A stretch of DNA of 64,000 nucleotides from an uncultured Candidatus Saccharibacteria bacterium (GTDB lineage Bacteria > Patescibacteriota > Minisyncoccia > Phycocordibacterales > UBA5272). Every line of letters begins with the position of its first letter. Positions within the stretch are counted from its first letter, which is position 1. The notes below the pieces were generated by a model. The model saw only the letters and a program-made list of their open reading frames with translations. It was not told the DNA's origin and did no database searches. The DNA is taken from contig CAZIHL010000001.1 of the NCBI GenBank assembly GCA_964538815.1, forward strand, positions 79,034-143,033, read 5' to 3'. Made by a program: the position numbers and the translations under genes. This document shows positions 1-64,000 of this stretch, piece by piece.

Positions 1-89
1 AGCATTGGTAGAGGTGTATAAAAAATTAATGAGAGCAGTTTAAACTTATGTGTTTACAACAATATATTGATTTTGTATATTGTAAATAA

Positions 90-1163
90 ATGAAAAAAAA
101 TAATTTAAGAAAACAAAAGAAAAAAGTATTTGTCGGAATGAGTGGTGGTGTAGACTCGTCTGTTTCAGCATTGCTTTTAAAAAAGAAAGGTTACGATGTA
201 ACTGGAGTATTTATAAAAGTATGGCAGCCAGATTTTATCGAATGTACTTGGAGAGAAGATAGAAGAGACGCAATGAGAGTTTGTGCTGAGCTTGATATAC
301 CTTTTATTACACTTGATCTTGAAAAGGAATATAAAGAAGGCGTGATTGATTATATGATAAAAGAATATAAAGCAGGGAGAACTCCAAATCCAGATGTATT
401 TTGTAATAAAGAAGTAAAATTTGGAGCATTTTTAGACTGGGCTATCAAAAATGGAGCTGATTTTGTAGCGACAGGACATTATGCTCAAAATAAAATAATA
501 AATAAAGATAATTTTTTAGTAAAAGGAAAAGATTCTTCAAAAGATCAAAGTTATTTTTTATGGACTTTAAATAAAAAACAACTGGAAAAAATAATTTTTC
601 CAGTTGGGAATTTATTAAAGAAAGATATTAGAAAAATAGCAGAAGAAAATAATTTGGCAACAGCAAAGAAAAAAGACTCGCAAGGGCTTTGTTTTATTGG
701 AAAAATAGATGTAAAAGATTTCTTAAAAGAGTATATTAAAAATAAAAAAGGAAAAATAATTGATACAAAATCTAATAAAAAAATAGGTGAGCATAATGGA
801 GTTTTCTTTTATACAATAGGAGAGAAGTTAGATGGAGAATATATTTTAAATAAAGATATTAAAAAAAATATTTTATATGTTGGAAAGAATATAGAAGGTA
901 AAAATATTGAAAATAAAATTTTCTTACAAGAAATAAACTTTACAGAGAATTTAAAAATGGGGGAAACATATGAAGTACAAGAAAGATATCACGCTAAAGA
1001 AGTTAAAATTAAAATAGGTAAATTAAAAGAAAATAAATCTAAAAAAGAATTATTTATCGAATATAATATGGTAAATAAGGAGGATAATTTTGTTTATACC
1101 TCCGGACAATCATTAGTTTTTTATAAAAAAGATAAGCTTTTAGGTGGGGGGATAATGAAATAA
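90..1163 (+). CDS. mnmA: tRNA-specific 2-thiouridylase MnmA
   Basis: N-terminal PP-loop VGMSGGVDSSVSA and the conserved MnmA/TrmU core; 357 aa. Confidence 0.9.
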   Translation: MKKNNLRKQKKKVFVGMSGGVDSSVSALLLKKKGYDVTGVFIKVWQPDFIECTWREDRRDAMRVCAELDIPFITLDLEKEYKEGVIDYMIKEYKAGRTPNPDVFCNKEVKFGAFLDWAIKNGADFVATGHYAQNKIINKDNFLVKGKDSSKDQSYFLWTLNKKQLEKIIFPVGNLLKKDIRKIAEENNLATAKKKDSQGLCFIGKIDVKDFLKEYIKNKKGKIIDTKSNKKIGEHNGVFFYTIGEKLDGEYILNKDIKKNILYVGKNIEGKNIENKIFLQEINFTENLKMGETYEVQERYHAKEVKIKIGKLKENKSKKELFIEYNMVNKEDNFVYTSGQSLVFYKKDKLLGGGIMK

Positions 1164-1258
1164 TTAATCATTTTTAATGGTATAATAATTATATTACTAG
1201 CTATTATTTTTATTAGTATTTTAATGTTAGTAATTAAATTAATTTAATTAATAATTTT

Positions 1259-1942
1259 ATGAAATCATATTTAGCAGAACTAATAGGGACAGCTTTATTA
1301 GTATTAATTGGTTGTAGTGTAGCTATTTTTACAGGCGGTAATATTTTAGTAGTAGCTTTAGCTTTTGGAGTAGCTTTAACAATAGTGGCTTATTTAATAG
1401 ATGGTATATCTGGAGCGCATGTAAATCCAGCAGTAACTATAGCTTTAGCTTTATCGGGTAAATTTCCTTGGAATAAAGTTTTAGGATATATTGTTGCACA
1501 AATCGTAGGAGCAATAGTAGGGTCTGTAATTTTATATGCTATTGTCTCAAATATTGCAAACAGTATATTAATTATAAATGCAGGTTTTGCTACTAATGCA
1601 TTAAATACAGGAGTAGGCGTAATGGCTGGAGCACTTGTTGAAATATTTATGACAATGGTATTATGTTTAATTGTTTTAGATACAACAAGATCAAATTGGT
1701 TAAACAATAAAGCTTTAGTACCTTTAGCTGTTGGAGCGGGATTATTTATTGCTAATTTGGTAGCTATACCTTTAACTGGTGCTTCTATAAATCCAGCGAG
1801 AAGTATTGGTCCGGCACTTATATCTGGCCAACATTTAGATTCTCTTGGATTATTTATTATAGCTCCTATTTTTGGTGCTATTCTTGCATATTTTATTCAT
1901 AATTTTGTATTTGGAAGAGAATATCATAGACATAATCAATAA
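1259..1942 (+). CDS. MIP-family channel (aquaporin/glycerol facilitator)
   Basis: Two NPA boxes (HVNPAVT, SINPARS), six-TM hydrophobic profile, 227 aa. Confidence 0.85.
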   Translation: MKSYLAELIGTALLVLIGCSVAIFTGGNILVVALAFGVALTIVAYLIDGISGAHVNPAVTIALALSGKFPWNKVLGYIVAQIVGAIVGSVILYAIVSNIANSILIINAGFATNALNTGVGVMAGALVEIFMTMVLCLIVLDTTRSNWLNNKALVPLAVGAGLFIANLVAIPLTGASINPARSIGPALISGQHLDSLGLFIIAPIFGAILAYFIHNFVFGREYHRHNQ

Positions 1943-2062
1943 AGTTATTTTTTAAGAGGTTTTTTGATAAAACTATTATTTAAAATAATAGTTTTATTTT
2001 TTTAAAAATCATGATATTATCTTTTTGATATCTTTTCTTTTTCAAACCCTAAATTTTATAAA

Positions 2063-2383
2063 ATGGAAAATTATTTTAAAAAAGCGGTAATTATCGGTAA
2101 TGTTTTCGGTATTATTATACCAGTAGTCTTTATCATTATAGGATATTTATTTTGTATTTTAATGGATAAAGATCTTGATGTTTTAATTTTAGTTATATTT
2201 TTATCTACTCTTTATTATTTAGATACTTTATTAAATAATAAAAAAAGAATTAAAAAATGGTGGCTAGATTATAAAGGAGAAAAAGAAATAAATGTATTTT
2301 TAACAAGGATAGAATCTTTTTCTGCAAGTTATTTAAATAAGAAAAGATTTCTTTTAAGAAAAGAAATGTTTGATTCTTTTTAA
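2063..2383 (+). CDS. hypothetical small membrane protein
   Basis: 106-aa ORF with a hydrophobic N-terminal half, followed by a terminator hairpin. Confidence 0.4.
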   Translation: MENYFKKAVIIGNVFGIIIPVVFIIIGYLFCILMDKDLDVLILVIFLSTLYYLDTLLNNKKRIKKWWLDYKGEKEINVFLTRIESFSASYLNKKRFLLRKEMFDSF

Positions 2384-2409
2384 TTTAAAAAGAATAAAAA
2401 GTATCATTT

Positions 2410-2440
2410 AATCTCATTTTGCAAAAGTGAGATTTTTTCT
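2410..2440 (+). terminator. intrinsic terminator hairpin plus T-run
   Basis: aatctcatttt-gc-aaaagtgagatt followed by tttttct. Confidence 0.55.
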
Positions 2441-2468
2441 TGCAAAAATTCATAGCATATGATATATT
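2440..2468 (+). promoter_or_regulatory. putative sigma70 promoter upstream of rpoB (TTGCAA-N17-TATATT)
   Basis: -35/-10 hexamers with 17-nt spacing read directly from the sequence. Confidence 0.3.
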
Positions 2469-2594
2469 ATTTGCAATATTGACTAGATGCTTATCTTCTA
2501 TCCCCGACAGGTCTCCGTTTTGTGGGTGACTCAAGTCAATAATAATTTCGAAATTATTATTAGTTTAAATATTTAAAACGCAAAAACCAGTTTT

Positions 2595-5500
2595 ATGGAG
2601 TTTTCTTTTTTGCGGGTTAGTATTTTTGTTTTTAAATTAGAGCTATTATTTTTTATGTCTAAAACAAAAATTATTAATGAAGGTCTTTTCGTGGCCAATT
2701 TACCTAAAAAGACTTTTCAAAATTTTAGAAAGCCTTTTATCGAGTTACCAAATTTAGTAGAAAATCAAATAATTTCTTTTAAAAAACTTTTAGAAGAAGA
2801 TTTAGAATCGATTTTAAAAGAATTAAATCCAATCAAAGATTACACAGAAAAAAAATTTGAATTAGAAATTATATCTTTTGAGCTTGTCGAACCTAAATAT
2901 TCAGAAGAGTATACAAAAGAAAATAAATTGACCTTTGAAGCATCTATCAGAGCTAAAGTTTTGTTACGAAATAAAATTTTAGGTACAGAAAAAGAACAAG
3001 AAATATTTTTAGCGTCATTACCTATGATGACTGTACACGGGACATTCATAATTAATGGTGTGGAGAGAGTAATTATTCCACAACTTGCAAGAAGTGCCGG
3101 GGAGTTTTTTGATTGCGAAGAAATAAATGGAAAGAAATATTTCTCAGCAAAAATTGTACCAAATCGTGGAGCTTGGGTAGAAATTATCACAGACGATGAT
3201 AACGACATGTTTGTAAAAATAGATAAAAAAAGAAAATTTTCTGTAGTTTCATTGCTTAGAGCTATCGGTTTTTCTACAGATAAGGATATAGAAAATGCTT
3301 TTAGTGGTAAAGATTTAGCTAAAGCTTATATTATGAATTTAGTAGCTAAAGATACTATAAAAACAGCAGACGAGGCTTATATAGATGTTTATAAAAAATT
3401 AAGAGACGGAGATCTTGCTACTGTAGAAAATGCTAAATCTTATATATTATCCTTATTTGGAAAAGAGAGATATGATCTATCTCCAATAGGTAGAATGAGA
3501 TTTAATAAAAGATTTAATATCGAAGGGGACGCAAAAGAAATGAAAAGGATGACTCTTTCAAAAGAAGATATAGTTTTAATTATAAATCATTTAATTGAAT
3601 TAAATAATAATCCAGAAGCAGAAGGAGACGATATAGACCATTTAGCTTCAAGAAGAGTTCGTTTTGTAGGTGAAATGTTAGGAATGAAAATCAAAAAAGG
3701 AATGCTTCAAGTAAAAAGATATATTCAAGAAAAAATGTCAGTTATAGATACTGATACTACTTTACCTGTAACTATTATAAATCAAAGATCACTTCAGGCG
3801 AGAATTAAAGAATTCTTTACAGTGAATCAGCTTTCTCAACTTATGAATCAAGAAAATCTTCTTGCTGAAATAGAGAGTTTAAGAACCTTATCAGCTCTTG
3901 GCCCAGGAGGACTTTCAAAAGATAGAGCTGGATTTGAAGTGCGCGATGTACATACTTCACATTATGGTAGAGTTTGTCCTATTCAAACTCCAGATGGAGC
4001 AAATGTAGGTCTTATTTTAAGATTGGCAGCTTACGCTAAAATAAATGAATTTGGAATAATTGAAACTCCTTATGTGAAAGTTAAGAATGGTAAAATTACA
4101 AAAGAGATAGCATATTTAAATGCTTTACAAGAAGAAAATACTGTTATTGCTCACGCTGGAATTAATTATGATGAAACTGGAAATATAAAAGATCAATTTG
4201 TTCAAGCAAGAAAAAAAGGACATCCAGCAATAGTTTCTAAAGATGAAGTCGAATATGTGGATGTGTCTACAAATCAAGCATATTCAATTGCTACAAGTAT
4301 GATTCCATTTTTAGAACACGATGATGCTGCTCGTGCATCAATGGGTTCAAATATGCAAAGACAAACAGTACCACTAATTTTGGGCGAAGCACCATATGTT
4401 TCAACAGGAATGGAGAGTGAAGCAGCAAGACATATTGGAAGACTAGTGCTTGCAGAAGAAGCCGGAGAAGTAAAATATGTTGATGCTAATAAAATTACAG
4501 TATCAGGAAGTAATGGTAAAGATAAAACTTATACTTTAGTAAACTTTTCAAGAACAAATAACTTTACAGTTTTCTATCAAAGACCAATTGTAAATGTTGG
4601 TGATAAAGTTAAAAAAGGTCAAATTATAGCCGATTCTTCATCTACACGAGGAGGACAGATTTCTATAGGGCACAATGTTCGTGTAGCATTTATGAGTTGG
4701 AACGGAGCAAATTATGAAGATGCTATTATTATCTCAGAGAGGTTAGTAAGACAAAAAAAGTTTTCTTCTATTCATGTTGAAGAACTTGTATGTAATGTTC
4801 GTGATACAAAACTTGGAGCAGAAGTTACAACACACGATATTCCAAATGTAGGAGAAGCTAAATTAAAAAATCTTGACGAAGAAGGAATAATCAGAATCGG
4901 TGCAGACGTAAGAGCTGGCGATATTCTTGTTGGAAAGATTACTCCAAAAGGAGAAACTGAACTTACTCCAGAAGAAAGATTGCTAAGAAGTATTTTTGGT
5001 GAAAAAATACGTGATGTAAAAGATACTTCTCTAAGACTTGATAATGGAAAAAGAGGAAGAGTAATTGGTATTAAAGTTTTCTCAAGAGAAAGAGGAGATA
5101 CACTTGAAAGTGGTGTTATTAAAAGAATTCATATTGAAGTAGCACAACTTCGTGATATTTCAGTTGGAGATAAATTAGCCGGAAGACATGGAAACAAAGG
5201 TGTTATCTCAAGAATTCTTCCAATTGAAGAAATGCCATTTACAGCCGATGGAGAACCGATTGATATTATTTTGACTCCACTTGGTATCCCATCAAGAATG
5301 AATATTGGACAGATTTTAGAAATGCATCTCGGTCTTGCAGCACATACACTTGGTTATCAAGCTATGGTACCAGTGTTTGCTGGGTCAACAGATGAAGAAA
5401 TCAGAGACGAACTTGTAAGAGCTGGTTATGATGAATCTGGAACTGTAGACTTATTTGATGGAAGAACAGGAGAAAAATTTGCAGATAAGGTAGCAATCGG

Positions 5501-5921
5501 TATTATGTACATGCTAAAGCTTCACCACATGGTTGAAGATAAACTTCATGCTAGAAGTATCGGTCCATACTCCCTTATCACACAACAACCTCTTGGAGGA
5601 AAATCTCAAAATGGAGGACAAAGATTTGGAGAAATGGAAGTGTGGGCACTAGAAGGTTATGGTGCCTCACATACACTACGTGAAATGCTAACAATTAAGT
5701 CTGACGATATTACTGGTAGAAGTGATGCTTTTAATAGTATTATCAAAAATGAGACTATCAAAGAGCCAAATGTGCCAGCAGCATTGAATGTTCTTTTGAA
5801 TACTTTGAGAGGGCTTGCACTGGATGTGGTTCCACTTGTAAAAGAAGATAAAAAGAAAAAAGGTCGTAAAGAAAATTTACTAGGTGAGGAAAAATTTGTA
5901 GAAATGGAAAAGGAAAACTAA
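2595..5921 (+). CDS. rpoB: DNA-directed RNA polymerase subunit beta
   Basis: Full-length RpoB similarity, including the rifampicin cluster region and C-terminal conserved blocks. The true start may be the internal Met at 2658 (MSKTKIINEG...). Confidence 0.95.
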   Translation: MEFSFLRVSIFVFKLELLFFMSKTKIINEGLFVANLPKKTFQNFRKPFIELPNLVENQIISFKKLLEEDLESILKELNPIKDYTEKKFELEIISFELVEPKYSEEYTKENKLTFEASIRAKVLLRNKILGTEKEQEIFLASLPMMTVHGTFIINGVERVIIPQLARSAGEFFDCEEINGKKYFSAKIVPNRGAWVEIITDDDNDMFVKIDKKRKFSVVSLLRAIGFSTDKDIENAFSGKDLAKAYIMNLVAKDTIKTADEAYIDVYKKLRDGDLATVENAKSYILSLFGKERYDLSPIGRMRFNKRFNIEGDAKEMKRMTLSKEDIVLIINHLIELNNNPEAEGDDIDHLASRRVRFVGEMLGMKIKKGMLQVKRYIQEKMSVIDTDTTLPVTIINQRSLQARIKEFFTVNQLSQLMNQENLLAEIESLRTLSALGPGGLSKDRAGFEVRDVHTSHYGRVCPIQTPDGANVGLILRLAAYAKINEFGIIETPYVKVKNGKITKEIAYLNALQEENTVIAHAGINYDETGNIKDQFVQARKKGHPAIVSKDEVEYVDVSTNQAYSIATSMIPFLEHDDAARASMGSNMQRQTVPLILGEAPYVSTGMESEAARHIGRLVLAEEAGEVKYVDANKITVSGSNGKDKTYTLVNFSRTNNFTVFYQRPIVNVGDKVKKGQIIADSSSTRGGQISIGHNVRVAFMSWNGANYEDAIIISERLVRQKKFSSIHVEELVCNVRDTKLGAEVTTHDIPNVGEAKLKNLDEEGIIRIGADVRAGDILVGKITPKGETELTPEERLLRSIFGEKIRDVKDTSLRLDNGKRGRVIGIKVFSRERGDTLESGVIKRIHIEVAQLRDISVGDKLAGRHGNKGVISRILPIEEMPFTADGEPIDIILTPLGIPSRMNIGQILEMHLGLAAHTLGYQAMVPVFAGSTDEEIRDELVRAGYDESGTVDLFDGRTGEKFADKVAIGIMYMLKLHHMVEDKLHARSIGPYSLITQQPLGGKSQNGGQRFGEMEVWALEGYGASHTLREMLTIKSDDITGRSDAFNSIIKNETIKEPNVPAALNVLLNTLRGLALDVVPLVKEDKKKKGRKENLLGEEKFVEMEKEN

Positions 5922-5960
5922 AACAAATTTATTAATCTAAAAAATAATTAAAATAAAATT

Positions 5961-8900
5961 ATGAAAACAATAGATACAACAAATTTTGAAGCATTGCAAA
6001 TCAAAATTGCCTCACCAGAAGCTATTAGAGCTTGGAGTTATGGTGAAGTTACAAAGCCAGATACTATAAATTATAGAACTGGTAGAAGCGAAAGATCGGG
6101 TCTTTTTGATGAAAAAATATTTGGGCCAGAAAAAGATTATGAGTGTAATTGCGGTAAATATAGAAGGATTAGGTATAAAGATATTATTTGTGAAAAATGT
6201 GGAGTGCAAGTAACAAAATCTATAGTTCGCCGTGAAAGAATGGGACATATTGAATTGACGACTCCTGTAGCACATATTTGGTTTTTAAAAAGCATACCTT
6301 CAAAAATAGCTTTAGTTCTTGGTGAATCAACAGGAGAAGTTGAAAAAGTGGTTTATTTTGCAAATTATATTATTACAAAAGTAAATGAAAGAGAAAAAGA
6401 AGAACTTTTAAAGAATTTAGAAAGTGAATTTAAAGCAAAAATTAAATCTGCCAATGATGAAAAGACAAAAGAAAAATTAAAAGAATTAATGCTTGCAACA
6501 AAAAAAGAAATAATAGATATTCGTGAAAATAAAATATTAGACGAATTAACATATCATAGATATTCTATGAGATATAGCATAGCTTTTGAAGCTGAAATAG
6601 GTCCAGAGGCCATATATAATATTTTCAAAAAAATAAATTTAAATGAATTAGAAGAACAAATATTAAAAAAATTAGAAAAAATTTCTTCTATAGAAAAAGA
6701 AAAACAAGAAAAAAGACTCTCACTTATAAGAGCGTTTAAAAACGCTGGAATTCGACCAGAATGGATGTTCCTTACAGCTCTTCCGGTAACACCTCCAGGA
6801 ATTCGTCCAATGGTTGCTCTTGAAGGAGGAAGATATGCTACAAGTGATGTAAATGATTTATACAGAAGAGTAATTAATAGAAATAATCGTCTCTTAAAAC
6901 TAAAAGAAATTTCTGCACCAGATGTAATCTTGAGAAATGAGAAAAGAATTCTTCAGGAAGCTGTAGATGCTCTTATTGATAACTCAATGAGAAGAGGTCA
7001 AGAAGCTACAACAATTGTAGGACAAAAGAGACAACTTAAATCTCTATCAGATGGTATTAAATCAAAATCAGGTCTATTCCGTCAAAACTTACTAGGTAAG
7101 CGTGTAGACTATTCTGGTCGTTCTGTGATTGTGATTGGTCCGGACCTCGCTCTTGATGAATGTGGACTTCCAAAACATATGGTTCTTGAATTATTCAAGC
7201 CTTTTGTTATTTCAAAATTACTTGAAAGAGAATTCACCTTTAATATTCGTGGAGCAAATAAATTAATCGAAGACGGTATTCCAGAAGTATGGGAAATTCT
7301 TGAAGAAGTGATTGAAGGAAAATATGTTCTTCTAAACCGTGCTCCAACTCTTCATCGACTTGGTATTCAAGCTTTCAAGCCAAAAATGGTTGAAGGAAAT
7401 GCTATTCAACTTCATCCGTTAGTTTGTACCGCTTTCAACGCGGACTTTGACGGAGATCAAATGGCAGTCCATTTACCTCTTGGAGAAGAAGCGCAAAGAG
7501 AAGCTAGAGAGATTATGGCAGCAAATAAAAATCTTTTGAAACCAGGATCAGGAGAATCTATTGTAAACCCTCGTATGGATATGTTACTTGGATGTTTTTG
7601 GCTTACAACAGAAGTGGAAGGAGTTAAAGGGGAGGGAAAATATTTTGGTTCTCCAAATGAGGCTATCACAGCTCATGAATTTGGAATTGTAGATATTCGT
7701 GCAAAAATTAAAGTTGTCCCAACAAATAAAGAAAAATATAAAAAATTCAACGGTCAAAGATTTGAAACTACGGTTGGAAGATTAAGATTTAATTCAATCC
7801 TTCCTGATGATTTTGAATATATCAATGAACAAGTTGGTGGAAATTATATGAATAAGATTATTGATAAAATAATCATGCAATATGGTTTTGAAAGAGCGCC
7901 AGCTATTATTGATAAAATTAAATCCTTTGGATTTAAATATGCAACAATTTCAGGTACAACTTGGAGTATTGATGCAGTGAGAGTTCCAAAAGAGAAAAAA
8001 GAAATTGTAGAAAAAGGAAGAGTAGAAGAAAGAAAAATTAATGAATTCTACGAATCTGGGCTTTTATCAGAAGAAGAAAAATATCAAAAGGTTATAGAAA
8101 ATTGGCTTTCAATTAGAAAAGAAATTGAAAATATTATGCCAACAGAATCAATTGATAAATACGGTTCAGTATATAACTTAGTTACTTCAGGAGCTAGAGG
8201 TTCAATGAAGCAACTTATACAGATTGCAGGCATGAAGGGAATTATTGTTAACTCTTCTGGAAAAAATATTGATTTCCCAGTTATCTCTTCAAACAAAGAA
8301 GGACTTTCTCCAATTGAATACTTCATTACAACTTACGGTGCCCGTAAAGGTACTTCTGACACAGCTCTTAAGACCGCAGAAGCTGGATATTTAACAAGAA
8401 GACTTGTAGACGTGTCACAGGATATTATTATTTATGAAGCTGACTGTGGTACAAAGAATACTAAACTCTTAACAAAAGAAGACGTAATGGGAATTGAAAT
8501 TCCACTCTCAAAGAGTATTCGTGGTAGAGTTCTTGCACAAGATCTACTTGGCAAAGACGGGAATATAATTCTAAAGAAAGGTCATCTAGTTAAAAAAGGA
8601 GACATTAAAGCCATTACTGATAATGGTATAGAAGAAGTATATGTTTACTCACCACTTTCTTGCGAATCATTACATGGAGTATGTCAAAAATGTTATGGTG
8701 CTGACCTTGCAAGAAATGAACTTGTAAAGATTGGTGAAGCGGTTGGTATTGTGGCAGCACAGGCGATTGGAGAGCCTGGAACACAGCTTACAATGCGTAC
8801 ATTCCACTCAGGAGGAGTGGCGGGAGCCGACATTACACAAGGTCTTCCTCGTGTTGCGGAAATCTTTGAAAGACGGGTACCGAAAAATCCTGGTGTTATT

Positions 8901-9590
8901 TCTCTATCAAATGGTGAAGTTGTAGAAGTTATCAGAAACAGAAAAGAAAAGAAAATTGTGGTAATGAGTAATGATGACGGATCATACACACAAGCAAAGA
9001 AAAAAGGAATGAGAATTGAATATGATATGTCATATACAAGACGTCCGATTGTAAAAGTGGGAGATAAAGTAGTCAAAGGCCAAGCTTTAACTGATGGATC
9101 ATTAAATATAGAACAACTTTATGATTTAGCAGGAAGAGAAGCAGCAGAACAATACATTGTAAATGAGCTAAATAAAGTTTATGAACTACAAGGAGCATCA
9201 ATTTCAAGAAAACATATTGAGCTTATCATTAAACAAATGCTTTCTCGTGTAAAAGTGAAAGAAGTGGGTGATACTCACTTTACACAAGGAGATGTTGTAG
9301 AGGTTTCAGACTTTAGAATTGAAAATGATAGAGTAAAAGCAGTAGGAGGAAATATTGCAAAAGGATCAAACCTAATACTTGGAATCTCAGAAGTCGCTCT
9401 TACAACAAATTCATGGCTATCATCAGCATCATTTCAGCATACTACAAAAGTTTTGATTAATGCATCAACAAGAGGACAAATAGATAAGCTGCAAGGACTT
9501 AAGGAAAATGTGATAATTGGTAAACTTATACCAGCAGGAACAGGTGTAGAAGCTAGAAAAGAAAATACTGAAAAAGAATTAGAAGATTAA
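5961..9590 (+). CDS. rpoC: DNA-directed RNA polymerase subunit beta'
   Basis: Zn-finger CNCGKYRRIRYKDIICEKCGV, the NADFDGDQM catalytic loop, and full-length RpoC similarity. Confidence 0.95.
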   Translation: MKTIDTTNFEALQIKIASPEAIRAWSYGEVTKPDTINYRTGRSERSGLFDEKIFGPEKDYECNCGKYRRIRYKDIICEKCGVQVTKSIVRRERMGHIELTTPVAHIWFLKSIPSKIALVLGESTGEVEKVVYFANYIITKVNEREKEELLKNLESEFKAKIKSANDEKTKEKLKELMLATKKEIIDIRENKILDELTYHRYSMRYSIAFEAEIGPEAIYNIFKKINLNELEEQILKKLEKISSIEKEKQEKRLSLIRAFKNAGIRPEWMFLTALPVTPPGIRPMVALEGGRYATSDVNDLYRRVINRNNRLLKLKEISAPDVILRNEKRILQEAVDALIDNSMRRGQEATTIVGQKRQLKSLSDGIKSKSGLFRQNLLGKRVDYSGRSVIVIGPDLALDECGLPKHMVLELFKPFVISKLLEREFTFNIRGANKLIEDGIPEVWEILEEVIEGKYVLLNRAPTLHRLGIQAFKPKMVEGNAIQLHPLVCTAFNADFDGDQMAVHLPLGEEAQREAREIMAANKNLLKPGSGESIVNPRMDMLLGCFWLTTEVEGVKGEGKYFGSPNEAITAHEFGIVDIRAKIKVVPTNKEKYKKFNGQRFETTVGRLRFNSILPDDFEYINEQVGGNYMNKIIDKIIMQYGFERAPAIIDKIKSFGFKYATISGTTWSIDAVRVPKEKKEIVEKGRVEERKINEFYESGLLSEEEKYQKVIENWLSIRKEIENIMPTESIDKYGSVYNLVTSGARGSMKQLIQIAGMKGIIVNSSGKNIDFPVISSNKEGLSPIEYFITTYGARKGTSDTALKTAEAGYLTRRLVDVSQDIIIYEADCGTKNTKLLTKEDVMGIEIPLSKSIRGRVLAQDLLGKDGNIILKKGHLVKKGDIKAITDNGIEEVYVYSPLSCESLHGVCQKCYGADLARNELVKIGEAVGIVAAQAIGEPGTQLTMRTFHSGGVAGADITQGLPRVAEIFERRVPKNPGVISLSNGEVVEVIRNRKEKKIVVMSNDDGSYTQAKKKGMRIEYDMSYTRRPIVKVGDKVVKGQALTDGSLNIEQLYDLAGREAAEQYIVNELNKVYELQGASISRKHIELIIKQMLSRVKVKEVGDTHFTQGDVVEVSDFRIENDRVKAVGGNIAKGSNLILGISEVALTTNSWLSSASFQHTTKVLINASTRGQIDKLQGLKENVIIGKLIPAGTGVEARKENTEKELED

Positions 9591-9611
9591 AAATAAAATT
9601 ATAAAAAAGAA

Positions 9612-9641
9612 AAATCCCTTTGCGAGAGCGAAGGGATTTTG
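9612..9641 (+). terminator. intrinsic terminator after rpoC
   Basis: aatccctt-tgcgagagcg-aagggatt hairpin then T-rich stretch. Confidence 0.5.
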
Positions 9642-9697
9642 TCAAGTATTTTAATTTTTTATAATTTACTCAATTTCTGTTAAAATAAAGATAATTT

Positions 9698-11434
9698 ATG
9701 AATCCGAAAGATCAAATCAAACAAGCCATTTCCATACTTGATGTGGTTTCAACTTATGTTAGGCTTGAAAAATCAGGATCACAATTTAAAGGTCGTTGTC
9801 CATTTCATAATGAAAAGACTCCTAGCTTTTATGTTTCTCTTGAAAGAGGAACTTATCATTGTTTTGGCTGTAGTGAACATGGAGATATTTTTTCTTTTAT
9901 TGAAAAGATGGAAAGTGTACCATTTTATGAAGCTTTAACAATACTCGCAGAAAGGGCGGGGATAAAATTAACTCCATTTAAAAAAGAAGAAAAAGATAAA
10001 GAATCAAATCTTATAAATCTTTTACAAACATCAGTAATACATTATGAAAATAATTTAAGAGATTCTGCAGAAGCTAAAATGTATTTAGGTGAAAGAGGTT
10101 TAACACAGGAAACTATAAAAAAGTTTAATATTGGTTTTGCTGTTGGTGGTGAGGTTGGCTGGAGAAATCTTTTTATAAATTTATCAAAAGACGGTTTTTC
10201 TCCTGAAGAAATGATAGCCGCAGGAGTTGTCGTAAAAAAGGAAGGTGAAGAAAAGTTTTTTGATAGATTTAGGGGTAGGATAATGTTTCCAATTAAAAAT
10301 ACTTTTGGAAATGTTGTAGGATTTTCAGCGAGAATTTTACCAAAATACGACGATGGTAAAATGGGGAAGTATATAAATTCTCCTGAGACAGTAATTTATC
10401 ATAAAAGTAAAGTTTTATTTGGCTATGATGCTGCTAAAAAAAGTATTACAGAAAAAAAGGAAGCAATACTTGTGGAAGGGCAAATGGATCTTATAATGAG
10501 TCATCAAGTAGGAGTAGAAAATGTGATAGCAACTTCTGGGACAGCAGTTACAGAGGAACATATTAAAATTTTAAAAAGATTTGCAGATAGAGTATTACTT
10601 TCTTTTGATCAAGATACTGCTGGGGAAGCGGCTATGAAAAAATGCGCTATGCTCGCTCTTTATGGAGGACTTGATGTTTATATTATTCCAAAAAAGGATG
10701 GTGTAAAAGATACGGCTGACTTAATAAAAGATTTTGGTGGTGAAGAATGGAAAAATTTAATCTCAAAAAGAGTCCATTTAATAGAATATTTACTTTCAAA
10801 TATTTTTAAAAGTATTAGCGATGAAAGAGAAAGAGGTAAAGAAGTACGAGCTCAAATTTTGCCATTTCTAAAAGCCATTGAAAGCGATATAGATAGAGCT
10901 TATTTTATAAAATACATTGCGCAAAAATTAAATATTCAAGAAATAGATATAGTAAACGACATTAAAAAAATAAAAGTAGAAGATAATTTTGTAAAGGAAG
11001 AAAAAATAGAAACAAATAATACTGAAAATATTTCTAAGAAGATTAAATTAATTAAAGAAATATTTGCAATATTAAAATGGAAAAATATTGAAGAAGAAAA
11101 ATTTTTACATAAGTTTTTTGAAGAAGATGTAAATATAAAAGAAAATATATTAGAAGATAAAAAGAATATACCAGAAGAAATAATTGAAAAAGAAATAATA
11201 AAAATAGAAAAAGAATTTTCTAAAAATCCGAATTATAAAGAAAGTGAAAAAAAAATTATAAATGAGTTTCTTTTTGATCTTGTAAAAGCGTACAAGTTGG
11301 AAATGGTAAAAGAGAAAATAAAATTATTAGAGAGTAAGAATGAAGAAAATAAAAGCGAAGAAGACTTGAAAAATATAGTTATTTTGTATAAAAATCTTCA
11401 CAAAATAAAACAAGAAAAGTTTCTAAAAAATTAA
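9698..11434 (+). CDS. dnaG: DNA primase
   Basis: CHC2 zinc finger CPFHNEKTPSF...HCFGCSEHGD and TOPRIM region EGQMDLI. Confidence 0.9.
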   Translation: MNPKDQIKQAISILDVVSTYVRLEKSGSQFKGRCPFHNEKTPSFYVSLERGTYHCFGCSEHGDIFSFIEKMESVPFYEALTILAERAGIKLTPFKKEEKDKESNLINLLQTSVIHYENNLRDSAEAKMYLGERGLTQETIKKFNIGFAVGGEVGWRNLFINLSKDGFSPEEMIAAGVVVKKEGEEKFFDRFRGRIMFPIKNTFGNVVGFSARILPKYDDGKMGKYINSPETVIYHKSKVLFGYDAAKKSITEKKEAILVEGQMDLIMSHQVGVENVIATSGTAVTEEHIKILKRFADRVLLSFDQDTAGEAAMKKCAMLALYGGLDVYIIPKKDGVKDTADLIKDFGGEEWKNLISKRVHLIEYLLSNIFKSISDERERGKEVRAQILPFLKAIESDIDRAYFIKYIAQKLNIQEIDIVNDIKKIKVEDNFVKEEKIETNNTENISKKIKLIKEIFAILKWKNIEEEKFLHKFFEEDVNIKENILEDKKNIPEEIIEKEIIKIEKEFSKNPNYKESEKKIINEFLFDLVKAYKLEMVKEKIKLLESKNEENKSEEDLKNIVILYKNLHKIKQEKFLKN

Positions 11435-11578
11435 TTTTAAGAATAATTAACAATTTCAGGTGTATATTTGTAATATTTCTTGCTTTTTTTTGTAATCTAA
11501 TATATACTATTAAAAATTTGACAAGGGTGTGTTTATGTATGCTCAATTTAATAATTATTTAATCAGAGTAAAATTATT

Positions 11579-12991
11579 ATGAATAAAAAAATAAAAAAAA
11601 CAATTAAAAAATCTGTTAAAAAAACAATTAAAAAAACTAAACCATCTACCAAAAAAACAATTAAAAAAACTATAAATAAAAATTCGAAATCTATAAAAAA
11701 AACTACTAAAAAAGTAGTTAAGAAAAAAGTACTCAATTCTAATTCTCGGGAGTTTGTAAATTTAAAAGTTTTAACATCAAAAGAAAAATTAGAAGAAAAA
11801 AAGAAAAAAGAAATAAAAAATGCTAAAGATAAAAAAGAGAGAGCTAAAAGAATAGAAGAAAATAAAAAAAAGATAGCAAAAGAAAAAAAGAAAATAGAAA
11901 AATTTAAAACAATTAAACGTAGTAAATCAGAAGAAGAAAGATTTTTAAAAGAAACTGAAATTATAAAAAAGGGTAAAGAAAGAGGATTTATAACATACGA
12001 TGATATTATAAAAATATTTCCAGATTTAGAAAAAGATATTACATATCTAGATGAGCTTTATGAAAAGCTGGCCGTAGCTGGTGTTGATATCTTAGATGGA
12101 AGTAGTAATCTGTTAGATATAGATGAAGATTTAAACAAACTCTCTGATGGTGAAAGTAATCATGACAGCATTCAAATTTATTTAAAAGAAATAGGTCAAT
12201 ACCCTTTAATTTCTTCTGAAGAAGAAAAAGAACTTGCAAAAAGAATTGAAATGGGAGACGAAGAGGCGAAAAGTATATTAATGAAAGCAAATCTTCGCCT
12301 CGTAGTTACTTTTGCTAAAAAGTATGTTGGAAGAAGTCCAAATCTTACACTTTTAGACCTAATACAAGAAGGAAATCTTGGATTGTTTAAAGCTGTAGAA
12401 AAATATGATTTTAGTAAAGGTTTTAAATTTTCAACTTATGCTTGTTGGTGGATTCGTCAGGGTATTACTCGTGCGTTAGCTGATCAATCTCGTACTATTC
12501 GTATTCCAGTACACATGGTAGAAACTATTGCAAAGTATAAACAAGTTTTAAGAAGATTATCACAAGACCTTGGACGTGAACCTCTTGCAGAAGAAATTGC
12601 TGACGAAATGGGGATAGATGTAGAAAAGATTCATGTGATTGAAAATATCGATCAAGAAACTCTATCACTTGAAAAGCCGACAGGAGATGATGATGACAAA
12701 TCATCACTTGGAGAATTTGTTTCTGATGATAAAATCCTTTCCCCAGATCAAGAAGCAAGTAGAAGAATACTAGCAGATCAAATAAATGAAATATTAATGG
12801 ATCTTTCAGAAAAAGAAAGAAAGATTGTAGAAATGAGAAACGGGTTAGGTGTATATAATGGAGTTATGCATACACTTGAAGAAGTGGGAGAAGAATTTCA
12901 AGTAACTCGCGAAAGAATCCGCCAAATAGAAGCTAAAGTTCATGAAAAAATTCGTGACCATGAAAAAGCTTATAGATTAAAGAATTTTTAA
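11579..12991 (+). CDS. rpoD: RNA polymerase sigma-70 factor RpoD with lysine-rich N-terminal extension
   Basis: Regions 2-4 ([42 protein letters not shown]) and an N-terminal KKT[IV]KK repeat tail. Confidence 0.9.
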
Positions 12992-13007
12992 CCTAAAGCT
13001 ATAAAAT

Positions 13008-13032
13008 AAAAAGCACTTTTAAGTGCTTTTTA
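13008..13032. terminator. palindromic bidirectional terminator
   Basis: aaagcact-ttta-agtgcttt with A-run upstream and T-run downstream. Confidence 0.55.
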
Positions 13033-13233
13033 ATTTAAATTAGAATAATTTTTTCTTTTTTGCGATTAAAGCCGCTGTAGCTACTATAGCGCTAAGTAAG
13101 ATTATTGCTTTTTTCTTCTTCTTCATAAAATTTTTCATAAAAAATTTTTATCATTAAATAATGTATATATCTTTTTTAAGATAACACACTTTGATAAAAA
13201 AGTAAAATATGTTATATTTTAGCTAATAAATAT

Positions 13234-14247
13234 ATGTTAATAGATCATGTTGAGTTAAAAGTCAAAGCTGGAAATGGTGGTACAGGAGTGGTTAGATGGA
13301 GAAGGGAAAAACATATACCTTATGGTGGACCTGCTGGTGGTGATGGAGGAAAAGGTGGAGATGTTTATTTAAGAGTTATTCATGATATTCAAGCATTAGA
13401 TAATTACAAAAATAAAAGAGATTGGCAAGCTGAAGATGGTGAAGCAGGAAAAAAGAAAAGTATGCACGGAGGAAATGCTAAAGATTTATTTTTAAAAATC
13501 CCACTTGGTTCTAGTGTTTACAATAAGACTTACAATATTAAATACGAATGTGACAAAATAGAAGATATTTTAGTTTTGCGTGGTGGAAAAGGTGGACTAG
13601 GAAATGAAAACTTTAAAACTTCTACCAATCGCGCCCCAGAAGAATTCACAAAAGGTGAAAGGGGGGAAGATGCTATTTTTGAAATAGAATTAAAACTTAT
13701 TGCAGACGCAGGTCTCATAGGTCTTCCAAACGCAGGAAAAAGCTCATTACTCAATGCTCTTACAAATGCTAGTGCAAAGATAGGAAATTATGCTTTTACA
13801 ACCTTAGAGCCAAATTTAGGAGCGTATAAGAAATTTGTCTTAGCAGATATTCCAGGTCTTATTGAAGGGGCAAGTGAAGGGAAAGGTCTTGGATATAAAT
13901 TTTTAAAGCACATATCTCGCACAAGAATGCTATTCCATTTAATCTCTGTAGAAAATTCTGATGTAAAAGAAGCTTACAAAGTTATTCGTGAAGAATTAAA
14001 AAATTACGATAAAAAAAATAAAGAAAATAATCTTCTCTCTACAAAAGATAATGAGCTAACAAAGAAAAAAGAAATTGTAATTTTATCTAAAATAGACGAA
14101 GTAAAAGATAAAAAAGAATTAGACAAAAAAGTGAACGATTTAGCCAAAGCTTCTAAACAGAAAAAAGAAGATATAATACTACTTTCACTTTTTGATGATA
14201 AATCTGTAAAAAATTTTGAAAAGAAATTAGGAGAAATATTGAAATAA
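13234..14247 (+). CDS. obg: GTPase Obg/CgtA
   Basis: Obg-fold N-terminus GNGGTGVVRWRREKHIPYGGPAGGDGGKGGDV and G-domain GLPNAGKSSL. Confidence 0.9.
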   Translation: MLIDHVELKVKAGNGGTGVVRWRREKHIPYGGPAGGDGGKGGDVYLRVIHDIQALDNYKNKRDWQAEDGEAGKKKSMHGGNAKDLFLKIPLGSSVYNKTYNIKYECDKIEDILVLRGGKGGLGNENFKTSTNRAPEEFTKGERGEDAIFEIELKLIADAGLIGLPNAGKSSLLNALTNASAKIGNYAFTTLEPNLGAYKKFVLADIPGLIEGASEGKGLGYKFLKHISRTRMLFHLISVENSDVKEAYKVIREELKNYDKKNKENNLLSTKDNELTKKKEIVILSKIDEVKDKKELDKKVNDLAKASKQKKEDIILLSLFDDKSVKNFEKKLGEILK

Positions 14248-14288
14248 AAAAATACAAATTAAAATATAATTATTTTAATTTATATTTT

Positions 14289-15794
14289 TTATTTCGCTTT
14301 TTCTTTAATTAATTCAGTAAATAATTGTGGATTTCCAGAGCCCTTACTCTCTTTCATTGCTTGCCCTACAAAATACATTATAAGTTTATCATTTCCAAGT
14401 TTTAAAGCGTCCCACTGGTCAGGGTTATTGGTAATTACTTTTTCTACTATTTCATTTAATGCGTCTTTATCATTTTTTTGTATAAGTCCTTTCATTTCAG
14501 CTACTACTCTTGCGTCCATATCATTTTCACTCATTTCTAACATATTATCATACGGCATTTCAGTCATCATAAATAAAATTAAATCTTTTGCTCCACGACT
14601 AGAAAGTTCATTTACTAAAAGCATTTCCATAATTTGCACAAAATTTATTTTGTCTACAAAGTGTATTAATTTTTCTTTATTTTCTTTTTGTAAAATTGAA
14701 GAAACATCTACACAGATATAATTCACAGCTAGATTTATAAGTTTATTTGCTTTCTCTTTATCAAAATCGTGATTTAGAATTTCTTTTTTAACTTCATTGA
14801 AATATTTAAATAAAGTAGTGTTGTTAATCAAAAGCTCAATATAGTCTTCTTTAATATTTAAGTCTTTTAATTCTTTTCTAATATCTTCTAAATTCTCAGG
14901 AAGAATTGTTTTGATCTCTTCAAGATTAAACATTGAATGTAAATACAATTTTGGTAGATCTGGATCTGGAAAATATTTATAATCATTTGCTGTTTCTTTT
15001 TTTCTTTGCGAGACTGTTACTCTTTTATTCTCCTCAAAGCCACGAGTCTCTTGAACAATTTCATTTTCCTTTCCAGCTTCTATTAATTCAATATGTCTTA
15101 CTGCTTCAAAGCGAACAGAATCTTCAACAGACTTAAATGAATTAATATTTTTTACTTCTACTTTTGTACCATATTTGTTCTTATCTTTACTTACAGAAAG
15201 ATTTACTTCGATACGCATTTGTCCTTTACTCATTTCTGCTTCACTGGCATCAAGTATACGAAGGATTAATTGTAATTCTTTTGCAAAATTACTACATGCT
15301 TTGGCTGCAACTTCTACATCTAGAAAAGTCTCTGGCTCAGTTACTAGCTCCATTAGAGGAACTCCTGCACGATTAAAATCAATTAAAGTGTGGTTGCCTT
15401 TATCGTGAGTAGATTTGGCAGTATCTTCTTCTAAATGTATTCTGGTGAGAGGCCAAGAATTTATTTTTCCACCACTTACAATAGGGTATTTATATTGAGT
15501 TAGCTGATAAGCTTTTGGTATATCTGGATAAAAATAATGCTTTCTGTCCCATTCTGTAAAATCGGCAATATCTGAATTAATATATAATCCAATTTGTATC
15601 ATTTTTTTGATAGCTTCTTTGTTTAGAGTTGGAAGAGTTCCAGGGTGTGCCATACAGATTGAACAGACATTTTTATTTGGAGAATCTTCAAGAGGAACAT
15701 TGGCACAGCCACAGAACATTTTGCTATTTGTTTTTAGTTCTGCATGAATTTCAAGTCCTATTGTTATATAGTATTTATTTTCTTTATTTTCCAT
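14289..15794 (-). CDS. gatB: Asp/Glu-tRNA(Asn/Gln) amidotransferase subunit B
   Basis: N-terminal IGLEIHAELKTNSKMFCGC and full-length GatB similarity. Confidence 0.9.
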   Translation of the reverse strand: MENKENKYYITIGLEIHAELKTNSKMFCGCANVPLEDSPNKNVCSICMAHPGTLPTLNKEAIKKMIQIGLYINSDIADFTEWDRKHYFYPDIPKAYQLTQYKYPIVSGGKINSWPLTRIHLEEDTAKSTHDKGNHTLIDFNRAGVPLMELVTEPETFLDVEVAAKACSNFAKELQLILRILDASEAEMSKGQMRIEVNLSVSKDKNKYGTKVEVKNINSFKSVEDSVRFEAVRHIELIEAGKENEIVQETRGFEENKRVTVSQRKKETANDYKYFPDPDLPKLYLHSMFNLEEIKTILPENLEDIRKELKDLNIKEDYIELLINNTTLFKYFNEVKKEILNHDFDKEKANKLINLAVNYICVDVSSILQKENKEKLIHFVDKINFVQIMEMLLVNELSSRGAKDLILFMMTEMPYDNMLEMSENDMDARVVAEMKGLIQKNDKDALNEIVEKVITNNPDQWDALKLGNDKLIMYFVGQAMKESKGSGNPQLFTELIKEKAK

Positions 15795-15797
15795 AAA

Positions 15798-16727
15798 TTA
15801 TTTTGAGATTATAGCATTTTTATATCGCTTATTCCAGACAATTTGTCTTTTCGCATATTGCCAGATTTTATTTTGGAGAGTTTCTATCATTTCCTCATAA
15901 GAAATATCTCCTCGCAAATACATCGTCACATATTTATATTCAAGACCGAGGGAAAGTAGCCAAGCATCATCTAGATTTAATTTATCTCTTAAAAATTTTA
16001 TTTCATTTATTAAATTATTTTTTCCTTTGTCTTCAAGCCTTTTTTTGAGTCTTAAATTTATTCTTTCTCGTAATTCTTCAGATGTTTTTTCAATAAAAAC
16101 AAATTCAGGATTATATTTTATTTTTTTATTTCTTTCAGATATTTTTACTTCTTTTCCATTTTCTTTTTTTGATTCTAAAATTTCTATTATTCGTATGAGT
16201 CTTCTTTTATTATTTACTTCACTCGTATTTTCATTTTTGGTTAATTCTAAAAATTTTTCTTTATTTAGTTTTTTAATTTTATTTAACAAATCTTTTTTGT
16301 TTTCTTTTTCAAGTTTTTCGCGAAGAAGGGGGTTTGGTTCAGCATTTTTTGGCAAGCCATAAATTATTGCATCAATATACATTCCAGTCCCACCACAAAT
16401 GATTGGAGTTTTATTTTTCTTTAAAATTTCTTTTATTGCCTTATTTGCAAACTTTAAATAGTCTTTAGTAGAAAAAGTCTGATGGTTTTTCTTATAATTT
16501 TTAGAATATTTTACTGGATCAGCAATATCAAGACAATAATGAGGAATATTTTTCATTTCTTTTTTTGTGATTTTTCCAGATCCTATATCAAAGTATTTAT
16601 ATATTTGCCTTGAATCAGCAGAGACTATTTCTCCTCTTATTTTTTTAGCTAATTCTACAGCAGCATCACTTTTACCACTAGCAGTTGGGCCAATTATTAT
16701 AAATATTTTTAGTAAAGATTTTTGCAT
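15798..16727 (-). CDS. miaA: tRNA dimethylallyltransferase
   Basis: P-loop GPTASGKS, SADSRQIY motif, 309 aa. Confidence 0.9.
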   Translation of the reverse strand: MQKSLLKIFIIIGPTASGKSDAAVELAKKIRGEIVSADSRQIYKYFDIGSGKITKKEMKNIPHYCLDIADPVKYSKNYKKNHQTFSTKDYLKFANKAIKEILKKNKTPIICGGTGMYIDAIIYGLPKNAEPNPLLREKLEKENKKDLLNKIKKLNKEKFLELTKNENTSEVNNKRRLIRIIEILESKKENGKEVKISERNKKIKYNPEFVFIEKTSEELRERINLRLKKRLEDKGKNNLINEIKFLRDKLNLDDAWLLSLGLEYKYVTMYLRGDISYEEMIETLQNKIWQYAKRQIVWNKRYKNAIISK

Positions 16728-16728
16728 A

Positions 16729-17469
16729 TTAATTCTGCATTATAAGTCGTTTTATACCTTCAATATTTTCATTTTGTATATCAATACTGTTGCCAAGAAT
16801 TTGTGGCTTTTTATTTATTAGAATATCATAAACAGCTAAATCTCTAGCAAATAATTCTCTCAGAAAAGTTTTAGTATTTATCCAAATATTATCTTTATAT
16901 TTTTTATAAGGATAGTTTGCATTGTAAGCAATAGCGTCAATTCCATTTTTTCTTGCTATAAAAATCGCTCTTTCGTTATGGAATTTTTGTGAGACGATCG
17001 TGATTTTATTTTGGTTAAATACTTCACTACTACGAAGTACAGAGTCTAGGGTCCTTCTACCAGCATAATCAGAAACTATAGCATTATTATCTATATTTAA
17101 TTTTAATAAATAATTTCTCATATATTTTGGCTCATTATATGATACATCACGATTGTCTCCTGAGACTATAATATATTCTATTTTTTTATTATCTATTAAA
17201 GTCTTGACAGCCTCCATTCTAGTTGTGAAAAATAGACTAATATCACCATTACTTGTGACAGGGGAAGTGCCTAGAGCAAGACCAGTTTTATTATTTGGAA
17301 GATTTGCTAAATTAGAATAAATAAATGATTTTGAGTAGTTTGAAATATAAAAATAAACTATAACTGAAACGATAAAAAATAAGATTATTAAGAGAAGAAT
17401 AATTGATAGTATATTCTTAAAAATTTTTAAAGCTTTTTTAATTTTTATTCTTTTAAAAGCCGTGTTCAT
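16729..17469 (-). CDS. SanA/YdcF-like DUF218 membrane protein
   Basis: N-terminal TM segment followed by a DUF218-like core (SGDNRDVSYNEP...VSQKFHNERA). Confidence 0.6.
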   Translation of the reverse strand: MNTAFKRIKIKKALKIFKNILSIILLLIILFFIVSVIVYFYISNYSKSFIYSNLANLPNNKTGLALGTSPVTSNGDISLFFTTRMEAVKTLIDNKKIEYIIVSGDNRDVSYNEPKYMRNYLLKLNIDNNAIVSDYAGRRTLDSVLRSSEVFNQNKITIVSQKFHNERAIFIARKNGIDAIAYNANYPYKKYKDNIWINTKTFLRELFARDLAVYDILINKKPQILGNSIDIQNENIEGIKRLIMQN

Positions 17470-17513
17470 ATCTAAATAATAACAATTTTAAAAGCTTTTG
17501 TCATTAATTCTTG

Positions 17514-17594
17514 TGCCGAAGGTGGGACTTGAACCCACAAGCCGTGAGGCATGCGATTTTGAGTCGCACGTGTATACCATTCCACCACTTCGGC
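17514..17594 (-). tRNA. tRNA-Leu(CAA)
   Basis: Cloverleaf on the minus strand with a class II long variable arm and CAA in the anticodon loop (CTCAAAA). Confidence 0.85.
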
Positions 17595-17678
17595 GTATTT
17601 ATTCACATATCTTATCACATTTTAAAAAACTTTTCATGTTATACTAAAAAAATAGATATCTTAAATTTATATAAATTT

Positions 17679-18971
17679 ATGGCACAATTACAAAATGCAG
17701 TCTTTTGGATTGAAGTAGAAAAAATCTTACCAAATCCATATCAACCTCGTAGAGAATTTGATCAAAATAATCTAAAAGATTTAGCGGAAAGTATAAAACA
17801 ATACGGAGTTTTACAACCACTTGTTGTGACTCGTAGAGAAGATCCGCACGAAGACGGTTCTATCTCTGTCACTTATGAGCTTATTGCTGGAGAAAGACGT
17901 TTGCGTGCTTCTAAACTCGCCGGAGTAAAAGAAGTTCCATGTGTCGTGCGTGTGGGTGATGATAATAGAAGCAAGCTTGAATTAGCTATTATTGAAAATA
18001 TTCAAAGAGAAGATCTAAACTCTGTAGATCGTGCAAAATCATTTCAACAGCTTGCAGATGAATTTAAACTTTCTTGGGCAGAGATTGGAAAAAAGGTTGG
18101 TAAAAGCCGTGAATATGTTTCTAATACTGTTCGTATTTTAATGCTTCCTCAAGAGATTCTTGATGCGCTTGTAGCTGGAAAAATATCAGAAGGACATACA
18201 AGACCACTGCTAATGCTTATAGATAAGCCAGCAGAACAGATTACTCTTTTTAAAGAAATGCTAATGCGTAAAATGACGGTCCGTGAAGCAGAAGGTTTGG
18301 CTCGTAGGGTGGCTTATGAAAAGATTCGTAAAAAATCTTTAATGGCAAATCCTGAAGTTGTGGATCTTGAAGAGAGACTTGCGGAAAGTCTTGGAACAAG
18401 AGTTCATATTGAGCCAAGAGAAAAAGGAGGGAAAATTACAATTGATTACTTTTCTCACGATGAATTACTTGCACTTGCTGGGATTATGAAAAATGCTGGT
18501 AAAGAAAAATCTCATGAAGGAATGTTTGATAAGATTAAAAAAGAAATGAATCTATCATCGAGCTCACCACTCGCAGATGCTATGGTTACTCATAATATTG
18601 TCGAAGATTTAACAGAAGAAAATCATAAACATATTTTACCAATTACAAATAGTGTAAGTACATTACCAGTTATAGAAAATGTAGAAAATCATATAGGGGA
18701 ATTGATAGTAAATAATAATTCTAACTTAGAAAATAAAGAAATTGATAACACGGTTAACAAAAAAGAAAAATCTGAAAATTTAAAAATTGTAGATTATAGA
18801 GAAAATGATTTAAATAATTTAAACGATTTTGATAATATGGAAAGTGATCAAAATAATCAAAGTTCTAATTTAGAAGATTTTAAATTAGAAGATGATAGAA
18901 GTAAAGAAGAAATAAAAGAAGATGAGGAGAGGGAGAATGATTTGTATGATATAAGAAATTTTAGTTTATAG
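17679..18971 (+). CDS. parB: chromosome partitioning protein ParB/Spo0J
   Basis: ParB box LIAGERRLRASKLAG and HTH region. I moved the start to the Met at 17679 because the longer ORF overlaps the tRNA-Leu gene. Confidence 0.85.
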   Translation: MAQLQNAVFWIEVEKILPNPYQPRREFDQNNLKDLAESIKQYGVLQPLVVTRREDPHEDGSISVTYELIAGERRLRASKLAGVKEVPCVVRVGDDNRSKLELAIIENIQREDLNSVDRAKSFQQLADEFKLSWAEIGKKVGKSREYVSNTVRILMLPQEILDALVAGKISEGHTRPLLMLIDKPAEQITLFKEMLMRKMTVREAEGLARRVAYEKIRKKSLMANPEVVDLEERLAESLGTRVHIEPREKGGKITIDYFSHDELLALAGIMKNAGKEKSHEGMFDKIKKEMNLSSSSPLADAMVTHNIVEDLTEENHKHILPITNSVSTLPVIENVENHIGELIVNNNSNLENKEIDNTVNKKEKSENLKIVDYRENDLNNLNDFDNMESDQNNQSSNLEDFKLEDDRSKEEIKEDEERENDLYDIRNFSL

Positions 18972-18979
18972 AGTTTAAT

Positions 18980-19023
18980 ATTTATGGGCGGCTACCGAAG
19001 GTAGCCGCCCATAAATATTTTTT
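18980..19023. terminator. strong bidirectional terminator between convergent parB and rel
   Basis: 17-bp stem atttatgggcggctacc-GAAG-ggtagccgcccataaat flanked by A/T runs. Confidence 0.7.
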
Positions 19024-20554
19024 ACTTCACAAAGAATCTGTCAAATGTTCCACCGTGCTCTTTAATATAGTTTTTAATATGTCTTTTTGCTAGATTAGTA
19101 TAAGCATAATCCATCCATTTACGGCTAGGCTTCGCATCATCTTTTGTTATGATTTCTACTATATCTCTATCTTTTAATTTAGTATTAAGAGAAACTATTT
19201 TACCATTAACCATAGCAGAGTAGACATGATTACCAATATCAGAATGCACCGCATAAGCAAAATCTATTACGCCAGAGCCATTTGGCATTTCTATAATATC
19301 TCCTTTTGGAGTATGAATAAATAATTTTTGTTCTAAAAATCCTTCCTTAATATTTTTCAAAAAATCTTTGTTTTCTGAAGTTTCTTGAGTTTTTATCAAA
19401 TCTTTTGTCCAAGCTATTCTTTCACCAAGATTTTGAATCTTTCTTTTTTTGTGTTTGTTATTTATATTTTTACTATCTCCTGTTTCTTTATAGAACAAGT
19501 GTGAAGCAATACCGTATTCTGCTTCTTCATGCATTTGTATAGTTCTAATCTGTACTTCAAAAGTTCCTCCTGTTCCATCAAAAACAGTTGTATGAAGCGA
19601 TTGATAACCATTTGGTTTTGGTATGGCTATATAGTCTTTAAATCTTTGCGGGACAGGCTTGTAAAGACCATGTATAATACCTAAGACTTGATAGCAAGCT
19701 CCAACATCTTCAACTATTATTCTCATGGCTGCTATATCATATATTTTTTGTATATCCCAATTATGTTTTTTTAATTTTTCATACAAAGAATATAAATGCT
19801 TTAGTCTATGATCTATTTTTATAAACTTTATATTAAATATTTCTAATTCAATTTTTACTTTATCAAGTATTTTAAGTAGATAGTCTTCTTCTGAAGACTT
19901 TGTAGTATCAAACATTGTTTTTACTTTTGTATAATCTGTAGGATAAGCATAAGGAAAAGCTTTATCTTCTAATTCGCTTTTTAATTTACCCATACCAATT
20001 CTATCTGCAAGACGAGCATGTATTTCTAAAGTCTCAATAGCTATTCTTTTTGCTTTATCTTCTCTTAAATATTCAAGAGTGGAAACGTTATGAAGTCTGT
20101 CGCAAAGTTTTATAACTACAACACGAATATCTTCTGCCATAGCTATAAAAAATTTACGCATACTTTCTACATGTCTTTCTACTCCTTTATATTTAATTGT
20201 TCCAAGTTTTGTAACACCTTGTATTAAAAATAGTATGTCATGTCCAAATTCTTTTTCTATTTCTTCCTCACTTGTTTCTGTGTCTTCTAGTACATCATGA
20301 AGAAGTCCAGCCGTAATTGTGTCTACATCCATATTTTGTCTAGCAATATTTATAGCAGTATAAACTAGGTGATTAAAGTACGGTTCACCAGAGTTTCTTT
20401 GTTGACCATTGTGAGCTTTTTTTGAAAAATTAAAAGCCTTTTCTATTAGATCTTTATCATAATCATCAAAAGTATTTTCCTTTGGTACAGCTTCAAAAAT
20501 CTCTTCTAAGAGGGGAGTTTTAAATATTTTCGTTTCCTCAATAATTTTTTCCAT
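19022..20554 (-). CDS. rel: bifunctional (p)ppGpp synthetase/hydrolase (short Rel/SpoT homologue)
   Basis: HD hydrolase motif LLHDVLEDT and synthetase motif YQSLHTTV. Confidence 0.85.
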   Translation of the reverse strand: MEKIIEETKIFKTPLLEEIFEAVPKENTFDDYDKDLIEKAFNFSKKAHNGQQRNSGEPYFNHLVYTAINIARQNMDVDTITAGLLHDVLEDTETSEEEIEKEFGHDILFLIQGVTKLGTIKYKGVERHVESMRKFFIAMAEDIRVVVIKLCDRLHNVSTLEYLREDKAKRIAIETLEIHARLADRIGMGKLKSELEDKAFPYAYPTDYTKVKTMFDTTKSSEEDYLLKILDKVKIELEIFNIKFIKIDHRLKHLYSLYEKLKKHNWDIQKIYDIAAMRIIVEDVGACYQVLGIIHGLYKPVPQRFKDYIAIPKPNGYQSLHTTVFDGTGGTFEVQIRTIQMHEEAEYGIASHLFYKETGDSKNINNKHKKRKIQNLGERIAWTKDLIKTQETSENKDFLKNIKEGFLEQKLFIHTPKGDIIEMPNGSGVIDFAYAVHSDIGNHVYSAMVNGKIVSLNTKLKDRDIVEIITKDDAKPSRKWMDYAYTNLAKRHIKNYIKEHGGTFDRFFVK

Positions 20555-20594
20555 TTAATTATTGTAGCATTAATTTTTATTTTGACAAGTGTCT

Positions 20595-22811
20595 TTATTT
20601 TTTATTTAATTTATGAGGATTATGATTTGTGCAATTTTTATTAGAGCATCTTTCTGGGATAGTTTTTGTTCCTTCCATCATCATTTCTCCACACATTTTA
20701 CAAAATGCTCCAGTTGGTTTAGCTTTGATTGCATGCTTACAATCTGGATAATTGCTACATGAATAAAATACTCCAAATCTCCCACGTCTCTCTTCCATAT
20801 ATCCTGTTTCGCATTTATTGCATTTTACTCCTGTGTTTTTCTTTTGTCTCTCTTCTTCACTAACTTCTATATATTTACATTTTGGATAATTTGAGCAGGC
20901 GATAAATTTACCAAATCTACCATCTCTTTCGATGAGCTTACCCTTGGAACATTTTGGACAAATTTTTCCTGTATCTTTTGGTCCTTCAAGCTCTGTTCCA
21001 TCTAATTTTCTCGCTCCATTACAATCAGGAAATTTTGAGCAAGAATAAAATTTTCCCCCTTTTGAAAGTTTGATAATCATCTTGTTTCTGCAAATAGGAC
21101 ATTTAATATTCTCTGGCGCTTCGCCAAAATTATTTTCTTTTTCTATTTTTTCCTTTTCTTTTACTTCTTTAAGAAATGGTTTATAGAAATCAGTTAAAAG
21201 TTTTAAATATGTAAGTTTTCCATTTGCTATATCATCAAGCTCATCTTCCATCTCTTTTGTAAAATCATCAGAAATATATTTTGCAAAATTTGCTTCTAGA
21301 AAATCAGAAACAACTTCTCCAGTATCTGTTGGATGAAGTGCTTTATTTATTTTTTCCACATAACCACGATCTTCAATGGTTGAGATAATAGATGCATAAG
21401 TTGAAGGGCGACCAATATCTCTTTTTTCGAGTTCTTTGATAAGGCTGGCCTCGGAGTATCTTCCAGGTGGATTAGTTTCTTTTTCGAAAGAGTTTATTGC
21501 TTTTAAATTTAAATCATCTCCTTCTTTTAGTTTTGGAAGATTTACATCTTCACCTTTACCGTCAGGATCGGCTTTTAACCAGCCATCAAAAAGAATAACA
21601 GATCCATTCACTAAAAAATTTGGATACTCTTTTTTCTCTTTTACATTTACTATTATCTTTGTACGAAGTAATTTTGCATCAGACATTTGTGAAGCAACAG
21701 TCCTTGTCCATATCAAATCATAAAGCCTTTTTTCATCAGAAGTAGATCCAGCTGACAAATTTATTGCATGAGTTGGCCGAATAGCTTCGTGAGCTTCTTG
21801 AGCATTTTTTGATTTAGCTTTATAAGCTCTTGTTTCCAAATACTCTTTTCCATATTTTTTTGTAATAAGAGAAGAGATTTCAGCGACAGCCGAAGTTGCA
21901 AGATTTGTAGAGTCTGTACGCATATATGTAATGAAACCTTTTTCATATAATTTTTGAGCTAGCATCATTGTCTTTTTTGGGGGGAACCCAAGACGACTAG
22001 AAGTAGTTTGCTGCAAGGTTGAGGTTGTAAAAGGTGCCTTAGGGCTAGATTTGGCTTGTGTTTCCTTTATTTCCTTCACATACCAATTTCCTGCACGGCC
22101 ATCTTTTACGATACTTTCAACTAAGTTTTGAGCTTCATCTCCCTTTAATTCTGGATTTAGTCCTGGTTCAAGTTCACAGTCAAAAATAAGTTTATATTTT
22201 TTAGATTCAGTAAGCTTGCCAATAGTTTCAAGCTCAGCAGCGATATTAAAATATTTTATTGGGATGAAATTTCTTATTTCTCTTTCGCGCTCCATTATTA
22301 TACGAAGTGCAGGGGATTGTACGCGTCCTGCTGAAAGGCCATAACGAACTTTTTTCCAAATTATCCCAGAAAGGTCATAACCTACAAGTCTATCAAGCAC
22401 ACGACGAGCTTCTTGGGCTTCTTTTAAATTCATATCAATATCACGTGGATGTTTAAGAGCTTCTATGATTGCTTCTTTTGTAATCTCATGAAATACTGCA
22501 CGTTTTGCATTTTTTAGTCCCACTGCTTCTTTTACATGCCAAGCGATAGCTTCACCTTCACGGTCAGGGTCAGTTGCCAGAATCACTTCTTTTGCATTTT
22601 TAGCAAGAGATTTTATTTCAGAAATAACTTTTTCTTTTCCTTTACTTATTTCATAATGAGGAATAAATCCTGCTTCTATATCAAGCGCTTTTTTATTTGA
22701 CTTAGGAAGATCGCGAATATGTCCAACAGAAGCACGCACAGTAAAATCTCCACCAAGATATTTCTCAATGGTTTTTGCTTTACTTGGAGATTCTACAATA
22801 AGTAATTTCAT
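20595..22811 (-). CDS. topA: DNA topoisomerase I
   Basis: TOPRIM N-terminus MKLLIVESPSKAKTIEKYLG, catalytic Tyr region, four C-terminal C4 zinc ribbons. Confidence 0.9.
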   Translation of the reverse strand: MKLLIVESPSKAKTIEKYLGGDFTVRASVGHIRDLPKSNKKALDIEAGFIPHYEISKGKEKVISEIKSLAKNAKEVILATDPDREGEAIAWHVKEAVGLKNAKRAVFHEITKEAIIEALKHPRDIDMNLKEAQEARRVLDRLVGYDLSGIIWKKVRYGLSAGRVQSPALRIIMEREREIRNFIPIKYFNIAAELETIGKLTESKKYKLIFDCELEPGLNPELKGDEAQNLVESIVKDGRAGNWYVKEIKETQAKSSPKAPFTTSTLQQTTSSRLGFPPKKTMMLAQKLYEKGFITYMRTDSTNLATSAVAEISSLITKKYGKEYLETRAYKAKSKNAQEAHEAIRPTHAINLSAGSTSDEKRLYDLIWTRTVASQMSDAKLLRTKIIVNVKEKKEYPNFLVNGSVILFDGWLKADPDGKGEDVNLPKLKEGDDLNLKAINSFEKETNPPGRYSEASLIKELEKRDIGRPSTYASIISTIEDRGYVEKINKALHPTDTGEVVSDFLEANFAKYISDDFTKEMEDELDDIANGKLTYLKLLTDFYKPFLKEVKEKEKIEKENNFGEAPENIKCPICRNKMIIKLSKGGKFYSCSKFPDCNGARKLDGTELEGPKDTGKICPKCSKGKLIERDGRFGKFIACSNYPKCKYIEVSEEERQKKNTGVKCNKCETGYMEERRGRFGVFYSCSNYPDCKHAIKAKPTGAFCKMCGEMMMEGTKTIPERCSNKNCTNHNPHKLNKK

Positions 22812-22938
22812 AATAATAGATTAAATAAAAATATTTTAGAATTATTTTTTTCTAAAATATTTTGATGAATGAATATATTTTCATTATAGCACAGGAGTAT
22901 AACAGTAAATTTTATTTTTGCAAAGCTCTGTTAAGTTT

Positions 22939-25308
22939 TTATTTAGCGTATTCAGTAGCTTCATCAAATTTAATTGAAAGAAGTTTTGAACTTCCCTCAA
23001 CTCCAATTGTCACTCCGTAAAGCACATCACATTGATTCATTGTCTCGCGATTGTGAGTGATGACGAGTAATTTTGAATTTTCAGAAAGTCTACGGACCAT
23101 TTTTCCATATTTGCGAGCATTTGCCTCATCAAGAGCTGCATCAGTCTCATCTAGCACCATAAATGGTGGGTGATTAATTGAACTCATTGCGAAAATGAGA
23201 GCAATAGAAGATAGTGCACGCTCTCCACCAGAAAGCATTTGTAAATCTTTGACTTTCTTTTGTGGTAAGTTTACCGATATTTCAATACCAGGTTCTTTTT
23301 CTTCCTCTTCTTCTCCATTATTTTCTTCTTTATTTTTAATTACCTTTTCAAGCGTAAGAGAGGCATGACCTCCTGTAAATATTTCACTAAAATATGTATT
23401 AAAGTTTGAATTAATTTTTTCAAGTCCAGCATTAAAGTCTAATAATAGTGTATTTTTTAAATCAGTGATTAAGTTTTCAAGGTTTCCTCTTGAGTTTTCA
23501 AGATCTGAAATTTCATGAGCTAGAAATTCATCTCTCTCAGACAGAGTTTTATATTCTTCAAGTACATCTCCTGCATTTGTGACTCCAGTTTCTTCTACTT
23601 TTATTTTGCTTCGGTCTATTTTTCGTAGTAAATCACTCTGAAGCATATTAAAGAAACTTTTTTCAAGTTCAGTCATTTCAGTTTCTATAAAAGATCTATA
23701 TTTAAATGTGTTTATTCCAAGAACAACAATCATATCTTTGGTGATATGTTCAAAATTTTCCTCTTGATTTCTAAGATTCTCTTCTTTCATTTTTATGGTT
23801 TCTTTTTGAGAATATAGTTTTTCAAGATTTAATTTAGCTTGTAAAATTTCATTATCAAGCTTGAAAGATTTTTCTTTCGCTTCTATTTTTAAATTATTTA
23901 ATTCTTCTTCTAATTTATTTTTATTAGAATTTAATTCTTTAATTTCTTTATCAAGATTTTGTAATAAAGAATTTTTTTCTTCTTTATTTTTATTTAAATT
24001 TTCAATTTCTATTTCATATTTTTTTTCTTCCTTATTATTAAAATTATTTTTTTCATTTGGATTTAGGTTTTTAATTTTAGTGAAAAAATCTAATTCTTCA
24101 ATATTTGCTTTTTTAAGAAAGTTTGGAAGCTCTCCAAATTTTTGTGCATTTGATAAGTTAAAAATTTCTTTCCAAAGATTGGTGCGAGAACTTTCAAAAT
24201 TATGAAATTCGTTTTTATTTATAAAATATTTTTCAACTTTTTCTCTTGCTTCTTCTTCCAGTTTTCTATTTTGATTTTCAATATTTTTTTTAATTAAAAA
24301 TCTAATCTCTGCATCAAGATTTAAAATTTCTTTATAAATATTTTCTCTTTCAATATTTGATGAATTTATTTTTTGAAAAAGGGAAGAAATTTCTTCTTCT
24401 AATTTATTTTTTAAAGTGTTTTCTTTTTCTTTATCATTATTTTCTTCTTCAGATTTCTTTGTTTCTAAAAGTATATGAAGACTCGATTCTAAAGTCGTAA
24501 TTCTATTTTCAATACCATCATTATGTATTTCTTTCTTTTTCTTTTCTATATCTAAATTTTCTTTATAAAGATAAACTTTAAGCATGTTAGAGAGAAAAAA
24601 AATTTCCTCTTCTCTTTTTTCAAGTTCTTTTACTTGTTTTTTTAAATAATTAAGATGGGGAATATTTTCTTTTCTTATTAGTTCAATTTCATTTAAATGG
24701 GTTTTAACTTTATCAAGTTTTTTTTCTCCTTCTTTGATACGTATATGATAAATACGAAGTCCGAGAGCATCTTCAATCATTTCTCTTCTATCATTACTAT
24801 TTGAAAGAAGTATTCTGTCAGCTTCACCTTGATTTACAATTGTGTGCCCCGCAACAGAGATATTTGCCATAGCAAGTAGCTCTTGCACATCTTTTAGGCG
24901 AACTTTTGTACCATTAATTAAATATTCACTTGCACCATCCATATAAATCTCACGAGTTAAAATAATTTCATCTAAATTTATAAAATTGGAAAGAGTGTTA
25001 GAAATTTCGTGGCTACCGTTTATAAATTTCTCATTTATTTTTTTGTTTCTATTATCTAAATGCATTGAAACACTGGCACGAGATAGAGGAGAGAGATGAC
25101 TTGATCCTTTGAATATGAGGTCGCTACCACTTTTTGAGCGAAGACCTTTCATACTTTGTTCACCAAGCACAAAACGAATTGCTTCAGCAACATTACTTTT
25201 ACCTGATCCATTTGGACCAACTACTCCTGTAACAGGAGTAGAAAGATCAAGGTTCACTTTTTTAGCAAAGCTTTTAAATCCTTGCATACTGATTGATTTT
25301 AGATACAT
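22939..25308 (-). CDS. smc: chromosome segregation ATPase SMC (short form)
   Basis: Walker A GPNGSGKSN at the N-terminus, long coiled coil, C-terminal signature LSGGERALSSIAL and Walker B MVLDETDAALD. scpA and scpB are present downstream. Confidence 0.75.
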   Translation of the reverse strand: MYLKSISMQGFKSFAKKVNLDLSTPVTGVVGPNGSGKSNVAEAIRFVLGEQSMKGLRSKSGSDLIFKGSSHLSPLSRASVSMHLDNRNKKINEKFINGSHEISNTLSNFINLDEIILTREIYMDGASEYLINGTKVRLKDVQELLAMANISVAGHTIVNQGEADRILLSNSNDRREMIEDALGLRIYHIRIKEGEKKLDKVKTHLNEIELIRKENIPHLNYLKKQVKELEKREEEIFFLSNMLKVYLYKENLDIEKKKKEIHNDGIENRITTLESSLHILLETKKSEEENNDKEKENTLKNKLEEEISSLFQKINSSNIERENIYKEILNLDAEIRFLIKKNIENQNRKLEEEAREKVEKYFINKNEFHNFESSRTNLWKEIFNLSNAQKFGELPNFLKKANIEELDFFTKIKNLNPNEKNNFNNKEEKKYEIEIENLNKNKEEKNSLLQNLDKEIKELNSNKNKLEEELNNLKIEAKEKSFKLDNEILQAKLNLEKLYSQKETIKMKEENLRNQEENFEHITKDMIVVLGINTFKYRSFIETEMTELEKSFFNMLQSDLLRKIDRSKIKVEETGVTNAGDVLEEYKTLSERDEFLAHEISDLENSRGNLENLITDLKNTLLLDFNAGLEKINSNFNTYFSEIFTGGHASLTLEKVIKNKEENNGEEEEEKEPGIEISVNLPQKKVKDLQMLSGGERALSSIALIFAMSSINHPPFMVLDETDAALDEANARKYGKMVRRLSENSKLLVITHNRETMNQCDVLYGVTIGVEGSSKLLSIKFDEATEYAK

Positions 25309-25364
25309 AAAAATACAATCTTTATTAATAAAATTATAACATGAAATTTTTTATATTTTAAAAA

Positions 25365-26183
25365 TTAAATTACAAAAAATATAATAAAAAAAATTATAGA
25401 TATTATTATTCTATACCAACCAAAGATTACAAAATTATTTTTTTGAATATAAGATAAAAGCCATTTAATGAAAATAAGAGCAAAAAGAAATGAAGCTACA
25501 AAACCAATACCAATATTTAAAATATCTGTACTTGAGAAATTTTCATAGCTTTTTAAAATATCGTAGCCAGTAGCGGCAAGCATAGTAGGTATTGCAAGAA
25601 GAAATGAAAATTTTACAATGGTTTCTCTTTTTAAATTCATTAAAAGCCCACCGATAATTGTAGCTCCACTTCTTGATACTCCTGGAATTATTGCAATACT
25701 CTGCCAAAGTCCAAGTAAAAAAGCTTTTTTGTATGAAATTTCTTTTATTTTAAGTCTAGTATTATTTTCTTCTTTTATTTTTTTATCAAATTCTGGAGAA
25801 AAAATTTTATTTCTACGATTATATTTATTTTCTAAAATTATCATTGTGATTCCACCGATTAAAAGAGAAATAATAACAATAAATACATTATCTAATAAAT
25901 ACTCTTTTATTAATTTATAAACAGTTAACCCTATTATTCCGGTCGGTAAAAAACCTATAATTAATTTCTTAATAGTTTCAAAATTAAATAATTCTTTAAA
26001 ATATAAGACAACAACAGCAAGTATTGCACCAAGTTGTATTATTATTGAAAAACTTTTTAAGGTTTCCGTGTCTGGAATCTTTAATAGGTGGGAAGTTAAA
26101 ATAAGGTGTCCAGTGGAAGAAATGGGTAAGAATTCTGTAATACCTTCGACAATACCTAGAATGATTGAATGTAATATAGACAT
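25365..26183 (-). CDS. uppP: undecaprenyl-diphosphatase
   Basis: BacA/UppP motifs GITEFLPISSTGHL and PGVSRSG. Confidence 0.9.
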   Translation of the reverse strand: MSILHSIILGIVEGITEFLPISSTGHLILTSHLLKIPDTETLKSFSIIIQLGAILAVVVLYFKELFNFETIKKLIIGFLPTGIIGLTVYKLIKEYLLDNVFIVIISLLIGGITMIILENKYNRRNKIFSPEFDKKIKEENNTRLKIKEISYKKAFLLGLWQSIAIIPGVSRSGATIIGGLLMNLKRETIVKFSFLLAIPTMLAATGYDILKSYENFSSTDILNIGIGFVASFLFALIFIKWLLSYIQKNNFVIFGWYRIIISIIFFIIFFVI

Positions 26184-26247
26184 AGAAATTATTTAATAAA
26201 TATAAGACCTAATCACAAATTCGCTCGTGGCTTCGCAGATAACTCAG

Positions 26248-26268
26248 TTCGAGTCCCGCCCCGAGCAA
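26248..26268. repeat. inverted copy of the 3' 21 nt (T-arm/acceptor) of the adjacent tRNA-Leu(UAA)
   Basis: gttcgagtcccgccccgagca is the exact reverse complement of 26315..26335. Confidence 0.7.
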
Positions 26269-26312
26269 AAAATATATTCAAAAAATCTTCCAGATTTTTC
26301 TCATTATTTTTT

Positions 26313-26395
26313 GGTGCTCGGGGCGGGACTCGAACCCGCAAGCCGTGAGGCAAAAGATTTTAAGTCTTTCGTGTATACCATTCCACCACCCGAGC
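26313..26395 (-). tRNA. tRNA-Leu(UAA)
   Basis: Minus-strand cloverleaf with anticodon loop ACTTAAAAT (UAA) and a long variable arm. Acceptor GCTCGGG pairs with CCCGAGC. Confidence 0.85.
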
Positions 26396-26462
26396 ATTTT
26401 ATGTTGATTATTTTAACATAAAATTAATTCTTTTGAAAATATTAAAAATATTTTTTAAATTT

Positions 26463-26669
26463 TTAATTATCATTTTTATTTTCTTCTTCATCGTTAAGTT
26501 TTTTTTTAAATTTTTCAAAATAGGAATTTATTCCACTGACGTTGTTTTTCTGAAAAAAGGTGTTTAATTGTTCTTTATTTAAAGGTCGCATATTTTGTCT
26601 AGTAATATTTTCTCCTTTTTGTTCAATAGTTTCTTTTTTTATTTTTTTATTAAAAAAATTAAATTTCAT
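26463..26669 (-). CDS. hypothetical small basic protein
   Basis: 68-aa ORF between two tRNA genes with no recognisable domain. Confidence 0.3.
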   Translation of the reverse strand: MKFNFFNKKIKKETIEQKGENITRQNMRPLNKEQLNTFFQKNNVSGINSYFEKFKKKLNDEEENKNDN

Positions 26670-26740
26670 AATATTATATTTATAATTATAATTTTAATAA
26701 TAACATATTTTGTGATATTATTATTGTAATAATGTTTTAT

Positions 26741-26814
26741 TGGTGCGATGGCGAAGAGGCTTAACGCTGCGGTTTGCAAAACCGCCATTTCGCGGGTTCG
26801 AATCCCGCTCGCAC
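26741..26814 (+). tRNA. tRNA-Cys(GCA)
   Basis: Cloverleaf with anticodon stem-loop gcggt-TTGCAAA-accgc and T-loop TTCGAAT. Confidence 0.85.
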
Positions 26815-26831
26815 CTCATTAAATTAATTAT

Positions 26832-27251
26832 ATGAAAAAAAATATTTTTTTTAATAAAATAGAAAAAAAAATTACAAAAATACAATTAAAAAATAGAAAT
26901 TTTTTAGCAAAACATAAGTTTTTTTATTCTCTTTTAGGAGCAACAGGTGTAGTTCTTTATTGGAGAGGAGTTTGGCATATGGCTGATATTTTAGAAAACA
27001 GAGGAGGTTTTTTAGAAATATTTTTTTCTCCCATAGGTTCTCTCATTTTGGGAATTTTAATATTATCTTTTGGCGGGATTTTAGTCCAAGAATTAATAGG
27101 CACAGATACAATTATTTCAGGACTTAAAAAACAAAAAAGAGATATTGATAAAACTATAGATGAATTATCAAAAGAAGAAGAAATTAGAAAAAAAGAAAAA
27201 AATTTAATAGTAGAAATAGATAACCATTTACACAAAATTGAAAAAAAATAA
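26832..27251 (+). CDS. hypothetical membrane protein
   Basis: 139 aa with two predicted TM segments and a charged C-terminal tail. Confidence 0.45.
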   Translation: MKKNIFFNKIEKKITKIQLKNRNFLAKHKFFYSLLGATGVVLYWRGVWHMADILENRGGFLEIFFSPIGSLILGILILSFGGILVQELIGTDTIISGLKKQKRDIDKTIDELSKEEEIRKKEKNLIVEIDNHLHKIEKK

Positions 27252-27325
27252 ATAATATAGACAGATAAAATAATTATTTTTTGAAAAATATTTATTTTGT
27301 GTTATTATTGTTTAATAACAACGCT

Positions 27326-27398
27326 GGGCCCTTAGCTCATTTGGTAGAGCGCCGGTTTTGCACTCCGGAGGTGAGCGGTTCGAATCCGCTAGGGTCCA
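27326..27398 (+). tRNA. tRNA-Ala(UGC)
   Basis: G3:U70 alanine identity pair in the acceptor stem, anticodon loop TTTGCAC, T-loop TTCGAAT. Confidence 0.85.
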
Positions 27399-27527
27399 CT
27401 AATAGTATTTGACTAATTATATATAATATAGTATTATCTTTTTGGGAAATTAAATTTAGTATTTTTAAAAATAAGCATATTTAATAAACTTATTTTTATA
27501 ATAAAAACAATTCTTTAAAAACATAAC

Positions 27528-27557
27528 TCGGGGACGGGAGAAAATCCGAACACTACA
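27528..27557 (+). promoter_or_regulatory. conserved 30-nt motif abutting a start codon (copy 1)
   Basis: ctcggggacgggagaaaatccgaacactac, near-identical to the copy at 28518..28547. Confidence 0.5.
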
Positions 27558-27560
27558 ATA

Positions 27561-28460
27561 ATGAAAAAAGAAAATAAAAATGATTCGTCAATTCTTATTG
27601 TTATAATAACTTTATTATCTTTTATTTTGGGTGTAGTTTCTTCTACTTTCATAAAAGAAATAATTGAAGAAATTCGCCTTGCGTTTCTGAGATTTATGGA
27701 AGTGAACCATACTTTTATAGTATGGTCTTTGATTGGGGTGACCACTTTTTATTTTTTTCTAGTGGTAGCATTCTTGCCTCCACCTAAAAAGAAATCTTCT
27801 CAAAAAGAAGAATCAAATCCTAACTCTGGCAGCAATAATAACTCCACTAAAGATGATCAACAGAAAAAGGAGGAAGATGAAGCTAAAAGAAAAGAAGAAG
27901 AAAGAATAAAAAAGGAAAAAGAAGAACAGGAAAGAAGACAGAAGGATGAAGAAGCTAAAAGAAAAGAAGAAGAAAGAATAAAAAAGGAAAAAGAAGAACA
28001 GGAAAGAAGACAGAAGGATGAAGAAGCTAAAAGAAAAGAAGAAGAAAAAGCCAAAAGTAAACAAGAGGAACAAAAAAGAAAAGACGAAGAATCTAAAAAA
28101 GAATCTGAAGCTAAAGATAGTACAAAAGAAAAATATCAAGGTAACTCCTTCTTTTCATTAAAAGTGGAGTCCATTATTTCCAGGATAGAAACCGCCCAAA
28201 AAGGATGGGAAATATTTAAAACCAAAAATATGGATAAACATCATCTTTATGCACAAATCTTTAGTGGATTTGTGGAAGAATTTTTGGTTCTTAATGAAAA
28301 AGAGAACAAAAGAATTTATCGCAAGCTAGCAAAGATGTTTCATCCAGAAGGTGATAATTCTGGGAAAATTGATGGAAAAGTATTAGAGTCAACTTTTCAA
28401 AAGTTGACTAATGTTTATAAAGAACATTATAACTTCTATTTTTCCAAAAAAAATATGTAG
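27561..28460 (+). CDS. membrane-anchored KE-rich repeat protein with degenerate J-domain-like C-terminus
   Basis: N-terminal TM, tandem 24-aa EEAKRKEEERIKKEKEEQERRQKD repeats, C-terminal YRKLAKMFHPEGD (HPD-like). Confidence 0.6.
   Translation: MKKENKNDSSILIVIITLLSFILGVVSSTFIKEIIEEIRLAFLRFMEVNHTFIVWSLIGVTTFYFFLVVAFLPPPKKKSSQKEESNPNSGSNNNSTKDDQQKKEEDEAKRKEEERIKKEKEEQERRQKDEEAKRKEEERIKKEKEEQERRQKDEEAKRKEEEKAKSKQEEQKRKDEESKKESEAKDSTKEKYQGNSFFSLKVESIISRIETAQKGWEIFKTKNMDKHHLYAQIFSGFVEEFLVLNEKENKRIYRKLAKMFHPEGDNSGKIDGKVLESTFQKLTNVYKEHYNFYFSKKNM
27878..28050 (+). repeat. 72-bp tandem repeat (about 2.4 copies) inside the CDS
   Basis: gaagctaaaagaaaagaagaagaaagaataaaaaaggaaaaagaagaacaggaaagaagacagaaggat repeated. 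Confidence 0.8.
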
Positions 28461-28467
28461 ATACATT

Positions 28468-28500
28468 ATGCTGCGCTTTACAGCGCAGCATTTATCTTTC
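28468..28500 (+). terminator. intrinsic terminator
   Basis: tgctgcgc-tttaca-gcgcagca then T-rich tail. Confidence 0.6.
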
Positions 28501-28517
28501 TTTTTTAAAATCTAAAA

Positions 28518-28547
28518 TCGGGGACGGGACAAAATCCGAACACTGCT
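28518..28547 (+). promoter_or_regulatory. conserved 30-nt motif abutting a start codon (copy 2)
   Basis: atcggggacgggacaaaatccgaacactgc, 4-5 nt before the ATG at 28552. Confidence 0.5.
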
Positions 28548-28551
28548 TCAA

Positions 28552-30144
28552 ATGAGCTTTATATTTACAATCTTAATTTGGATAGGGCTTTATTTCTTAG
28601 AATCTAAAAAAGGTATCTGGATAAGTGATAGTCCTATCTTTCAAGTGATTATGTGTTGGATTTATTTTATGAATGCTTTTGTTATGGTTAAAAGAGGTCA
28701 GACAAGAGAACTTATATTTAGACCAACACAAAGACTTTTGATAGACTTAAGGCCTGGAATTTATTTCTTTCCATTCTTATGGTGGTGGGGAGAGGTAGAA
28801 GAAGATTATGAACCTCAAAAATCTTCTTTCATTCATATTGATACGAGACAAGTTTTTAGAAAAAGAGAACTTGTTGGTAGATGGGGCTGGTTTGAAGATG
28901 TGAGTAGAGAATTTTTGATCCCTTTTATATTAAGAAGAAGTTTATGGGCGATAGTAATTTGTTTTATACTTGCCTACTTTATAGGAACTTATTCTGTAAA
29001 ATTAAAACATAAATATTTTGTTGATTATTTTCCAAAAAGGGAAGTCTCAAAAGAAAATAATTCTACTAGTTATCCTTCTACTAATTATTCAGCAACAACT
29101 CAGAATTCTTACTCATCTTCATCAAGTTCAGAAGTTTCTAATTCTAATCAAAATGCATACAATGCCAATGATGTGCAAGAAGTTCAGCAATCACAAAAAG
29201 AAGTGTGGCCACCTCCTGAGTCTTATAATTCTGCTCGTACTTGGGATAATTTGCAGCTAGATGATAACTACACAGCAGTTGCAAGTCTAAACAAAGGAGT
29301 AAATTATGTTGAAGAGGAAGGATTTTTTGTCTCGTTTTCAAGATCTAAAAATTATTATCCACATGTGTATGTGGATGGATTTTCGGAAGATAATGATTTT
29401 TTTTGCAAGTTTTTTACAGTTCACATAAATAGACTTACATTTAATAATGGTGAGGCCTGGAATAATGTGGATATGAATTTGTGTGATTATATAGAAATTG
29501 TAAAAGATAAAAAAAAAGTTGGAGAGGGACAATATAGAAGTATAAAGATAATGTTGAAAAATGAATTTTCTGGTAAATATAAGTGGCATTTAGTGTCAGC
29601 AGGGTTTGGAAATGAAAATTCAGACTTTAGGTTATTTTTAGGAGATCAATCTACATCTTCCAATGCTGAAGCAAAAAGAAAAAGTGACATAGAGCAGAAC
29701 AAGGCGGATGAAATACAGAGGCAAAATAATATTGCGGAAAAAAGACAACAAGAAGCGAGAGAAGCAGAACAAAGATCTGATTACAATGAACAAACTAGAA
29801 TTATGAGAGCAAGTATAAGATTTATTCCTCATATAATTTTGAACGGCTATGATATCAATACTGTATCTCAATATCTTTTAAAAGGATATAAGATTTCTTA
29901 TGATAGAAATTCAGATGGTTCTTTTATCATTTTGAATGATTTTAATTCTGTAATTCAAGAGGAAGAATGTTTTTATTTTACTTTTGCTTGCAGGGGGTTC
30001 TTGTATCATTCTGACAATAGAAAAAGGTTTGACGGAGCGATGAATAAATCATTAGAAAATGACGCAAATATTTCCGCTAATCTTCCAGAGTATGTTTACG
30101 TCATAAACGGAAGAAAATTTAACTTCGATGGATCAAGATATTGA
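28552..30144 (+). CDS. hypothetical membrane-associated protein
   Basis: 530 aa with N-terminal TM segments, a Ser-rich low-complexity linker and a C-terminal globular region of unknown function. Confidence 0.55.
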   Translation: MSFIFTILIWIGLYFLESKKGIWISDSPIFQVIMCWIYFMNAFVMVKRGQTRELIFRPTQRLLIDLRPGIYFFPFLWWWGEVEEDYEPQKSSFIHIDTRQVFRKRELVGRWGWFEDVSREFLIPFILRRSLWAIVICFILAYFIGTYSVKLKHKYFVDYFPKREVSKENNSTSYPSTNYSATTQNSYSSSSSSEVSNSNQNAYNANDVQEVQQSQKEVWPPPESYNSARTWDNLQLDDNYTAVASLNKGVNYVEEEGFFVSFSRSKNYYPHVYVDGFSEDNDFFCKFFTVHINRLTFNNGEAWNNVDMNLCDYIEIVKDKKKVGEGQYRSIKIMLKNEFSGKYKWHLVSAGFGNENSDFRLFLGDQSTSSNAEAKRKSDIEQNKADEIQRQNNIAEKRQQEAREAEQRSDYNEQTRIMRASIRFIPHIILNGYDINTVSQYLLKGYKISYDRNSDGSFIILNDFNSVIQEEECFYFTFACRGFLYHSDNRKRFDGAMNKSLENDANISANLPEYVYVINGRKFNFDGSRY

Positions 30145-30149
30145 TTTTA

Positions 30150-30185
30150 CTCCACACAAAAAATTTTGTGTGGAGTTTTTTATTT
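30150..30185 (+). terminator. intrinsic terminator
   Basis: ctccacacaaaa/ttttgtgtggag hairpin then T-run. Confidence 0.65.
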
Positions 30186-30211
30186 TCTTCATGATAAAAT
30201 AATATAAACAT

Positions 30212-31231
30212 ATGGCATCAGAATTTTTAGATGAAGAAATTTTAAATACAAACAATTCAGAAATTTTTTCATGTAAAATTTTAAAAGAAGACTTTCATAA
30301 ATTTAAATTACTTTCTTCACTTCTAGAAATTCGTGATACTCCAAATTTTTTAAATATTAAAGTAAAAGATGAACAAGTTTTGCAAAACTTTTTAAATAAA
30401 AATTTTGCAGGTGATGATTATAAAGTTCTCACAATAGTTGGTAGTCGTAAAAATTCTACTTATGGTAAGGAGGTTTTAAATTATTTATCAAGATCTCTCA
30501 AAGGGCAAAATATTATAATTGTTTCTGGGCTTGCGCTTGGTATAGATTCATTAGCACACAAAGTTGCACTTCAAAATAATTTTCCGACTATTTCTGTGCC
30601 TGGATCGGGACTTTCTAAAAAAGTAATTTATCCTGCAACAAATGTCAGACTTGCTGAAGAAATTTTAAATACAGGAAATATTCTTGTCTCAGAATATGAA
30701 GATGATCAAAAAAGTAAAATTTATTATTTCCCAGCAAGAAATAGAATAATGGCAGCGATATCTGACGCGGTATTAATAGTAGAAGCTGGTGAGAAAAGTG
30801 GAACATTAATCACAGCGAGACTTGCAATGGAATATGGTAAAAATGTTGGTGTAATTCCAAACACTATTTTTGCTGAAGCGTCAGTTGGGTCAAATAAATT
30901 AATTCAAGACGGAGCATCTCCAATTTTAAATGAATATGACTTGTTAGAACTTTTAAATATTAGTGTTGATAATCAATCAATAATGGATCTTGATTTTAAT
31001 TCTAAAGAAGGCAGAAATAAATTTGAAAAAGCTTTATCATTGCTCAGTATTAACGAAAGAAGTATTTTAGAAAAAATAATTCAAGAAGGAAATATTGAAA
31101 AAGAAGTTTTACTTTCTCAAATAGAAGAAGAGTTTAGTATTTCGTATACAGATATATTGGTAGCATTGATGAGTCTTGAAATAAATGGGTTTATAAAGGA
31201 AGAAATGGGGGAAATACGGATACTAAAATAA
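30212..31231 (+). CDS. dprA: DNA processing protein DprA/Smf
   Basis: Rossmann-like DprA core TIVGSRKNSTYG...VSGLALGIDSLAHKVAL...GTLITARLAMEYGKNV. Confidence 0.85.
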   Translation: MASEFLDEEILNTNNSEIFSCKILKEDFHKFKLLSSLLEIRDTPNFLNIKVKDEQVLQNFLNKNFAGDDYKVLTIVGSRKNSTYGKEVLNYLSRSLKGQNIIIVSGLALGIDSLAHKVALQNNFPTISVPGSGLSKKVIYPATNVRLAEEILNTGNILVSEYEDDQKSKIYYFPARNRIMAAISDAVLIVEAGEKSGTLITARLAMEYGKNVGVIPNTIFAEASVGSNKLIQDGASPILNEYDLLELLNISVDNQSIMDLDFNSKEGRNKFEKALSLLSINERSILEKIIQEGNIEKEVLLSQIEEEFSISYTDILVALMSLEINGFIKEEMGEIRILK

Positions 31232-31290
31232 AAAATATCAGTTTTTCTTTTGTGTTATACTAAATATAATATTATTTCTGTTTTTTATTT

Positions 31291-33279
31291 ATGCATAAAC
31301 TTATACATGGAAGAATAACTTTAACCAGCAAAGGAGATGGTTATGTTCGCCTTAGTGAAGATCATGAGAAGTTAGACCAAGCTTTTACCAAAGACGAATC
31401 TGTTTTTGTAGACCATGAACATTTAAATTGTGCTTTTCATGGAGATACTGTAGAAGTAGAAGTATTAGGCAAAAGAAAAAATGAAAAAACAGGTGAGGAC
31501 ATTTTTTACGGAAAAGTCTCAGAAATACTTGAAAGAGCAAAATATGCTCATGCGGGTAAACTAGAAGAAGATAACGGAATGTTTTTTTTGGTCCCAGATG
31601 ATAAAAAAACTTATACGGACTTTATAGTAAAAAAAGAAGATGCAAATGATGCACAAGCTGGAGATAAGGTCGTAGTAGAAATATCAAAATGGGATGATCA
31701 TAAAAAATCTCCATTTGCAAAAGTTGTGCAAGTGCTTGGAAAGCCGGGAGACAATAATGCAGAGATGTTAGCTTTCGCACTTGAGAGAGGGTTCTATAGT
31801 GATCACAAAGAAGAAGTAAAAGCAGAAGCTGAAGCAATTCATACGAGAGGTATTACAGAAGAAGATAAAAAAATAAATGAAAATGGTATTGACGGGAGAA
31901 GAGATTTTAGAGAGGTTCTAACTTTTACTATTGATCCAGCTGATGCAAAAGATTTTGACGATGCGATAAGTATTAGAAATTTAGATAATGGTAATTATGA
32001 AATAGGAATTCATATTGCTGATGTTTCTTATTATCTTAAAAAAGATATGAAAATGGACGATGAAGCTATTTATAGAGAGACAAGTGTTTATTTGGTAGAC
32101 AGAACAATTCCTATGCTTCCAGAAGTTCTTTCTAATGATCTTTGCTCACTTGTAGAAGGGAAAGATAGACTGGTTATGAGTGCAATATTTGAAATAGATG
32201 AAAAGGCTGAAGTGAAAGACGAATGGTATGGAAGAGGAATTATTTATTCAGATAAAAGATTTACTTACGAAGACGCACAGGAGATTATAGAAAATGGAGG
32301 ATTGTATGAAAAAGAATTAAAAATATTAAATTCTTTATCAAAAAAATTAGCTGACAGAAAAGAAGAAAACGGAGCACTTATAATAGAAACAGAAGAAGTT
32401 AAATTTAAACTCGATGAAAATGGTGTTCCAGTTGATGTGTATGTAAAAGAAAGAAAAGACGCCCATAAAATGATTGAAGAATTCATGTTGCTTGCCAATA
32501 GAAAAGTTTCTAAATTTATTTATGATGAAGAAAAAAATAATAATCAAGCAATAATTTCAGTTTACAGAATTCATGATAAACCAGATCCTGACAAAATGCA
32601 TGAGTTAGATTTATTTATTAGAAGTATTGGAGAAAGAGTAAAATTTATTGATGGGCTTATACCTTCAACAGAATTAAATAAACTTCTTGAAAAATTAAAA
32701 AAAGAAGGAAGAGAAGCTGAAAAAGATTTGCTTTCAATGCACATTTCAAGAAGTATGCAAAAGGCAGCTTATTCTACAAATAATGTAGGACATTATGGGC
32801 TTGCATTTCCATTTTATTCTCACTTTACTTCACCTATTAGAAGATATCCCGATGTAATGCTTCATAGAATTTTAATGAGAGTTTTAAAGAAAGATTGGAT
32901 TAAAGCTGAAGAAAAAGGATATTTTGATAGAATGTGCGCTTTAGCGAGTCGTCGTGAAAAAGAAGCGGCCGATGCTGAAAGGGGAAGCGTGAAATACAAA
33001 CAGGTTGAATATATGAGTTATAGAATAGGACAGACTTTTGATGGAGTTGTATCTGGAGTATCACAATGGGGAATATATGTAGAGGAAGCTAAAAGTAGAA
33101 GTGAAGGTATGATTAGGTTAAAAGATTTGGGTGAAGATTTTTATATTTACAATGAAAAGGATTCTTCAATTCGTGGTGAAAATGGAGGAGAACAATTTAG
33201 AATAGGAGATAGGATAAAAATAAAAGTTAAATCAACTAATCTTGATTTAAAACAGATAGATTATGAATTAGTTAAATAA
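31291..33279 (+). CDS. rnr: ribonuclease R (RNase II family, VacB)
   Basis: RNB catalytic motif FTIDPADAKDFDDAISI and C-terminal S1 domain. Confidence 0.9.
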   Translation: MHKLIHGRITLTSKGDGYVRLSEDHEKLDQAFTKDESVFVDHEHLNCAFHGDTVEVEVLGKRKNEKTGEDIFYGKVSEILERAKYAHAGKLEEDNGMFFLVPDDKKTYTDFIVKKEDANDAQAGDKVVVEISKWDDHKKSPFAKVVQVLGKPGDNNAEMLAFALERGFYSDHKEEVKAEAEAIHTRGITEEDKKINENGIDGRRDFREVLTFTIDPADAKDFDDAISIRNLDNGNYEIGIHIADVSYYLKKDMKMDDEAIYRETSVYLVDRTIPMLPEVLSNDLCSLVEGKDRLVMSAIFEIDEKAEVKDEWYGRGIIYSDKRFTYEDAQEIIENGGLYEKELKILNSLSKKLADRKEENGALIIETEEVKFKLDENGVPVDVYVKERKDAHKMIEEFMLLANRKVSKFIYDEEKNNNQAIISVYRIHDKPDPDKMHELDLFIRSIGERVKFIDGLIPSTELNKLLEKLKKEGREAEKDLLSMHISRSMQKAAYSTNNVGHYGLAFPFYSHFTSPIRRYPDVMLHRILMRVLKKDWIKAEEKGYFDRMCALASRREKEAADAERGSVKYKQVEYMSYRIGQTFDGVVSGVSQWGIYVEEAKSRSEGMIRLKDLGEDFYIYNEKDSSIRGENGGEQFRIGDRIKIKVKSTNLDLKQIDYELVK

Positions 33280-33360
33280 ATATTATATTTATAAAAGACT
33301 TTTCTTTTTTATAAAAATGTGCTATATTATTTGAATAAAAATTAAGACAAATATTTTATT

Positions 33361-33666
33361 ATGTTAAAAATCAGATTACAAAGACTAGGTAGAAAGAACG
33401 ACCCGCATTTTAAATTGATCGTTACTCCACAAACATATAAGCCAAAAACTCATAAATTTATTGAAGATTTAGGTTTTTATGATGTAAAAAGTGGTACATA
33501 CAAATTTAAAGGTGACAGGGTAAAATACTGGATAAGTGTAGGAGCAAAAGTAACTCCAACTGTTCATAATTTTCTTGTAGCAGAAAAAGTAATAGAAGGA
33601 AAGAAAATAAATGTTCTTCCAAAGAAAAGCGTTACAAGGCCAAAGAAAGAAATGAAGAAGAAGTAA
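33361..33666 (+). CDS. rpsP: 30S ribosomal protein S16
   Basis: MLKIRLQRLGRKNDPHFKLIV N-terminus. Confidence 0.9.
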   Translation: MLKIRLQRLGRKNDPHFKLIVTPQTYKPKTHKFIEDLGFYDVKSGTYKFKGDRVKYWISVGAKVTPTVHNFLVAEKVIEGKKINVLPKKSVTRPKKEMKKK

Positions 33667-33776
33667 TTTTTACTTTTTTCTAATTTAAAACTTAAAAGTG
33701 TTAATTAAAAAAGATCTGTGTATTTTTGTCGTGATATAATGTATTTGTTATTAAGATAATAATTTGAAAATAATAT

Positions 33777-34106
33777 ATGGTTAAAGATTCAGAATTTGTA
33801 GAATTCATCGTAAAGAGTTTAGTAGATAATCCAGGAGAAGTAAAAATCGATAGGAAAGTTGATGAAATGGGGGTGCTCATCACAGTAGATGTTGGAAAGG
33901 ATGATATGGGAAAAATTATTGGTCGCCAAGGTGCTACAGCAAAAGCAATCAGAACACTACTGCGAGTAGTTGGAATGAAAAATAATGCAAGAGTAAATCT
34001 TAAAATCAATGAGCCAGTAGAAATGCTTGGAGCACAATCAGGCGAAGGATATAGATCACACCTTGATGATGTAGACGCAGTAATGGATGGAATAAAAGGA
34101 ATTTAA
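33777..34106 (+). CDS. KH-domain RNA-binding protein (YlqC-like)
   Basis: GKIIGRQGATAKAIRTL KH GXXG motif and the conserved position between rpsP and trmD. Confidence 0.75.
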   Translation: MVKDSEFVEFIVKSLVDNPGEVKIDRKVDEMGVLITVDVGKDDMGKIIGRQGATAKAIRTLLRVVGMKNNARVNLKINEPVEMLGAQSGEGYRSHLDDVDAVMDGIKGI

Positions 34107-34117
34107 TAAATAAAATA

Positions 34118-34150
34118 AAAACCGCATAATATACAGCGGTTTTTATTTTT
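34118..34150 (+). terminator. intrinsic terminator
   Basis: aaccgc-ataatataca-gcggtt then T-run. Confidence 0.5.
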
Positions 34151-34172
34151 GGTATAATCTTAAATAATTTTT

Positions 34173-34919
34173 ATGAAATATTTTGTTATTACACTTTTTC
34201 CAAATATTATAGATTCCTATGTAAATGAGTCTATAATTGGTCGTGCACAAGAGGCTAAAACTATAAAAGTAAAATCATATCACTTGCGTGAATTCACAAA
34301 AGATAAACATCGTCGCACTGATGGAAAGCCTTTTGGTGGAGGTCCTGGAATGGTTTTATGGGTGGATCCTATTATAAATACTTTTGAAAAAATTTTAAAA
34401 GAAATAGATAAAGATAAGAAACAAAAAAATGATTCTGCAAAGAAAAATATTTTAATAGTGAATTTTGTCCCGTCGGCCCAAGTTTTTGATAATAATTTAG
34501 CAAAAGAATATTCTAAAAAATATAATTATATTATTTTTATTTGTGGGCGATATGAAGGAGTGGACGCTAGAGTAAATGATGTGGTAAAAGATATTCTCGC
34601 AAATAAAAAGAAAGAATTAAAAGAAAAAGGGATAATTTTGAATAGTAAAATTGAAAATATTTCTATTGGGAAATTTGTTTTGACTGGTGGCGAATTACCA
34701 GCACTTATTATGATTGATGCAATAAGTAGACAAATAAAAGGAGTTTTGCACGACAATGAAAGTATTGAAGAAAATAGAGTAGCGAGTTCTGAAGTGTATG
34801 CTCGCCCAGAAATATATGAAAAGAAAGTTGGCGGAAAAATAAAAAAGTATAAAGTGCCAGAAGTTTTGCTTTCAGGTCATCATGCAAAGATAGAAGAGTG
34901 GAGGAAAAATAAAAAATAA
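34173..34919 (+). CDS. trmD: tRNA (guanine37-N1)-methyltransferase
   Basis: SPOUT knot motifs ITLFPNII, CGRYEGVDAR and VLTGGELPAL. Confidence 0.9.
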   Translation: MKYFVITLFPNIIDSYVNESIIGRAQEAKTIKVKSYHLREFTKDKHRRTDGKPFGGGPGMVLWVDPIINTFEKILKEIDKDKKQKNDSAKKNILIVNFVPSAQVFDNNLAKEYSKKYNYIIFICGRYEGVDARVNDVVKDILANKKKELKEKGIILNSKIENISIGKFVLTGGELPALIMIDAISRQIKGVLHDNESIEENRVASSEVYARPEIYEKKVGGKIKKYKVPEVLLSGHHAKIEEWRKNKK

Positions 34920-35134
34920 TGTATATTAAAGTGAAAATCCAAACTGAATCTAAAAAAGAGTCTTTTGAAAAAGTAAAAGATGATACTTTTAATATTTCTG
35001 TGAAAGAAGAAGCTAGAAACGGCTGGGCAAATGAAAGAGTGATAGAGATTTTAAAAAAAGAATTAAATAAGAGAAATGTAAGATTGGTAGCAGGGCACAC
35101 GAGTCCAAGTAAAATATTTTCAATTGAAGATTAA
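34919..35134 (+). CDS. DUF167/YggU-family small protein
   Basis: Pattern G-W-AN..vIeiL...l......v.lvaGhTSpsKif.I typical of UPF0235. Start codon overlaps the trmD stop (ATAATG). Confidence 0.55.
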   Translation: MYIKVKIQTESKKESFEKVKDDTFNISVKEEARNGWANERVIEILKKELNKRNVRLVAGHTSPSKIFSIED

Positions 35135-35169
35135 CTGCTTTTTTGTTATAATTTTAAAAAATAAGTTAA

Positions 35170-35242
35170 GCCAATATAGCTCAGTTGGTAGAGCACATCC
35201 ATGGTAAGGATGAGGTCATCAGTTCGATCCTGATTATTGGCT
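35170..35242 (+). tRNA. tRNA-Thr(GGU)
   Basis: Acceptor GCCAATA/TATTGGC, anticodon stem CATCC/GGATG with loop ATGGTAA, T-loop TTCGATC. Confidence 0.85.
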
Positions 35243-35375
35243 CCAGTTTTGTAGAAAAAGACACAGAAGACCCAAGAGAGTGGGACGCGCTCCGCTCGGC
35301 AACCCCGAAAGAAAAATGTCTCTTGCTTTTTTGATTTGCGCAGGTTTTCGCTTCGGGATTTTTCGGCGGCGGCTA
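35241..35375. repeat. left arm of a 135-bp terminal inverted repeat (IR-L)
   Basis: Reverse complement of 38331..38466 with only about 4 mismatches. Begins within the last nucleotides of the tRNA-Thr (ctccag). Confidence 0.85.
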
Positions 35376-35404
35376 TGGACAAAAACGACTAAAACTGCTA
35401 AAAT
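35376..35404 (+). promoter_or_regulatory. putative sigma70 promoter TGGACA-N17-TAAAAT giving a near-leaderless transcript
   Basis: Hexamers and spacing read directly from the sequence. The ATG at 35414 lies about 3-5 nt from the predicted TSS. Confidence 0.45.
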
Positions 35405-35413
35405 TCATTTCAT

Positions 35414-38323
35414 ATGGAGAAGCCACATTTTGAAGCACGATTTGGACAAACAAAGAAGACGCTTGAATCTTCGCGAGCGGAAATAAATGAGTTTTTGAAA
35501 CAAGAAACTCTCGACGAACGAGATAGAGTTCGCCTCACTCGTGTTTTGCAATTAGTAGAACGCTATCAACCGGAACGAGAAGTTGAAGAACCAAAAGTTA
35601 ATAAGTGGCGAAGCTATCTCGAAAGCGTGTATCGTTTTTTACCGAGTCGAAAAAAAACGCAAAAACCAATTGAAAATATTTCCGCTCGCTCATATCTACT
35701 TGCTGAAAAAACAATCGCTTCACTTCGGGAACTTCAACATGTAGATTTCCAACTTGAACAAGAAAGTGGATTTTCTGAAGAAGAAGTTTTAAATCAAGAA
35801 CGACCGAGTAAAGTTGAAAGAGAGGAAACATTAGACACTTCTCTTACACTTGAATACGAAAAGAAAAATTGGGGTGTAGAACGAGTTTGTCTTGATGGTG
35901 TGCAAAATCACTTGCCATCAGACTCAAAAGGTGAGCATGTTTGGGTAAGATGTTTAGTTGGTGGCAAGTGGGTTTCTTTGACAGAAGCAAAAGACAAAAA
36001 AGATCAAATAGAAGCGGTGAGATTTGCAGACGATGGCGTTGGTTTTGATGTAAAAAATCTAGTACTTTTATATTCCACAAAAGCGGAGGAAAAAGAATCT
36101 CGCGGACAATTTGGAGAAGGTATGAAAATGATGGCCGCCGCGGCTCTGCGGGAGGGCTTGGAGCCGGAAATGGAATCTCAAGACTGGCGCGCAAAGCCAA
36201 CACCAAAAGAAGTAGAGGTTTTTGATACACGACATCAAAAAGAACGAGTTATTCAACAACTCTCGTTTAAAGTTGACTATTTAGCTGGCGAGCCAATGAT
36301 TGGTTCTCGCACTACTTTTCATAAGCCAACCGAAGCGTTTGTTGACGAGTTAATGCAAATTGAAAAGAAAGTTTTGGCTTTGCGCGAAAATTATCGTCCC
36401 GTTTTTGTGGGAAGTACGGGCGAAATTGTAGATCGTGAATCAGGAAGTCTATTTGTAAAAGGAATTTATGTTAGAGGTAAGAAAACTTTGTTTTCTTACA
36501 ACTTTGAAGATGTTGAAACAAACCGAGATCGCAACAGAATTGTTTCAGAAGGTTTAGAAAGAAGAATTGCAAAAATAGTTCAAGAAATTTCCGATAAACG
36601 ATTGGTTAAAACAATGCTTCAAAAAAGTATTGTGGAACCGGACGCAGTTGAAAGTTCTTTTTATGATCTAAGAGCCGAACATCCAACAGTATGGATTGAG
36701 GGATTTTATGAAGCATTTGGAAAAGATGCAGTTCTGGATACAGGTTTCAAAATCCCCGATACTTTCAAAGATAAGCCGTTGAACAAAGTTAAAGTGCCGT
36801 CTGGCATGCAGAGTTTGCTTTTGCGAGCGGGAGTAAAGACCGACCAAGAGGTCACACCTGATTTTTGGGAGGAAACAATCCCGACTTCCTTAACTCTTGA
36901 ATACGGAAAAGATATTTGGAATGAGGAAAGAATTTTACTTGACGCGGTGCAAAATCATTTACCGCACGATTCCGGCGGTTTAAATATCGGTTTGCGTTTC
37001 AAAACTAAAGATGGCAAGTGGCACTCATTTAGAGATTTACCAGATATTAAAGACGAAGAGGTAGAGTCCGTAAAAATTTATGATGATGGACGCGGATATG
37101 ACTCTCGTTTGCTCGGTTTTTTCTACTCTACAAAAGGAGAGGGTGAAAGCACCGGAAAATTTGGCGAGGGTTTGAAAATGTTGTGCATAGCTTCACTACG
37201 CAAGGGTATTGATATGACTTTGCGTTCTCAAAATTGGTCATCGAAACCGAGAGCGTTACGACAAGAAGTTGATGGAAAGCAAATTGATCAGCTTGTTTTT
37301 GATGTAATTCACGCTGTTAAAAAACAAGAAATGGACGATGATGAGGGGCTTTATCAAAGCAGTTCAACTACATTTTCAAACCCGACGCCGGAATTATTGC
37401 AAGAATTTCGCCAAATTAACAAAAAAGTTCTCGCAATAGAAAGAGCAAAACCAGTAGAAAGAACTTCAAATGGAGATGTACTTTCGCTTGATGGAGGAAT
37501 GGTTTATGTGCGAGAACTTTTGATTCCAGGAGACCACAATTTGCTTTTCACTTATCATTTGCCGAGATTGGAAATTAAAAATCGAGACCGAAGTTTTGTT
37601 GACCAACAAGAACTTACTCCGGCTATCGCAGGGGTATGGTCGGAGACCGAAAATCCTGAAGTTATCAAAAGTTTTCTTTTCAAAGCAAATTTGGAAGCGC
37701 AAAAAGGTGGCGGAAAAGATAAGGTCGAATTTTCGATGGATTTTACCCCCAAAGATACTGAAAACTGGAAAAAGATTTTCGAGGAAGTTTTTGGAAAAGA
37801 TACCGCTATTCGCGATATGCGCTCGGAAGATTTTGACGCTATGCAACAAAATATGCATGTCGGTTTGGAACTTGTATCTTTTCCAAGCGCAACATATCAA
37901 GTTTTGAAAAGACTTGGATTGCCAACATATGAATCTCGTTTATCTGAAATGACCGATGTGGAGCATATTCCTAACGAAGAGCTAACAGCAGAAGAAAAAG
38001 CGTTATTGGAGGTTTTAACAGCGATTGATGAATATTTACCGAACAATAGGCCGTCTGAGATTAAAGTCTATAAGCGCAAAACAGATGGTCAAAAAGTTGC
38101 AGCTGGTTTTGCTGATGGTGTAAATATTCATCTTTTGCGCGAAATTCTATCTGATTTTACTCACGCGGCAGATGTGTATGTTCACGAGAAAACGCATCAT
38201 AATACCGGTGGCGCACAAGACGCAAGTTCAGATTTCAGAAATTACCTAAGTTTTGCGCTGGGCAAGATGGCGTTAGATCAATTGAAAAAAGTTCGACCAG
38301 ATTTAGTAAAGACAGAGAGTTAA
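35414..38323 (+). CDS. 969-aa protein with two tandem GHKL (Bergerat-fold) ATPase modules and a C-terminal HExxH motif
   Basis: A duplicated module of about 350 aa. Each copy has an N-box-like LD[GA]VQNHLP.D, a G1 box DDG[VR]G[FY]D and a G2 box G[QK]FGEG[ML]K (Hsp90/MORC-like). C-terminal VYVHEKTHH. Foreign codon usage (CGN arginine, higher GC). Confidence 0.7.
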   Translation: MEKPHFEARFGQTKKTLESSRAEINEFLKQETLDERDRVRLTRVLQLVERYQPEREVEEPKVNKWRSYLESVYRFLPSRKKTQKPIENISARSYLLAEKTIASLRELQHVDFQLEQESGFSEEEVLNQERPSKVEREETLDTSLTLEYEKKNWGVERVCLDGVQNHLPSDSKGEHVWVRCLVGGKWVSLTEAKDKKDQIEAVRFADDGVGFDVKNLVLLYSTKAEEKESRGQFGEGMKMMAAAALREGLEPEMESQDWRAKPTPKEVEVFDTRHQKERVIQQLSFKVDYLAGEPMIGSRTTFHKPTEAFVDELMQIEKKVLALRENYRPVFVGSTGEIVDRESGSLFVKGIYVRGKKTLFSYNFEDVETNRDRNRIVSEGLERRIAKIVQEISDKRLVKTMLQKSIVEPDAVESSFYDLRAEHPTVWIEGFYEAFGKDAVLDTGFKIPDTFKDKPLNKVKVPSGMQSLLLRAGVKTDQEVTPDFWEETIPTSLTLEYGKDIWNEERILLDAVQNHLPHDSGGLNIGLRFKTKDGKWHSFRDLPDIKDEEVESVKIYDDGRGYDSRLLGFFYSTKGEGESTGKFGEGLKMLCIASLRKGIDMTLRSQNWSSKPRALRQEVDGKQIDQLVFDVIHAVKKQEMDDDEGLYQSSSTTFSNPTPELLQEFRQINKKVLAIERAKPVERTSNGDVLSLDGGMVYVRELLIPGDHNLLFTYHLPRLEIKNRDRSFVDQQELTPAIAGVWSETENPEVIKSFLFKANLEAQKGGGKDKVEFSMDFTPKDTENWKKIFEEVFGKDTAIRDMRSEDFDAMQQNMHVGLELVSFPSATYQVLKRLGLPTYESRLSEMTDVEHIPNEELTAEEKALLEVLTAIDEYLPNNRPSEIKVYKRKTDGQKVAAGFADGVNIHLLREILSDFTHAADVYVHEKTHHNTGGAQDASSDFRNYLSFALGKMALDQLKKVRPDLVKTES

Positions 38324-38330
38324 TTTCTTG

Positions 38331-38466
38331 ATAGCCGTCGCCGAAAAATCCCGAAGCGAAAGCCCGCGTAAATCAAAAAAGCAAGAGACATTTTTCTTTC
38401 GGGGTTGCCGAGCGGAGCGCGTCCCACTCTCTTGGGTCTTCTGTGTCTTTTTCTACAAAACTGGAG
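38331..38466. repeat. right arm of the 135-bp terminal inverted repeat (IR-R)
   Basis: Reverse complement of IR-L. Ends with ctggag (revcomp ctccag). Confidence 0.85.
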
Positions 38467-38530
38467 TGTCTTTATGACTTCGCTCGAACTTACTTTATCA
38501 AAAATTCCTAATGAATCCAAATGCGGACTC

Positions 38531-38574
38531 GGTTTTGCCAAACTATTTTTCTGGGGAAAAGGATTGGCAAAACC
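38531..38574 (+). other. stable hairpin (11-bp stem ggttttgccaa/ttggcaaaacc, 22-nt loop)
   Basis: Perfect complementarity seen directly. Followed by a GC-rich segment and a T8 run at 38636..38643, possibly a terminator for read-through from the 969-aa gene. Confidence 0.4.
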
Positions 38575-38705
38575 TCGGCTGTTTTCCCGCCCGCAGGAGG
38601 GGTCTGGGGAGGAATCCGCATGGGCTGGGCTTCCGTTTTTTTTGTGGCTAAAATGGCTTAAAAACAAAGGTTTTTTAGAGTTAAACTAGGTTATAGCGAT
38701 TTGGC

Positions 38706-38734
38706 TTGACAAAATAGACTAGATATGCTATACT
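38706..38734 (+). promoter_or_regulatory. consensus sigma70 promoter TTGACA-N17-TATACT
   Basis: Perfect -35 hexamer, 17-nt spacer, near-consensus -10. Predicted TSS about 38741. Confidence 0.6.
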
Positions 38735-38954
38735 TAACGCATAATTTGAGGCGGTAAAAATACTCCTTAAATTATGTAAATTGTTCTTTGATAAGCGAGA
38801 TTAGTGAAAATTTCTTTTGCTCTACTACTTCGTGAGTAGCATAGTATGTATCTCAATTTGAGGTATCTAGTGTGCTACTCATGTTGAGGAGCCCTTGATG
38901 CGAGGAACGTATCATTAAAAAAAAATTTTTGATATGATATTATGGTCTAACGAG

Positions 38955-39698
38955 ATGGGCGAGAGGGGGCGAGGAGCCTGGCTGTTATTTATAAAGGATG
39001 ACGAAGTCATCGTCTTCCGCGGCCAGAACATCCCCGGTGTGGTCGTCGTGCGCGGCACGGACTACACCAAGAACGGGAAGTGGTCTCACACCACCTACCG
39101 CCTCCAGCTTGTCCCTGGAGTTCGCCAGATAGCCGGATACTCCGGCTGGGAAACCGGTCGGTTCGTCGAAGGCCTCGGCTCCGCCGTTGGCTGCGCAACG
39201 CCCGACACGTGGGCGGACACGGCCAAGGCTCTTGGGGTTTCGGTCCCGAGCGTGATGGAGTTCCTGCGGAGCTGGCGTCCGAAAGCCGCGGCGAAGCTGG
39301 ACGAAGTCGAGCAGGCGTTGGCCGATCTCGAGGAAGCCTCCTCTCAACAGGAGACCGACTCGGTGATCGTTACCGTCTCCTTCGGTTCGCCGACCAACCG
39401 CGCCATCAGCGATGGCTACTGGGTGGCGCCGAAGGCGATCCCGGGCTACAATGCGGAGATCCACCTGAAGGATCGCTCGCAGGGCTGGAACGAGGGGAAC
39501 ATCGAGGTTGTCGGAATCTCCGGCACCATCCTCTCGGTCAAGCACTCGGCCGGAATGCACGGCGGTTACTACGCCGTGTCGGTCGCGGTGATACCCGGAA
39601 CGGAGACCGAGATCCCGCCCTTCGAGACCAGCAAGCCTTGTAACGGTGGTAACACCGTGTTGGGCGATGCCCTCCGTAAGGCAGGGCTCCGCAGCTAG
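38955..39698 (+). CDS. hypothetical protein encoded by a very high-GC, GC3-rich foreign CDS
   Basis: A 744-bp frame with GC3 almost entirely G/C and balanced amino-acid composition. The alternative frames are Arg/Gly-rich junk. The ATG at 38955 marks the switch from AT-rich to GC-rich sequence. The in-frame upstream ATG at 38934 is an alternative start. Confidence 0.6.
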   Translation: MGERGRGAWLLFIKDDEVIVFRGQNIPGVVVVRGTDYTKNGKWSHTTYRLQLVPGVRQIAGYSGWETGRFVEGLGSAVGCATPDTWADTAKALGVSVPSVMEFLRSWRPKAAAKLDEVEQALADLEEASSQQETDSVIVTVSFGSPTNRAISDGYWVAPKAIPGYNAEIHLKDRSQGWNEGNIEVVGISGTILSVKHSAGMHGGYYAVSVAVIPGTETEIPPFETSKPCNGGNTVLGDALRKAGLRS

Positions 39699-39747
39699 TC
39701 TCGTATCGTATTTCCAGTTTGAGAGGACTGGGTTAACAAAACCTCTC

Positions 39748-39799
39748 TCTGTCGATAAGTGTGTTACTTATCCTGATGAGTCCGAAAGGACGAAACAGA
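39748..39799 (+). ncRNA. hammerhead ribozyme, type III topology (open stem III)
   Basis: tctGUC cleavage site, then stem I GATAAG-tgtgtta-CTTATC, then CUGAUGA, then stem II GTCC-GAAA-GGAC, then GAA, then ACAGA pairing with UCUGU. Every conserved core position is present. Confidence 0.8.
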
Positions 39800-39931
39800 T
39801 TGTACCTTGAGAAAATTTAGTTCTCTCGTGAGTAGCGCAATGGATGTCTTAAAAAGATTTCTAGTGCTGTCGGATACTTCGGACCAATTACGAGAGGGGA
39901 AATAAAATAAAAATAAATTTATTGTATAGAA

Positions 39932-39968
39932 TAACTCCATAGCTGTCAGTCGGGAGTTATTTTTTATT
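39932..39968 (+). terminator. intrinsic terminator
   Basis: taactcc-(14-nt loop)-ggagtta followed by ttttttattt. Confidence 0.6.
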
Positions 39969-39999
39969 TCTCACAATTTTGTTAAAATGTGCTTTAAGG

Positions 40000-40073
40000 C
40001 CATCTTAGCTTAGTTGGTAGAGCACTTCACTCGTAACGAAGAGGTCTCGAGTTCGATCCTCGGAGATGGCTCA
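40000..40073 (+). tRNA. tRNA-Thr(CGU)
   Basis: Acceptor GCCATCT/AGATGGC, anticodon loop CTCGTAA, T-arm TCGAG-TTCGATC-CTCGG. One A:C mismatch at the base of the anticodon stem. Confidence 0.8.
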
Positions 40074-40096
40074 AAATTTTGTTATTATTTATATAA

Positions 40097-40990
40097 ATGC
40101 GAGATAAAGAAGAAGTAAAAAAAGAATTAATAGCATTAGAAGCTCATTTGTATGAGAATGATTTTTGGACAGATAAAAGCCATGCTAACGAAGTTCTACA
40201 AAAAATAAAAGAATTGAAAATGGAGCTGGAAGGTGGAAGTATTCTTGATGCTGGAAGCGCTACGATGAATATTTTAGCAGGAGCGGGAGGCGACGATAGT
40301 GAAGACTTTGCTCGAATGCTGGTAAACATGTATTTAAAATATTTTGAAAGAAATGGATGGGAAGTATTTAATCTTCACTCAAATAGTAATGACCATGGAG
40401 GCTACAGAAATATCTCTATAGAAATAATAGGTAAAAATGTTTATGGAAAATTAAAAAATGAATCAGGAGTCCATCGTCTTGTGCGTATTTCTCCGTTCAA
40501 TAGCAACGCAAAGAGACATACGAGCTTTGCAATGGTTGAAATATTACCAGTACTACCAAAATTAGAATTTGAGAAATTTAAATCAAATCTAAATTCTGAC
40601 GATATAGAAGTAGAAACTTCAAAATCATCTGGACCAGGTGGTCAAAATGTAAATAAAAGAGAGACAGCAGTGCGAGTAGTACACAAACCTACAAATATTG
40701 CCGTGTCAGTATCAACCGAAAGAAGTCAAGAACAAAATAAAGAAAAAGCTTTTAATATGCTCTATGCGAAGCTTTTTAAATTAGAAGAAAGAAGACAAAA
40801 AGCTGAAAAAGAAGGATTACAAATTTCTAAAACGGTAGAAATAGAGTGGGGAAATCAGATCAGAAATTATGTTCTACATCCGTATAAATTAGTAAAAGAT
40901 TTGAGGACTAATATAGAAACAAGCGATGTAGATAAAGTTTTAGAAAAAGGTGAAATCGAAGAATTTATAGAAGCGGAAAAAAGTATTTAA
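40097..40990 (+). CDS. prfB: peptide chain release factor 2 (N-terminally short)
   Basis: SPF tripeptide (RISPFNS) and GGQ motif (SGPGGQNVNK), 297 aa. Confidence 0.85.
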   Translation: MRDKEEVKKELIALEAHLYENDFWTDKSHANEVLQKIKELKMELEGGSILDAGSATMNILAGAGGDDSEDFARMLVNMYLKYFERNGWEVFNLHSNSNDHGGYRNISIEIIGKNVYGKLKNESGVHRLVRISPFNSNAKRHTSFAMVEILPVLPKLEFEKFKSNLNSDDIEVETSKSSGPGGQNVNKRETAVRVVHKPTNIAVSVSTERSQEQNKEKAFNMLYAKLFKLEERRQKAEKEGLQISKTVEIEWGNQIRNYVLHPYKLVKDLRTNIETSDVDKVLEKGEIEEFIEAEKSI

Positions 40991-41079
40991 AATATAAGTT
41001 ATTTTTAAATGTTAATAACTATTTTTAGTAAAATATAATTTTATGTTAAACTAAAAAACATAGACTTAGGTTATTTTTT

Positions 41080-41760
41080 ATGCTTTATTTTGAAAATGTA
41101 AAAAAAGAGTATCCCGGTGGATTTGTTGTTCTAGACGAAGTAAATCTGACAATTGATAAAGGGGAACTAGTTTCAATTGTAGGACACTCTGGAGCAGGCA
41201 AGACCACACTTATAAAAATGATTTTGGCTGAAGAAAAGCCAAGCCGTGGAAAAATATCATTTCACTCAAATCAAATACATAAATTAAGAGGGAAAGAATT
41301 GACTAACTTTAGAAGAAAGGTTGGGGTTGTTTTTCAAGATTACAGATTACTTTCAAATAGAACAGTATTTGAAAATATTGCTTTTGCTATGGAAGCTGCA
41401 GGAAAGACTGATGAAGACATAATAAAAGACGTGCCTCATGTTTTAGATCTTGTAGACCTTCGAAATAAAATCTATCATTTTCCAGATCAGCTTTCTGGTG
41501 GAGAAAAACAACGTGTCGCAATTGCTCGTGCACTTGTAAATAGGCCAGATATTATCATTGCTGATGAGCCAACTGGAAATCTTGATCCGGTAAATACTTA
41601 TGATATTATCCAGATTCTTAAAAAAATAAATGATCTCGGCACAACTATCATTCTCACAACTCATAATAAAGGTATTATTGATCACTTAAAAAAGAGAGTT
41701 ATAACAATGGAAGATGGTAGAATTATAAAAGATGAAAAGATTGGAAAATATTCAATTTAA
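41080..41760 (+). CDS. ftsE: cell division ATP-binding protein FtsE
   Basis: Walker [13 protein letters not shown] signature [15 protein letters not shown], Walker [12 protein letters not shown]. Confidence 0.9.
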
Positions 41761-41771
41761 GAAATAAAAAT

Positions 41772-42704
41772 ATGAGTAAAACAAGTATATCAATAAAAAG
41801 AATTCTCAAGTCAGGTTTTTTAAATTTTATTAGAAACAAAACGGTTTCTTTTTCTTCTTTAGCAATTCTGACAGTCACTTTACTTATTATAGGTATTTTC
41901 TTCTTTTTTAGAGGTATTTTCGATTATTCTTTAAATGAAATACAAAATAAGGTTGATATAAAGATTTACTTTAAATTAGATGCTGAAAATTCTCAAATAA
42001 ATAATGTATTTCAAAAAATAAAAAATCTACCAGAAATAGAATCTGTGTCTTTAACAACAGCGGAAGAAGCTTTGGTTGATTTTCAAACAAAACATTCAAA
42101 TGATCCGGTAACTTTAGAAGCTTTAAAAGAAGTTGGTAATAATCCTTTTGGAGCTATGATAACAGTCGTAGCTAAAGATACAAATAGTTATGAGTCTATT
42201 TCAAACACTTTAAATGATAGGCAAGGATTTTTAGGAGATGATTATAATAGTATAGATAAAATAAATTATTTTGAATTAAAGTCCACAATAGATAAATTAA
42301 ATAATATTATAAAATGGGTAAATAATGCTGGGTATTGGATAGCCTTAATTTTCATAATTATAAGTTCTCTTATTATATTTAATACTATTCGTCTTTCAAT
42401 TTTTATATTTAGAGAAGAAATTTCAGTAATGAAGCTTGTAGGGGCTTCAAATATGTATATTCGAGGCCCATTTTTAATTGAGTCTACAATATATGCTTTT
42501 ATTTCTACAATATTAGCAATGCTTATATTTTTACCAATAACTTATTGGGTTTCAGAAAAAACAGTAGTATTCTTTAATGGGTTGAATATATTTAATTATT
42601 ATTTAAATAATTTCTTTTCTTTGTTTATTTTATTATTAATAATAAGTTTTGTATTAGCTTCAATATCATCAATAATGGCGATGAGAAAGTATTTAAAAGT
42701 TTAA
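41772..42704 (+). CDS. ftsX: cell division permease FtsX
   Basis: Immediately downstream of ftsE. One N-terminal TM, a periplasmic domain and three C-terminal TMs. Confidence 0.8.
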   Translation: MSKTSISIKRILKSGFLNFIRNKTVSFSSLAILTVTLLIIGIFFFFRGIFDYSLNEIQNKVDIKIYFKLDAENSQINNVFQKIKNLPEIESVSLTTAEEALVDFQTKHSNDPVTLEALKEVGNNPFGAMITVVAKDTNSYESISNTLNDRQGFLGDDYNSIDKINYFELKSTIDKLNNIIKWVNNAGYWIALIFIIISSLIIFNTIRLSIFIFREEISVMKLVGASNMYIRGPFLIESTIYAFISTILAMLIFLPITYWVSEKTVVFFNGLNIFNYYLNNFFSLFILLLIISFVLASISSIMAMRKYLKV

Positions 42705-42737
42705 TTTATGTTATAATTAAAATATAATTAAAATTAT

Positions 42738-45074
42738 ATGTCATTTAAATTAAAAATAATTAATTCTTTTTCAATTCTATCTTTTTTAGTAGCTTTAATA
42801 ACTTTAAGTAGTTTTTTTTTATTGAAAATACCATTTTTAGATAATTATATATCTTTAGATGCTAATAAAAGTCTATTTTTATTAGGGATGACATCAATTT
42901 CTTTGATATTATTTTTAATATCTGCATTTTTAAATAAGAATATACATATACCTGAAAATAAAATAACTAGAGCTTTCTTTATCCTTATTCCTTTATTTTT
43001 AATAATTTCTATATTATTTTCCCAAAGTATTCCAAATTCTTTTTTTGGTAAATATGTGTTTTTCCAAAGCGGAGCAATATATTTGTCATTATTCACTTTA
43101 TTTTACATAATAGCATATAAGATTAAATATTATAAGAAATTAACATGGATTATTTTATTTTTGAGTAATTTGTCGATAACAATATTATCTATTTTAGCTG
43201 TTGTATTTAGTAAGTTTAATTGGATTAATTTAATAAATAAAATAAGTTATTTTATAGATGGTTGGGACACTACAGCAATAGCTTGTTCTATAGTTATTTT
43301 TATAACGCTTGTTTATTTAGAAAATAATTCCTTAACAAAATTCCAAAAAATATTATCTATATTTATAGTAATTATTCATACTTTATTATTAATTTGTATT
43401 ATAATGCCAGATATTTGGTATGCTGTATTTTTTACTGTGCTATTTATATTTATAACTAGTAAAAACATAAAATTTTTTTATAAAAAGACTTCTTTTTATA
43501 TTCTTTTAATATCTTTTGTGATGTCATTCTTAATTCTTTTTTCAAATGGCGGATTCACAACTAATATAGTAAATAAAATTACAAATTTTACAAATAATTA
43601 TTTAAAAATTAATTATAGTTTTGTAAAGCCTAATATTGAAACTAGTTTGTCTTTGGCGGGCAAAGAATTATTTAAAGGTAAATTGTTTGGTGTTGGTCCT
43701 AACGATTTTTATAAAGTCTGGCAAATTCAGAAGACTGATTCAGTTATAACTTCTAGTTATTGGAATACAGACTTTGTTTCTTCTTATTCTGCTTTTACTA
43801 CTCTGTTAGTAACTTTAGGTGTAGCTAACGTTTTATTATTTATAATAATTTATTTTGCTATTGGTATAAATTTATTTAAAAAACTCAAAAAAGAAAATAA
43901 AGAAAATGATATTTTAGATTATCAAAATAAATTTTACTTATACTCTGCTATTACTATTTTTATTTTCTCATTTTTCATATTTTTATTTTTTGCAAACATT
44001 TCAATTTCTATTATTTTAATGGTTTTAGCTATATCTATAGTATCTTCTAATAATATTAAATGGAAAAATAGTAAAAATTATTTGATTAAATTTTTACTAG
44101 TTTTACTATTTATAGCTGTATTTATAGGGTTATTAATATCTATAAATAAAGTAAGAACAAATTATATTTTTACTAAAGCTATTAAGAATTATCAAACAGA
44201 TAATAATATTTCAAATTTAGAAACTTCTTTCATAAAAGCTGTTAATTTATCTAAAACTGATTCAAGTTATAGATTATTGACACAATTTTATATTTTTAAA
44301 TCACAATTAATATTAAATAGTTCTTCTACAGATATAGAAATCAAAGGAAAAGAATTTTCAGATTCTATTAATAATGCTATAAATTCTGCCAATATGTCCA
44401 TCAAATTAGATAGTAATGATTATTATAATTACATAATTTTAGGTTCCATTTATGATTTTTTGATTCCTTTAAATGAAGAAAATAAAAATAATAATTATAA
44501 TCTAGCCAAAGAAGCATATAATAAAGCTTTAATTCTTTATCCAAAAAATCCATCAATTTATTTAACTTTAGCTCAATTAGAATATAATTCTAATCAAAAT
44601 AAAGAAACAACAATAGAAAATTTGAATAAATCTTTACAAATAAAACCAAATTATTCTCAAGCTTTATTTATTTTTTCACAATTGTCTTTACAAAATAATG
44701 ATAACGATAATGCTATGGAATATGCTCTTAAAGCTGTGCAATCAGATCCTCGAAATATAAATGCTCTTTTACAGTATGGGTTTTTACTTATAAATAAAAA
44801 AGATGTAAAAATAGAAGACTTAAATCAAGCATACACTGCATTTATCACAATTTTAAATCTAGATCCAAACAATGTGGTAGCAGCTTATAATTTAGGAGTC
44901 ACTTATATATTAGCTGGAGAATATGATCAAGCTCAAAATGTTATAAATATTTTAAAGCAAGTTTTACCTAATGATGAAAAAATTATAGAATTAGAAAAAT
45001 ATTTATCAATTATAAGAAATAATAATTCTAATAATAAAGATATTAAAAATACTGAAAGTAAAGATCATAAATAA
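42738..45074 (+). CDS. polytopic membrane protein (O-antigen ligase/Wzy-like) with C-terminal TPR repeats
   Basis: At least 10 hydrophobic segments followed by TPR-like repeats (AYNKALILYPKNPSIYLTLAQLEY...). Confidence 0.5.
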   Translation: MSFKLKIINSFSILSFLVALITLSSFFLLKIPFLDNYISLDANKSLFLLGMTSISLILFLISAFLNKNIHIPENKITRAFFILIPLFLIISILFSQSIPNSFFGKYVFFQSGAIYLSLFTLFYIIAYKIKYYKKLTWIILFLSNLSITILSILAVVFSKFNWINLINKISYFIDGWDTTAIACSIVIFITLVYLENNSLTKFQKILSIFIVIIHTLLLICIIMPDIWYAVFFTVLFIFITSKNIKFFYKKTSFYILLISFVMSFLILFSNGGFTTNIVNKITNFTNNYLKINYSFVKPNIETSLSLAGKELFKGKLFGVGPNDFYKVWQIQKTDSVITSSYWNTDFVSSYSAFTTLLVTLGVANVLLFIIIYFAIGINLFKKLKKENKENDILDYQNKFYLYSAITIFIFSFFIFLFFANISISIILMVLAISIVSSNNIKWKNSKNYLIKFLLVLLFIAVFIGLLISINKVRTNYIFTKAIKNYQTDNNISNLETSFIKAVNLSKTDSSYRLLTQFYIFKSQLILNSSSTDIEIKGKEFSDSINNAINSANMSIKLDSNDYYNYIILGSIYDFLIPLNEENKNNNYNLAKEAYNKALILYPKNPSIYLTLAQLEYNSNQNKETTIENLNKSLQIKPNYSQALFIFSQLSLQNNDNDNAMEYALKAVQSDPRNINALLQYGFLLINKKDVKIEDLNQAYTAFITILNLDPNNVVAAYNLGVTYILAGEYDQAQNVINILKQVLPNDEKIIELEKYLSIIRNNNSNNKDIKNTESKDHK

Positions 45075-45079
45075 AAAAT

Positions 45080-46111
45080 ATGGGAAAAAAGATTTTGGTA
45101 TCAGGAGTTCAATCAAGTGGGAAACTTCATATTGGTAATTATTTTGGAGCTATAAAACAAATGATTGAGTTAGTTAATAGTGGTGAATATGAATCATATA
45201 TTTTTATAGCAGATTATCATTCTATGACCACTTTGATAGATTCTGAAGAAAGGTCTAAAAATACACTAGAAAGTATTGCTACATATTTAGCACTTGGTAT
45301 GGATAGAAAAAAAGTAAATATCTTTAAGCAAAGTGACGTATTAAGTATAACAGAATTAGCCTGGATATTTAATACTGTTACTCCAATTCCAATGTTATTT
45401 TTGGCTCATTCTTTTAAAGATAAAGTTGGTAGTATAAGAGAAGAAAAAATAAATATTGATAATTTAAAAAATATAAATGTTGGTCTTTTTGATTATCCAA
45501 TACTTATGGCGGCTGATATTTTAATTTATAATGCTGATATTGTACCGGTGGGAAAAGATCAAGAACAACATATAGAATATGCAAGAGAGATTGCTGGAAA
45601 GTATAATAGAACATATAAAGTAAACACATTTAAAGAGCCAAAAGCTTTTATAAAAAAAGAAGTTGCTACCATACAGGGAACTGACGGAGAAAAAATGGCA
45701 AAAAGTAAAGGAAACGCGATACCTATATTTGGAAATATTGAAGAAATAAAAAAGAAAATAATGAGTATTAAGACAGATAGTTTACTCCCAAATGAAAAAA
45801 AAGATCCTGATATTAATAATATTTATAATATTCATAAATTATTTTTATCACAAATAGAAAATAAAAAACTTCGTGAAAAATTTTTAAACAGTGATAAAGT
45901 TCCGTATAGTTATAAAGAAGCTAAAGAAGAATTGTTAAACACTATAAATAATTATTTTAAAGATGCTCAAAAAAAGTTTGATTATTTTACTAGTACAGAA
46001 AAAGGAAAGAAGGAGATTTTGAAAATTATGAAAGAAGGAGCAAAAAAAGCAAATAAAAGAAGTCTTGAAATGATTAAAAAAGTCAGAAAGGAAACAGGAC
46101 TTGATTTTTAG
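45080..46111 (+). CDS. trpS: tryptophan--tRNA ligase
   Basis: HIGH-type motif GKLHIGNYFG and KMSKS-type KMAKSKGN. Confidence 0.9.
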   Translation: MGKKILVSGVQSSGKLHIGNYFGAIKQMIELVNSGEYESYIFIADYHSMTTLIDSEERSKNTLESIATYLALGMDRKKVNIFKQSDVLSITELAWIFNTVTPIPMLFLAHSFKDKVGSIREEKINIDNLKNINVGLFDYPILMAADILIYNADIVPVGKDQEQHIEYAREIAGKYNRTYKVNTFKEPKAFIKKEVATIQGTDGEKMAKSKGNAIPIFGNIEEIKKKIMSIKTDSLLPNEKKDPDINNIYNIHKLFLSQIENKKLREKFLNSDKVPYSYKEAKEELLNTINNYFKDAQKKFDYFTSTEKGKKEILKIMKEGAKKANKRSLEMIKKVRKETGLDF

Positions 46112-46189
46112 TATAAAAAATAAATCAAATAAAAAGACTAAGATTTTTATTTTGGTTTTTTATTTGTTAAGTTTTACTTAATTTATATT

Positions 46190-47833
46190 TTGCTTATGAT
46201 ATTATATATACATATGAAAAATAAAATTCTTGTATTGTTTGGTATTTTATTATTAACTTTATCTTTTTTTATAACTAAAGCAGCAACTACACCTTCTTAT
46301 TTACCAAATACAACATTCTCGTATTCAGCTTGGGTCCCGTATTGGGCAAGGTGGACAGGAGTCGATGAACTTTACGCTAGCATTACTACAAATGGTGCTA
46401 TGGTCTATAATTCAAATTTTTTTGCCACCACTTCTGGTGCAGGATTTCATCTGGCGACAAATACTCCTATGAATCTAGATAAGATCGATATAATTTCTCC
46501 ATTTACATTTGAAGTAAATGAAACAGGAGCATTTCAAGATAAAGGAAAAATGAGTGAAGATGCTTTTAAATCACTTATAGCTGTGGCTCATGAAAAAGGT
46601 AAAAAAGTTTATCCGACAGTACTTTGGGCAAATGGTGATCAGATAGACAAAGTTTTAGCTGATAAAGGGTTGCAAGATGCTATTTATTCTGATGTCATGT
46701 ATCACGTAATTAAATATAATCTTGATGGAATTGATATAGATTTTGAAGGGAAGAAAGCCGAAACTAAAGATAATTTTAGTTATCTTTTAAGTATGTTATC
46801 TACGGCACTTCATGCAAAAAATAAAGGATTGATTTGTACAATAGAACCTCGCTTACCTCTTGATAGTTTATATTCAACTCTAACAGATGGTACTAAAAAT
46901 AATATTGAAAGAGCTAATGATTATACATCTCTTGCAAAATATTGTGATCAAGTAAGAATAATGGCTTATGATCAAATGGGTGCGGATATGGTTTTAAATA
47001 ATCAAAATAAAGATAAACTTTACAGGCCAGTTGCCGATATTAATTGGGTAGAAAAAGTTATAAAAAATACTATTCAAGAAGGAATACCTGTAAATAAAAT
47101 AGTATTAGGTGTCGCAACATATGGTTATAAATTTGAGATTTCAAACGCTACTCCAACTCTCACTAGTACAAACACTCCTGATCGATATGGAAGTATTCTT
47201 CTAAACAATCTTTCACAGTATAAATATTTTCGTATAGGTAGTATGAATTATTTTTATGCTGACAAGTTTGTAAAGGATTTTGGTATAATACCAATTCGTA
47301 ATAGCGGAGGAGAATTAGAATTTACTTATTCATCAAGTACGGATCTTTCAAATACTACTCCCGGGGTAATGAAAAATTATTATGTAGAATATTCTGATGC
47401 AGAAGCAATATCACAAAAGATAACTCTTGCTAAAAAGTATGGACTAGCTGGAATAGCTATGTTTAAAATTGACGGGAATAATGATCACAATATATGGAAT
47501 GTATTAACAAAAGAACCGTCTGCAACAACAAATACAAACACAGGTAATAGTTGTTATGTATTTAATAAAAATATGGATATTGGTAGCCTAGGTAATGATG
47601 TATTAAAATTACAAAAATTATTAAACCAAAATGGATTTATTGTATCATCTAGCGGAGCAGGATCTTCTGGAAACGAGACAAGTATGTATGGTAGAGCTAC
47701 ATTTAATGCTGTAAAAAAGTTTCAAGAAAAATATAAAGATAAAATATTAGCTCCTAATGGTTTAAAATTTGGAACTGGTTATTTTGGTAAAACTACTAGA
47801 GAATTTATAAATAAAAATATTTGTATAAATTAA
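46190..47833 (+). CDS. secreted glycoside hydrolase family 18 protein with C-terminal peptidoglycan-binding domain
   Basis: Signal peptide or TM at the N-terminus, GH18 catalytic motif DGIDIDFEG, C-terminal PG_binding_1-like LKLQKLLNQNGF...ATFNAVKKFQ. Confidence 0.7.
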   Translation: MLMILYIHMKNKILVLFGILLLTLSFFITKAATTPSYLPNTTFSYSAWVPYWARWTGVDELYASITTNGAMVYNSNFFATTSGAGFHLATNTPMNLDKIDIISPFTFEVNETGAFQDKGKMSEDAFKSLIAVAHEKGKKVYPTVLWANGDQIDKVLADKGLQDAIYSDVMYHVIKYNLDGIDIDFEGKKAETKDNFSYLLSMLSTALHAKNKGLICTIEPRLPLDSLYSTLTDGTKNNIERANDYTSLAKYCDQVRIMAYDQMGADMVLNNQNKDKLYRPVADINWVEKVIKNTIQEGIPVNKIVLGVATYGYKFEISNATPTLTSTNTPDRYGSILLNNLSQYKYFRIGSMNYFYADKFVKDFGIIPIRNSGGELEFTYSSSTDLSNTTPGVMKNYYVEYSDAEAISQKITLAKKYGLAGIAMFKIDGNNDHNIWNVLTKEPSATTNTNTGNSCYVFNKNMDIGSLGNDVLKLQKLLNQNGFIVSSSGAGSSGNETSMYGRATFNAVKKFQEKYKDKILAPNGLKFGTGYFGKTTREFINKNICIN

Positions 47834-47875
47834 TTGTAAATAAAATTTTATTTATCATGATATAATTTTATTATT

Positions 47876-48613
47876 ATGATGAATGGATTCAATGTAGAAT
47901 TGGAAAGATTTTCAGGGCCTTATTTTAAATTACTTAAATTGATAGAAGAAAGAAAACTTTCAATAAATGAATTTTCACTTGCAGAAGTGACTGATAAATA
48001 TATTGAATATATTCGAGGACTAGAATTGAAAGAAAAAAAGAATATTGTAGATATTTCTCAATTTATATCAGTGGCTTCTACTCTTATGTTAATAAAAGCG
48101 AAATCTCTTTTTCCTAATATTTCTTTTTCACAAGAAGAAGAAGTTTCAGTTCAAAATCTTGAAAAAAAATTAGAACTTTATAAAAGTATATATGAAGCTT
48201 CTAAAATTTTAAATAAGATATACAATAAAAATATTTTATATTCTATATCTAAAGTTGAAAATAAAGAAAATGTTTTTGTTTGGGATACTAGAGTAGATCC
48301 ACTTATATTGCATTCTATAGCAATAGCTTCACTTTTAAAAGTTCCTAAAAAGGAGGTTTTAAAACAAGTTGCTGTAAAACAAGTTTTAAAAATAGAAGAT
48401 GTTATAGAAAAGTTATTATATAGAGTTAAAGCTAGTTTTAGTATATCTTTTAAAGAATTTTCTAATTCTATTTCTAAAGAAAGTAAAACACTGGATGAGA
48501 AAAAATCTGCATTTATAGTATCTTTTTTGGCAATGTTAGAATTAATTAAAAATGGTATTGTGAGTGCTGATCAAGGAGAGAATCATAATGAGATTAATAT
48601 TTTAAATGTATAA
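47876..48613 (+). CDS. scpA: segregation and condensation protein A (kleisin)
   Basis: N-terminal F.GPyfkLLkLIeerKLsInefSLaeVtdkYieYi pattern typical of ScpA. Adjacent to scpB. Confidence 0.7.
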   Translation: MMNGFNVELERFSGPYFKLLKLIEERKLSINEFSLAEVTDKYIEYIRGLELKEKKNIVDISQFISVASTLMLIKAKSLFPNISFSQEEEVSVQNLEKKLELYKSIYEASKILNKIYNKNILYSISKVENKENVFVWDTRVDPLILHSIAIASLLKVPKKEVLKQVAVKQVLKIEDVIEKLLYRVKASFSISFKEFSNSISKESKTLDEKKSAFIVSFLAMLELIKNGIVSADQGENHNEINILNV

Positions 48614-48630
48614 AATGATATAATAAAAGT

Positions 48631-49203
48631 ATGGAAAATCTAAATAATAATATTTATACAAAATTATCTGCAATTTTATTTTTATACAACGATTCTATTA
48701 ATATAAATACAATAAAAGAATTTTTAGAGGATGAAAATATAACAACAGAAATAATTAAAGACAATATAAAAATATTAAACGATAAATTGGCAGAAATTGG
48801 ATTAGTTATTATAGAAAATAATTTAAAAAATAATGAAAATATAGAATATTCTTTAGCAGTTAAAAAAGAATTAGGTTTTTTAGCTAAAAAAATTAAAGAA
48901 GATGAATTAAGTTATGATTTAACACCAGCAGCATTACAAGTACTTACTATTTGTGCTTATTTGGGAGCTTGTACTAAAAATGAAATATCCTTTATTAGAG
49001 GTATTCAATCTTCACAAAGTATAAGATCTCTTTCTGTAAGAGGATTAATAAAAAAAGTAGGCGATAAATATGTTCTTTCTATAGACGCTATTCAAAGACT
49101 TGGTATAACTAAAATTAACGATTTACCAGAATATGAAAAAATAAGTAATGATTTTAAAGAAAGATTAAAAGAAATAATGGAAGAAGATCAAGAAAAAATA
49201 TAA
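48631..49203 (+). CDS. scpB: segregation and condensation protein B
   Basis: Tandem winged-helix pattern (LSAILFLYND...; LQVLTICAYLGACTKNEISFIRG). Confidence 0.7.
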   Translation: MENLNNNIYTKLSAILFLYNDSININTIKEFLEDENITTEIIKDNIKILNDKLAEIGLVIIENNLKNNENIEYSLAVKKELGFLAKKIKEDELSYDLTPAALQVLTICAYLGACTKNEISFIRGIQSSQSIRSLSVRGLIKKVGDKYVLSIDAIQRLGITKINDLPEYEKISNDFKERLKEIMEEDQEKI

Positions 49204-49212
49204 GATAATGAT

Positions 49213-50217
49213 ATGAAAAAAAGAGAAGAAGATATTATAAAATATAATAATATACATACAATGTCTATTGTATTAATAATTCTATTTTTTATTTGTATTT
49301 TATTTTTTAAATCTACTCCAAAAATTTTATTTAATAATTCTTTATTATTATCAAACATATTTATATCTTTAAATAATAAAAAATATGATAATTTATTTCT
49401 AAAAACTTTAAATGATATTTCTTACAGCCATAAATATAAAGATATAGATATTAATAATAGAACAGGGCAAAAAATAATAGCTAAAAGCTATATCGTGTAT
49501 GATATTAAAAATGATAGTATAATTTTTTCTAAAAATGAAAATACGGTTTTACCTTTAGCTTCATTAACTAAAGTCGTAGCAGCAGCCACAGCTATAAATA
49601 TTAAAAATAGAGATACTTTAATAACTATTGATAGTAATAAGATGAGAGAAGATGAAATTTTAGATACAGGATTAAAAGAAGGCGAGGTGTGGCAATTAGG
49701 AGATTTATTAAAATATGGCCTGACTATATCGTCAAATGCTTCTATGGATATAATAGCTGGTTCTTTATTTGAAAAAAATATTGATTTTGTTTCAAAAATG
49801 AATAATTATGTTAAAAGTTTAGGTTTTCAGAATTTTTCTTTTAATTCAGCAAGCGGATTAGATTATGGAGATGTTATAGGTGGTTCAGGCACAGCTCTAG
49901 AATATGCTAAATTTTTATCTAAAGCTTATATATTTATACCTGATATATTAAGTTATACTATAAATTCTAAAATAAATATAGAATCTGATAATCAGAATAT
50001 TTATGCTATTCCAAATACAAATAAGGATGCCAGTAAAGCTATTGGTTTGTTAGCTTCAAAAACAGGGTATACTGATATTGCGGGGGGTAATTTAGCTATT
50101 TTAGTTGATTTTGATATCAACAGGCCTATAGCTATAATAGTATTAGGATCAACTATAAATGATAGATTTGAAGATGTTAATAAATTATATAAAATGACTA
50201 AAGATATTTTAAAATAA
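49213..50217 (+). CDS. D-alanyl-D-alanine carboxypeptidase (peptidase S11, PBP5-like)
   Basis: SxxK (ASLTK), SxN (SSNAS) and KTG (SKTGYT) motifs. Confidence 0.75.
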   Translation: MKKREEDIIKYNNIHTMSIVLIILFFICILFFKSTPKILFNNSLLLSNIFISLNNKKYDNLFLKTLNDISYSHKYKDIDINNRTGQKIIAKSYIVYDIKNDSIIFSKNENTVLPLASLTKVVAAATAINIKNRDTLITIDSNKMREDEILDTGLKEGEVWQLGDLLKYGLTISSNASMDIIAGSLFEKNIDFVSKMNNYVKSLGFQNFSFNSASGLDYGDVIGGSGTALEYAKFLSKAYIFIPDILSYTINSKINIESDNQNIYAIPNTNKDASKAIGLLASKTGYTDIAGGNLAILVDFDINRPIAIIVLGSTINDRFEDVNKLYKMTKDILK

Positions 50218-50295
50218 AATTTATCCAATTATTGTCAATATTTCATATAAAAAAATAATGATATAATAAAAAATATTCTCAATCTAAACAAAATT

Positions 50296-51399
50296 ATGCC
50301 AGGACCAATAAGTGCACAAAATTTAGAATTAGCATTATCTTCTTTATCTATTTTTAAAATTTTGTGGCCTAGTATCACAGCATTTATTATTGGTGTTTTT
50401 TTGACTCCTATTATTTCTAAAATACTATATAAATCAAAATTGTGGAAAAAAAAGAATATTTCTACAACAATAGATGGAGAAAAAGCTACAATAACAGCAT
50501 CTATTTTAAATGATGGTAAAAGAGAAACACCTAGAATGGGGGGTTTAATTATAATTTTTTCAGTTTTATTTTCAATTTTATTTTATTATTTTCTTTCAGA
50601 AATTTTAAGTTTCAATATATTTAATAAATTAAATTTTATTTCAAGAAATCAAACTTGGTTACCGATAGCAATATTTATTTTTGCGTCATTAATAGGTGCT
50701 GTGGACGATTTAGCATCTGTTGGCAAATTAAAAATAACTAACAAACATGGTGAACCTGGATTATCTTTAAAATATAGATTGTTTTTTATAGTTATTTTTG
50801 CAATATTGGCAGGATGTTGGTTTTATTTTAAATTAGATTTCACTACTTTACATATTCCATTTATAGGTGACATTATATTAGGCAAATATATAATTTTATT
50901 ATTTATTTTATTATTTATGGGCACTTATGGAGCTTCAAATATAGATGGATTAGATGGCTTGTCAGGCGGACTTTTTGCAATACTATTTTCTAGTTATGGA
51001 TTTATAGCTTTGATAAATAATCAAATAGATATAGCAACTTTATGCTTTGTAGTAGTAGGAGCTACTTTAGCATTTTTATGGTTCAATATACCGCCCGCTA
51101 GATTTTATTTATCAGAAACTGGTTATATGCCATTATCTATATTATTAGCCATAATAGCTATTATGACTAACGCTGTATTATTATTAATAATAATAGCTAT
51201 GCCTTTTGTATTAACAGAATTTACAACAATAATACAATTATTATCTAAAAAATTTAGAAAGAAAAAAATATTTCCAGTAACTCCAATACATAATACTTTT
51301 ATTTATATTGGGTGGTCTAAAGAAAAGGTTGTTATGAGATATTGGATATTTGGCATTATGTCTGCTCTTTTTGGTATAGCTTTATATATTATTTCTTAA
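50296..51399 (+). CDS. mraY: phospho-N-acetylmuramoyl-pentapeptide transferase
   Basis: ETPRMGG and NIDGLDGL motifs of the MraY/WecA family, upstream of ftsW-murG. Confidence 0.85.
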   Translation: MPGPISAQNLELALSSLSIFKILWPSITAFIIGVFLTPIISKILYKSKLWKKKNISTTIDGEKATITASILNDGKRETPRMGGLIIIFSVLFSILFYYFLSEILSFNIFNKLNFISRNQTWLPIAIFIFASLIGAVDDLASVGKLKITNKHGEPGLSLKYRLFFIVIFAILAGCWFYFKLDFTTLHIPFIGDIILGKYIILLFILLFMGTYGASNIDGLDGLSGGLFAILFSSYGFIALINNQIDIATLCFVVVGATLAFLWFNIPPARFYLSETGYMPLSILLAIIAIMTNAVLLLIIIAMPFVLTEFTTIIQLLSKKFRKKKIFPVTPIHNTFIYIGWSKEKVVMRYWIFGIMSALFGIALYIIS

Positions 51400-51407
51400 T
51401 ATTTTTT

Positions 51408-52520
51408 ATGAAGAATTTGTTTGGTAATCTAAAAATAGATAAATATTTATTGATTTCCATAGTTATCTTGATAATTATAGGGGTAGTAACTTTTTTATCA
51501 GCATCATTAGGTATTTTAGCAAATGATGAATTGAAATTTTTTTCAATAATAAAATCACAGCTTATATTTGTTTTTTTATTTGGTAGTACAGCCTTATTTT
51601 TGGGTTCTAAAATAAATTATAAATATTATAAAAAATATGCGTTTTATATATTTTTATTTACTTTCTTAATGACTTTTACAGTTTTTGTTCCTGGATTACA
51701 GTTTTATTATAATGGTGCGTATAGATGGATACATATTTTTGGATTATCAATACAACCAAGTGAATTATTAAAATTTGGGAGTATTGTTTTTATGTCTTTT
51801 TTTTGTGTAAAGTATAGTAAATATTTTAAAGATTTTAAAATCGGCCTCATACCTTTCATTGTTTTTGTTTTAATGATAGCTAGTGTTTTATTATTGCAAC
51901 CAGATTTTGGTACTTTTTCTATTATTTTATTCCCAGTCTTTATAATATATATTATAGGAGGCGCAAAAGCTAAGCATGTTTTATTTTTAACGATCACAGG
52001 ATTATTATTATTTTTTACTTTAGTAGAAATGAGGCCTTATATGAAAGAGAGACTTTTAACCTTTATGAACCCTTCTAGAGAGTCTTTAGATGCTGGATAT
52101 CAATTAAATCAATCTTTAATAGCAGTAGGGTCTGGCGGTTTATTCGGTAGGGGTCTTGGACAATCTATACAAAAGTTTAATTATTTACCAGAACAAATAT
52201 CAGATTCAATTTTTGCTGTTTATGCAGAAGAATTTGGATTTGTAGGATCTTTAATTTTATTAACTTTATTTTTATTTATAATAAGTAGAGGGCTTTATAT
52301 TTCAAAAATGTCTCAAGATACTTTTGGAAGACTTTTATCTGTAGGTATAATTTCAACTTTCTTTTTCCAGATAATTTTAAATATAGGTTCTTCTATAGCG
52401 TTAGCCCCATTAACAGGAGTACCTTTGCCTTTATTTTCAAAAGGGGGCACATCTTTTGTTTTTATAATGTTTGAATTGGGAGTACTTTTAAATATATCAA
52501 AATATAAAATCAGAATATGA
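51408..52520 (+). CDS. ftsW: SEDS-family peptidoglycan glycosyltransferase FtsW/RodA
   Basis: 10-TM SEDS profile between mraY and murG. I moved the start to the Met at 51408 to avoid a 58-bp overlap with mraY. Confidence 0.85.
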   Translation: MKNLFGNLKIDKYLLISIVILIIIGVVTFLSASLGILANDELKFFSIIKSQLIFVFLFGSTALFLGSKINYKYYKKYAFYIFLFTFLMTFTVFVPGLQFYYNGAYRWIHIFGLSIQPSELLKFGSIVFMSFFCVKYSKYFKDFKIGLIPFIVFVLMIASVLLLQPDFGTFSIILFPVFIIYIIGGAKAKHVLFLTITGLLLFFTLVEMRPYMKERLLTFMNPSRESLDAGYQLNQSLIAVGSGGLFGRGLGQSIQKFNYLPEQISDSIFAVYAEEFGFVGSLILLTLFLFIISRGLYISKMSQDTFGRLLSVGIISTFFFQIILNIGSSIALAPLTGVPLPLFSKGGTSFVFIMFELGVLLNISKYKIRI

Positions 52521-52533
52521 TAAAATTAAATGT

Positions 52534-53649
52534 ATGAAATTAGTTTTAACTGGAGCTGGAGGTGGACATTTTTATCCGTTAATAGCCGTGTCGGAAAAAA
52601 TTATAAAAGAAGTAGAAAAACAACAAATTTTAAATGTTGAAACATATTTTTTTTCTGATAAAAATTATGATAAAAATTTATTGGAAAGTAAAAAAATAAA
52701 ATTTGTAAAGATTCCAGCTGGTAAACTCCGCTTATATTTTTCTATTCAAAACTTCTTTGATCCATTTAAATCTATTTTTGGTTTTTTTGTTGCGCTTTGG
52801 AAATTATTTATAATTTATCCTGATGTTGTATTTGTAAAAGGAGGGTATTCTAGTATGCCCGTTACTCTTGCTGCAAAGTGTTTATTTATTCCTATATTTG
52901 TACATGAGAGCGATTCTGTCCCTGGGAAAACAACTCAATTTGCTGGAAGATTGGCGAAACGTATTGCTGTAAGTTATGCCGCAGCTACCAAATATTTTAA
53001 TATTAAAAAAACCGCATATACAGGGCAACCAATTATGGAAGAGTATCTTCCGACAAAGGAAAAATTAGACAGAAAGTTTATAAATTATTCTGAAGATAAA
53101 AAGAAAACTATTTTGATTTTAGGTGGTTCACAAGGTAGTGAAACAATCAATAATATGCTTTTAGAATGTTTACCTGATTTACTACAAAAGTATAATGTTA
53201 TTCATCAAGTTGGTCCAAATAATGTAAACTCCATTAAAATCTCTAGTGAAATATTATTAAAAAATAATCCTTATAGGGACAATTATAAATATTTTTCTTT
53301 TGGAGATCTTTCTCGTCATTATGAAGTAGCTGATGTTTGTATAACTCGTGCAGGATCAAGTTTGTTTGAACTTTCCGCTTGGGGAATACCATCGATTATT
53401 ATACCTATAACTAACAGTAATAATAATCATCAAATGACTAACGCTTTTACTTTTGAAAAAGCTGGCTGCTCTATTGTGATAGAAGAAATTAATTTAAAAA
53501 GAAATTTATTTATAAATGAAATAAATTCTGTTTTGGGAGATAATAAAAGACATGAATTAATGCAGTTTAATAATTTAAATAGCTTCAAGCCGGGTGCCGC
53601 AGAAAAAATTGCAGAAGAAATAGTAAAAATTGGTTTATCGCATATATAA
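52534..53649 (+). CDS. murG: UDP-N-acetylglucosamine--N-acetylmuramyl-(pentapeptide) pyrophosphoryl-undecaprenol N-acetylglucosamine transferase
   Basis: N-terminal TGAGGGHFYP and C-terminal GT-B motifs. Confidence 0.85.
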   Translation: MKLVLTGAGGGHFYPLIAVSEKIIKEVEKQQILNVETYFFSDKNYDKNLLESKKIKFVKIPAGKLRLYFSIQNFFDPFKSIFGFFVALWKLFIIYPDVVFVKGGYSSMPVTLAAKCLFIPIFVHESDSVPGKTTQFAGRLAKRIAVSYAAATKYFNIKKTAYTGQPIMEEYLPTKEKLDRKFINYSEDKKKTILILGGSQGSETINNMLLECLPDLLQKYNVIHQVGPNNVNSIKISSEILLKNNPYRDNYKYFSFGDLSRHYEVADVCITRAGSSLFELSAWGIPSIIIPITNSNNNHQMTNAFTFEKAGCSIVIEEINLKRNLFINEINSVLGDNKRHELMQFNNLNSFKPGAAEKIAEEIVKIGLSHI

Positions 53650-53703
53650 GAATTGGGAAAACCTTTATTTTATGCTATATTTTGAATATTAATTCACTTT
53701 ACT

Positions 53704-55086
53704 ATGTCAGAAAACAAGAAAGTAATAACTAGATTTGCTCCAAGTCCAACAGGATTTCTTCATATAGGGGGTGCAAGGACAGCTCTTTTTAACTATATTT
53801 TTACCAAACAAAAAGAAGGGAAAATAATTTTAAGAATAGAAGATACAGATACGGAAAGAAATAAAGAAGAATTCACGCAAGGAATTTATGATGCTTTTCT
53901 ATGGCTTGGATTTGAATTTGATGAGACTAAAAAACAGTCAGATAATTTTAGTGTTCATAGAAATTATTTAGAAAAATTAATCACTACTGGACATGCTTAT
54001 ATTTCTAAAACAGATGAGAAAGAAATAGAAGAAGCTAAAAAAGAAGGAAAAACTTTGAGAGAAAAAGTTATTCGTTTTAAAAATCCAAATAAGGTTATAA
54101 CTTTTACTGATATGATCCGTGGTGAAGTTTCGACTGACACTACTGACTTAGGAGACTTTGTTATTGCAAAGAGTTTAGATGAGCCAATATTTCACTTATC
54201 AAACGTAGTAGACGATATTTTAATGGGTGTAAATCACATTATTCGTGCAGAGGAGCATATTGCTAATACTCCAAGACAAATACTTATCTGGGAGGCAATA
54301 AACGAAGCTCCAAGGCCTGTTTACGGACATATTCCTCTTATACTCTCACAGACTAAAGAAAAGCTCTCAAAGAGAAAACATGGCGAAATGGCATCTGTTG
54401 AATATTATAAAAATAATGGCTACTTAAAAGATGCTTTTATAAATTTCATAGCTTTCCTAGGATGGAATCCAGGAGGCGAAAGAGAAATATATTCACTAAA
54501 CGAAATAATAAAAATATTTGATATTTCTAAAGTCCAAAAAGGAGGGGCTGTATTTAATATTGAGAAATTGAACTGGTTTAATAAAGAATATATCAAGCTT
54601 CAGCATGAAGAAGAACAGATAAAATGTATTAAGAAATTCTTACCAAATTCTGATAAATATGGTGATGAATTAATTAAAAAAATGCGACCTATAATAGTAG
54701 ACAGGATTAGTCATTATGGAGAATTGAAAGTAATGGATGAAGCTGGAGAATTTTCATATTTCTTAGAAGCTCCTAGTTTTGATTCATCTACTCCTGAAAA
54801 AGTGATTGCGAAAATAATTTGGAAAAAATCCGACAAAGAAAAAACAATAGAAAATTTAAACTCTTTAAAAAATATTTTAGAAAAGGGGAGAAATATAGAA
54901 GAAGTTTGGCAAAAGATTTATAGTTTAGCAGAAGAGAAAGGTAAAGGAGATATACTTTGGCCATTGCGATATTCACTATCAGGAAAAGAAAAGTCTCCAG
55001 ATCCAAAGACCTTACTTGAAATTTTGGGTATAAATGAATCTAAAAATAGAGTTAATTTTGCTTTGGAAGATCTACAAAATTCTTAA
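53704..55086 (+). CDS. gltX: glutamate--tRNA ligase
   Basis: RFAPSPTGFLHIGGARTAL HIGH region and KLSKR. Confidence 0.9.
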   Translation: MSENKKVITRFAPSPTGFLHIGGARTALFNYIFTKQKEGKIILRIEDTDTERNKEEFTQGIYDAFLWLGFEFDETKKQSDNFSVHRNYLEKLITTGHAYISKTDEKEIEEAKKEGKTLREKVIRFKNPNKVITFTDMIRGEVSTDTTDLGDFVIAKSLDEPIFHLSNVVDDILMGVNHIIRAEEHIANTPRQILIWEAINEAPRPVYGHIPLILSQTKEKLSKRKHGEMASVEYYKNNGYLKDAFINFIAFLGWNPGGEREIYSLNEIIKIFDISKVQKGGAVFNIEKLNWFNKEYIKLQHEEEQIKCIKKFLPNSDKYGDELIKKMRPIIVDRISHYGELKVMDEAGEFSYFLEAPSFDSSTPEKVIAKIIWKKSDKEKTIENLNSLKNILEKGRNIEEVWQKIYSLAEEKGKGDILWPLRYSLSGKEKSPDPKTLLEILGINESKNRVNFALEDLQNS

Positions 55087-55249
55087 TATTTTAACTTGTA
55101 ATTTTTCTAAAAAGATTGTATTATGCAGGACATGTTAATACATATAACTTTGGCCAATTTTCTTATATTACTATTCATATTATTTATGATTGGTATAGTT
55201 TTTGGCTTTTATATGACTTTGGAGAAGGAAAAATTTTTCGGGTAATAAT

Positions 55250-55495
55250 ATGATATTAGAGATATATTTATTTAGATTTATATTTTTTTGTTTAGGTGCA
55301 TTTCTCTTTGGGTATTACGTAGTCTACCAGACTATTGTAAAAGGAAATCACAAAAATGGCTTTAATACATTTTATTTCTTTAATAAAATTAAACTTCCAA
55401 ATTTATTTGAATGGATTTGGAGTTTAATAGTAAATATTTTAAAGATTATTACTGGTGGAAAAATAGAATTAGAAAAATTTGAAATAAAAAAGTAA
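55250..55495 (+). CDS. hypothetical small membrane protein
   Basis: 81-aa ORF with two hydrophobic segments. Confidence 0.3.
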   Translation: MILEIYLFRFIFFCLGAFLFGYYVVYQTIVKGNHKNGFNTFYFFNKIKLPNLFEWIWSLIVNILKIITGGKIELEKFEIKK

Positions 55496-55718
55496 TACAA
55501 TATATATTTATTATTGTAAAGGTTGTATACATTTGTCTGCTTGATACAATTGTAATTGAGGGGAGATAAGAAAATCCCACATTCTTGTCTCTCCTTTCAA
55601 AATTAAATATAAAATAGTCTAGGAACTATTTACAAAATACACGTCCTCAATGCGTGTGTTTTGTTTTATATTTGTGTATACTGTTATTGCAAACAAGTTC
55701 TTTAATTTAAAATTTTAA

Positions 55719-55931
55719 TTGATGATTTCATTTGAAGATCTTAAAAAGAATTACTCTGCAGCAAAAACTCAAGAAGCAAGAGGGGAGATACTACAAAGAA
55801 TGTTAGAAAGGGCTATGATCGATGATCATTATAAATGGCTTGAGAAGAATTCTTTTATAAGTAGAATTAAGAGTCGCGCCAAAGCAGAAAGAAAAAGAAT
55901 AGCAGGAGAAGTAGATCCAAAGCCTGTATAA
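55719..55931 (+). CDS. hypothetical small protein
   Basis: 70-aa ORF followed by a strong terminator. Confidence 0.3.
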   Translation: MMISFEDLKKNYSAAKTQEARGEILQRMLERAMIDDHYKWLEKNSFISRIKSRAKAERKRIAGEVDPKPV

Positions 55932-55956
55932 AAATATACAGGCTTTTTATTTTTTG
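55921..55956 (+). terminator. intrinsic terminator
   Basis: agcctgtata-aaaa-tatacaggct then a 12-nt T-rich run. Confidence 0.65.
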
Positions 55957-56106
55957 CTACTTTTTAAGTATTTAAGGTTATGGGGAGAATTATATATATT
56001 GTCGCACAATATATCTTTTACGACTATATATATTAAAATAAAGCTTTATTATTAAATAAAATAAAAGCCTAAGATTTAAACTCAGACTTTTAAACTTGTA
56101 TTCTTT

Positions 56107-57177
56107 TTATTCTTCTATAATCCTAATCAATCCTGTCACCAATACTGTTTTCTTTAAATTTGTATTTAGGTTTAGATTTCTTTCTATCTCTAATAGCTTG
56201 TATAAATTATTTGATGAGATTATTTTAGGATATTTATCAGATAATTCTTTAGCTTTCACAAGTAGTTTTTCCCCTGTCTGTTTCCCAAAAATTTCGTTAG
56301 CCTTAGCTGTGTCTATAAATCTCATATATAGGGCTAGTTCAAATATTCGGACAATATCAAGATAAGCTCTATCTACAAGTGCGGCTGTTTCTAGTTTTAA
56401 ATTATTTACTGCGGCAAGTAATTTTGAAATATCTTTTTCTCCTAAACCTTCTACAATAGTTAAAACTTCGTCTTCAGATATAGTTCCAAGTATATCTTCA
56501 ACGTCTTTTAAAGTAATTTCTTTTTTATTACTTGTATTAAAAACTTTTTCAAGTACTCCTAGCGTATCTCTAAATGATCCGTGACCTTCAAGAGCAATTT
56601 TATTTTTAGCTTTCTCATCAATCTCTATTTCTTCTTTTTTAGAAATAGTTGTGATGAGTTTTTCAATAGTATCTACGCTCGGTGAAGCAAAATTTATTTC
56701 TTGGCAGCGAGAGATGATTGTACTTGGTATCTTATGTCTATCTGTAGTAGCAAGTATAAAGATCACATGTGCTGGAGGCTCTTCTAAAGTTTTTAAAAGT
56801 GCATTAAAAGCAGCCTTGGAAAGCATGTGAGCTTCGTCTAATATGTATACTTTATATCGCGACCCAAATGTTGAAGTTTGTGTTGCGTCTATTATAAGTC
56901 TAATATCATCTACACTATTATTACTAGCAGCATCGAGCTCAAAGATATCGTCTGGAGAGCATCCAATCTCTTTAGCAAAGATTCTGGCTGCTGTAGTCTT
57001 TCCAGTACCACGATCTCCTGAGAATATATAAGCGTGATAGATTTTACCAGTTTTAATAGCATTTTTAAGTGTCTCTAATGCTAATTCTTGGCCTACAACG
57101 TCTTTAAAATCACTAGGTCGGTATTTTCTATATAGAGCTAAATGAGGAGTATTTTGAGTAGTTTTATCAGTTTTCAT
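56107..57177 (-). CDS. dnaX: DNA polymerase III subunit gamma/tau (short form)
   Basis: YRKYRPSDFKDVVGQE, P-loop GDRGTGKTT, DEAHML box. Confidence 0.85.
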   Translation of the reverse strand: MKTDKTTQNTPHLALYRKYRPSDFKDVVGQELALETLKNAIKTGKIYHAYIFSGDRGTGKTTAARIFAKEIGCSPDDIFELDAASNNSVDDIRLIIDATQTSTFGSRYKVYILDEAHMLSKAAFNALLKTLEEPPAHVIFILATTDRHKIPSTIISRCQEINFASPSVDTIEKLITTISKKEEIEIDEKAKNKIALEGHGSFRDTLGVLEKVFNTSNKKEITLKDVEDILGTISEDEVLTIVEGLGEKDISKLLAAVNNLKLETAALVDRAYLDIVRIFELALYMRFIDTAKANEIFGKQTGEKLLVKAKELSDKYPKIISSNNLYKLLEIERNLNLNTNLKKTVLVTGLIRIIEE

Positions 57178-57293
57178 ATATAGATTTTACTATAAAAATC
57201 AAGCATTTTAAAACTTGACTTATATTTATCTATAGTGTATAATCTAAAAGGACATGTAAAATTATTATTTTAAAACTTAAAAATTCTTTTCAA

Positions 57294-57515
57294 ATGGAAA
57301 AAATAAGCCAAAAAATAGAAATAGTAAGAAATAAAATTCTTATTATAATGAGGTTCCAAAAATTTTTAATTTTCAAATTAAAAAAAAATGGATGGGGTAA
57401 CTTGGAAACTAAAAAATTGCTTTCAAAATTAGAAGAAGCTAGAATTCAAGAAGAACAACATTATAAGAATTTATATTATCTAGAAATGAAGTTAAATACT
57501 TTTATTTCTAGGTAA
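57294..57515 (+). CDS. hypothetical small protein
   Basis: 73-aa ORF with no recognisable domain. Confidence 0.25.
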   Translation: MEKISQKIEIVRNKILIIMRFQKFLIFKLKKNGWGNLETKKLLSKLEEARIQEEQHYKNLYYLEMKLNTFISR

Positions 57516-57571
57516 TTTCAATTCCCAAAGAATATAAAAACACTTTTAATTCAAATAATTAAAAGTGTTTT

Positions 57572-58645
57572 TTATTTTAATTTATTTTTTATAAATTCAT
57601 CTGCTATCTTTTTTATTTCTTTATAATCTTTACCATTCATTAAATCATTTCTTAAATCTTTTGCTCCATCAAATCCATTCACATACGCCTTATAATGCTT
57701 CTTCATTATATTAAAACTTTTTATTTTAGTTAATTTCTTTTCAAAAAGTTTAGTATGTTCTTTCATTACTTCTAGTCTAAATAAAATATTATTCTTCCCC
57801 TTTTTTGTTTCAATATTTTGATCATTTCTTTTTTCAAACTCCTTTTCGTCAAAAAACCAAGGTGTACCAAATACTCCCCTACCAATCATAACTCCATCAG
57901 CGCCACTGTCTTTAGTTTTTTCTTTAGCTTCTCGGACACTTTTAATATCACCATTTAAAAGAATAATAGGAGTTTTTAAATTATTTTTTTCGCAATAATT
58001 TTTTATAAATTTTACTATGTCTTTTGATAATTCCCAGTGAGCTCCCACAAGAGACAATTCTTTTCTGGTGCGAAGATGAATACTAAAAATGTCAGGCTCT
58101 ACATCAAGGATAATTGGAAACCAAGTTTTGTATTCAATTTTATTGTATCCAAGTCTTGTTTTTACTGAAAAAGAAAAATAACTTTTAGATTTTTTATTTA
58201 TATCATTTACTAACTCTCTTGAAGCAGAAAGAATTTCTTTTGAAAGATTTGGATGTTTTATCATAGCGGACCCAGAGAGTTGCTTTTCAATACTTCTGTC
58301 AGGACATCCCATATTTATATCTACTCCATTAAATCCTAATTTATGAGTGAGTTTTATAGCTTCTAAAATATTTTCTTTTTTAGAACTAAATATTTGAGCA
58401 AGTATTGGATACTCGCTTTTTTTATCAAAGACAAAATCATGAAGTAATGCACTTCTTCCTGAGCTTGCGAGTCCATCAGCTGAAACAAACTCAGTCCAAA
58501 AAATATCAGGCCCTGCTGGACGAGAATATTTTGCGAGCATTTTTCTAAAAACTTGATCTGTTACATCGGCCATTGGAGCTAACGCTAAAATAGCTTTTCC
58601 TTTTTCAGATTTCTTTTTTAATTCTTCTATAAATTTTTTAACCAT
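57572..58645 (-). CDS. dus: tRNA-dihydrouridine synthase
   Basis: LAPMADVTD and NMGCP motifs of Dus-family TIM-barrel flavoenzymes. Confidence 0.85.
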   Translation of the reverse strand: MVKKFIEELKKKSEKGKAILALAPMADVTDQVFRKMLAKYSRPAGPDIFWTEFVSADGLASSGRSALLHDFVFDKKSEYPILAQIFSSKKENILEAIKLTHKLGFNGVDINMGCPDRSIEKQLSGSAMIKHPNLSKEILSASRELVNDINKKSKSYFSFSVKTRLGYNKIEYKTWFPIILDVEPDIFSIHLRTRKELSLVGAHWELSKDIVKFIKNYCEKNNLKTPIILLNGDIKSVREAKEKTKDSGADGVMIGRGVFGTPWFFDEKEFEKRNDQNIETKKGKNNILFRLEVMKEHTKLFEKKLTKIKSFNIMKKHYKAYVNGFDGAKDLRNDLMNGKDYKEIKKIADEFIKNKLK

Positions 58646-58647
58646 AT

Positions 58648-59307
58648 TTATTGTATATTTGTAGTTGAAGAATTTTCAATAATAGTAGATGAAGACGCTG
58701 TTTCGTTAGTATTTTTTGTATTTTTTATAGATTTTTCGTCAGATTTTTTTTCATTTGATACAATATTAAGATTTGCATTTTTAAATTTATAAAAAACTTT
58801 ATTTGAAAATCTTAAGTCTATATAGTCTAAGTTTTCTAAATCATTTTTGATTTTTGTCTTTAATGGTTCAACATCAATTACTGAAACAAAAGTTATCCAA
58901 ACATAATCAGCTTTATCATTTATATTTACATAAATATATCCAGAGTTATCTTTTGTATTATTTAAAAATAATTTCATATCTCCATTTGATAAAATTTCAC
59001 TAGAAGAAGAGAATTCTAAATCTTTACTTGGAAGTCTAGTTTTAAAAATAGAAACAAAATCATTATTATCCGTGTTCTCTACAATATTTTCAGAATTATT
59101 ATTTTTTACAAAAATAGATTTTGTGTCTTGCCAAAGATTATTTAAATCAATGACTCTTTCTTTATTTAAAAAATATAAAATTAGGACAATTAAAGCCAAA
59201 AGAAAGATAAATAAAAATCTCTTAAAACTTTTTTTTAATTTTCTTCTTTTTCTATTTTTCATTTTTGTATTATTTAAATAATAATTATTGTATTTTTTCT
59301 CTTCCAT
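58648..59307 (-). CDS. hypothetical membrane-anchored protein
   Basis: N-terminal basic stretch plus one TM, then an Asn/Ser-rich ectodomain. Confidence 0.45.
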   Translation of the reverse strand: MEEKKYNNYYLNNTKMKNRKRRKLKKSFKRFLFIFLLALIVLILYFLNKERVIDLNNLWQDTKSIFVKNNNSENIVENTDNNDFVSIFKTRLPSKDLEFSSSSEILSNGDMKLFLNNTKDNSGYIYVNINDKADYVWITFVSVIDVEPLKTKIKNDLENLDYIDLRFSNKVFYKFKNANLNIVSNEKKSDEKSIKNTKNTNETASSSTIIENSSTTNIQ

Positions 59308-60547
59308 CCATATATGGTCTTAAAGCTTCTGGGATAGTAATACTACCGTCTTCATTTTGGAAATTCTCAACAAGAGAAACCAAAATACGAGGTGTAGGTA
59401 TAGCTGTACAATTTAAAGAGTGCACATAACGAGTTTTTCCATCTTCGTCGCGATATTTAATATTACTTCTTCTTGCTTGAAAATCATGAAAATATGAAGC
59501 ACTAGAAATCTCTCTATATTTTTCTTCTTTTGGTACCCAAAGTTCAATATCATATTTTTTTACTTGTCCTTGTCCAAGATCACCGCCGCAGTTGATAACA
59601 GTGTGATATGGAATATGCATAGACTCGATAAATTCTTCTGTGTTTCTATTTAATTCTTCATGATATTTTACAGATTCTTCGTGAGAAGCTTCACAGAGAA
59701 TAAGCTGTTCAAATTTATAAAATTCATGCACACGGATCAACCCTTTTGTATCTTTTGAATAGCTTCCTGCTTCTCTTCGAAAGCATGGTGAAAATCCTAA
59801 ATACTTTTTTGGTAAATCTTTTTTATCTAATACTTCGTCTCGATGGAAACCCATTAAAGGCACTTCTGCTGTACCCGCTAATGCGTCATCATCTTGAGTT
59901 ACATAATAATCATCAGTATCTCCTGGAAGATGTCCTGTACCATAAAGATTTTCTTTTCGTACAATTACAGGAGGAATCACAGGATTATATCCTTTATCTC
60001 CGAAAAACTTTAATGCATAATTCCAAATAGCAAAACAAAGTTGGACTCCTTCTCCTGTTAAAAAGTATCCACGAAATCCATGAACTTTTGATCCTCTCTC
60101 AAAATCAACCATTTTAAGATTTTCCATTATTTGAATGTGATCTTTTGGAATAAAAGAAAAAATAGGTTTTTCCCCCCAAATTTTTATTTCTTGATTATAT
60201 TCATCAGAATCTCCGTCTGGGACAGATATGTCTGGTATATTTGGTACACGAAGCATTAAAGCTCTCCACTCATTTATTATTTTTTCAAATTCTGGCTCTA
60301 GCTTTTTTATTTCTTCTTTTACAAGAGACATCTCTTCTATCTTTTTTTGTTTTTCTTCTAGATTTACTTTTGTTATTTCTCCTGATACTAAATTTTGCTT
60401 TGAGCGAAGCTCTTCTATTTTTTGAGAATATTCTATTCTTTTTTTATCTATTTCAATTAATTTTTGCACGTCAAAATCAATATGTTTTTTTTCTGCAGCC
60501 ATTTTAATAATTTCTGGATTTTCTCTAATAAATTTAATATCCAACAT
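59285..60547 (-). CDS. serS: serine--tRNA ligase
   Basis: N-terminal coiled coil (MLDIKFIRENPE) and class II motifs (FRREAGS, GLDLPR-like). Confidence 0.9.
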   Translation of the reverse strand: MLDIKFIRENPEIIKMAAEKKHIDFDVQKLIEIDKKRIEYSQKIEELRSKQNLVSGEITKVNLEEKQKKIEEMSLVKEEIKKLEPEFEKIINEWRALMLRVPNIPDISVPDGDSDEYNQEIKIWGEKPIFSFIPKDHIQIMENLKMVDFERGSKVHGFRGYFLTGEGVQLCFAIWNYALKFFGDKGYNPVIPPVIVRKENLYGTGHLPGDTDDYYVTQDDDALAGTAEVPLMGFHRDEVLDKKDLPKKYLGFSPCFRREAGSYSKDTKGLIRVHEFYKFEQLILCEASHEESVKYHEELNRNTEEFIESMHIPYHTVINCGGDLGQGQVKKYDIELWVPKEEKYREISSASYFHDFQARRSNIKYRDEDGKTRYVHSLNCTAIPTPRILVSLVENFQNEDGSITIPEALRPYMDGREKIQ

Positions 60548-60681
60548 AATCTTGTAAAAATAATAATTAATTAATATTCAAATAATATCATAAAATTAAG
60601 ATTTATAAAGTTGACAACTGGTATTTTTTTTCTTATTCTTATTAAGAATAAATCTATTTTGTACTTTTTAAAAATTTCCAG

Positions 60682-61020
60682 ATGAATAAAAAAGAATCAG
60701 AAGAAAAAATAATCTTATTAGAAAAACAAAAAGAAGAGATACTATCTTTTTTAGTTTCTCTAATAAAGATAAATGAGAATATAAATAAAATTGATATATT
60801 TAAATTTTTAGTTGAAAATTTAAATTATAAAGCAAGTAAAGAAGATATAATAAATATATGTTCTGGACATTTAAGTCCTATGGAAAAATTTCGTTTTTCT
60901 AATTATGTAAAAAATAAATATCCTGAATATTATGGAGATTTCAGAAAAGAAATCTTAATTTCTCCACCTAAACAGAATAGAGAATTTAAAGATGAAAATT
61001 CTGAAGAATATTATTATTAA
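60682..61020 (+). CDS. hypothetical protein
   Basis: 112-aa ORF, convergent with the sufD-like gene and overlapping its 3' end. Confidence 0.35.
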   Translation: MNKKESEEKIILLEKQKEEILSFLVSLIKINENINKIDIFKFLVENLNYKASKEDIINICSGHLSPMEKFRFSNYVKNKYPEYYGDFRKEILISPPKQNREFKDENSEEYYY

Positions 61021-61579
61021 GAAAAATTTCCGCATCTTTTTCTGAAAAAGCATGAAGGCCGACATAAAATATGTCGGTCTTTTTTATTTTAGAAATTGAT
61101 ACAGCGTGAGATACTTGTACTTTATGACTATTTATATCAAGGCTTGGTATAGCGTCTATCTCACCAGTATTTCTATTTTCATCCACCGCAAAAATATATT
61201 TACATTTTTCTTCTCCATCTATCCCCTTTACTCCTTCTTTTACTTTAATATTTGTACGAGAAATAATTTTCCCATTTACTTCTGCAATTCCACGGATATT
61301 AATCAAGCTTTTTGTGTTGTCAGCATTGTGATTTACTTCACATGACACATCTACAAGACTTTCATTTGCTTTATATCTTCCAATAAATTCTACACTTGCG
61401 CCTTCTACATTTAAATTGATCTCGTAGTGAGAGAGAAAATCTCCTTCAAATTTTTCTTCACGAATCTCTAAATGCTCTCTTTTATCAATATTAATAACAT
61501 GAGTATTTTTCTTTATCTCGCTTTCTGTAAAATCAGTATTTACTTTTAATCCGTAAGATATTTTTTTAGATTCTTTCAT
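60986..61579 (-). CDS. SufD-like Fe-S cluster assembly protein (short)
   Basis: SufBD-family C-terminal beta-helix similarity, directly downstream of sufB. Confidence 0.6.
   Translation of the reverse strand: MKESKKISYGLKVNTDFTESEIKKNTHVINIDKREHLEIREEKFEGDFLSHYEINLNVEGASVEFIGRYKANESLVDVSCEVNHNADNTKSLINIRGIAEVNGKIISRTNIKVKEGVKGIDGEEKCKYIFAVDENRNTGEIDAIPSLDINSHKVQVSHAVSISKIKKTDIFYVGLHAFSEKDAEIFLNNNILQNFHL
61056..61087 (+). terminator. intrinsic terminator for the plus-strand transcript, embedded in the minus-strand CDS
   Basis: aggccgacat-aaaat-atgtcggtct then tttttt. Confidence 0.45.
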
Positions 61580-61582
61580 ATT

Positions 61583-62962
61583 TTACATTCCTTCTATCTC
61601 AAGATCAATAAGTTTATTAAGCTCTACCGCGTACTCCAGCGGTAGTTTTTTTATTATTTCACTTGCAAATCCTCCAACGATTAATCTCTGCGCAGCATAT
61701 TCATCAAACCCATGAAGATTTGCATAAAAAATTTCTTTGTCAGAGAGTTGTCCGACTTTCGCTTCATGAGAAATTTCTACATCTTTGTTTGATACTTTAT
61801 TTACTGGTATGGCGAGTGCTTTTGAGTCTTTATCCATTATGAGTGTATCACAAGCTACTACAACTTTTGAGTTAGTTGCCCTCTTTCCTATTTCTACTGA
61901 TCCACGATAAGTAGACACACCTCCATTTTTAGCAATTGATTTTGATTTTATAACTGAGTAAGTATTTGGTGCGAGATGTATAACTTTACTTCCAACATCT
62001 TGATTTTGTCCTCGTCCTGCCATAGCGATACCAAGACTTTCACTTTTAGCATATTCGCCAAGAAGTATAGATGACGGGTAAAGCATTGTTGTTGATGACC
62101 CAGTATTTCCATTTAACCATTCAACTTCCCCTCTCTCATAGACGAGTGCTTTTTTAGTATTTAAATTATAAACATTTTTACTCCAGCTTTCGATACTTGA
62201 GTATTTTATTTTTGCATCTTTCATAACAAATAATTCCACTCCTCCAGCATGCAGAGCTGAAAAAGAATATCTTGGTGCAGAACAACCTTCAATATATTCA
62301 ACATAACTATCCTCGTCAGCAATTATTATTGTGTGTTCAAATTGACCTCCTTTTTCTTGATTCATTCTAAAGTATGACTGTAATGGCATTTTTACTTTTA
62401 CTCCTTTTGGGACATAGATAAATGTGCCTCCACTCCAGCATGCAGCGTGTAGTGATGCGAATTTATGCTCGTTCACTTTTATACAATCGCTCATAAAATA
62501 TTTTTTTACCATTTCAGGATAAAGCTTAAGAGCAGTATCCATATTTTCAAAAATTACTCCTTGCTTTTTGAGTGAGTCTTTGATCGAATGATACACAACA
62601 CCAGAGTCATATTGAGCCCCTACTCCACCCAAGTATTCCCTTTCAGCTTTTGGTATGCCAAGCTTTTCAAAAGTATCTGAAATTTCTTTTGGTACTTTAT
62701 CCCAACTATTTTGTTCTTTCATTTCTGGAGAAACATAATAAATAATTTCTTCAAGCTTTAAATCTTTCAAACTCGGCCCCCATGATGGAAGTGGTGCTCT
62801 TTTATATGCTCTATAAGCCTCTAAACGCTTCTCTAGCATCCATTCTGGCTCATCCTTGTCTTTTGATATATTTCGGACCATTCCTTCTGTTAAACCAAAA
62901 GAAAAATCAACTTCTTTAGACTTATTCTTATAAGATATTTTTTTAAATATATTTAAATCCAT
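61583..62962 (-). CDS. sufB: Fe-S cluster assembly protein SufB
   Basis: Full-length SufB similarity (…GGQFEHTIIIADEDSYVEYIEGCSAP…). Confidence 0.85.
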   Translation of the reverse strand: MDLNIFKKISYKNKSKEVDFSFGLTEGMVRNISKDKDEPEWMLEKRLEAYRAYKRAPLPSWGPSLKDLKLEEIIYYVSPEMKEQNSWDKVPKEISDTFEKLGIPKAEREYLGGVGAQYDSGVVYHSIKDSLKKQGVIFENMDTALKLYPEMVKKYFMSDCIKVNEHKFASLHAACWSGGTFIYVPKGVKVKMPLQSYFRMNQEKGGQFEHTIIIADEDSYVEYIEGCSAPRYSFSALHAGGVELFVMKDAKIKYSSIESWSKNVYNLNTKKALVYERGEVEWLNGNTGSSTTMLYPSSILLGEYAKSESLGIAMAGRGQNQDVGSKVIHLAPNTYSVIKSKSIAKNGGVSTYRGSVEIGKRATNSKVVVACDTLIMDKDSKALAIPVNKVSNKDVEISHEAKVGQLSDKEIFYANLHGFDEYAAQRLIVGGFASEIIKKLPLEYAVELNKLIDLEIEGM

Positions 62963-63002
62963 ATCTATAAAATAACACTTTTTATGCTAAAATTGAAATA
63001 AT

Positions 63003-64000
63003 ATGACTCAATCTGAAGCATTGGACATTTTAAAAATGGGGCATTCTGTATTTTTGACTGGTGCTGCTGGTACTGGAAAAACTTATGTTTTAAATCAATA
63101 TATAAATTATTTAAAAAGTCATTCTATCTATCCTGCTATTACTGCCTCAACTGGTATCGCATCGACTCATATTGGTGGACAAACAATTCATTCTTGGAGT
63201 GGAATCGGTGTATATGAAAAGCTTGATAGATGGGCCCTTGATAAACTAGAGCAAAATGAGAGACTATATAAAAGATATAATGAAGCAAAAGTTTTAATAA
63301 TAGATGAGATATCAATGCTTCACGCATCACGTCTTGATATGGTGAATACTTTATTTAAAAAGTTTCGTAGCAACTCTTTACCATTTGGTGGAGTACAAAT
63401 AATTTTTTGTGGAGATTTCTTTCAACTTCCACCTGTCGTAAAAAAGTTCGGTGATGAAATTCCTGACGAAAGTAAAGAGTTCGCCTACAATAGTGAAGCA
63501 TGGAAAGAATTAAATCCTGTTATCTGTTATCTTGAAGAAAATTATCGTCAAGAAGATGAAAGATTAACAAAAATTTTAAATAATATTCGCTTTGAAAGAG
63601 AAACAGAAAAAATATATGAAGTATTAAGCCAAAGTGTGCGAGACATAGAAGAAGAAATAAATATTGATACAAATGAAGAAGTGTTTGGAGGAGATGTTTT
63701 AAAACTCTATACTCATAATATAGATGTAGATGGAATTAATGTTCAAAAATATATTTCTCTATCAAGCATCGAAGAATATTCTTATGAAATGCAAAGTAGT
63801 GGTAAAAAGAATTTAATAGAAGCTTTAAAAAATAATTGTCTTGCACCAGAAATATTAAATTTGAAAATTGGCACAAAAGTTATTTTTGTAAAAAATGATA
63901 AAAATAAAGAATATCAAAATGGAACTCTTGGAGAAGTTATAGGTTTTGATATTTCAAATATGCCAATAGTAAAAACTTTTAATGGTAGAGACATAAATGT
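63003..64000 (+). CDS. PIF1/RecD-family ATP-dependent DNA helicase (partial, runs off the window)
   Basis: Walker A LTGAAGTGKT, PIF1-like motifs (IDEISML; GGVQIIFCGDFFQLPPV). No stop codon before position 64000. Confidence 0.75.
   Translation, partial: MTQSEALDILKMGHSVFLTGAAGTGKTYVLNQYINYLKSHSIYPAITASTGIASTHIGGQTIHSWSGIGVYEKLDRWALDKLEQNERLYKRYNEAKVLIIDEISMLHASRLDMVNTLFKKFRSNSLPFGGVQIIFCGDFFQLPPVVKKFGDEIPDESKEFAYNSEAWKELNPVICYLEENYRQEDERLTKILNNIRFERETEKIYEVLSQSVRDIEEEINIDTNEEVFGGDVLKLYTHNIDVDGINVQKYISLSSIEEYSYEMQSSGKKNLIEALKNNCLAPEILNLKIGTKVIFVKNDKNKEYQNGTLGEVIGFDISNMPIVKTFNGRDIN

Follow-up and report, generated by a model that had tools for sequence, protein, structure and literature searches.

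A compositionally foreign island, probably of mosaic mobile DNA, between two tRNA-Thr genes of a member of the Patescibacteria

Features between the two tRNA-Thr genes

In the Paceibacteria-like genome of a tiny, AT-rich bacterium of the Patescibacteria (CPR; genome GC about 28%), the genes for tRNA-Thr(GGU) and tRNA-Thr(CGU) enclose an island of 4.75 kb at positions 35246-39995 of the window, that is, of the whole 64,000-nt stretch of DNA analyzed (Table 1). The island is a mosaic of the following two parts: an ATPase gene of 969 codons flanked by an inverted repeat (IR), and a truncated GC-rich cassette comprising a conserved promoter, a leader hairpin, a 254-aa ORF (gene A), a pseudoknot and a type III hammerhead ribozyme. 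Its tail is AT-rich and specific to this genome.

The island was the sole compositional outlier of the window. The five 1-kb bins over 35001-40000 had a GC content of 0.387-0.557, compared with 0.185-0.363 in the remaining 59 bins, and the maximum in 300-nt windows, 0.66, was reached at about 39150-39449. Three composition classes lay side by side, with a GC of 0.40, about 0.30 (leader) and 0.63-0.66. Moreover, codon usage ranked the 254-aa ORF (z = -20.0) and the 969-aa ORF (z = -4.6) as the two most deviant among 41 ORFs with 150 aa or more (the third-ranked outlier had a z of -1.9), and their GC3 values of 0.80 and 0.30 compared with a background of 0.161 +/- 0.034. Arginine was mostly encoded by AGA in the flanking genes, whereas the 969-aa gene used 43 CGN and 18 AGR codons. 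The original prediction had claimed an abrupt change of composition between two tRNA-Thr genes, with CGN arginine codons in a 2.9-kb CDS, and had proposed computing the codon-usage distance; these calculations bear it out, and ARAGORN and Rfam identified both tRNAs as genuine, with ends shifted slightly.

Blastn comparison with three relatives (L077, L078 and L079) revealed that DNA homology ended at 35243-35245, the left break being the 3' end of tRNA-Thr(GGU), and restarted at 39996-39997, in agreement with the limits first proposed for the island (35241-39995). The foreign DNA is thus bounded precisely by the two tRNA genes and is missing from the syntenic slot of all three relatives. In these relatives, a ferric-reductase-like gene of 1.4-1.8 kb sits between both tRNAs, which argues for replacement of cargo in a variable slot and not for an insertion between adjoining tRNAs, as had been supposed. 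As predicted, the island held no recombinase, integrase or transposase ORF; no att-type direct repeats or transposase were left in the window, and the repeat search found no flanking direct repeats besides the two differing tRNAs, so that the mechanism of integration can be read solely from the relatives.

Several finer features had to be redrawn. The predicted inverted repeat exists, with arms of 143 nt at 95% complementarity in place of 135 bp, and the predicted 744-bp CDS is a real ORF counted from its second in-frame ATG (38955), the frame opening at the first ATG. Two consensus promoters had been proposed: the one upstream of the leader is near-consensus and conserved in four other loci, and the one upstream of the 969-aa gene is weaker; promoter-like sites overall were not enriched (11, compared with 7.0 +/- 2.6 in shuffled sequence). 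The consensus scan called none of the claimed plus-strand terminators. By reading of the sequence, a hairpin followed by T8 was found at about 38590-38641 and is conserved in L040, L051 and L072; this hairpin 3 with its T-run looks like a terminator, and a further terminator-like hairpin near the right tRNA is a weak one.

Table 1. Positions of the island's features and of the tRNA genes that bound it
Feature	Position in window	Strand	Evidence or property
tRNA-Thr(GGU), left boundary	35170..35245	+	ARAGORN; Rfam 67.4 bits
IR left arm X	35241..35383	.	143 nt, 95% complementary to X'
Promoter-like TGGACA-17-TAAAAT, TG-extended, 10/12 matches	35376..35404	+	upstream of 969-aa gene; consensus scan only
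969-aa CDS	35414..38323	+	GC 0.40; GC3 0.30 (host about 0.16)
IR right arm X'	38324..38466	.	repeat search
Structured border element: hairpin 2 (GCGGACUCGGUUUUGCC...GGCAAAACCUCGGCUG), then hairpin 3 and T-run	38500..38645	+
Cassette promoter TTGACA-17-TATACT, upstream TG	38706..38734	+	11/12 matches
AT-rich 5' leader	38741..38933	+	77-85% identity to L074, L041, L007 and L036 leaders
254-aa CDS	38934..39698	+	GC 0.63 (66% in densest part); GC3 0.80
H-type pseudoknot or hairpin	39714..39747	+	directly 5' of ribozyme
Type III hammerhead	39746..39801	+	Rfam RF00008, 44.2 bits, E = 1.8e-7
Truncated second leader hairpin	39825..39866	+	remnant of junction to missing gene B cassette
Weak terminator-like hairpin AACUCC...GGGAGUU, T6	39933..39965	+	sequence reading; no call in consensus scan
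tRNA-Thr(CGU), right boundary	39999..40072	+	ARAGORN, Rfam

The 969-aa gene and the inverted repeat

In the 969-aa protein, two Hsp90/sacsin-like GHKL ATPase modules lie in tandem, and the C-terminal region has an HExxH motif (H924-E925-x-x-H928). No significant Pfam or NCBIfam membership and no PDB match by sequence were found; the HATPase_c match was weak, and phrog_6077 matched with E = 2e-32. In an alignment of 26 sequences, N165, D206/G208/G210 and G234-E235-G236 were invariant in the first half, and so were their equivalents in the second half (N514, G559/G561 and G584-E585-G586). The AF2 model had a pLDDT of 83, and its best Foldseek matches were Hsp90 N-domains, with a probability of up to 1.0. 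Like the sacsin/Hsp90-type ATPases, the protein carries the Bergerat-fold motifs (N-box Asn, DxGxG and GxxGxG), and does so in both halves; unlike them, it is a tandem duplication with a C-terminal HExxH region and lacks the Hsp90 middle and C-terminal domains. The genomic contexts of its homologues, of which 93 were found, differed at every locus. Furthermore, the gene was missing by tblastn from 20 of 20 GTDB cassette loci and was not seen in 42 further metagenome cassette loci in which recurring ORFs were clustered.

The left arm, X, begins within the last 5 nt of tRNA-Thr(GGU), and the complement of the tRNA 3' end (CTGGAG) lies at the outer end of the right arm, X'. Blastn and alignment demonstrated that X is homologous to the tRNA-proximal border of the cassette elements in L040, L041, L043, L051 and L072, which there consists of palindrome 0 and of the 5' half plus loop of hairpin 1. 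Downstream of X', the element at 38500-38645 is itself a marker of the cassette-element border in other loci. It shares 72% identity with L040 over 204 nt, and RNAalifold gave 8 pairs with compensatory changes, the stem strands being swapped in L051 and L072; the fold of the L040 version had a z of -6.

The GC-rich cassette and its relatives

The promoter hexamers and the ATATGCTATA box were conserved in the alignment with L074, L041, L007 and L036. The leader contains a 21-bp hairpin (38834-38881), in which 11 of 30 pairs showed compensatory changes among 17 sequences, and a small hairpin at about 38897-38913. Alignment indicated that the window leader has lost a conserved 5'UTR motif (TTCACGCYCACGG...CCACGRGCA) together with the AGGAG Shine-Dalgarno sequence, and on account of this deletion the 254-aa gene of the window may no longer be translated.

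Downstream of the gene, the 3' UTR matched other loci in blastn up to about 39866. The putative pseudoknot pairs CCAG (39714-39717) with CUGG (39728-39731) in S1 and GAGAGG (39721-39726) with CCUCUC (39742-39747) in S2. A hairpin or pseudoknot with covarying stems was present in 13 of the 15 3' UTRs examined, with S1 variants CCAG/CTGG, ACAG/CTGT, GGGT/ATCC and GGAG/CTTC and five variants of S2, and such a structure lay next to every hammerhead. The S2 hairpin is present in the MFE fold and the S1 helix has 3-4 bp; the nested fold of the 3' UTR was no better than shuffles (z = -0.99). The predicted hammerhead was recovered with a complete catalytic core at a score just below the Rfam gathering threshold of 48.5 bits. 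It comprises stem I (39754-39772), CUGAUGA (39773-39779), stem II (39780-39791) and GAAA with the 3' strand of stem III, ending at 39799, and cleavage is predicted after C39753 (GUC|). All 27 hammerheads in related loci lay on the gene strand; for this ribozyme, 195 of 195 cells paired, compared with 36-47% in slid controls, and 10 of 15 pairs were compensatory. About two thirds of the family loci had no hammerhead within 260 nt downstream, and the ribozyme is therefore not obligatory for the 254-aa family.

In related loci, the cassettes occur in tandem, with the same non-coding motif in consecutive intergenic regions and differing ORFs between. An intact second leader followed by a gene B was found in L007, L035/36, L040/41, L043, L050, L072 and L074, and in L045, L003 and L054 genes had a ribozyme on either side. 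Six related loci encoded a large serine recombinase, L040 encoded an rve DDE transposase, and about a dozen loci had tRNA or tmRNA genes adjoining the cassette.

The 254-aa family comprises at least 606 clusters at 50% identity. Its members have no known fold; the AF2 model is confident (pLDDT 86). In 37 of 39 loci, the gene surpassed its flanks in GC (0.53-0.70 in the gene, 0.28-0.67 in the flanks); GC-richness in whatever host makes the 63% GC of the window copy a family trait and not a donor signature, as its two-thirds GC had been read. The promoter and leader, in contrast, are AT-rich and yet highly conserved between hosts. Either selection or constant horizontal turnover would keep the gene GC-rich. 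The family is under purifying selection (dN/dS 0.07-0.27), with slightly higher values of 0.15-0.27 between the window copy and its relatives, the nearest of which lies at a dS of at least 0.4.

Ring-nuclease-like neighbours and fusion partners (Csx3-like, DUF1874-like and Csx16) make a mobile-element accessory or anti-defence function, tied to cyclic-oligoadenylate signalling, the leading candidate for the 254-aa protein, and we put it forward as a guess; the association concerns a minority of loci and two weak profile matches (Csx3-like at 34 bits; DUF1874-like with a match to PDB 2J6B at E = 0.017), besides the existing Csx16 fusions. VVA1548 is csx16 (PMC3936711), and Csx16 has ring-nuclease activity (PMC12409355).

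Gene cassettes flanked by hammerheads are already known, and the content of the island, which had seemed to match no familiar type, resembles such ribozyme-delimited cassettes. Perreault et al. (2011, PMC3088659) reported hammerheads that occur in clusters and flank individual genes, both in prophages of bacteria and in mobile elements, and proposed that they cut a long transcript into single-gene mRNAs. The present loci share catalytically complete hammerheads on the coding strand, between variable genes and near recombinase genes, as well as the proposed role. They differ in their hosts, Patescibacteria, in the conserved hairpin/pseudoknot that precedes the ribozyme and the leader hairpin and 5'UTR motif that follow it, and in ORFs systematically richer in GC than the host; moreover, the window has one ribozyme, and a promoter stands in for the upstream one. 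Persistent GC-richness and such a broad distribution in Patescibacteria appear not to have been described before.

The cassettes resemble retrozymes, viroid-like RNAs and Obelisks in having a type III hammerhead and in unit size, about 1.1-1.3 kb, which is that of many family contigs. The short contigs, however, have no terminal overlap and break inside the repeated leader motif and hammerhead core, the ORF family has no annotated relative, and the cassettes are DNA-encoded in bacterial chromosomes with promoters and no reverse transcriptase.

Origin of the island

These data suggest that the island is probably horizontally acquired mosaic mobile DNA that took the place of the ferric-reductase-like gene resident in the variable slot between the two tRNA genes. 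Like tRNA-associated islands and integrative elements, it lies at a tRNA 3' end, is foreign in composition and occupies a slot whose content varies among relatives; unlike them, it has no integrase or att direct repeats, contains an inverted duplication starting from the tRNA end, and had its resident gene replaced and not displaced. Arrival in a single step, as one unit of a GC-richer donor that entered en bloc at the tRNA and later lost its integrase, is unlikely. The tRNA boundaries and foreign composition would suit it, as would the presence, beside related cassettes, of serine recombinases and of tRNA or tmRNA genes, and the internal steps in composition would then simply mirror the donor; since the arms that enclose the 969-aa gene come from the border of the cassette element itself, both parts may even have arrived already joined. 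However, the two genes were never found together at the 62 additional cassette loci (20 of which were checked by tblastn) or at 8 additional loci with the 969-aa gene, three clearly distinct composition classes adjoin, the only flanking repeats are two differing tRNAs, and for gene A, which is GC-rich at every host GC, donor composition fails as an explanation.

The cassettes probably resemble the arrays of the DUF1874 motif, a multistem structure in the 5' UTRs of consecutive DUF1874-associated genes for which an attC-like DNA role was considered by its authors (Weinberg et al. 2017, PMC5737381). Both have a motif-ORF-motif-ORF layout, and some of the present cassettes hold DUF1874-like ORFs; the likeness is one of layout, the cassette motif having had no Rfam model match. 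The window copy, unlike those arrays, has lost its 5'UTR motif entirely. By analogy, the leader and 5'UTR motif could be an attC-like site of single-stranded DNA recombination, and the window one captured cassette of an integron-like array. We consider this improbable, because no array end of the examined loci had an IntI-type tyrosine recombinase, the recombinases found being of serine or DDE type, and because the repeated elements are strand-specific, lie immediately upstream of start codons together with a Shine-Dalgarno sequence and have catalytically complete hammerheads as partners, which points to a role at the RNA level.

An artefact of assembly, with a GC-rich stretch of another organism mis-joined at the inverted repeats, is very improbable. 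Repeats readily cause mis-joins in metagenome-assembled genomes, and the 143-nt repeat breaks unitigs, L002 ending inside both arms. Two segments, however, are reproduced in independent Logan contigs from another dataset: L001 is unbroken from the spacer to prfB and includes the promoter, the GC-rich ORF, the hammerhead and the tRNA-Thr(CGU) region, and L002 covers the IR-969-aa gene-IR segment. Moreover, the order of promoter, leader, ORF and hammerhead recurs within the AT-rich flanks of L015, L036, L040 and L070, and X' bears the complement of the tRNA 3' end. The notion that the 66% GC stretch is a large structured non-coding RNA with an accidental ORF draws on the frequency of such RNAs among GC-rich segments of AT-rich genomes, on long ORFs in two other frames and on the conserved RNA structures that flank it. 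It is effectively refuted by the coding signature, namely codon-position identities of about 0.87/0.89/0.66, the low dN/dS and domain-sized in-frame indels; the confident AF2 model, the lack of an Rfam match and alternative frames of Arg/Gly/Pro-rich junk also argue against it.

For the preferred mosaic origin, the following order of events is a reconstruction. A GC-rich cassette element would have integrated beside the tRNA, with a tRNA-proximal palindromic border, the hairpin-2/terminator element, promoter, leader, gene A, pseudoknot-hammerhead, second leader and gene B in that order; elsewhere, such elements come with either a large serine recombinase or a DDE transposase. The IR-associated tandem-GHKL/HExxH gene would then have become nested in an inverted duplication of the element border, and deletions would have taken gene B, the 5'UTR motif and Shine-Dalgarno sequence of gene A and, if there ever was one, the recombinase. 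Conserved anatomy and established hammerhead chemistry suggest a mode of operation. The cassette promoter would make a transcript whose 5' end is shielded by the leader hairpin, and cleavage after C39753 would leave an mRNA of about 1.0 kb, with the pseudoknot at its end followed by six nucleotides and a 2',3'-cyclic phosphate. In relatives with an intact element, this cleavage would part the mRNA of cassette A from that of cassette B, and in the window it would uncouple the cassette from the downstream tRNA.

Composition and setting of the island between the two tRNA-Thr genes

In the present study, the island between the two tRNA-Thr genes was found to be a mosaic, decayed remnant of recognisable mobile modules and not an island of a new type, contrary to the original prediction, in which its content matched no familiar type of island. 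The abrupt change of composition at the two tRNA-Thr genes was borne out by windowed GC, as the five 1-kb bins of 35001-40000 (0.387-0.557) exceeded all 59 others (0.185-0.363), with a GC content of 28.5% in the rest of the window and a maximum of 0.66 at 39150-39449 in 300-nt windows. Moreover, when the synonymous codon usage of 41 non-overlapping ORFs (150 aa or longer) was compared with the pooled usage of the window, the two ORFs of the island were the strongest outliers (z = -20.0 for the 254-aa ORF and -4.6 for the 969-aa ORF; -1.9 for the next most deviant gene). The GC3 values of these genes were 0.80 and 0.30, respectively, against a background of 0.161 +/- 0.034, and the 969-aa gene, in which CGN arginine codons had been noticed earlier, contained 43 of them, versus mainly AGA in the flanking genes. 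The segment 35246-39995 therefore has the atypical composition and codon usage expected of a genomic island. Together with the repeat and hammerhead results described below, these data confirmed the earlier observation with small corrections, and its inference of horizontally acquired, foreign DNA was judged right. In addition, two very AT-rich stretches, 11001-12000 and 42001-45000, had a GC content of 0.185-0.22, far under the mean of the window, and the latter lies directly 3' of ftsX.

The location beside tRNA genes and the absence from the syntenic site, two further features of genomic islands, were both found. The closest PrfB homologues (78-80% identity) belonged to MAGs labelled Paceibacterota, Nomurabacteria or Pacebacteria. 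In three related loci (L077, L078 and L079), the gene order was RNase R, S16, KH, TrmD, DUF167, tRNA-Thr(GGU), a slot gene and tRNA-Thr(CGU), followed by 0-3 genes and then PrfB, FtsE and FtsX. The slot gene encoded a ferric-reductase-like FAD/NAD-binding protein (1.4-1.8 kb; split in L077), of which no remnant was found in the window by tblastn. DNA homology between the window and these relatives stopped at 35243-35245 and restarted at 39996-39997. The proposed insertion between tRNA genes thus held in that the DNA is foreign and absent from the site in relatives, but the two tRNA-Thr genes are not adjacent there, which indicates that the pair bounds a variable slot whose resident cargo was replaced. 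The segment between tRNA-Thr(CGU) and prfB in the same three loci was either empty or carried HD-domain, HAD-hydrolase and hypothetical genes; as this segment also varies, the whole stretch from DUF167 to prfB appears to be a hot spot of gene turnover.

The possibility that the contig is an assembly chimera was judged with Logan contigs from another, independent run. A 2.5-kb contig joined the spacer, promoter, GC-rich ORF and hammerhead to prfB, and a second contig of 3.1 kb extended between the two inverted repeat arms, with the 969-aa gene in the middle. These contigs, which span the right-hand join and the segment enclosed by the inverted repeat, make a chimera unlikely. As originally predicted, no integrase, recombinase or transposase gene was found in the island; serine recombinases and an rve transposase occurred only in related loci. 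No attL/attR direct repeats were found at the island borders besides the two different tRNAs themselves (73% identity).

Features of the island and recurrent neighbours of the cassette in related loci
Feature	Position in the window	Basis or remark
tRNA-Thr(GGU)	35170-35245	ARAGORN and Rfam
Inverted repeat arm X	35241-35383	
969-aa gene	35414-38323	
Inverted repeat arm X'	38324-38466	
Inverted copy of tRNA 3' end	38461-38466	
Structured region right of X'	38467-38700	234 nt; hairpin with strand-swapped compensatory stems, and terminator-like hairpin
Conserved ~150-nt element	38500-38645	upstream of cassette promoter
254-aa gene (gene A)	38934-39698	
Type III hammerhead	39746-39801	Rfam RF00008, full-length, 44.2 bits (cut-off 48.5), E = 1.8e-7
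Predicted cleavage site GUC	C39753	
CUGAUGA of hammerhead core	39773-39779	
GAAA of hammerhead core	39792-39795	
Point where second leader breaks off	~39862-39866	
tRNA-Thr(CGU)	39999-40072	ARAGORN and Rfam
TrmB-family regulator		divergent neighbour; 13 loci
Large serine recombinase		neighbour; 6 loci
PIN protein		recurrent neighbour
Paralogues of 254-aa family		recurrent neighbours
Csx3-like ORFs, 116 aa		neighbours; Pfam 34 bits
~110-aa ORFs like DUF1874/STIV B116		neighbours; Pfam E = 1e-3; PDB AFV3-109 E = 0.017, nearly full length

The ribozyme-delimited cassette

The hammerhead ribozyme of the original prediction was recovered as a full-length type III match. Its score lies under the Rfam gathering threshold, as do those of the related copies (33.7-44.7 bits). 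The catalytic core is complete (CUGANGA, GAAA, the A15.1-U16.1 pair and a residue other than G at H17), and the three helices around it, with stem III open, are backed by covariation. Structurally complete type III hammerheads were found in the related loci (n = 27), all on the gene strand. Among 13 distinct copies, all 195 of 195 base-pair cells were standard and 10 of 15 pairs showed compensatory double changes; sliding the 3' partners as a control lowered the pairing to 36-47%. Apart from the hammerhead, the Rfam search of the island (at gathering thresholds and at E <= 10) returned only the two tRNAs, and no Rfam model was found for the leader or the 5'UTR motif. In the literature, no paper connecting hammerheads with Patescibacteria was found.

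A stable hairpin lies directly 5' of each hammerhead, with its 3' strand abutting stem III. In the subgroup to which the window belongs, this hairpin is an H-type pseudoknot, found in 13 of 15 copies, with four variants of S1 (CCAG/CUGG, ACAG/CUGU, GGGU/AUCC and GGAG/CUUC) and five of S2. Hammerhead cleavage leaves 2',3'-cyclic phosphate and 5'-OH ends; cleavage after the GUC of the window copy is predicted to yield an upstream RNA that ends in the pseudoknot, six nucleotides and a 2',3'-cyclic phosphate. Hammerheads were also seen on both sides of the gene in L045 (141-191 and 1560-1610), and multiple copies were present in L003 (two, at 5654 and 7082) and L054 (three, at 3810, 4755 and 7421). 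Ends of the 5'-OH and 2',3'-cyclic-phosphate type are substrates of RtcB-type ligases, so an RNA excised by hammerheads on both gene flanks would suit RtcB, and circular mRNAs are conceivable. Six Uhrbacteria-type copies (L010, L011, L013, L017, L060 and L066) had a 3' UTR without CUGAUGA and carried another conserved 3' element, GGAGGUUCUAGGCCUCC ... CCUAGA ... CAUGGAAACGGAGG, before a terminator; this element may act as another kind of RNA in processing or regulation.

In many loci, a second leader follows 3' of the ribozyme, made up of two hairpins (one of 21 bp, the other small), the motif TTCACGCYCACGG...CCACGRGCA and an AGGAG Shine-Dalgarno sequence, and another GC-rich ORF comes next. 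The leader hairpins showed compensatory changes in 11 of 30 pairs (17 sequences). In the subgroup closest to the window, this second ORF, gene B, is conserved (~305 aa, MYQFTTLDPRNIPAA..., GC3 of 0.75-0.88), and a Pfam search with it gave no match. Compared with L074, L041, L007 and L036, the window has kept the promoter and both leader hairpins, and it lacks ~39 nt holding the 5'UTR motif and Shine-Dalgarno sequence, in place of which an A/T run is found and the first codons are rebuilt; gene A in the window may thus no longer be translated. The second leader of the window copy is cut short, and gene B is absent.

Several alternative accounts of this unit were considered. Contigs of 1.1-1.3 kb had prompted the idea of a circular, Obelisk-like replicon. 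However, the first nucleotides of the 1.1-1.2 kb contigs fall within the 5'UTR motif and the last within the hammerhead core, and their termini do not overlap, so assemblers break at the repeated elements, which explains the many kilobase-sized contigs and disfavours a circular replicon; moreover, the unit lies within chromosomal contigs as long as 845 kb rather than being a circle of unit length. The second account likens the unit to an integron cassette. Each ORF is preceded and followed by repeated structured elements. These include a functional-looking ribozyme and a motif linked to the Shine-Dalgarno sequence, which argues for roles at the RNA level; judged by sequence, they may also act at the DNA level. 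Neither an IntI tyrosine recombinase nor attI was found in the window or in the recurrent or Pfam-scanned neighbour ORFs of 62 related loci. Finally, the GC-rich ORF could itself have been a structured RNA, and this was ruled out by its codon-position pattern, as identities at the three positions are ~0.87, 0.89 and 0.66 and dN/dS is 0.07-0.27, which show that the 254-aa gene is protein-coding.

The ribozyme-delimited cassette belongs to a known kind. Its layout resembles that of the hammerheads described by Perreault et al., in which clustered ribozymes flank single genes (PMC3088659), and is probably also that of the 'DUF1874 motif', which occurs in consecutive intergenic regions (PMC5737381). 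The cassette probably provides a context for this orphan motif, and it offers a natural setting in which the purpose of hammerheads, such as the definition of mRNA 3' ends or the separation of cassettes, can be considered. Three aspects appear to be new, namely that the GC-richness persists, that RNA elements are conserved on the 5' and 3' sides, and that the family is widely spread in Patescibacteria.

A conserved element of ~150 nt upstream of the cassette promoter contains a hairpin with a conserved AAACUAUUUUCUGGGGAAAGGAUU loop, whose stems are strand-swapped and compensatory in L051 and L072; a terminator-like hairpin and T8 come after it. Elsewhere, this element occurs inverted, downstream of the second cassette, and it could be a small RNA or an element border.

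The 969-aa gene and its inverted repeat

The 969-aa protein consists of two homologous halves (direct repeat D1). Among 26 homologues, the GHKL motifs N165, D206/G208/G210 and G231...G234-E235-G236 are invariant, as are N514, G559/G561 and G581...G584-E585-G586 in the second half, and a C-terminal motif H924-E925-x-x-H928 is present. For the AlphaFold model (pLDDT 83), the top 14 Foldseek matches were Hsp90/TRAP1 N-domains (probability 0.87-1.0, E = 2e-3 to 1e-2), so both the motifs and the fold similarity of the GHKL (Bergerat-fold) group were found. The profile matches were limited to HATPase_c (21 bits, beneath the 26.4 cut-off), a weak sacsin-type domain and phrog_6077 (E = 2e-32), and distant single-module relatives were detected in a Moorella phage and several Vibrio phages; PDB sequence search and PADLOC gave no match. 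A role of this protein as transposase of the unit enclosed by the inverted repeat is unsupported, given its GHKL fold.

Nearly all of the 93 homologues come from Patescibacteria, and their neighbourhoods are all different; tblastn against 20 cassette loci showed no co-occurrence with gene A, so the idea of the two genes as a conserved pair was rejected. The homologue in the 31% GC genome of L027 has a host-like GC3 of 0.19, compared with 0.30 for the window copy in a host of 0.16, consistent with a later arrival of the gene in the window.

Inverted repeats had been predicted around this gene and are present, but they are 143 nt long and 95% complementary rather than 135 bp. Over positions 26-104, arm X matches the border nearest the tRNA in the cassette elements of L040, L041, L043, L051 and L072, where both arms adjoin as one long imperfect hairpin (hairpin 1), and the structured region to the right of X' matches the region past this border in L040 (72% over 204 nt). 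Simple insertion of the 969-aa gene into the loop of hairpin 1 was rejected, since X' additionally holds copies of loop sequence from one side only and of the complement of the tRNA 3' end. An inverted duplication of the element border, within which the 969-aa gene is nested, describes the arrangement best. In L024, which carries an 89%-identical homologue, a different inverted repeat of 55 nt encloses an HTH gene and the 969-aa gene, and it aligns with the 3' half of hairpin 1. The HTH gene (65 aa, XRE-type; L024 7800-7997, L025 50-247) lies directly upstream within the repeat, and the window copy is without it.

The GC-rich gene family and its mobile context

For the 254-aa ORF, more than 224 homologues were found (55-86% identity), and the few that bear a name are labelled 'hypothetical protein' in Patescibacteria MAGs. 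A profile search of 1.84 billion representatives yielded at least 606 clusters (50% identity) at E <= 1e-3 and 333 at E <= 1e-10. The family alignment comprises a core of ~235 aa, an optional in-frame insertion of ~90 aa, which is absent from the window protein and some other members, and a conserved C-terminal tail. The window protein had no match in Pfam, NCBIfam, PADLOC or PHROGs, none under E = 0.1 in a PDB profile search, none at E <= 1e-3 for its model against BFVD with Foldseek, and none by tblastn against 50,697 phage records. In IMG/VR, a single distant locus of the family was found (L023), on a 67% GC contig. The locus thus leads into a large protein family without annotation or known fold.

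In the 62 loci gathered from GTDB genomes, JGI metagenomes, IMG/VR and Logan/ENA contigs, the family genes have a GC of 0.53-0.70, compared with 0.28-0.67 in DNA more than 1.5 kb away. The gene exceeded its flanks in 37 of 39 testable loci, with the greatest contrast in the window, and the family stays at 53-70% GC even within 28% GC genomes. The AT-rich promoter and leader accompany the gene and are 77-85% identical across hosts of 28-46% GC, so its composition is no simple report of a GC-rich donor genome. Furthermore, dS between the window gene and its closest relatives is 0.4-0.9, so none of them is a very recent copy of another, yet G/C has been kept at third positions, either by selection or by continual turnover through a pool of GC-rich elements. 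These findings raise the question of why the family resists amelioration of base composition, and for annotation they imply that a sharp GC island may not reveal the composition of its donor.

The neighbours of the cassette point to mobile elements. An rve-type DDE transposase belongs to the two-cassette element of L040 and L041, which has perfect inverted repeats of at least 105 nt and inverted tRNA-Leu(CAG) copies on its two sides (L040 2328-3578, minus strand, 1670-1756 and 6364-6468). A palindrome with 50-nt arms begins at the tRNA 3' end in these two loci. Moreover, tRNA or tmRNA genes adjoin the cassette in about a dozen loci.

Cas_VVA1548, which is csx16 (PMC3936711), is fused to the family N-terminal domain in three family members. 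An activity as cA4 ring nuclease is common to Csx3 (Crn3), DUF1874 (Crn2/AcrIII-1) and Csx16 (PMC12409355). As neighbours and fusions are of these types, a role of the family linked to cyclic-oligoadenylate signalling or counter-defence is suggested, not shown, and such a counter-defence role is testable.

Little is known of the mobile elements of CPR/Patescibacteria or of their strategies of gene expression. A far-reaching interpretation, which we consider improbable, is that the window holds a decayed copy of an undescribed Patescibacteria-wide system of mobile, self-processing 'armoured mRNA' cassettes. Each cassette would then combine a 5' leader hairpin, a conserved regulatory 5'UTR motif, a GC-rich ORF and a 3' end formed by the pseudoknot and the cyclic phosphate of the hammerhead, and selection would keep the ORF GC-rich, for example against an AU-specific RNase or for expression during shut-off of host RNA. 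In L045, L003 and L054, the excised RNA with 5'-OH and 2',3'-cyclic-phosphate ends could be circularised by an RtcB-type ligase. The cargo, namely the 254-aa family, gene B and the Csx3-like, DUF1874-like and Csx16-fused proteins, would form an anti-defence repertoire against cyclic-oligoadenylate signalling.

The proteins with the N-terminal domain fused to Csx16 are P0414, P0462 and P0466, and many other relatives of the 254-aa family are stand-alone N-domains of ~135 aa. In a Moraniibacteriota MAG (L007), a tmRNA gene (4752-5153, minus strand; 115 bits) lies ~600 nt upstream of the cassette promoter, a further sign of integration beside small-RNA genes.

Follow-up and report, generated by a model that had tools for sequence, protein, structure and literature searches.

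Patescibacterial genomes are tiny and contain few recognisable mobile elements, and the exchange of accessory genes among these bacteria is therefore poorly understood. Several described systems invite comparison with the locus reported here. Mobile insertion cassettes (MICs), of which MIC231 of Bacillus cereus is reportedly one, have short repeats at their ends that belong to a known IS or Tn family, are conserved between copies and are accompanied by target-site duplications. Integrase-less islands at tRNA genes are known as cis-mobilizable elements (CIMEs). Invertons, Hin/Gin/Cin-type switches and shufflons use short sites of about 10–50 bp with a site-specific recombinase encoded next to them, and populations contain both orientations. 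The plastid genome inverted repeat (∼25 kb) shows concerted evolution and an 'ebb and flow' of its boundaries, and rRNA-operon processing stems are complementary flanks of a functional RNA that are cut by RNase III. Published examples also include the Tn3-type MICs with TALE genes in Xanthomonas (PMC4337579) and, in the available part of their description, the satellite tycheposons of Prochlorococcus, which are integrase-less tRNA islands (bioRxiv 10.1101/2020.12.28.424599).

The window (the whole 64-kb stretch of DNA that we analysed) had been predicted to hold a near-perfect inverted repeat of 135 nt, and explicit alignment of the two arms (Table 1) confirms the repeat with a corrected core length of 136 nt, the predicted coordinates being off by one base. 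The cores are reverse complements at 132 of 136 positions, the four mismatches (35338, 35342, 35345 and 35369) are all transitions, and pairing is perfect over the outer 97 nt (35241–35337 with 38370–38466). A repeat search of the window gives slightly longer arms, 35241–35383 and 38324–38466 (143 nt, 95% complementary, spacing 2940 nt). The window contains exactly two occurrences of an arm 30-mer, none of 100 shuffles contains any, and the runner-up inverted repeat in the 64 kb is an AT-rich sequence of 54 nt with 70–74% matches. The arms bracket a single cargo gene and include a tRNA 3′ end, as the original prediction had it: the left arm begins with the last 5 nt of tRNA-Thr(GGU) (CTCCA), and CTGGAG closes the right arm. 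The left arm core is separated from the ATG by 37 nt, and the right arm core begins 7 nt past the stop codon. Open reading frames and domain searches agree with the prediction that no transposase lies between the arms, and the small mirrored open reading frames, which lie inside the repeat and match no family, fit the prediction that they are artefacts of it.

Table 1. Features of the locus in the window, followed by the arm sets found around the same gene
Feature	Position	Strand	Arm length	Arm identity	Basis or remark
tRNA-Thr(GGU)	35170..35245	+			ARAGORN; Rfam tRNA, 67.4 bits
Left arm	35241..35376	+			136-nt core; weaker similarity to 35383
Left arm outer module (tRNA end, trailer and GTGGGACGCGC)	35241..35291	+			Alignment; corresponds to 5′ half of L075 compact trailer hairpin
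Putative promoter-like site TGGACA-17-TAAAAT, TG-extended	35376..35404	+			Consensus scan only; 10/12 matches
Cargo gene (969 aa)	35414..38323	+			Sole gene between arms
Right arm	38331..38466	-			Weaker similarity from 38324
Right arm outer module	38416..38466	-			Corresponds to 3′ half of L075 trailer hairpin
Module X, flank just beyond right arm	38467..38516	+			Comparison with relatives
Solo left arm without gene	38519..38675	+			Alignment; same type as the arms around the gene in L048, L057 and L058
tRNA-Thr(CGU)	39999..40072	+			Right limit of inter-tRNA island
Arm set, window			136 nt	97.1%	
Arm set, L048–51/L063			142 nt	98.6%	
Arm set, L056/L057			at least 313 nt	99.7%	
Arm set, L058			at least 96 nt	100%	
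Arm set, L053 group			51–145 nt	95–100%	
Arm set, L045			62–66 nt	93.5%	
Arm set, L059			at least 46 nt	100%	
Arm set, L003			39 nt	85%	

Because a single genome window was available, and because amplified or short-read data are known to yield inverted chimeras, the repeat might lack any biological continuity, either as a neutral inverted duplication that arose once or as a chimera of assembly or amplification. However, an independent Logan contig, L001 (SRR12712853), is the same sequence as 35308–38399 and ends on both sides exactly 30 nt (k-1) inside the perfect repeat, as a real repeat predicts, indicating that the repeat exists in the reads, breaks short-read graphs and is not an artefact of this assembly. 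The same architecture is present in independent NCBI, ENA, JGI and Logan assemblies from different studies and hosts, and the arms have diverged by 3–5% in the window and in L053 and thus are not collapsed copies. An isolated duplication or chimera is therefore largely refuted, and we regard it as extremely unlikely.

Representative genomes suggested that the repeat is specific to the window, since BLAST revealed no flanking repeat in the representative-genome relatives L002–L043 except for a weak one in L003; this impression was overturned by the closest metagenomic relatives. In other metagenomes, flanking inverted repeats surround the same 969-aa GHKL-like/HExxH gene in at least eight distinct arm sets or lineages, with arm lengths from 39 to >313 nt. 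The repeat in the window is the local copy of an architecture that recurs in one clade of Patescibacteria (CPR) around a gene for a tandem GHKL-like/HExxH protein of ∼970 aa. Many of the cargo homologues are found on contigs of 3.1–3.7 kb that end inside the arms. The repeat is dispensable for retention of the gene, which is kept in close relatives that have no flanking repeat (L002, L004, L006, L013 and L064); in L062, the right arm was lost by deletion.

Across relatives, the right arm begins 1–11 nt past the stop codon, and the left arm is situated upstream of the promoter region of the cargo gene or of a small XRE-type HTH gene, which in many relatives lies 3 nt upstream of the cargo gene (4-nt start offset). 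The inner arm ends are conserved among relatives, the outer modules are mosaic and the outer termini differ. Within a genome, the arms are 93–100% identical, whereas homologous arm stretches of different genomes are 75–88% identical or the arms consist of different modules; L048 and L057, for example, are 86.5% identical over 141 nt of an arm and 84% identical in the gene. As judged by sequence comparison, this pattern is concerted evolution. The plastid inverted repeat behaves in the same way, with arms that are near-identical within a genome and diverged between genomes, boundaries that expand and contract and indels copied to both arms, but the arms described here measure 0.04–0.4 kb, lie in a bacterial chromosome, bracket a mobile accessory gene and are not universal in the lineage.

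The cassette has a GC content of 40% compared with ∼28% for the host, the GC3 of the cargo gene is 0.30 versus 0.17–0.20, and the whole island between the two tRNA genes (35246–39998) is compositionally foreign. Whereas the GHKL proteins of the window and L048 are 88% identical, their FtsE proteins share 55% and their RF2 proteins 44–66% identity. In both genomes, the cassette adjoins a tRNA-Thr gene upstream of prfB–ftsE, in L048 directly downstream of the tRNA-Thr(CGU) isoacceptor. Nucleotide homology to relatives is confined to the span from the ATG to the stop codon of the cargo gene, and the single-gene cassette is common to hosts of very different base composition, with 83–93% identity. 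Judged from its sequence, the cassette is foreign to its host and horizontally transferred; composition and a cargo identity of 88% against host-protein identities of ∼50% support the transfer of the unit.

In 14 of ∼21 CPR-clade loci, the cassette has a tRNA gene less than 1 kb away, which in most cases precedes it in the same orientation; the isoacceptors vary (Thr, Leu, Val, Ser and Arg). The junction between the tRNA end (ctcca) and the trailer (GTTTTGTAGAAAAAGA) recurs after tRNA-Thr(UGU) in L062. A minus-strand 'tRNA-Thr(UGU)' that ARAGORN reported in L056 was discarded due to its non-canonical sequence and its absence from the Rfam results. Two archaeal cargo homologues also have a tRNA gene within 1 kb (tRNA-Pro and tRNA-Ala), and no tRNA is found near the Firmicutes- or CPR-affiliated homologues with at most 37% identity.

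Two features of tRNA-integrated islands, location at a tRNA 3′ end and atypical composition, are present in the window, and the open reading frames and domains of the island include no integrase gene. The cassette thus resembles CIMEs and, going by the available part of the tycheposon preprint, tycheposons, which are likewise small cargo islands at tRNA 3′ ends with atypical composition and no integrase of their own. The resemblance extends to L003, where the cassette and its inverted repeats lie inside direct repeats that start in the tRNA-Ser 3′ end (∼75 nt by eye; 52 nt and 92% by blastn), and to L075 and L057, which have duplicated tRNA 3′ halves. However, CIMEs and tycheposons are defined by direct att repeats and are not known to carry long inverted repeats inside. 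The far boundary of the island in the window lacks a direct repeat of the tRNA 3′ end; the sole tRNA-derived repeat is the inverted 5-nt overlap (CTCCA), and the island ends at a different tRNA-Thr gene.

The original prediction likened the locus to a MITE or foldback element. In a non-autonomous transposon of this or the MIC type, the arms would be terminal inverted repeats and a transposase supplied in trans would move the cargo. Like MICs and MITE-like passenger elements, which carry one or two cargo genes in inverted repeats without an internal transposase and spread horizontally, the cassette consists of inverted repeats around a single cargo gene and is horizontally mobile. The elements in L056 and L057 are 98.8% identical while the flanks beyond them differ, and a gene-less solo arm lies next to the cassette in the window, both of which would fit a transposon. 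Nevertheless, no target-site duplication is present at the window arms (flanked by ...ATTATTGG on the left and TGTCTTTA on the right), and none was seen at those of L048, L053 and L045. Besides the solo arm, the 64 kb contain one copy, and an exact 25-mer of the arm, the one probe of these scans and one that diverged copies would escape, has no match in JGI metagenome or viral contigs. Viral contigs match a 17-mer of the solo arm 22 times, but no match extends past the seed, and all were rejected as due to chance.

The arms themselves also differ from transposon ends. Conserved inner ends and outer termini that vary between lineages are the opposite of what transposon terminal repeats show, and arm length varies widely (Table 1). 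The repeats that bound the unit in L003 are direct, derive from a tRNA and enclose the inverted repeats. The fetched loci contain no partner element with matching ends, and an IS110 element in L061 interrupts and truncates an arm but does not share it. Whereas MITEs are small and non-coding (under about 0.8 kb), the unit measures 3.2 kb and carries a 969-aa gene. With no target-site duplication, no extra copy in the 64 kb, no conserved outer terminus, no transposase and, among the fetched loci, no IS with matching ends, the MITE/foldback label does not hold, the cassette differs from MICs in the same respects, and we consider a transposon of any of these types unlikely.

We prefer to describe the locus as a tRNA-trailer accessory cassette with long inverted repeats that intramolecular recombination keeps alike, a reading to which we give an even chance. 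A cassette of this kind, without a recombinase of its own, is undescribed. The arms would act as DNA, namely as substrates of intramolecular homologous recombination and gene conversion; the latter, which we infer to be the homogenising force from the arm sequences, would keep the arms of one genome near-identical, while those of different genomes would drift and gain or lose modules. Recombination between the arms would also render the 2.9-kb segment invertible in principle, and symmetric deletion might occur as well. Between hosts, the cassette would most likely move through recombination that uses the conserved 3′ end of the tRNA, a route that we likewise infer, either with a recombinase supplied in trans or, once DNA has been taken up, by homology-anchored recombination (DprA is encoded by the host at 30212–31231). 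Should the arms participate in movement, gene transfer would follow an undescribed route; should they be no more than a by-product of recombination, they still account for the fragmentation of the gene in short-read assemblies and also mark a recombination hot spot beside tRNA-Thr.

A possible product of deletion is seen in L075, where tRNA-Thr is followed by a duplicated tRNA 3′ half and then by a compact hairpin (−37.9 kcal/mol, z = −4.2) that resembles such a scar or an unoccupied site. The hairpin halves align with the outer arm halves of the window and with flanking module X, and the junction between CTGGAG and TGTCTTTA at the outer end of the right arm is common to the window and L075. 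Module X is located upstream of the gene in L075, in the same orientation as in the window; in L048, L058, L066 and L071, it is inverted relative to the window and lies outside the right arm. In the solo arm, homology ends where the ATG would stand, and its module type differs from that of the window's own arms. These arrangements could point to a new mobile element with no dedicated transposase or integrase, which would excise and insert at the apex of a tRNA-trailer hairpin by palindrome- or cruciform-mediated recombination via its long, self-homogenising inverted repeats. The L075 hairpin would then represent a site that is empty or has been vacated, and the solo arm a vacated neighbour, and the GHKL/HExxH cargo protein might assist. 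We think such an element decidedly improbable.

Flipping of the 3-kb segment by homologous recombination or by an invertase had also been proposed. The structure allows the former, but no invertase is encoded within ∼10 kb and the latter is not borne out. In a phase-variation switch, an invertase or RecA would flip the 2.9-kb segment, so that the gene would be on in the direction of the tRNA promoter and off in the other. Inversion can proceed between the arms of a long, near-perfect inverted repeat around a potentially flippable segment, a strong tRNA transcription unit immediately precedes the gene, and in L060 a gene for a large serine recombinase abuts the long left arm. This recombinase has no homologue in the window, however, and neither the island nor the region from 25.4 to 46.1 kb of the window contains a recombinase domain. 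The short sites, the adjacent recombinase and the two orientations of known invertible segments are not found at the cassette: its arms far exceed the typical length of an invertase site, and among the loci compared, none has the cassette in both orientations against the same unique flank. The gene points in the same direction as ftsE in all three loci with ftsEX context (window, L048 and L056), and the promoter-like site would move with the gene. We therefore regard a phase-variation switch as very unlikely.

One candidate for an inversion polymorphism was rejected. Over 240 nt, the sequence to the left of L060 matches the reverse complement of that to the right of L061 (98.75%), but the homology ends at 240 nt and the module is present on both sides of L060, which makes it an outer arm module and not a unique flank. 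NUDIX genes lie beside both L045 and L048, but no homology between them is detectable, and they were dismissed as orientation markers. An exact-protein look-up of the neighbouring TrmD for strain variants returned no record.

At the RNA level, the cassette might be co-transcribed with the upstream tRNA, so that the arms pair as a duplex of ∼136 bp and a cut by RNase III frees the tRNA and leaves an mRNA with paired, protected ends. A tRNA gene lies upstream and co-oriented in 11 loci, and its distance of 25–32 nt from the ATG in L002 and L005 suggests read-through expression. The arms closely flank the coding region, and three of the four mismatches in the window are G–U compatible on the sense strand. 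As in rRNA operons, complementary sequences directly flank the gene next to tRNA genes. Over four loci, however, 10 of 15 transitions are G–U compatible on the sense strand, which is no different from chance and, in contrast to processing stems, gives no significant strand bias. The promoter-like site at the inner edge of the left arm would yield a near-leaderless mRNA that excludes the left arm, and relatives with the HTH gene have an AT-rich, promoter-like region (by eye) between the left arm and the genes; mRNAs from such promoters would be without the left arm. Shuffled sequences fold as well as single arms do, and the repeat is missing in close relatives with an intact gene. A processing function of this kind is distinctly unlikely. 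The arm as a known RNA was also rejected, since Rfam at gathering and permissive thresholds returned only tRNAs and one hammerhead elsewhere.

The cargo protein contains two GHKL/Bergerat-like modules, which represent an internal duplication, and a C-terminal HExxH motif (VHEKTHH). PADLOC, NCBIfam and PDB sequence searches gave no match, and the one paper that mentions MPN635 apparently deals with genome editing and not with the cargo protein family. Phage carriage was rejected, since no more than two viral contigs encode homologues, and these are distant (25–26% identity). The Pfam HATPase_c model matches the protein weakly, its relatives have precomputed assignments to PF25856, PF13589 and PF02518, and phrog_6077 matches it at 2e-32. 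The AlphaFold model has a pLDDT of 84.7, and the best PDB matches found by Foldseek are the N-terminal domains of Hsp90 and MutL, with marginal E-values. The neighbour of the cassette is a gene with 64% GC, which is followed by a hammerhead ribozyme.

The repeat search of the window identified two inverted-repeat arms, 35241–35383 and 38324–38466, which are 143 nt long, 95% complementary and spaced by 2940 nt. Explicit pairwise alignment bears out the near-perfect inverted repeat of the original prediction: over a 136-nt core, 35241–35376 is the reverse complement of 38331–38466 with four mismatches, all transitions (35338, 35342, 35345 and 35369), and the arms are perfect over the outer 97 nt. 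A 30-mer taken from the arm was found at exactly two places in the window and in none of 100 shuffles, and the 64-kb window holds no second inverted repeat comparable to the 136-nt arms. Since tRNA-Thr(GGU) ends at 35245, the left arm starts with the last five tRNA bases. The coordinates thus also confirm that the arms bracket a single gene, the cargo gene, and include the tRNA-Thr 3′ end. The right core begins 7 nt past the cargo stop codon, and the left core stops 37 nt short of the ATG. An independent Logan contig (L001), assembled from SRR12712853 and shared by two further samples, equals 35308–38399 of the window; both of its ends fall exactly k−1 = 30 nt within the perfect repeat, which is therefore present in the reads and no artefact of this assembly.

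Among relatives from representative genomes (71–87% amino acid identity), BLAST detected no flanking repeat, save a weak one in L003. The closest metagenomic relatives carry flanking inverted repeats (see table), and at all repeat-bearing loci the right arm sets in 1–11 nt past the stop codon. Many family members lie on contigs of 3.1–3.7 kb that terminate within the arms. A contig labelled archaeal (L017, 3571 bp) encodes a distant cargo homologue (32% identity) flanked by a weak inverted repeat (z = 7.9). The contig also has terminal direct repeats (1–57 and 3515–3571; 57 nt, 88%) and could be a small element, either circular or bounded.

Features of the window, and inverted-repeat arms flanking homologues of the cargo gene (L-numbers denote contigs)
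Feature	Position	Length	Arm-to-arm identity	Remark
DprA (DNA_processg_A) gene	30212–31231			4 kb upstream of the island
tRNA-Thr(GGU)	35170–35245			
Cargo gene	35414–38323	969 aa		sole gene between the arms
tRNA-Thr(CGU)	39999–40072			
Arms L048–L051/L063		142 nt	98.6%	
Arms L056/L057		at least 313 nt	99.7%	contig end cuts arm
Arms L058		at least 96 nt	100%	
Arms L053		145 nt	95.2%	
Arms L054, L055, L061		51 nt	100%	
Arms L060		at least 101 nt	100%	
Arms L045		62–66 nt	93.5%	
Arms L059		at least 46 nt	100%	
Arms L003		39 nt	85%	Smith–Waterman, z = 9.5

Arms are 93–100% identical inside one genome, whereas homologous stretches of different genomes share 75–88%. The divergence between genomes is about that of the cargo gene (L048 versus L057: arms 86.5% over 141 nt, gene 84%). 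The pattern is one of concerted evolution, and in the best-supported reading intramolecular recombination and gene conversion maintain these long inverted repeats. The inner arm ends have the motif TTTT(C/G)GGCG(N)CGGC in common, and the outer parts are modular, with combinations of Wout, Wcore, M, A1, A2, I and X (labels coined in this analysis) that differ by lineage. In the window, each arm consists of Wout, Wcore and Win, and single arms fold no better than random. The right arm is followed by X and then by a complete gene-less left arm of the L048/L057 type (38519 to about 38675), in which homology stops at the position expected for the ATG. A second cassette with a neighbouring solo arm occurs in L054 (3676–3800), where an inverted copy of the inner arm part (GACGGACGGGATTTTTGGCGACGAC) creates a local hairpin about 57 nt past the right arm.

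Conserved inner and variable outer arm ends are the reverse of the pattern in transposon terminal repeats. The original prediction had likened the structure to a MITE or foldback element, and three of the four defining features of that class are lacking. Directly outside the window arms there is no target-site duplication; the 64-kb window contains no additional arm copies, and JGI metagenome and viral contigs gave no exact 25-mer match. The wider notion, a passenger gene carried by a non-autonomous mobile cassette, is partly right; the classification as MITE/foldback fails. A domain search of the island and about 10 kb around it found no recombinase genes; such genes lie near some relatives only. 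In L060, a large serine recombinase gene (1–1131, minus strand; Resolvase, Recombinase and Zn_ribbon_recom domains) is divergent and abuts the long left arm. An IS110-family transposase gene takes the place of the outer left arm in L061 (3–725), L054 (3–305) and also L055, leaving 51 nt. An apparent inversion in L060/L061 was rejected, the shared stretch being a 240-nt outer arm module.

The host genome is AT-rich (about 28% GC), of the Patescibacteria type. The island lies between housekeeping genes, with those for RNase R, S16, a KH protein, TrmD and YggU upstream and those for RF2, FtsE, FtsX and a class I Trp/Tyr-type tRNA synthetase (Pfam tRNA-synt_1b) downstream. Between tRNA-Thr(GGU) and tRNA-Thr(CGU), the composition is foreign, with about 40% GC over the cassette and 64% over 38.9–39.7 kb; GC3 is 0.30 in the cargo gene versus 0.17–0.20 in host genes. 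Nucleotide homology between the window and relatives is confined to the ATG-to-stop span. Protein identity to L048 is 88% for the GHKL protein versus 55% for FtsE and 44–66%, in segments, for RF2, and both cassettes adjoin a tRNA-Thr upstream of prfB–ftsE. The region upstream of the island also encodes DprA, a component of the natural-transformation machinery. Further upstream, beside tRNA-Ala, an ORF for a lysine/glutamate-rich protein (27561–28460, 299 aa) is enclosed by an 86% direct repeat, TCGGGGACGGGAnAAAATCCGAACACT (27511–27554 and 28501–28544).

A tRNA gene lies within 1 kb of the cargo gene at 14 of about 21 distinct CPR-clade loci, against a chance expectation of about 6–10%, estimated by assuming roughly one tRNA per 20 kb in such genomes. 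These tRNAs (Thr GGU/CGU/UGU, Leu, two Val, Ser and Arg) are mostly upstream and in the same orientation as the gene. The archaeal homologues L025 and L035 have a tRNA within 1 kb, and Firmicutes- and CPR-affiliated homologues at ≤37% identity have none nearby. The junction between tRNA end and trailer in L062 is that of the window (ctcca followed by GTTTTGTAGAAAAAGA). In L003, direct repeats (2584–2657 and 6265–6340; about 75 nt by eye, 52 nt at 92% by blastn) start at the last 6 nt of tRNA-Ser(CGA) (CCGCCATTAAAC...) and enclose the entire HTH and GHKL cassette, inverted repeats included, with no integrase inside. Partial duplicates of the tRNA 3′ half (T arm and acceptor end) lie 3′ of an intact tRNA-Thr in L075 (2414–2760; about 135 nt downstream) and L057 (4200–4402, minus strand; about 60 nt downstream, copy diverged). 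Direct repeats and half duplicates like these mark recombination at the 3′ ends of tRNA genes, and the att-like scars in L075 and L057 indicate that integration beside their tRNA genes has occurred more than once. The best-supported reading is that the cassette is a horizontally transferred, recombinase-less accessory unit sitting in a tRNA trailer.

In L075, tRNA-Thr(UGU), about 135 nt and the 3′-half copy are followed by a diverged Wout, GTGGGACGCGC, TTC, GCGCGTCCCAC, the reverse Wout and X. By alignment, this hairpin (−37.9 kcal/mol, z = −4.2) is the window's outer arm halves joined through a 3-nt loop, and it looks like a bidirectional terminator. The loop position is occupied in the window by 3.1 kb, comprising the inner arms and the gene. 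The hairpin is either an unoccupied site or the scar of a symmetric deletion; given the palindromic GCGC at the break, a slipped-strand deletion would be possible. The L075 cargo gene lies slightly further on, past X, where the window has its gene-less arm. Palindrome-mediated movement of the cassette between tRNA-trailer hairpins is improbable in our judgement.

The original prediction also raised flipping of the segment. Inversion is possible in that the structure allows it, but at no locus compared does the gene have the opposite orientation relative to shared unique flank, and it is co-oriented with ftsE in the window, L048 and L056. Alternatively, the arms might pair as RNA, which is possible but disfavoured. 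Across four loci, ten of 15 transitions between the arms are wobble-compatible, with no strand bias. Moreover, the left arm has a promoter-like site at its inner edge, and HTH-bearing relatives have an AT-rich region, promoter-like by eye, on the gene side of the arm; these positions argue for an mRNA that lacks the left arm.

The cargo protein has two GHKL-like modules, which correspond to an internal duplication (35822–35916 versus 36869–36963), and an HExxH motif in its C-terminal part. It resembles known families (HATPase_c, a sacsin-like domain and phrog_6077) only weakly, and we found no match among defence-system models and no sequence relative in the PDB. The predicted structure is confident (pLDDT 84.7), with only marginal matches to the N-terminal domains of Hsp90 and MutL. 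In many close relatives, an XRE/HTH_3 gene (65–72 aa) lies inside the repeat, 3 nt upstream of the cargo gene (4-nt start offset). We treat the cargo as an accessory protein of the conflict type, with no function assigned.

Beyond the solo arm, a near-consensus promoter-like TTGACA-17-TATACT (38706–38734) precedes an ORF (38934–39698, 254 aa) of 64% GC in a genome of about 28%. It is clearly coding (GC1/2/3 = 0.60/0.48/0.80) and has more than 220 unnamed homologues (55–86% amino acid identity) in Patescibacteria metagenomes, with no match in Pfam, PHROG, NCBIfam or PADLOC. Since the homologues mostly have about 345 aa, the window ORF is about 90 residues short at its C terminus. A type III hammerhead ribozyme (39746–39801) lies 47 nt past its stop codon, scoring 44.2 bits (E = 5.5e-8), just below the Rfam gathering score of 48.5. 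A full-text literature search for 'hammerhead ribozyme' with 'candidate phyla radiation' gave no match. The order of ORF and hammerhead is repeated in marine contigs L108–L110, and L106 and L107 have a hammerhead upstream as well. A hairpin motif (CGTGAGTAGCA ... TGCTACTCATG, then TCGAGGAGCC) lies ahead of the ORF (38823–38883), with a degenerate copy after the hammerhead (39825–39890); in L108 (about 1560–1640), the same motif separates the hammerhead from the next GC-rich gene. This placement suggests a conserved 5′-UTR element of hammerhead-processed operons.

What the first reader, a model, noticed from the sequence alone, without database searches (positions are those of the whole stretch)
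35414..38323. 969-aa protein with tandem duplicated GHKL/Bergerat-fold ATPase modules and a C-terminal HExxH motif
The protein contains two modules of about 350 aa that align to each other: TSLTLEYEKKNWGVERVCLDGVQNHLPSD...RFADDGVGFD...YSTKAEEKESRGQFGEGMKMMAAAALREG and TSLTLEYGKDIWNEERILLDAVQNHLPHD...IYDDGRGYD...YSTKGEGESTGKFGEGLKMLCIASLRKG. The conserved pieces correspond to the N-box, G1 box (DxGxG) and G2 box (GxxGxG, close to the Hsp90/MORC GQFGVGF/GQYGNGLK) of GHKL ATPases. Each ATPase module is followed by a second region that is also duplicated. The C-terminus has VYVHEKTHH, an HExxH zinc-metallopeptidase-like signature. MORC/Hsp90-like GHKL ATPases occur in many prokaryotic conflict systems. 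An intramolecular pair of GHKL domains fused to a putative metallopeptidase motif, on a mobile-looking cassette, is not a recognised housekeeping protein. It is a candidate novel defence or conflict effector.
Basis: partly seen in the sequence, partly recalled or inferred. Interest (0 to 1): 0.85.

Follow-up and report, generated by a model that had tools for sequence, protein, structure and literature searches.

The report
Tandem GHKL ATPase fused to zincin protease
The gene is real and encodes an uncharacterised enzyme with two Hsp90/MORC-type ATPase modules and a small zinc-protease domain, carried on a repeat-bounded mobile cassette in an ultra-small (CPR-type) bacterium, so it is most likely an ATP-switched protease used in conflicts between cells and mobile DNA.

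Summary

The family has no name and no PADLOC match. It occurs with one module (phages, DPANN archaea), two (CPR, Clostridia) or three (an Alkaliphilus plasmid), always ahead of the same zincin domain.

The gene has no conserved operon. It sits in a GC-rich island after tRNA-Thr and is bracketed by a 143-nt inverted repeat. Most close relatives are also bracketed by long inverted repeats. A related structured repeat brackets at least 46 other cassettes that carry restriction-modification, GmrSD and other accessory genes.

My best reading is an ATP-gated protease acting as a conflict or accessory effector. The substrate and any defence phenotype are untested. I rate it a new variant of known kinds, with interest 0.65.

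The parts
35170..35245 (+). tRNA-Thr(GGU). Its 3' end overlaps the outer end of the left repeat arm.
   Evidence: ARAGORN; Rfam tRNA, 67.4 bits
35241..35383 (.). Left arm of the 143-nt inverted repeat that brackets the gene
   Evidence: the repeat finder I1, 95% complementary. A 45-mer occurs only twice in the window, with 0 expected by chance. The arm shares a 55-nt block with the repeat of relatives L074/L004 (z 7.2).
35376..35404 (+). Sigma-70-like promoter (TGGACA-17-TAAAAT with TG) 9 nt before the ATG. This is a consensus match only.
35414..38323 (+). 969-aa GHKL x2 - zincin protein (whole ORF including the stop codon)
35414..35812 (+). N-terminal helical region (aa 1-133), no recognised family
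   Evidence: AF2 secondary structure H4-28, H35-51, H61-73, H89-115; no Pfam hit
35813..36862 (+). Module 1 (aa 134-483): a GHKL ATP-binding domain, then a beta-rich transducer-like part, then a helical part. N-box N165 is at 35906-35908, DxGxG at 36029-36043 and GQFGEGMK at 36104-36127.
   Evidence: phrog_6077 E 2.2e-32
36863..37948 (+). Module 2 (aa 484-845), a duplicate of module 1. N514 is at 36953-36955, DxGxG at 37082-37096 and GKFGEGLK at 37154-37177.
37949..38320 (+). C-terminal minimal zincin metallopeptidase domain (aa 846-969). HEKTH is at 38183-38197 and D936 at 38219-38221.
38324..38466 (.). Right arm of the 143-nt inverted repeat. It starts at the base after the stop codon.
38521..38636 (+). 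'X' unit: a two-hairpin GC-rich repeat. Elsewhere it forms the inverted-repeat arms around this same gene (L077-79) and around at least 46 other cassettes. Here it is a single copy between the cassette and the next element.
   Evidence: CM R1, 112.9 bits
38934..39698 (+). Neighbouring element, not part of the protein: a 63% GC ORF (254 aa) from a widespread, unannotated family
39746..39801 (+). Type III hammerhead ribozyme-like motif just after the GC-rich ORF
   Evidence: Rfam RF00008, 44.2 bits (gathering score 48.5), E 1.8e-7. The motif is conserved next to homologous ORFs in 5 other contigs.
39999..40072 (+). tRNA-Thr(CGU), the right border of the GC-rich island

Best explanation
The gene encodes a member of an unnamed family of ATP-gated metalloproteases.

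Shown:
- An N-terminal helical region is followed by two tandem modules. Each module is a Bergerat-fold (GHKL) ATP-binding domain followed by a transducer-like part.
- Both modules keep all nucleotide-binding motifs.
- The protein ends in a ~115-aa minimal zincin domain with an HExxH...D metal site.
- Relatives carry one, two or three such modules ahead of the same zincin domain.
- The gene is accessory cargo. It is horizontally mobile, bracketed by long inverted repeats, sits next to a tRNA, and has relatives in phages and plasmids.

Inferred:
- As in MORC, MutL, type II topoisomerases and Hsp90, ATP binding makes GHKL modules pair and close. Here the pairing would occur within one chain; in one-module relatives it would occur between chains.
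- This nucleotide-driven closure captures a substrate and positions or unmasks the C-terminal zincin domain, which then cleaves a protein.
- The fold's nearest relatives suggest that the substrate is DNA, a DNA-bound protein or a client protein.
- The biological role is most likely in conflict between the cell and mobile DNA (defence, counter-defence or element maintenance). In the nearest relatives the gene is controlled by a small XRE repressor encoded just upstream.
For: - Duplication: E 5e-56.
- Motif conservation in both modules and in the zincin site across 57 relatives that range from 89% to 29% identity.
- Pfam HATPase_c is hit by 35 of 47 relatives and HATPase_c_3 by 30 of 47.
- Zincin domain: Wss1 9.3, minigluzincins 8.3-8.7, Spartan 8.0.
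- The zincin domain profile finds 664 clusters. Those inspected nearly always contain a GHKL module. One carries an added RNA polymerase alpha-CTD, and there are weak SprT-like and DUF6782 hits.
- One-module homologues occur in DPANN archaea and in Moorella phage MTATph1, where the gene lies among helicase, dUTPase and SSB genes. A three-module homologue lies on Alkaliphilus plasmid pB6464 near Dcm, DUF262 and Cas3.
- Purifying selection: differences fall 86/48/332 by codon position.
- Mobility: GC contrast and inverted repeats; att-like direct repeats at a tRNA in L010; a large serine recombinase next to the cassette in L073.
- Cassettes bounded by the related X repeat carry type I/II/III restriction-modification genes, GmrSD, Mrr and HNH.
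- The XRE partner is shared with 8 other such cassettes.
Against: - Nothing here tests ATP hydrolysis, zinc binding or proteolysis.
- The acidic residue four positions before the N-box Asn is Asp (D161, D510), not the usual Glu, so ATP turnover may be slow or absent.
- The window protein's own Pfam score (21 bits) is below the HATPase_c cut-off.
- The relative arrangement of the two modules is uncertain (pTM 0.58). Three-module relatives do not fit a simple pairwise closure.
- No PADLOC model matches.
- Neighbourhoods are not consistently defence islands. Many are ordinary genes, and cargo of the repeat-bounded cassettes also includes metabolic and resistance-type genes.
Confidence: 0.5

Rival explanations
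1. It is a DNA-protein crosslink or DNA-bound-protein protease, working like Wss1/SPRTN. The GHKL modules clamp DNA as MORC or MutL do, and the zincin domain degrades proteins stuck on DNA. This would serve either as repair or to strip proteins from invading DNA. It is a specific version of the main model.
Against: No WLM or SprT Pfam hit for this protein. The third ligand is Asp after 7 residues, not the His of Wss1/SprT. Minigluzincins and M48 proteases score almost as well. No DNA-binding domain is recognisable in the window protein. The patchy, horizontally transferred distribution does not suit a repair housekeeping gene.
Confidence: 0.2
2. It is an ImmA/IrrE-like anti-repressor. The zincin domain cleaves the XRE repressor encoded just upstream when the GHKL modules sense a signal, and this switches the mobile cassette or element on.
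For: A 65-aa XRE HTH gene ends 4 nt before the gene in L004-6 and L073-76, next to a large serine recombinase in L073. XRE plus zincin pairs are a known theme (own knowledge: ImmR/ImmA and the COG2856-Xre pairs).
Confidence: 0.12
3. It is a chaperone-type protein quality-control factor, like Hsp90 or sacsin. Repeated Hsp90-like modules hold client proteins and the zincin domain trims them.
For: Hsp90, TRAP1 and GRP94 are among the top fold matches. There is a weak NCBIfam sacsin ATP-binding domain hit. Repeated Hsp90-like modules in one chain recall sacsin (own knowledge).
Against: The sacsin model scores 16.9 bits against a cut-off of 50. No Hsp90 middle or C-terminal domain was detected. The mobile, sporadic distribution is not that of a core chaperone.
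Confidence: 0.08
4. The protein is the transposase or recombinase of the 3.2-kb element bounded by the 143-nt inverted repeats.
For: It is the only ORF between the repeats. Close relatives are also bracketed.
Against: The related X repeat brackets at least 46 cassettes with unrelated cargo and none with this protein. Four close relatives sit in their genomes without any repeats (L001, L009, L011, L012). No nuclease, DDE, HUH, serine or tyrosine recombinase fold was found. No target-site duplication was seen.
Confidence: 0.03

Closest known systems
MORC / paraMORC ATPases (GHKL plus S5-like transducer; Iyer et al. 2008, PMC2292703)
   Different: There are two (or 1-3) ATPase modules in one chain. 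There are no CW, coiled-coil, helicase or nuclease partners. The acidic residue before the N-box Asn is Asp, not Glu. A zincin domain is fused at the C-terminus, and the MORC paper mentions no peptidase or protease.
Wss1/WLM and SPRTN/SprT DNA-dependent metalloproteases
   Different: No Pfam WLM or SprT match. The third ligand is an Asp 7-8 residues after the second His, in a conserved TG-x(1-2)-D-A...FR motif. There are no SUMO, ubiquitin or p97 motifs. The domain is fused to GHKL modules.
Minigluzincins (proabylysin, projannalysin, selecase) and M48 (HtpX, BepA)
   Different: Those use a Glu as third ligand and are stand-alone or membrane-bound proteases. None is linked to an ATPase.
Sacsin (three repeating regions, each with an Hsp90-like ATPase domain; own knowledge)
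   Same: Several GHKL-type modules are repeated in tandem within one polypeptide. There is a weak hit to the NCBIfam sacsin ATP-binding model.
   Different: The score is far below the cut-off (16.9 against 50). Sacsin is eukaryotic and very large, and it ends in DnaJ and HEPN domains, not a protease.
AAA+ proteases (FtsH, Lon), compared by function only
   Same: An ATPase and a protease in one chain. FtsH also uses an HExxH zincin.
   Different: A completely different ATPase fold and assembly (hexameric unfoldase ring against a dimerising clamp). There is no homology.
[quoted passage not shown]
   Same: Accessory or defence genes are bracketed by long, imperfect inverted repeats with no transposase inside. 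Some lie next to tRNA genes.
   Different: Those repeats were 26-65 bp, unique to each unit, and had 8-bp target duplications. Here the arms are 140-490 nt and belong to one shared, modular, hairpin-containing family in many genomes. The two arms of a pair are nearly identical to each other, and no target duplication was seen.

Membership tests
GHKL (Bergerat-fold) ATPase superfamily | Motif I: N-box Asn with an acidic residue four positions upstream | tested here: met
   D161-x3-N165 and D510-x3-N514. N165, D161 and N514 are invariant and D510 is at least 90% conserved. The acid is Asp, not the usual Glu.
GHKL (Bergerat-fold) ATPase superfamily | G1 box DxGxG and G2 box GxxGxG (ATP lid) | tested here: met
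   D206/G208/G210 and G231/G234/G236 in module 1; D557/G559/G561 and G581/G584/G586 in module 2. All are invariant or at least 90% conserved.
GHKL (Bergerat-fold) ATPase superfamily | Profile match to HATPase_c or HATPase_c_3 above Pfam's cut-off | tested here: inconclusive
   The window protein scores 21 bits against a cut-off of 26.4. Relatives P0054 (29.6 against 25) and P0080 (28.9 against 26.4) pass. 35 and 30 of 47 relatives hit at E<=0.01.
GHKL (Bergerat-fold) ATPase superfamily | Bergerat alpha/beta sandwich fold | tested here: met
MORC family | GHKL followed by an S5-fold transducer with a conserved basic residue that reaches the gamma-phosphate | tested here: inconclusive
   204-224 residues align to MORC2, ParE and MutL, which is more than the ATP-binding domain. 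K349 and the NRDR loops are conserved. The S5 topology could not be inspected because no coordinates were available.
MutL | C-terminal dimerisation/endonuclease domain | tested here: not met
   No MutL_C or DNA_mis_repair hit. The C-terminus is a zincin domain.
Type II topoisomerase B subunit | Toprim domain after the transducer | tested here: not met
   No Toprim hit in Pfam. The structural matches stop after the ATPase region.
Hsp90 / sacsin | Hsp90 middle and C-terminal domains, or the sacsin ATP-binding model above its cut-off | tested here: not met
   NF047352 scores 16.9 bits against a cut-off of 50. No HSP90 Pfam hit.
Zincin metallopeptidases | HExxH on an active-site helix next to a mixed beta-sheet, plus a third metal ligand | tested here: met
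WLM/Wss1 or SprT-like | Family profile match, and His as the third ligand after the HExxH | tested here: not met
   No WLM or SprT hit for the window protein or for 46 of 47 relatives. One distant relative gives SprT-like at E 0.004. The third ligand position holds Asp.
Metzincins | HExxHxxGxxH/D spacing and a Met-turn | tested here: not met
   The family motif is HExxHxxTGxxD, one residue longer. In the window it is HEKTHHNTGGAQD. The Met-turn was not assessable.
ImmA/IrrE (Peptidase_M78) | Family profile match; partner XRE repressor | tested here: not met
Known anti-phage defence systems (PADLOC-DB 2.0) | Match to any component model | tested here: not met
   0 families at E<=1.
Classical insertion sequence or transposon | Terminal inverted repeats, a transposase and a target-site duplication | tested here: not met
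   Inverted repeats are present. No transposase fold was found. No direct duplication was seen at the ends in 12 distinct repeat pairs with usable flanks on both sides.

The most novel reading that the evidence does not exclude
The GHKL-zincin family could be a new type of ATP-dependent protease, in which a dimerising GHKL clamp rather than an AAA+ ring gates a metalloprotease. It would travel as cargo of a so far undescribed gene-cassette system of CPR bacteria. In that system, 140-490-nt modular repeats built around two conserved hairpins bracket single accessory genes or operons in inverted orientation. The two arms of each cassette would be regenerated from one template or kept identical by conversion, and the cassettes would accumulate next to tRNA genes.
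Probability: 0.25. Interest if true: 0.85.

Novelty: new variant of a known kind. Interest (0 to 1): 0.65.

Why it matters
GHKL ATPases (MORC, MutL, Hsp90, topoisomerases) are known as clamps that act on DNA or client proteins. A fusion to a protease is not mentioned in the prokaryotic MORC survey I checked, and four literature searches found no description of one. A family with 1-3 GHKL modules feeding one zincin domain would add a new way of coupling ATP to proteolysis, and a candidate conflict effector shared by phages, plasmids, DPANN archaea and CPR bacteria. These organisms have tiny genomes, where every accessory gene is informative.

The repeat-bounded cassettes found on the way may explain how such genes move between CPR genomes that otherwise show few recognisable mobile elements.

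Tried and rejected
- Sequence searches against PDB chains with the single protein and with the family profile found nothing useful: 0 hits, and one hit at E 1.9.
- PADLOC gave no hit. NCBIfam gave only a sub-threshold sacsin domain.
- The precomputed Pfam label PF25856 (MPN635_N) is only a faint or weak hit and was not reproduced by my own scan.
- A Cmr2 helical-domain hit (E 6e-4) appeared in 1 of 47 relatives, so I treat it as chance.
- I considered pairing of the two repeat arms in the mRNA. It is disfavoured because the promoter-like site lies at the inner edge of the left arm.
- The X unit on its own folds no better than shuffled sequence (z -0.07). Its hairpin 1 is nevertheless supported by compensatory changes.
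- I considered that the sequence just outside the right arm is an inverted tRNA-Thr 3' half. This is not supported (z 1.4).
- Assembly artefact as the source of the repeats is rejected. The arms differ at 7 positions clustered at the inner end, and the same architecture recurs in independent JGI, ENA, NCBI and Logan assemblies.
- The transposase reading is rejected (see rivals).
- Literature searches for GHKL with Patescibacteria, sacsin with bacterial tandem HATPase, GHKL with SprT, and hammerhead with CPR found no description of this family.
Full report
**1. The observation.** The internal duplication is far beyond chance. Residues ~137-484 align with ~486-840 at 36% identity over 362 columns, E 5e-56. 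The duplication covers the ATP-binding part and also the ~200 residues after it. The gene is under purifying selection: against an 84%-identical relative (L004) the 466 differences fall 86/48/332 on codon positions 1/2/3.

**2. What the protein is.** A search of 5.8 billion proteins gave 93 relatives from 89% to 28% identity. None has an informative name. Those with a taxon label come from Patescibacteria (CPR), apart from one Micrarchaeota archaeon.

- In an alignment of 57 full-length relatives the GHKL motifs are conserved in both modules. N165, D206xG208xG210 and G231xFGEGxK238 are invariant in module 1. N514, G559xG561 and G581xxGEG586 are invariant in module 2, and D557 is at least 90% conserved. 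The acidic residue four positions before each Asn is Asp (D161, D510) rather than the canonical Glu.
- The window protein's own HATPase_c score is sub-threshold (21 against 26.4 bits). Relatives do pass the curated cut-offs, and 35 and 30 of 47 family members hit HATPase_c and HATPase_c_3 respectively.
- An AlphaFold2 model built on the family alignment has mean pLDDT 84.4.
- Foldseek against the PDB puts MORC4 first (E 5.5e-5), followed by Hsp90 N-terminal domains, GRP94 and MutL/PMS1.

**4. The family.**

- A profile of the zincin domain finds 664 clusters among 1.84 billion representatives.
- Of 10 proteins inspected, five show HATPase hits, one adds an RNA polymerase alpha-CTD, one adds Sel1 repeats, and two give weak SprT-like or DUF6782 (putative metallopeptidase) hits.
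- Proteins of ~540 aa from DPANN archaea have one module plus the same zincin domain.
- So does a 446-aa protein of Moorella phage MTATph1, which lies among helicase, dUTPase and SSB genes.
- phrog_6077 (unknown function) matches both modules of the window protein at E 2.2e-32.
- A 1104-aa protein on Alkaliphilus plasmid pB6464 has three modules before the zincin domain. It lies near Dcm, DUF262 and Cas3 genes.
- Genome scans place the family in CPR, Clostridia, Omnitrophota, Melainabacteria, Elusimicrobiota, Desulfofundulus and DPANN.
- There is no PADLOC match and no sequence relative in the PDB.

**5. Context in the window.** The host DNA is ~26-30% GC and encodes RNase R, S16, TrmD and RF2 around the locus. 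Between tRNA-Thr(GGU) (35170-35245) and tRNA-Thr(CGU) (39999-40072) lies a 40-48% GC island.

The gene is bracketed precisely by a 143-nt inverted repeat. The left arm is 35241-35383 and starts in the last bases of the tRNA. The right arm is 38324-38466 and starts one base after the stop codon. The arms are 95% complementary. A promoter-like site lies at the inner edge of the left arm. In a Logan assembly the segment is a separate 3,092-bp contig that ends inside both arms.

**6. Context elsewhere.** Neighbouring genes differ in almost every locus, and there is no conserved operon. The one exception is a small downstream ORF in the Clostridia clade.

In the closest clade (77-89% amino-acid identity), DNA similarity to the window stops at the ORF ends. 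Even so, the gene is again bracketed by long inverted repeats:

- 233 nt in L074, at least 99 nt in L073, 55 nt in L004 and 39 nt in L010, all around an XRE-HTH gene plus the GHKL gene;
- 142 nt at 98.6% in L077-79;
- 69 nt at 80% in L080.

L009, L011, L012 and L001 have no repeats, and there the gene's GC matches the host. In L010 the island lies between ~65-nt direct repeats that include a tRNA 3' end. In L073 a large serine recombinase is adjacent.

**7. The repeats belong to a wider system.** The arms in L077-79 are homologous to a unit I call X, which is present once in the window at 38521-38636.

- I counted 46 pairs of X in inverted orientation, always + then -, 1.4-5.9 kb apart and often at contig ends.
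- The 112 enclosed ORFs are very diverse, with 85 singletons. They include type I, II, IIG and III methyltransferases, Mrr, ResIII, GmrSD and HNH. They also include ABC transporter, APH, PPDK-like, ArsP, HAD and NUDIX proteins.
- Eight cassettes start with an XRE gene homologous to the one upstream of the GHKL gene, with E down to 1e-17.
- The two arms of a pair are much more alike (median 96.9%) than arms from different loci (median 58%, ungapped).
- No target duplication was visible.
- X contains two hairpins. Hairpin 1 shows compensatory changes at five stem positions in three or more versions. Hairpin 2 was fixed by the way I searched, so it could not be tested.
- The window's own arms are not detected by the X covariance model. 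They do share a 55-nt block with the L074 repeat (z 7.2). By eye, their inner tail (...TTTTCGGCGGCGGCTA) resembles the tails of X units.
- tRNA-Ser genes are over-represented near X loci, at 16 of 33 tRNAs found.
[quoted passage not shown] That report describes unit-specific 26-65-bp repeats with 8-bp target duplications.

**8. Mechanism.**

Shown:
- the domain composition;
- conservation of the catalytic motifs;
- variation in module number;
- purifying selection;
- the accessory, mobile status of the gene.

Inferred from what GHKL enzymes generally do:
- ATP-driven pairing and closure of the modules;
- gating of the zincin domain by that closure.

The substrate is unknown. A DNA-bound protein (Wss1/SPRTN-like), the XRE partner (ImmA-like) and client proteins (Hsp90-like) are ranked as rivals. 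A transposase role is rejected.

**9. Novelty and scores.** Both domains are known kinds. The architecture of GHKL x1-3 plus a Wss1-like zincin domain, and the family itself, appear undescribed in the literature I could search. I file it as a new variant of a known kind, with interest 0.65. The repeat-bounded cassette system is the more unusual by-product and deserves its own follow-up.

Noticed in passing
window 38521-38636 (X unit); L077 1930-2071 and 5015-5156; L088-L205: A ~115-210-nt modular GC-rich repeat with two hairpins (loops contain TCTGGGG). It occurs in at least 120 metagenome contigs and in 46 cases as an inverted pair bracketing 1.4-5.9 kb of varied cargo (restriction-modification, GmrSD, XRE-led genes, resistance-type enzymes). 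The arms of a pair are ~97% identical, against ~58% between loci. No target duplication was seen. This looks like an undescribed cassette system.
   Followed up: partly
window 38934-39698: A 254-aa ORF at 63% GC in a 28% GC genome. It has 224+ homologues (55-86% identity, usually ~345 aa; this copy has an internal deletion near the C-terminus). There are no Pfam, PHROG or PADLOC hits. Many contigs are only 1.1-2 kb long, and there is 86-89% nucleotide identity to marine (TARA) and other contigs. Third-position-biased substitutions (8/5/50) show that it is a real coding gene.
   Followed up: partly
window 39746-39801; L083 1483-1537, L084 1397-1451, L085 1415-1469, L081 3664-3718, L082 954-1008: A type III hammerhead ribozyme-like motif (44-48 bits, just under Rfam's gathering score of 48.5) is consistently linked to the GC-rich ORF. 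It lies ~50 nt downstream in four loci and ~280 nt upstream in two. This may be a ribozyme-processed transcript. I found no literature on hammerheads in CPR.
   Followed up: partly
window 38706-38734 and 38829-38885 / 39826-39880: A near-consensus promoter (TTGACA-17-TATACT) lies between X and the GC-rich ORF and is conserved in L083-85. A hairpin-like motif (CGTGAGTAGC...CTAGTG.GCTACTCA) is repeated before and after the ORF.
   Followed up: no
L004 7800-7997; L073 2800-2997; L074 465-662; L010 ~3100-3250: A 65-aa XRE-family HTH gene ends 4 nt before the GHKL-zincin gene in the closest relatives. It is frameshifted in L010 and absent from the window. Homologous XRE genes head 8 other X-bounded cassettes with unrelated partner genes.
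   Followed up: yes
L017-L020 (Clostridia relatives), ORF immediately downstream of the GHKL-zincin gene: A conserved 114-167-aa protein (motif ...EVLxVLxALGxxYxxKxPxxVxxxL...) follows the gene, overlapping it or within 15 nt, in all four Clostridia loci. This is the only conserved partner seen outside the XRE gene.
   Followed up: no
L088, L101, L104, L111, L146, L149, L162 and others: tRNA-Ser genes, especially Ser(GGA), recur about 1.8 kb from an X unit, or directly next to it in L146. tRNA-Ser makes up 16 of the 33 tRNAs found in 60 X-bearing loci. This suggests a preferred integration region.
   Followed up: no
L010 2613-2807: A 64-aa GIY-YIG-like ORF starts inside the ~65-nt direct repeat (tRNA 3' end plus downstream sequence) that bounds the island carrying the GHKL cassette. 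Only its first ~45 nt are repeated at the other end.
   Followed up: no
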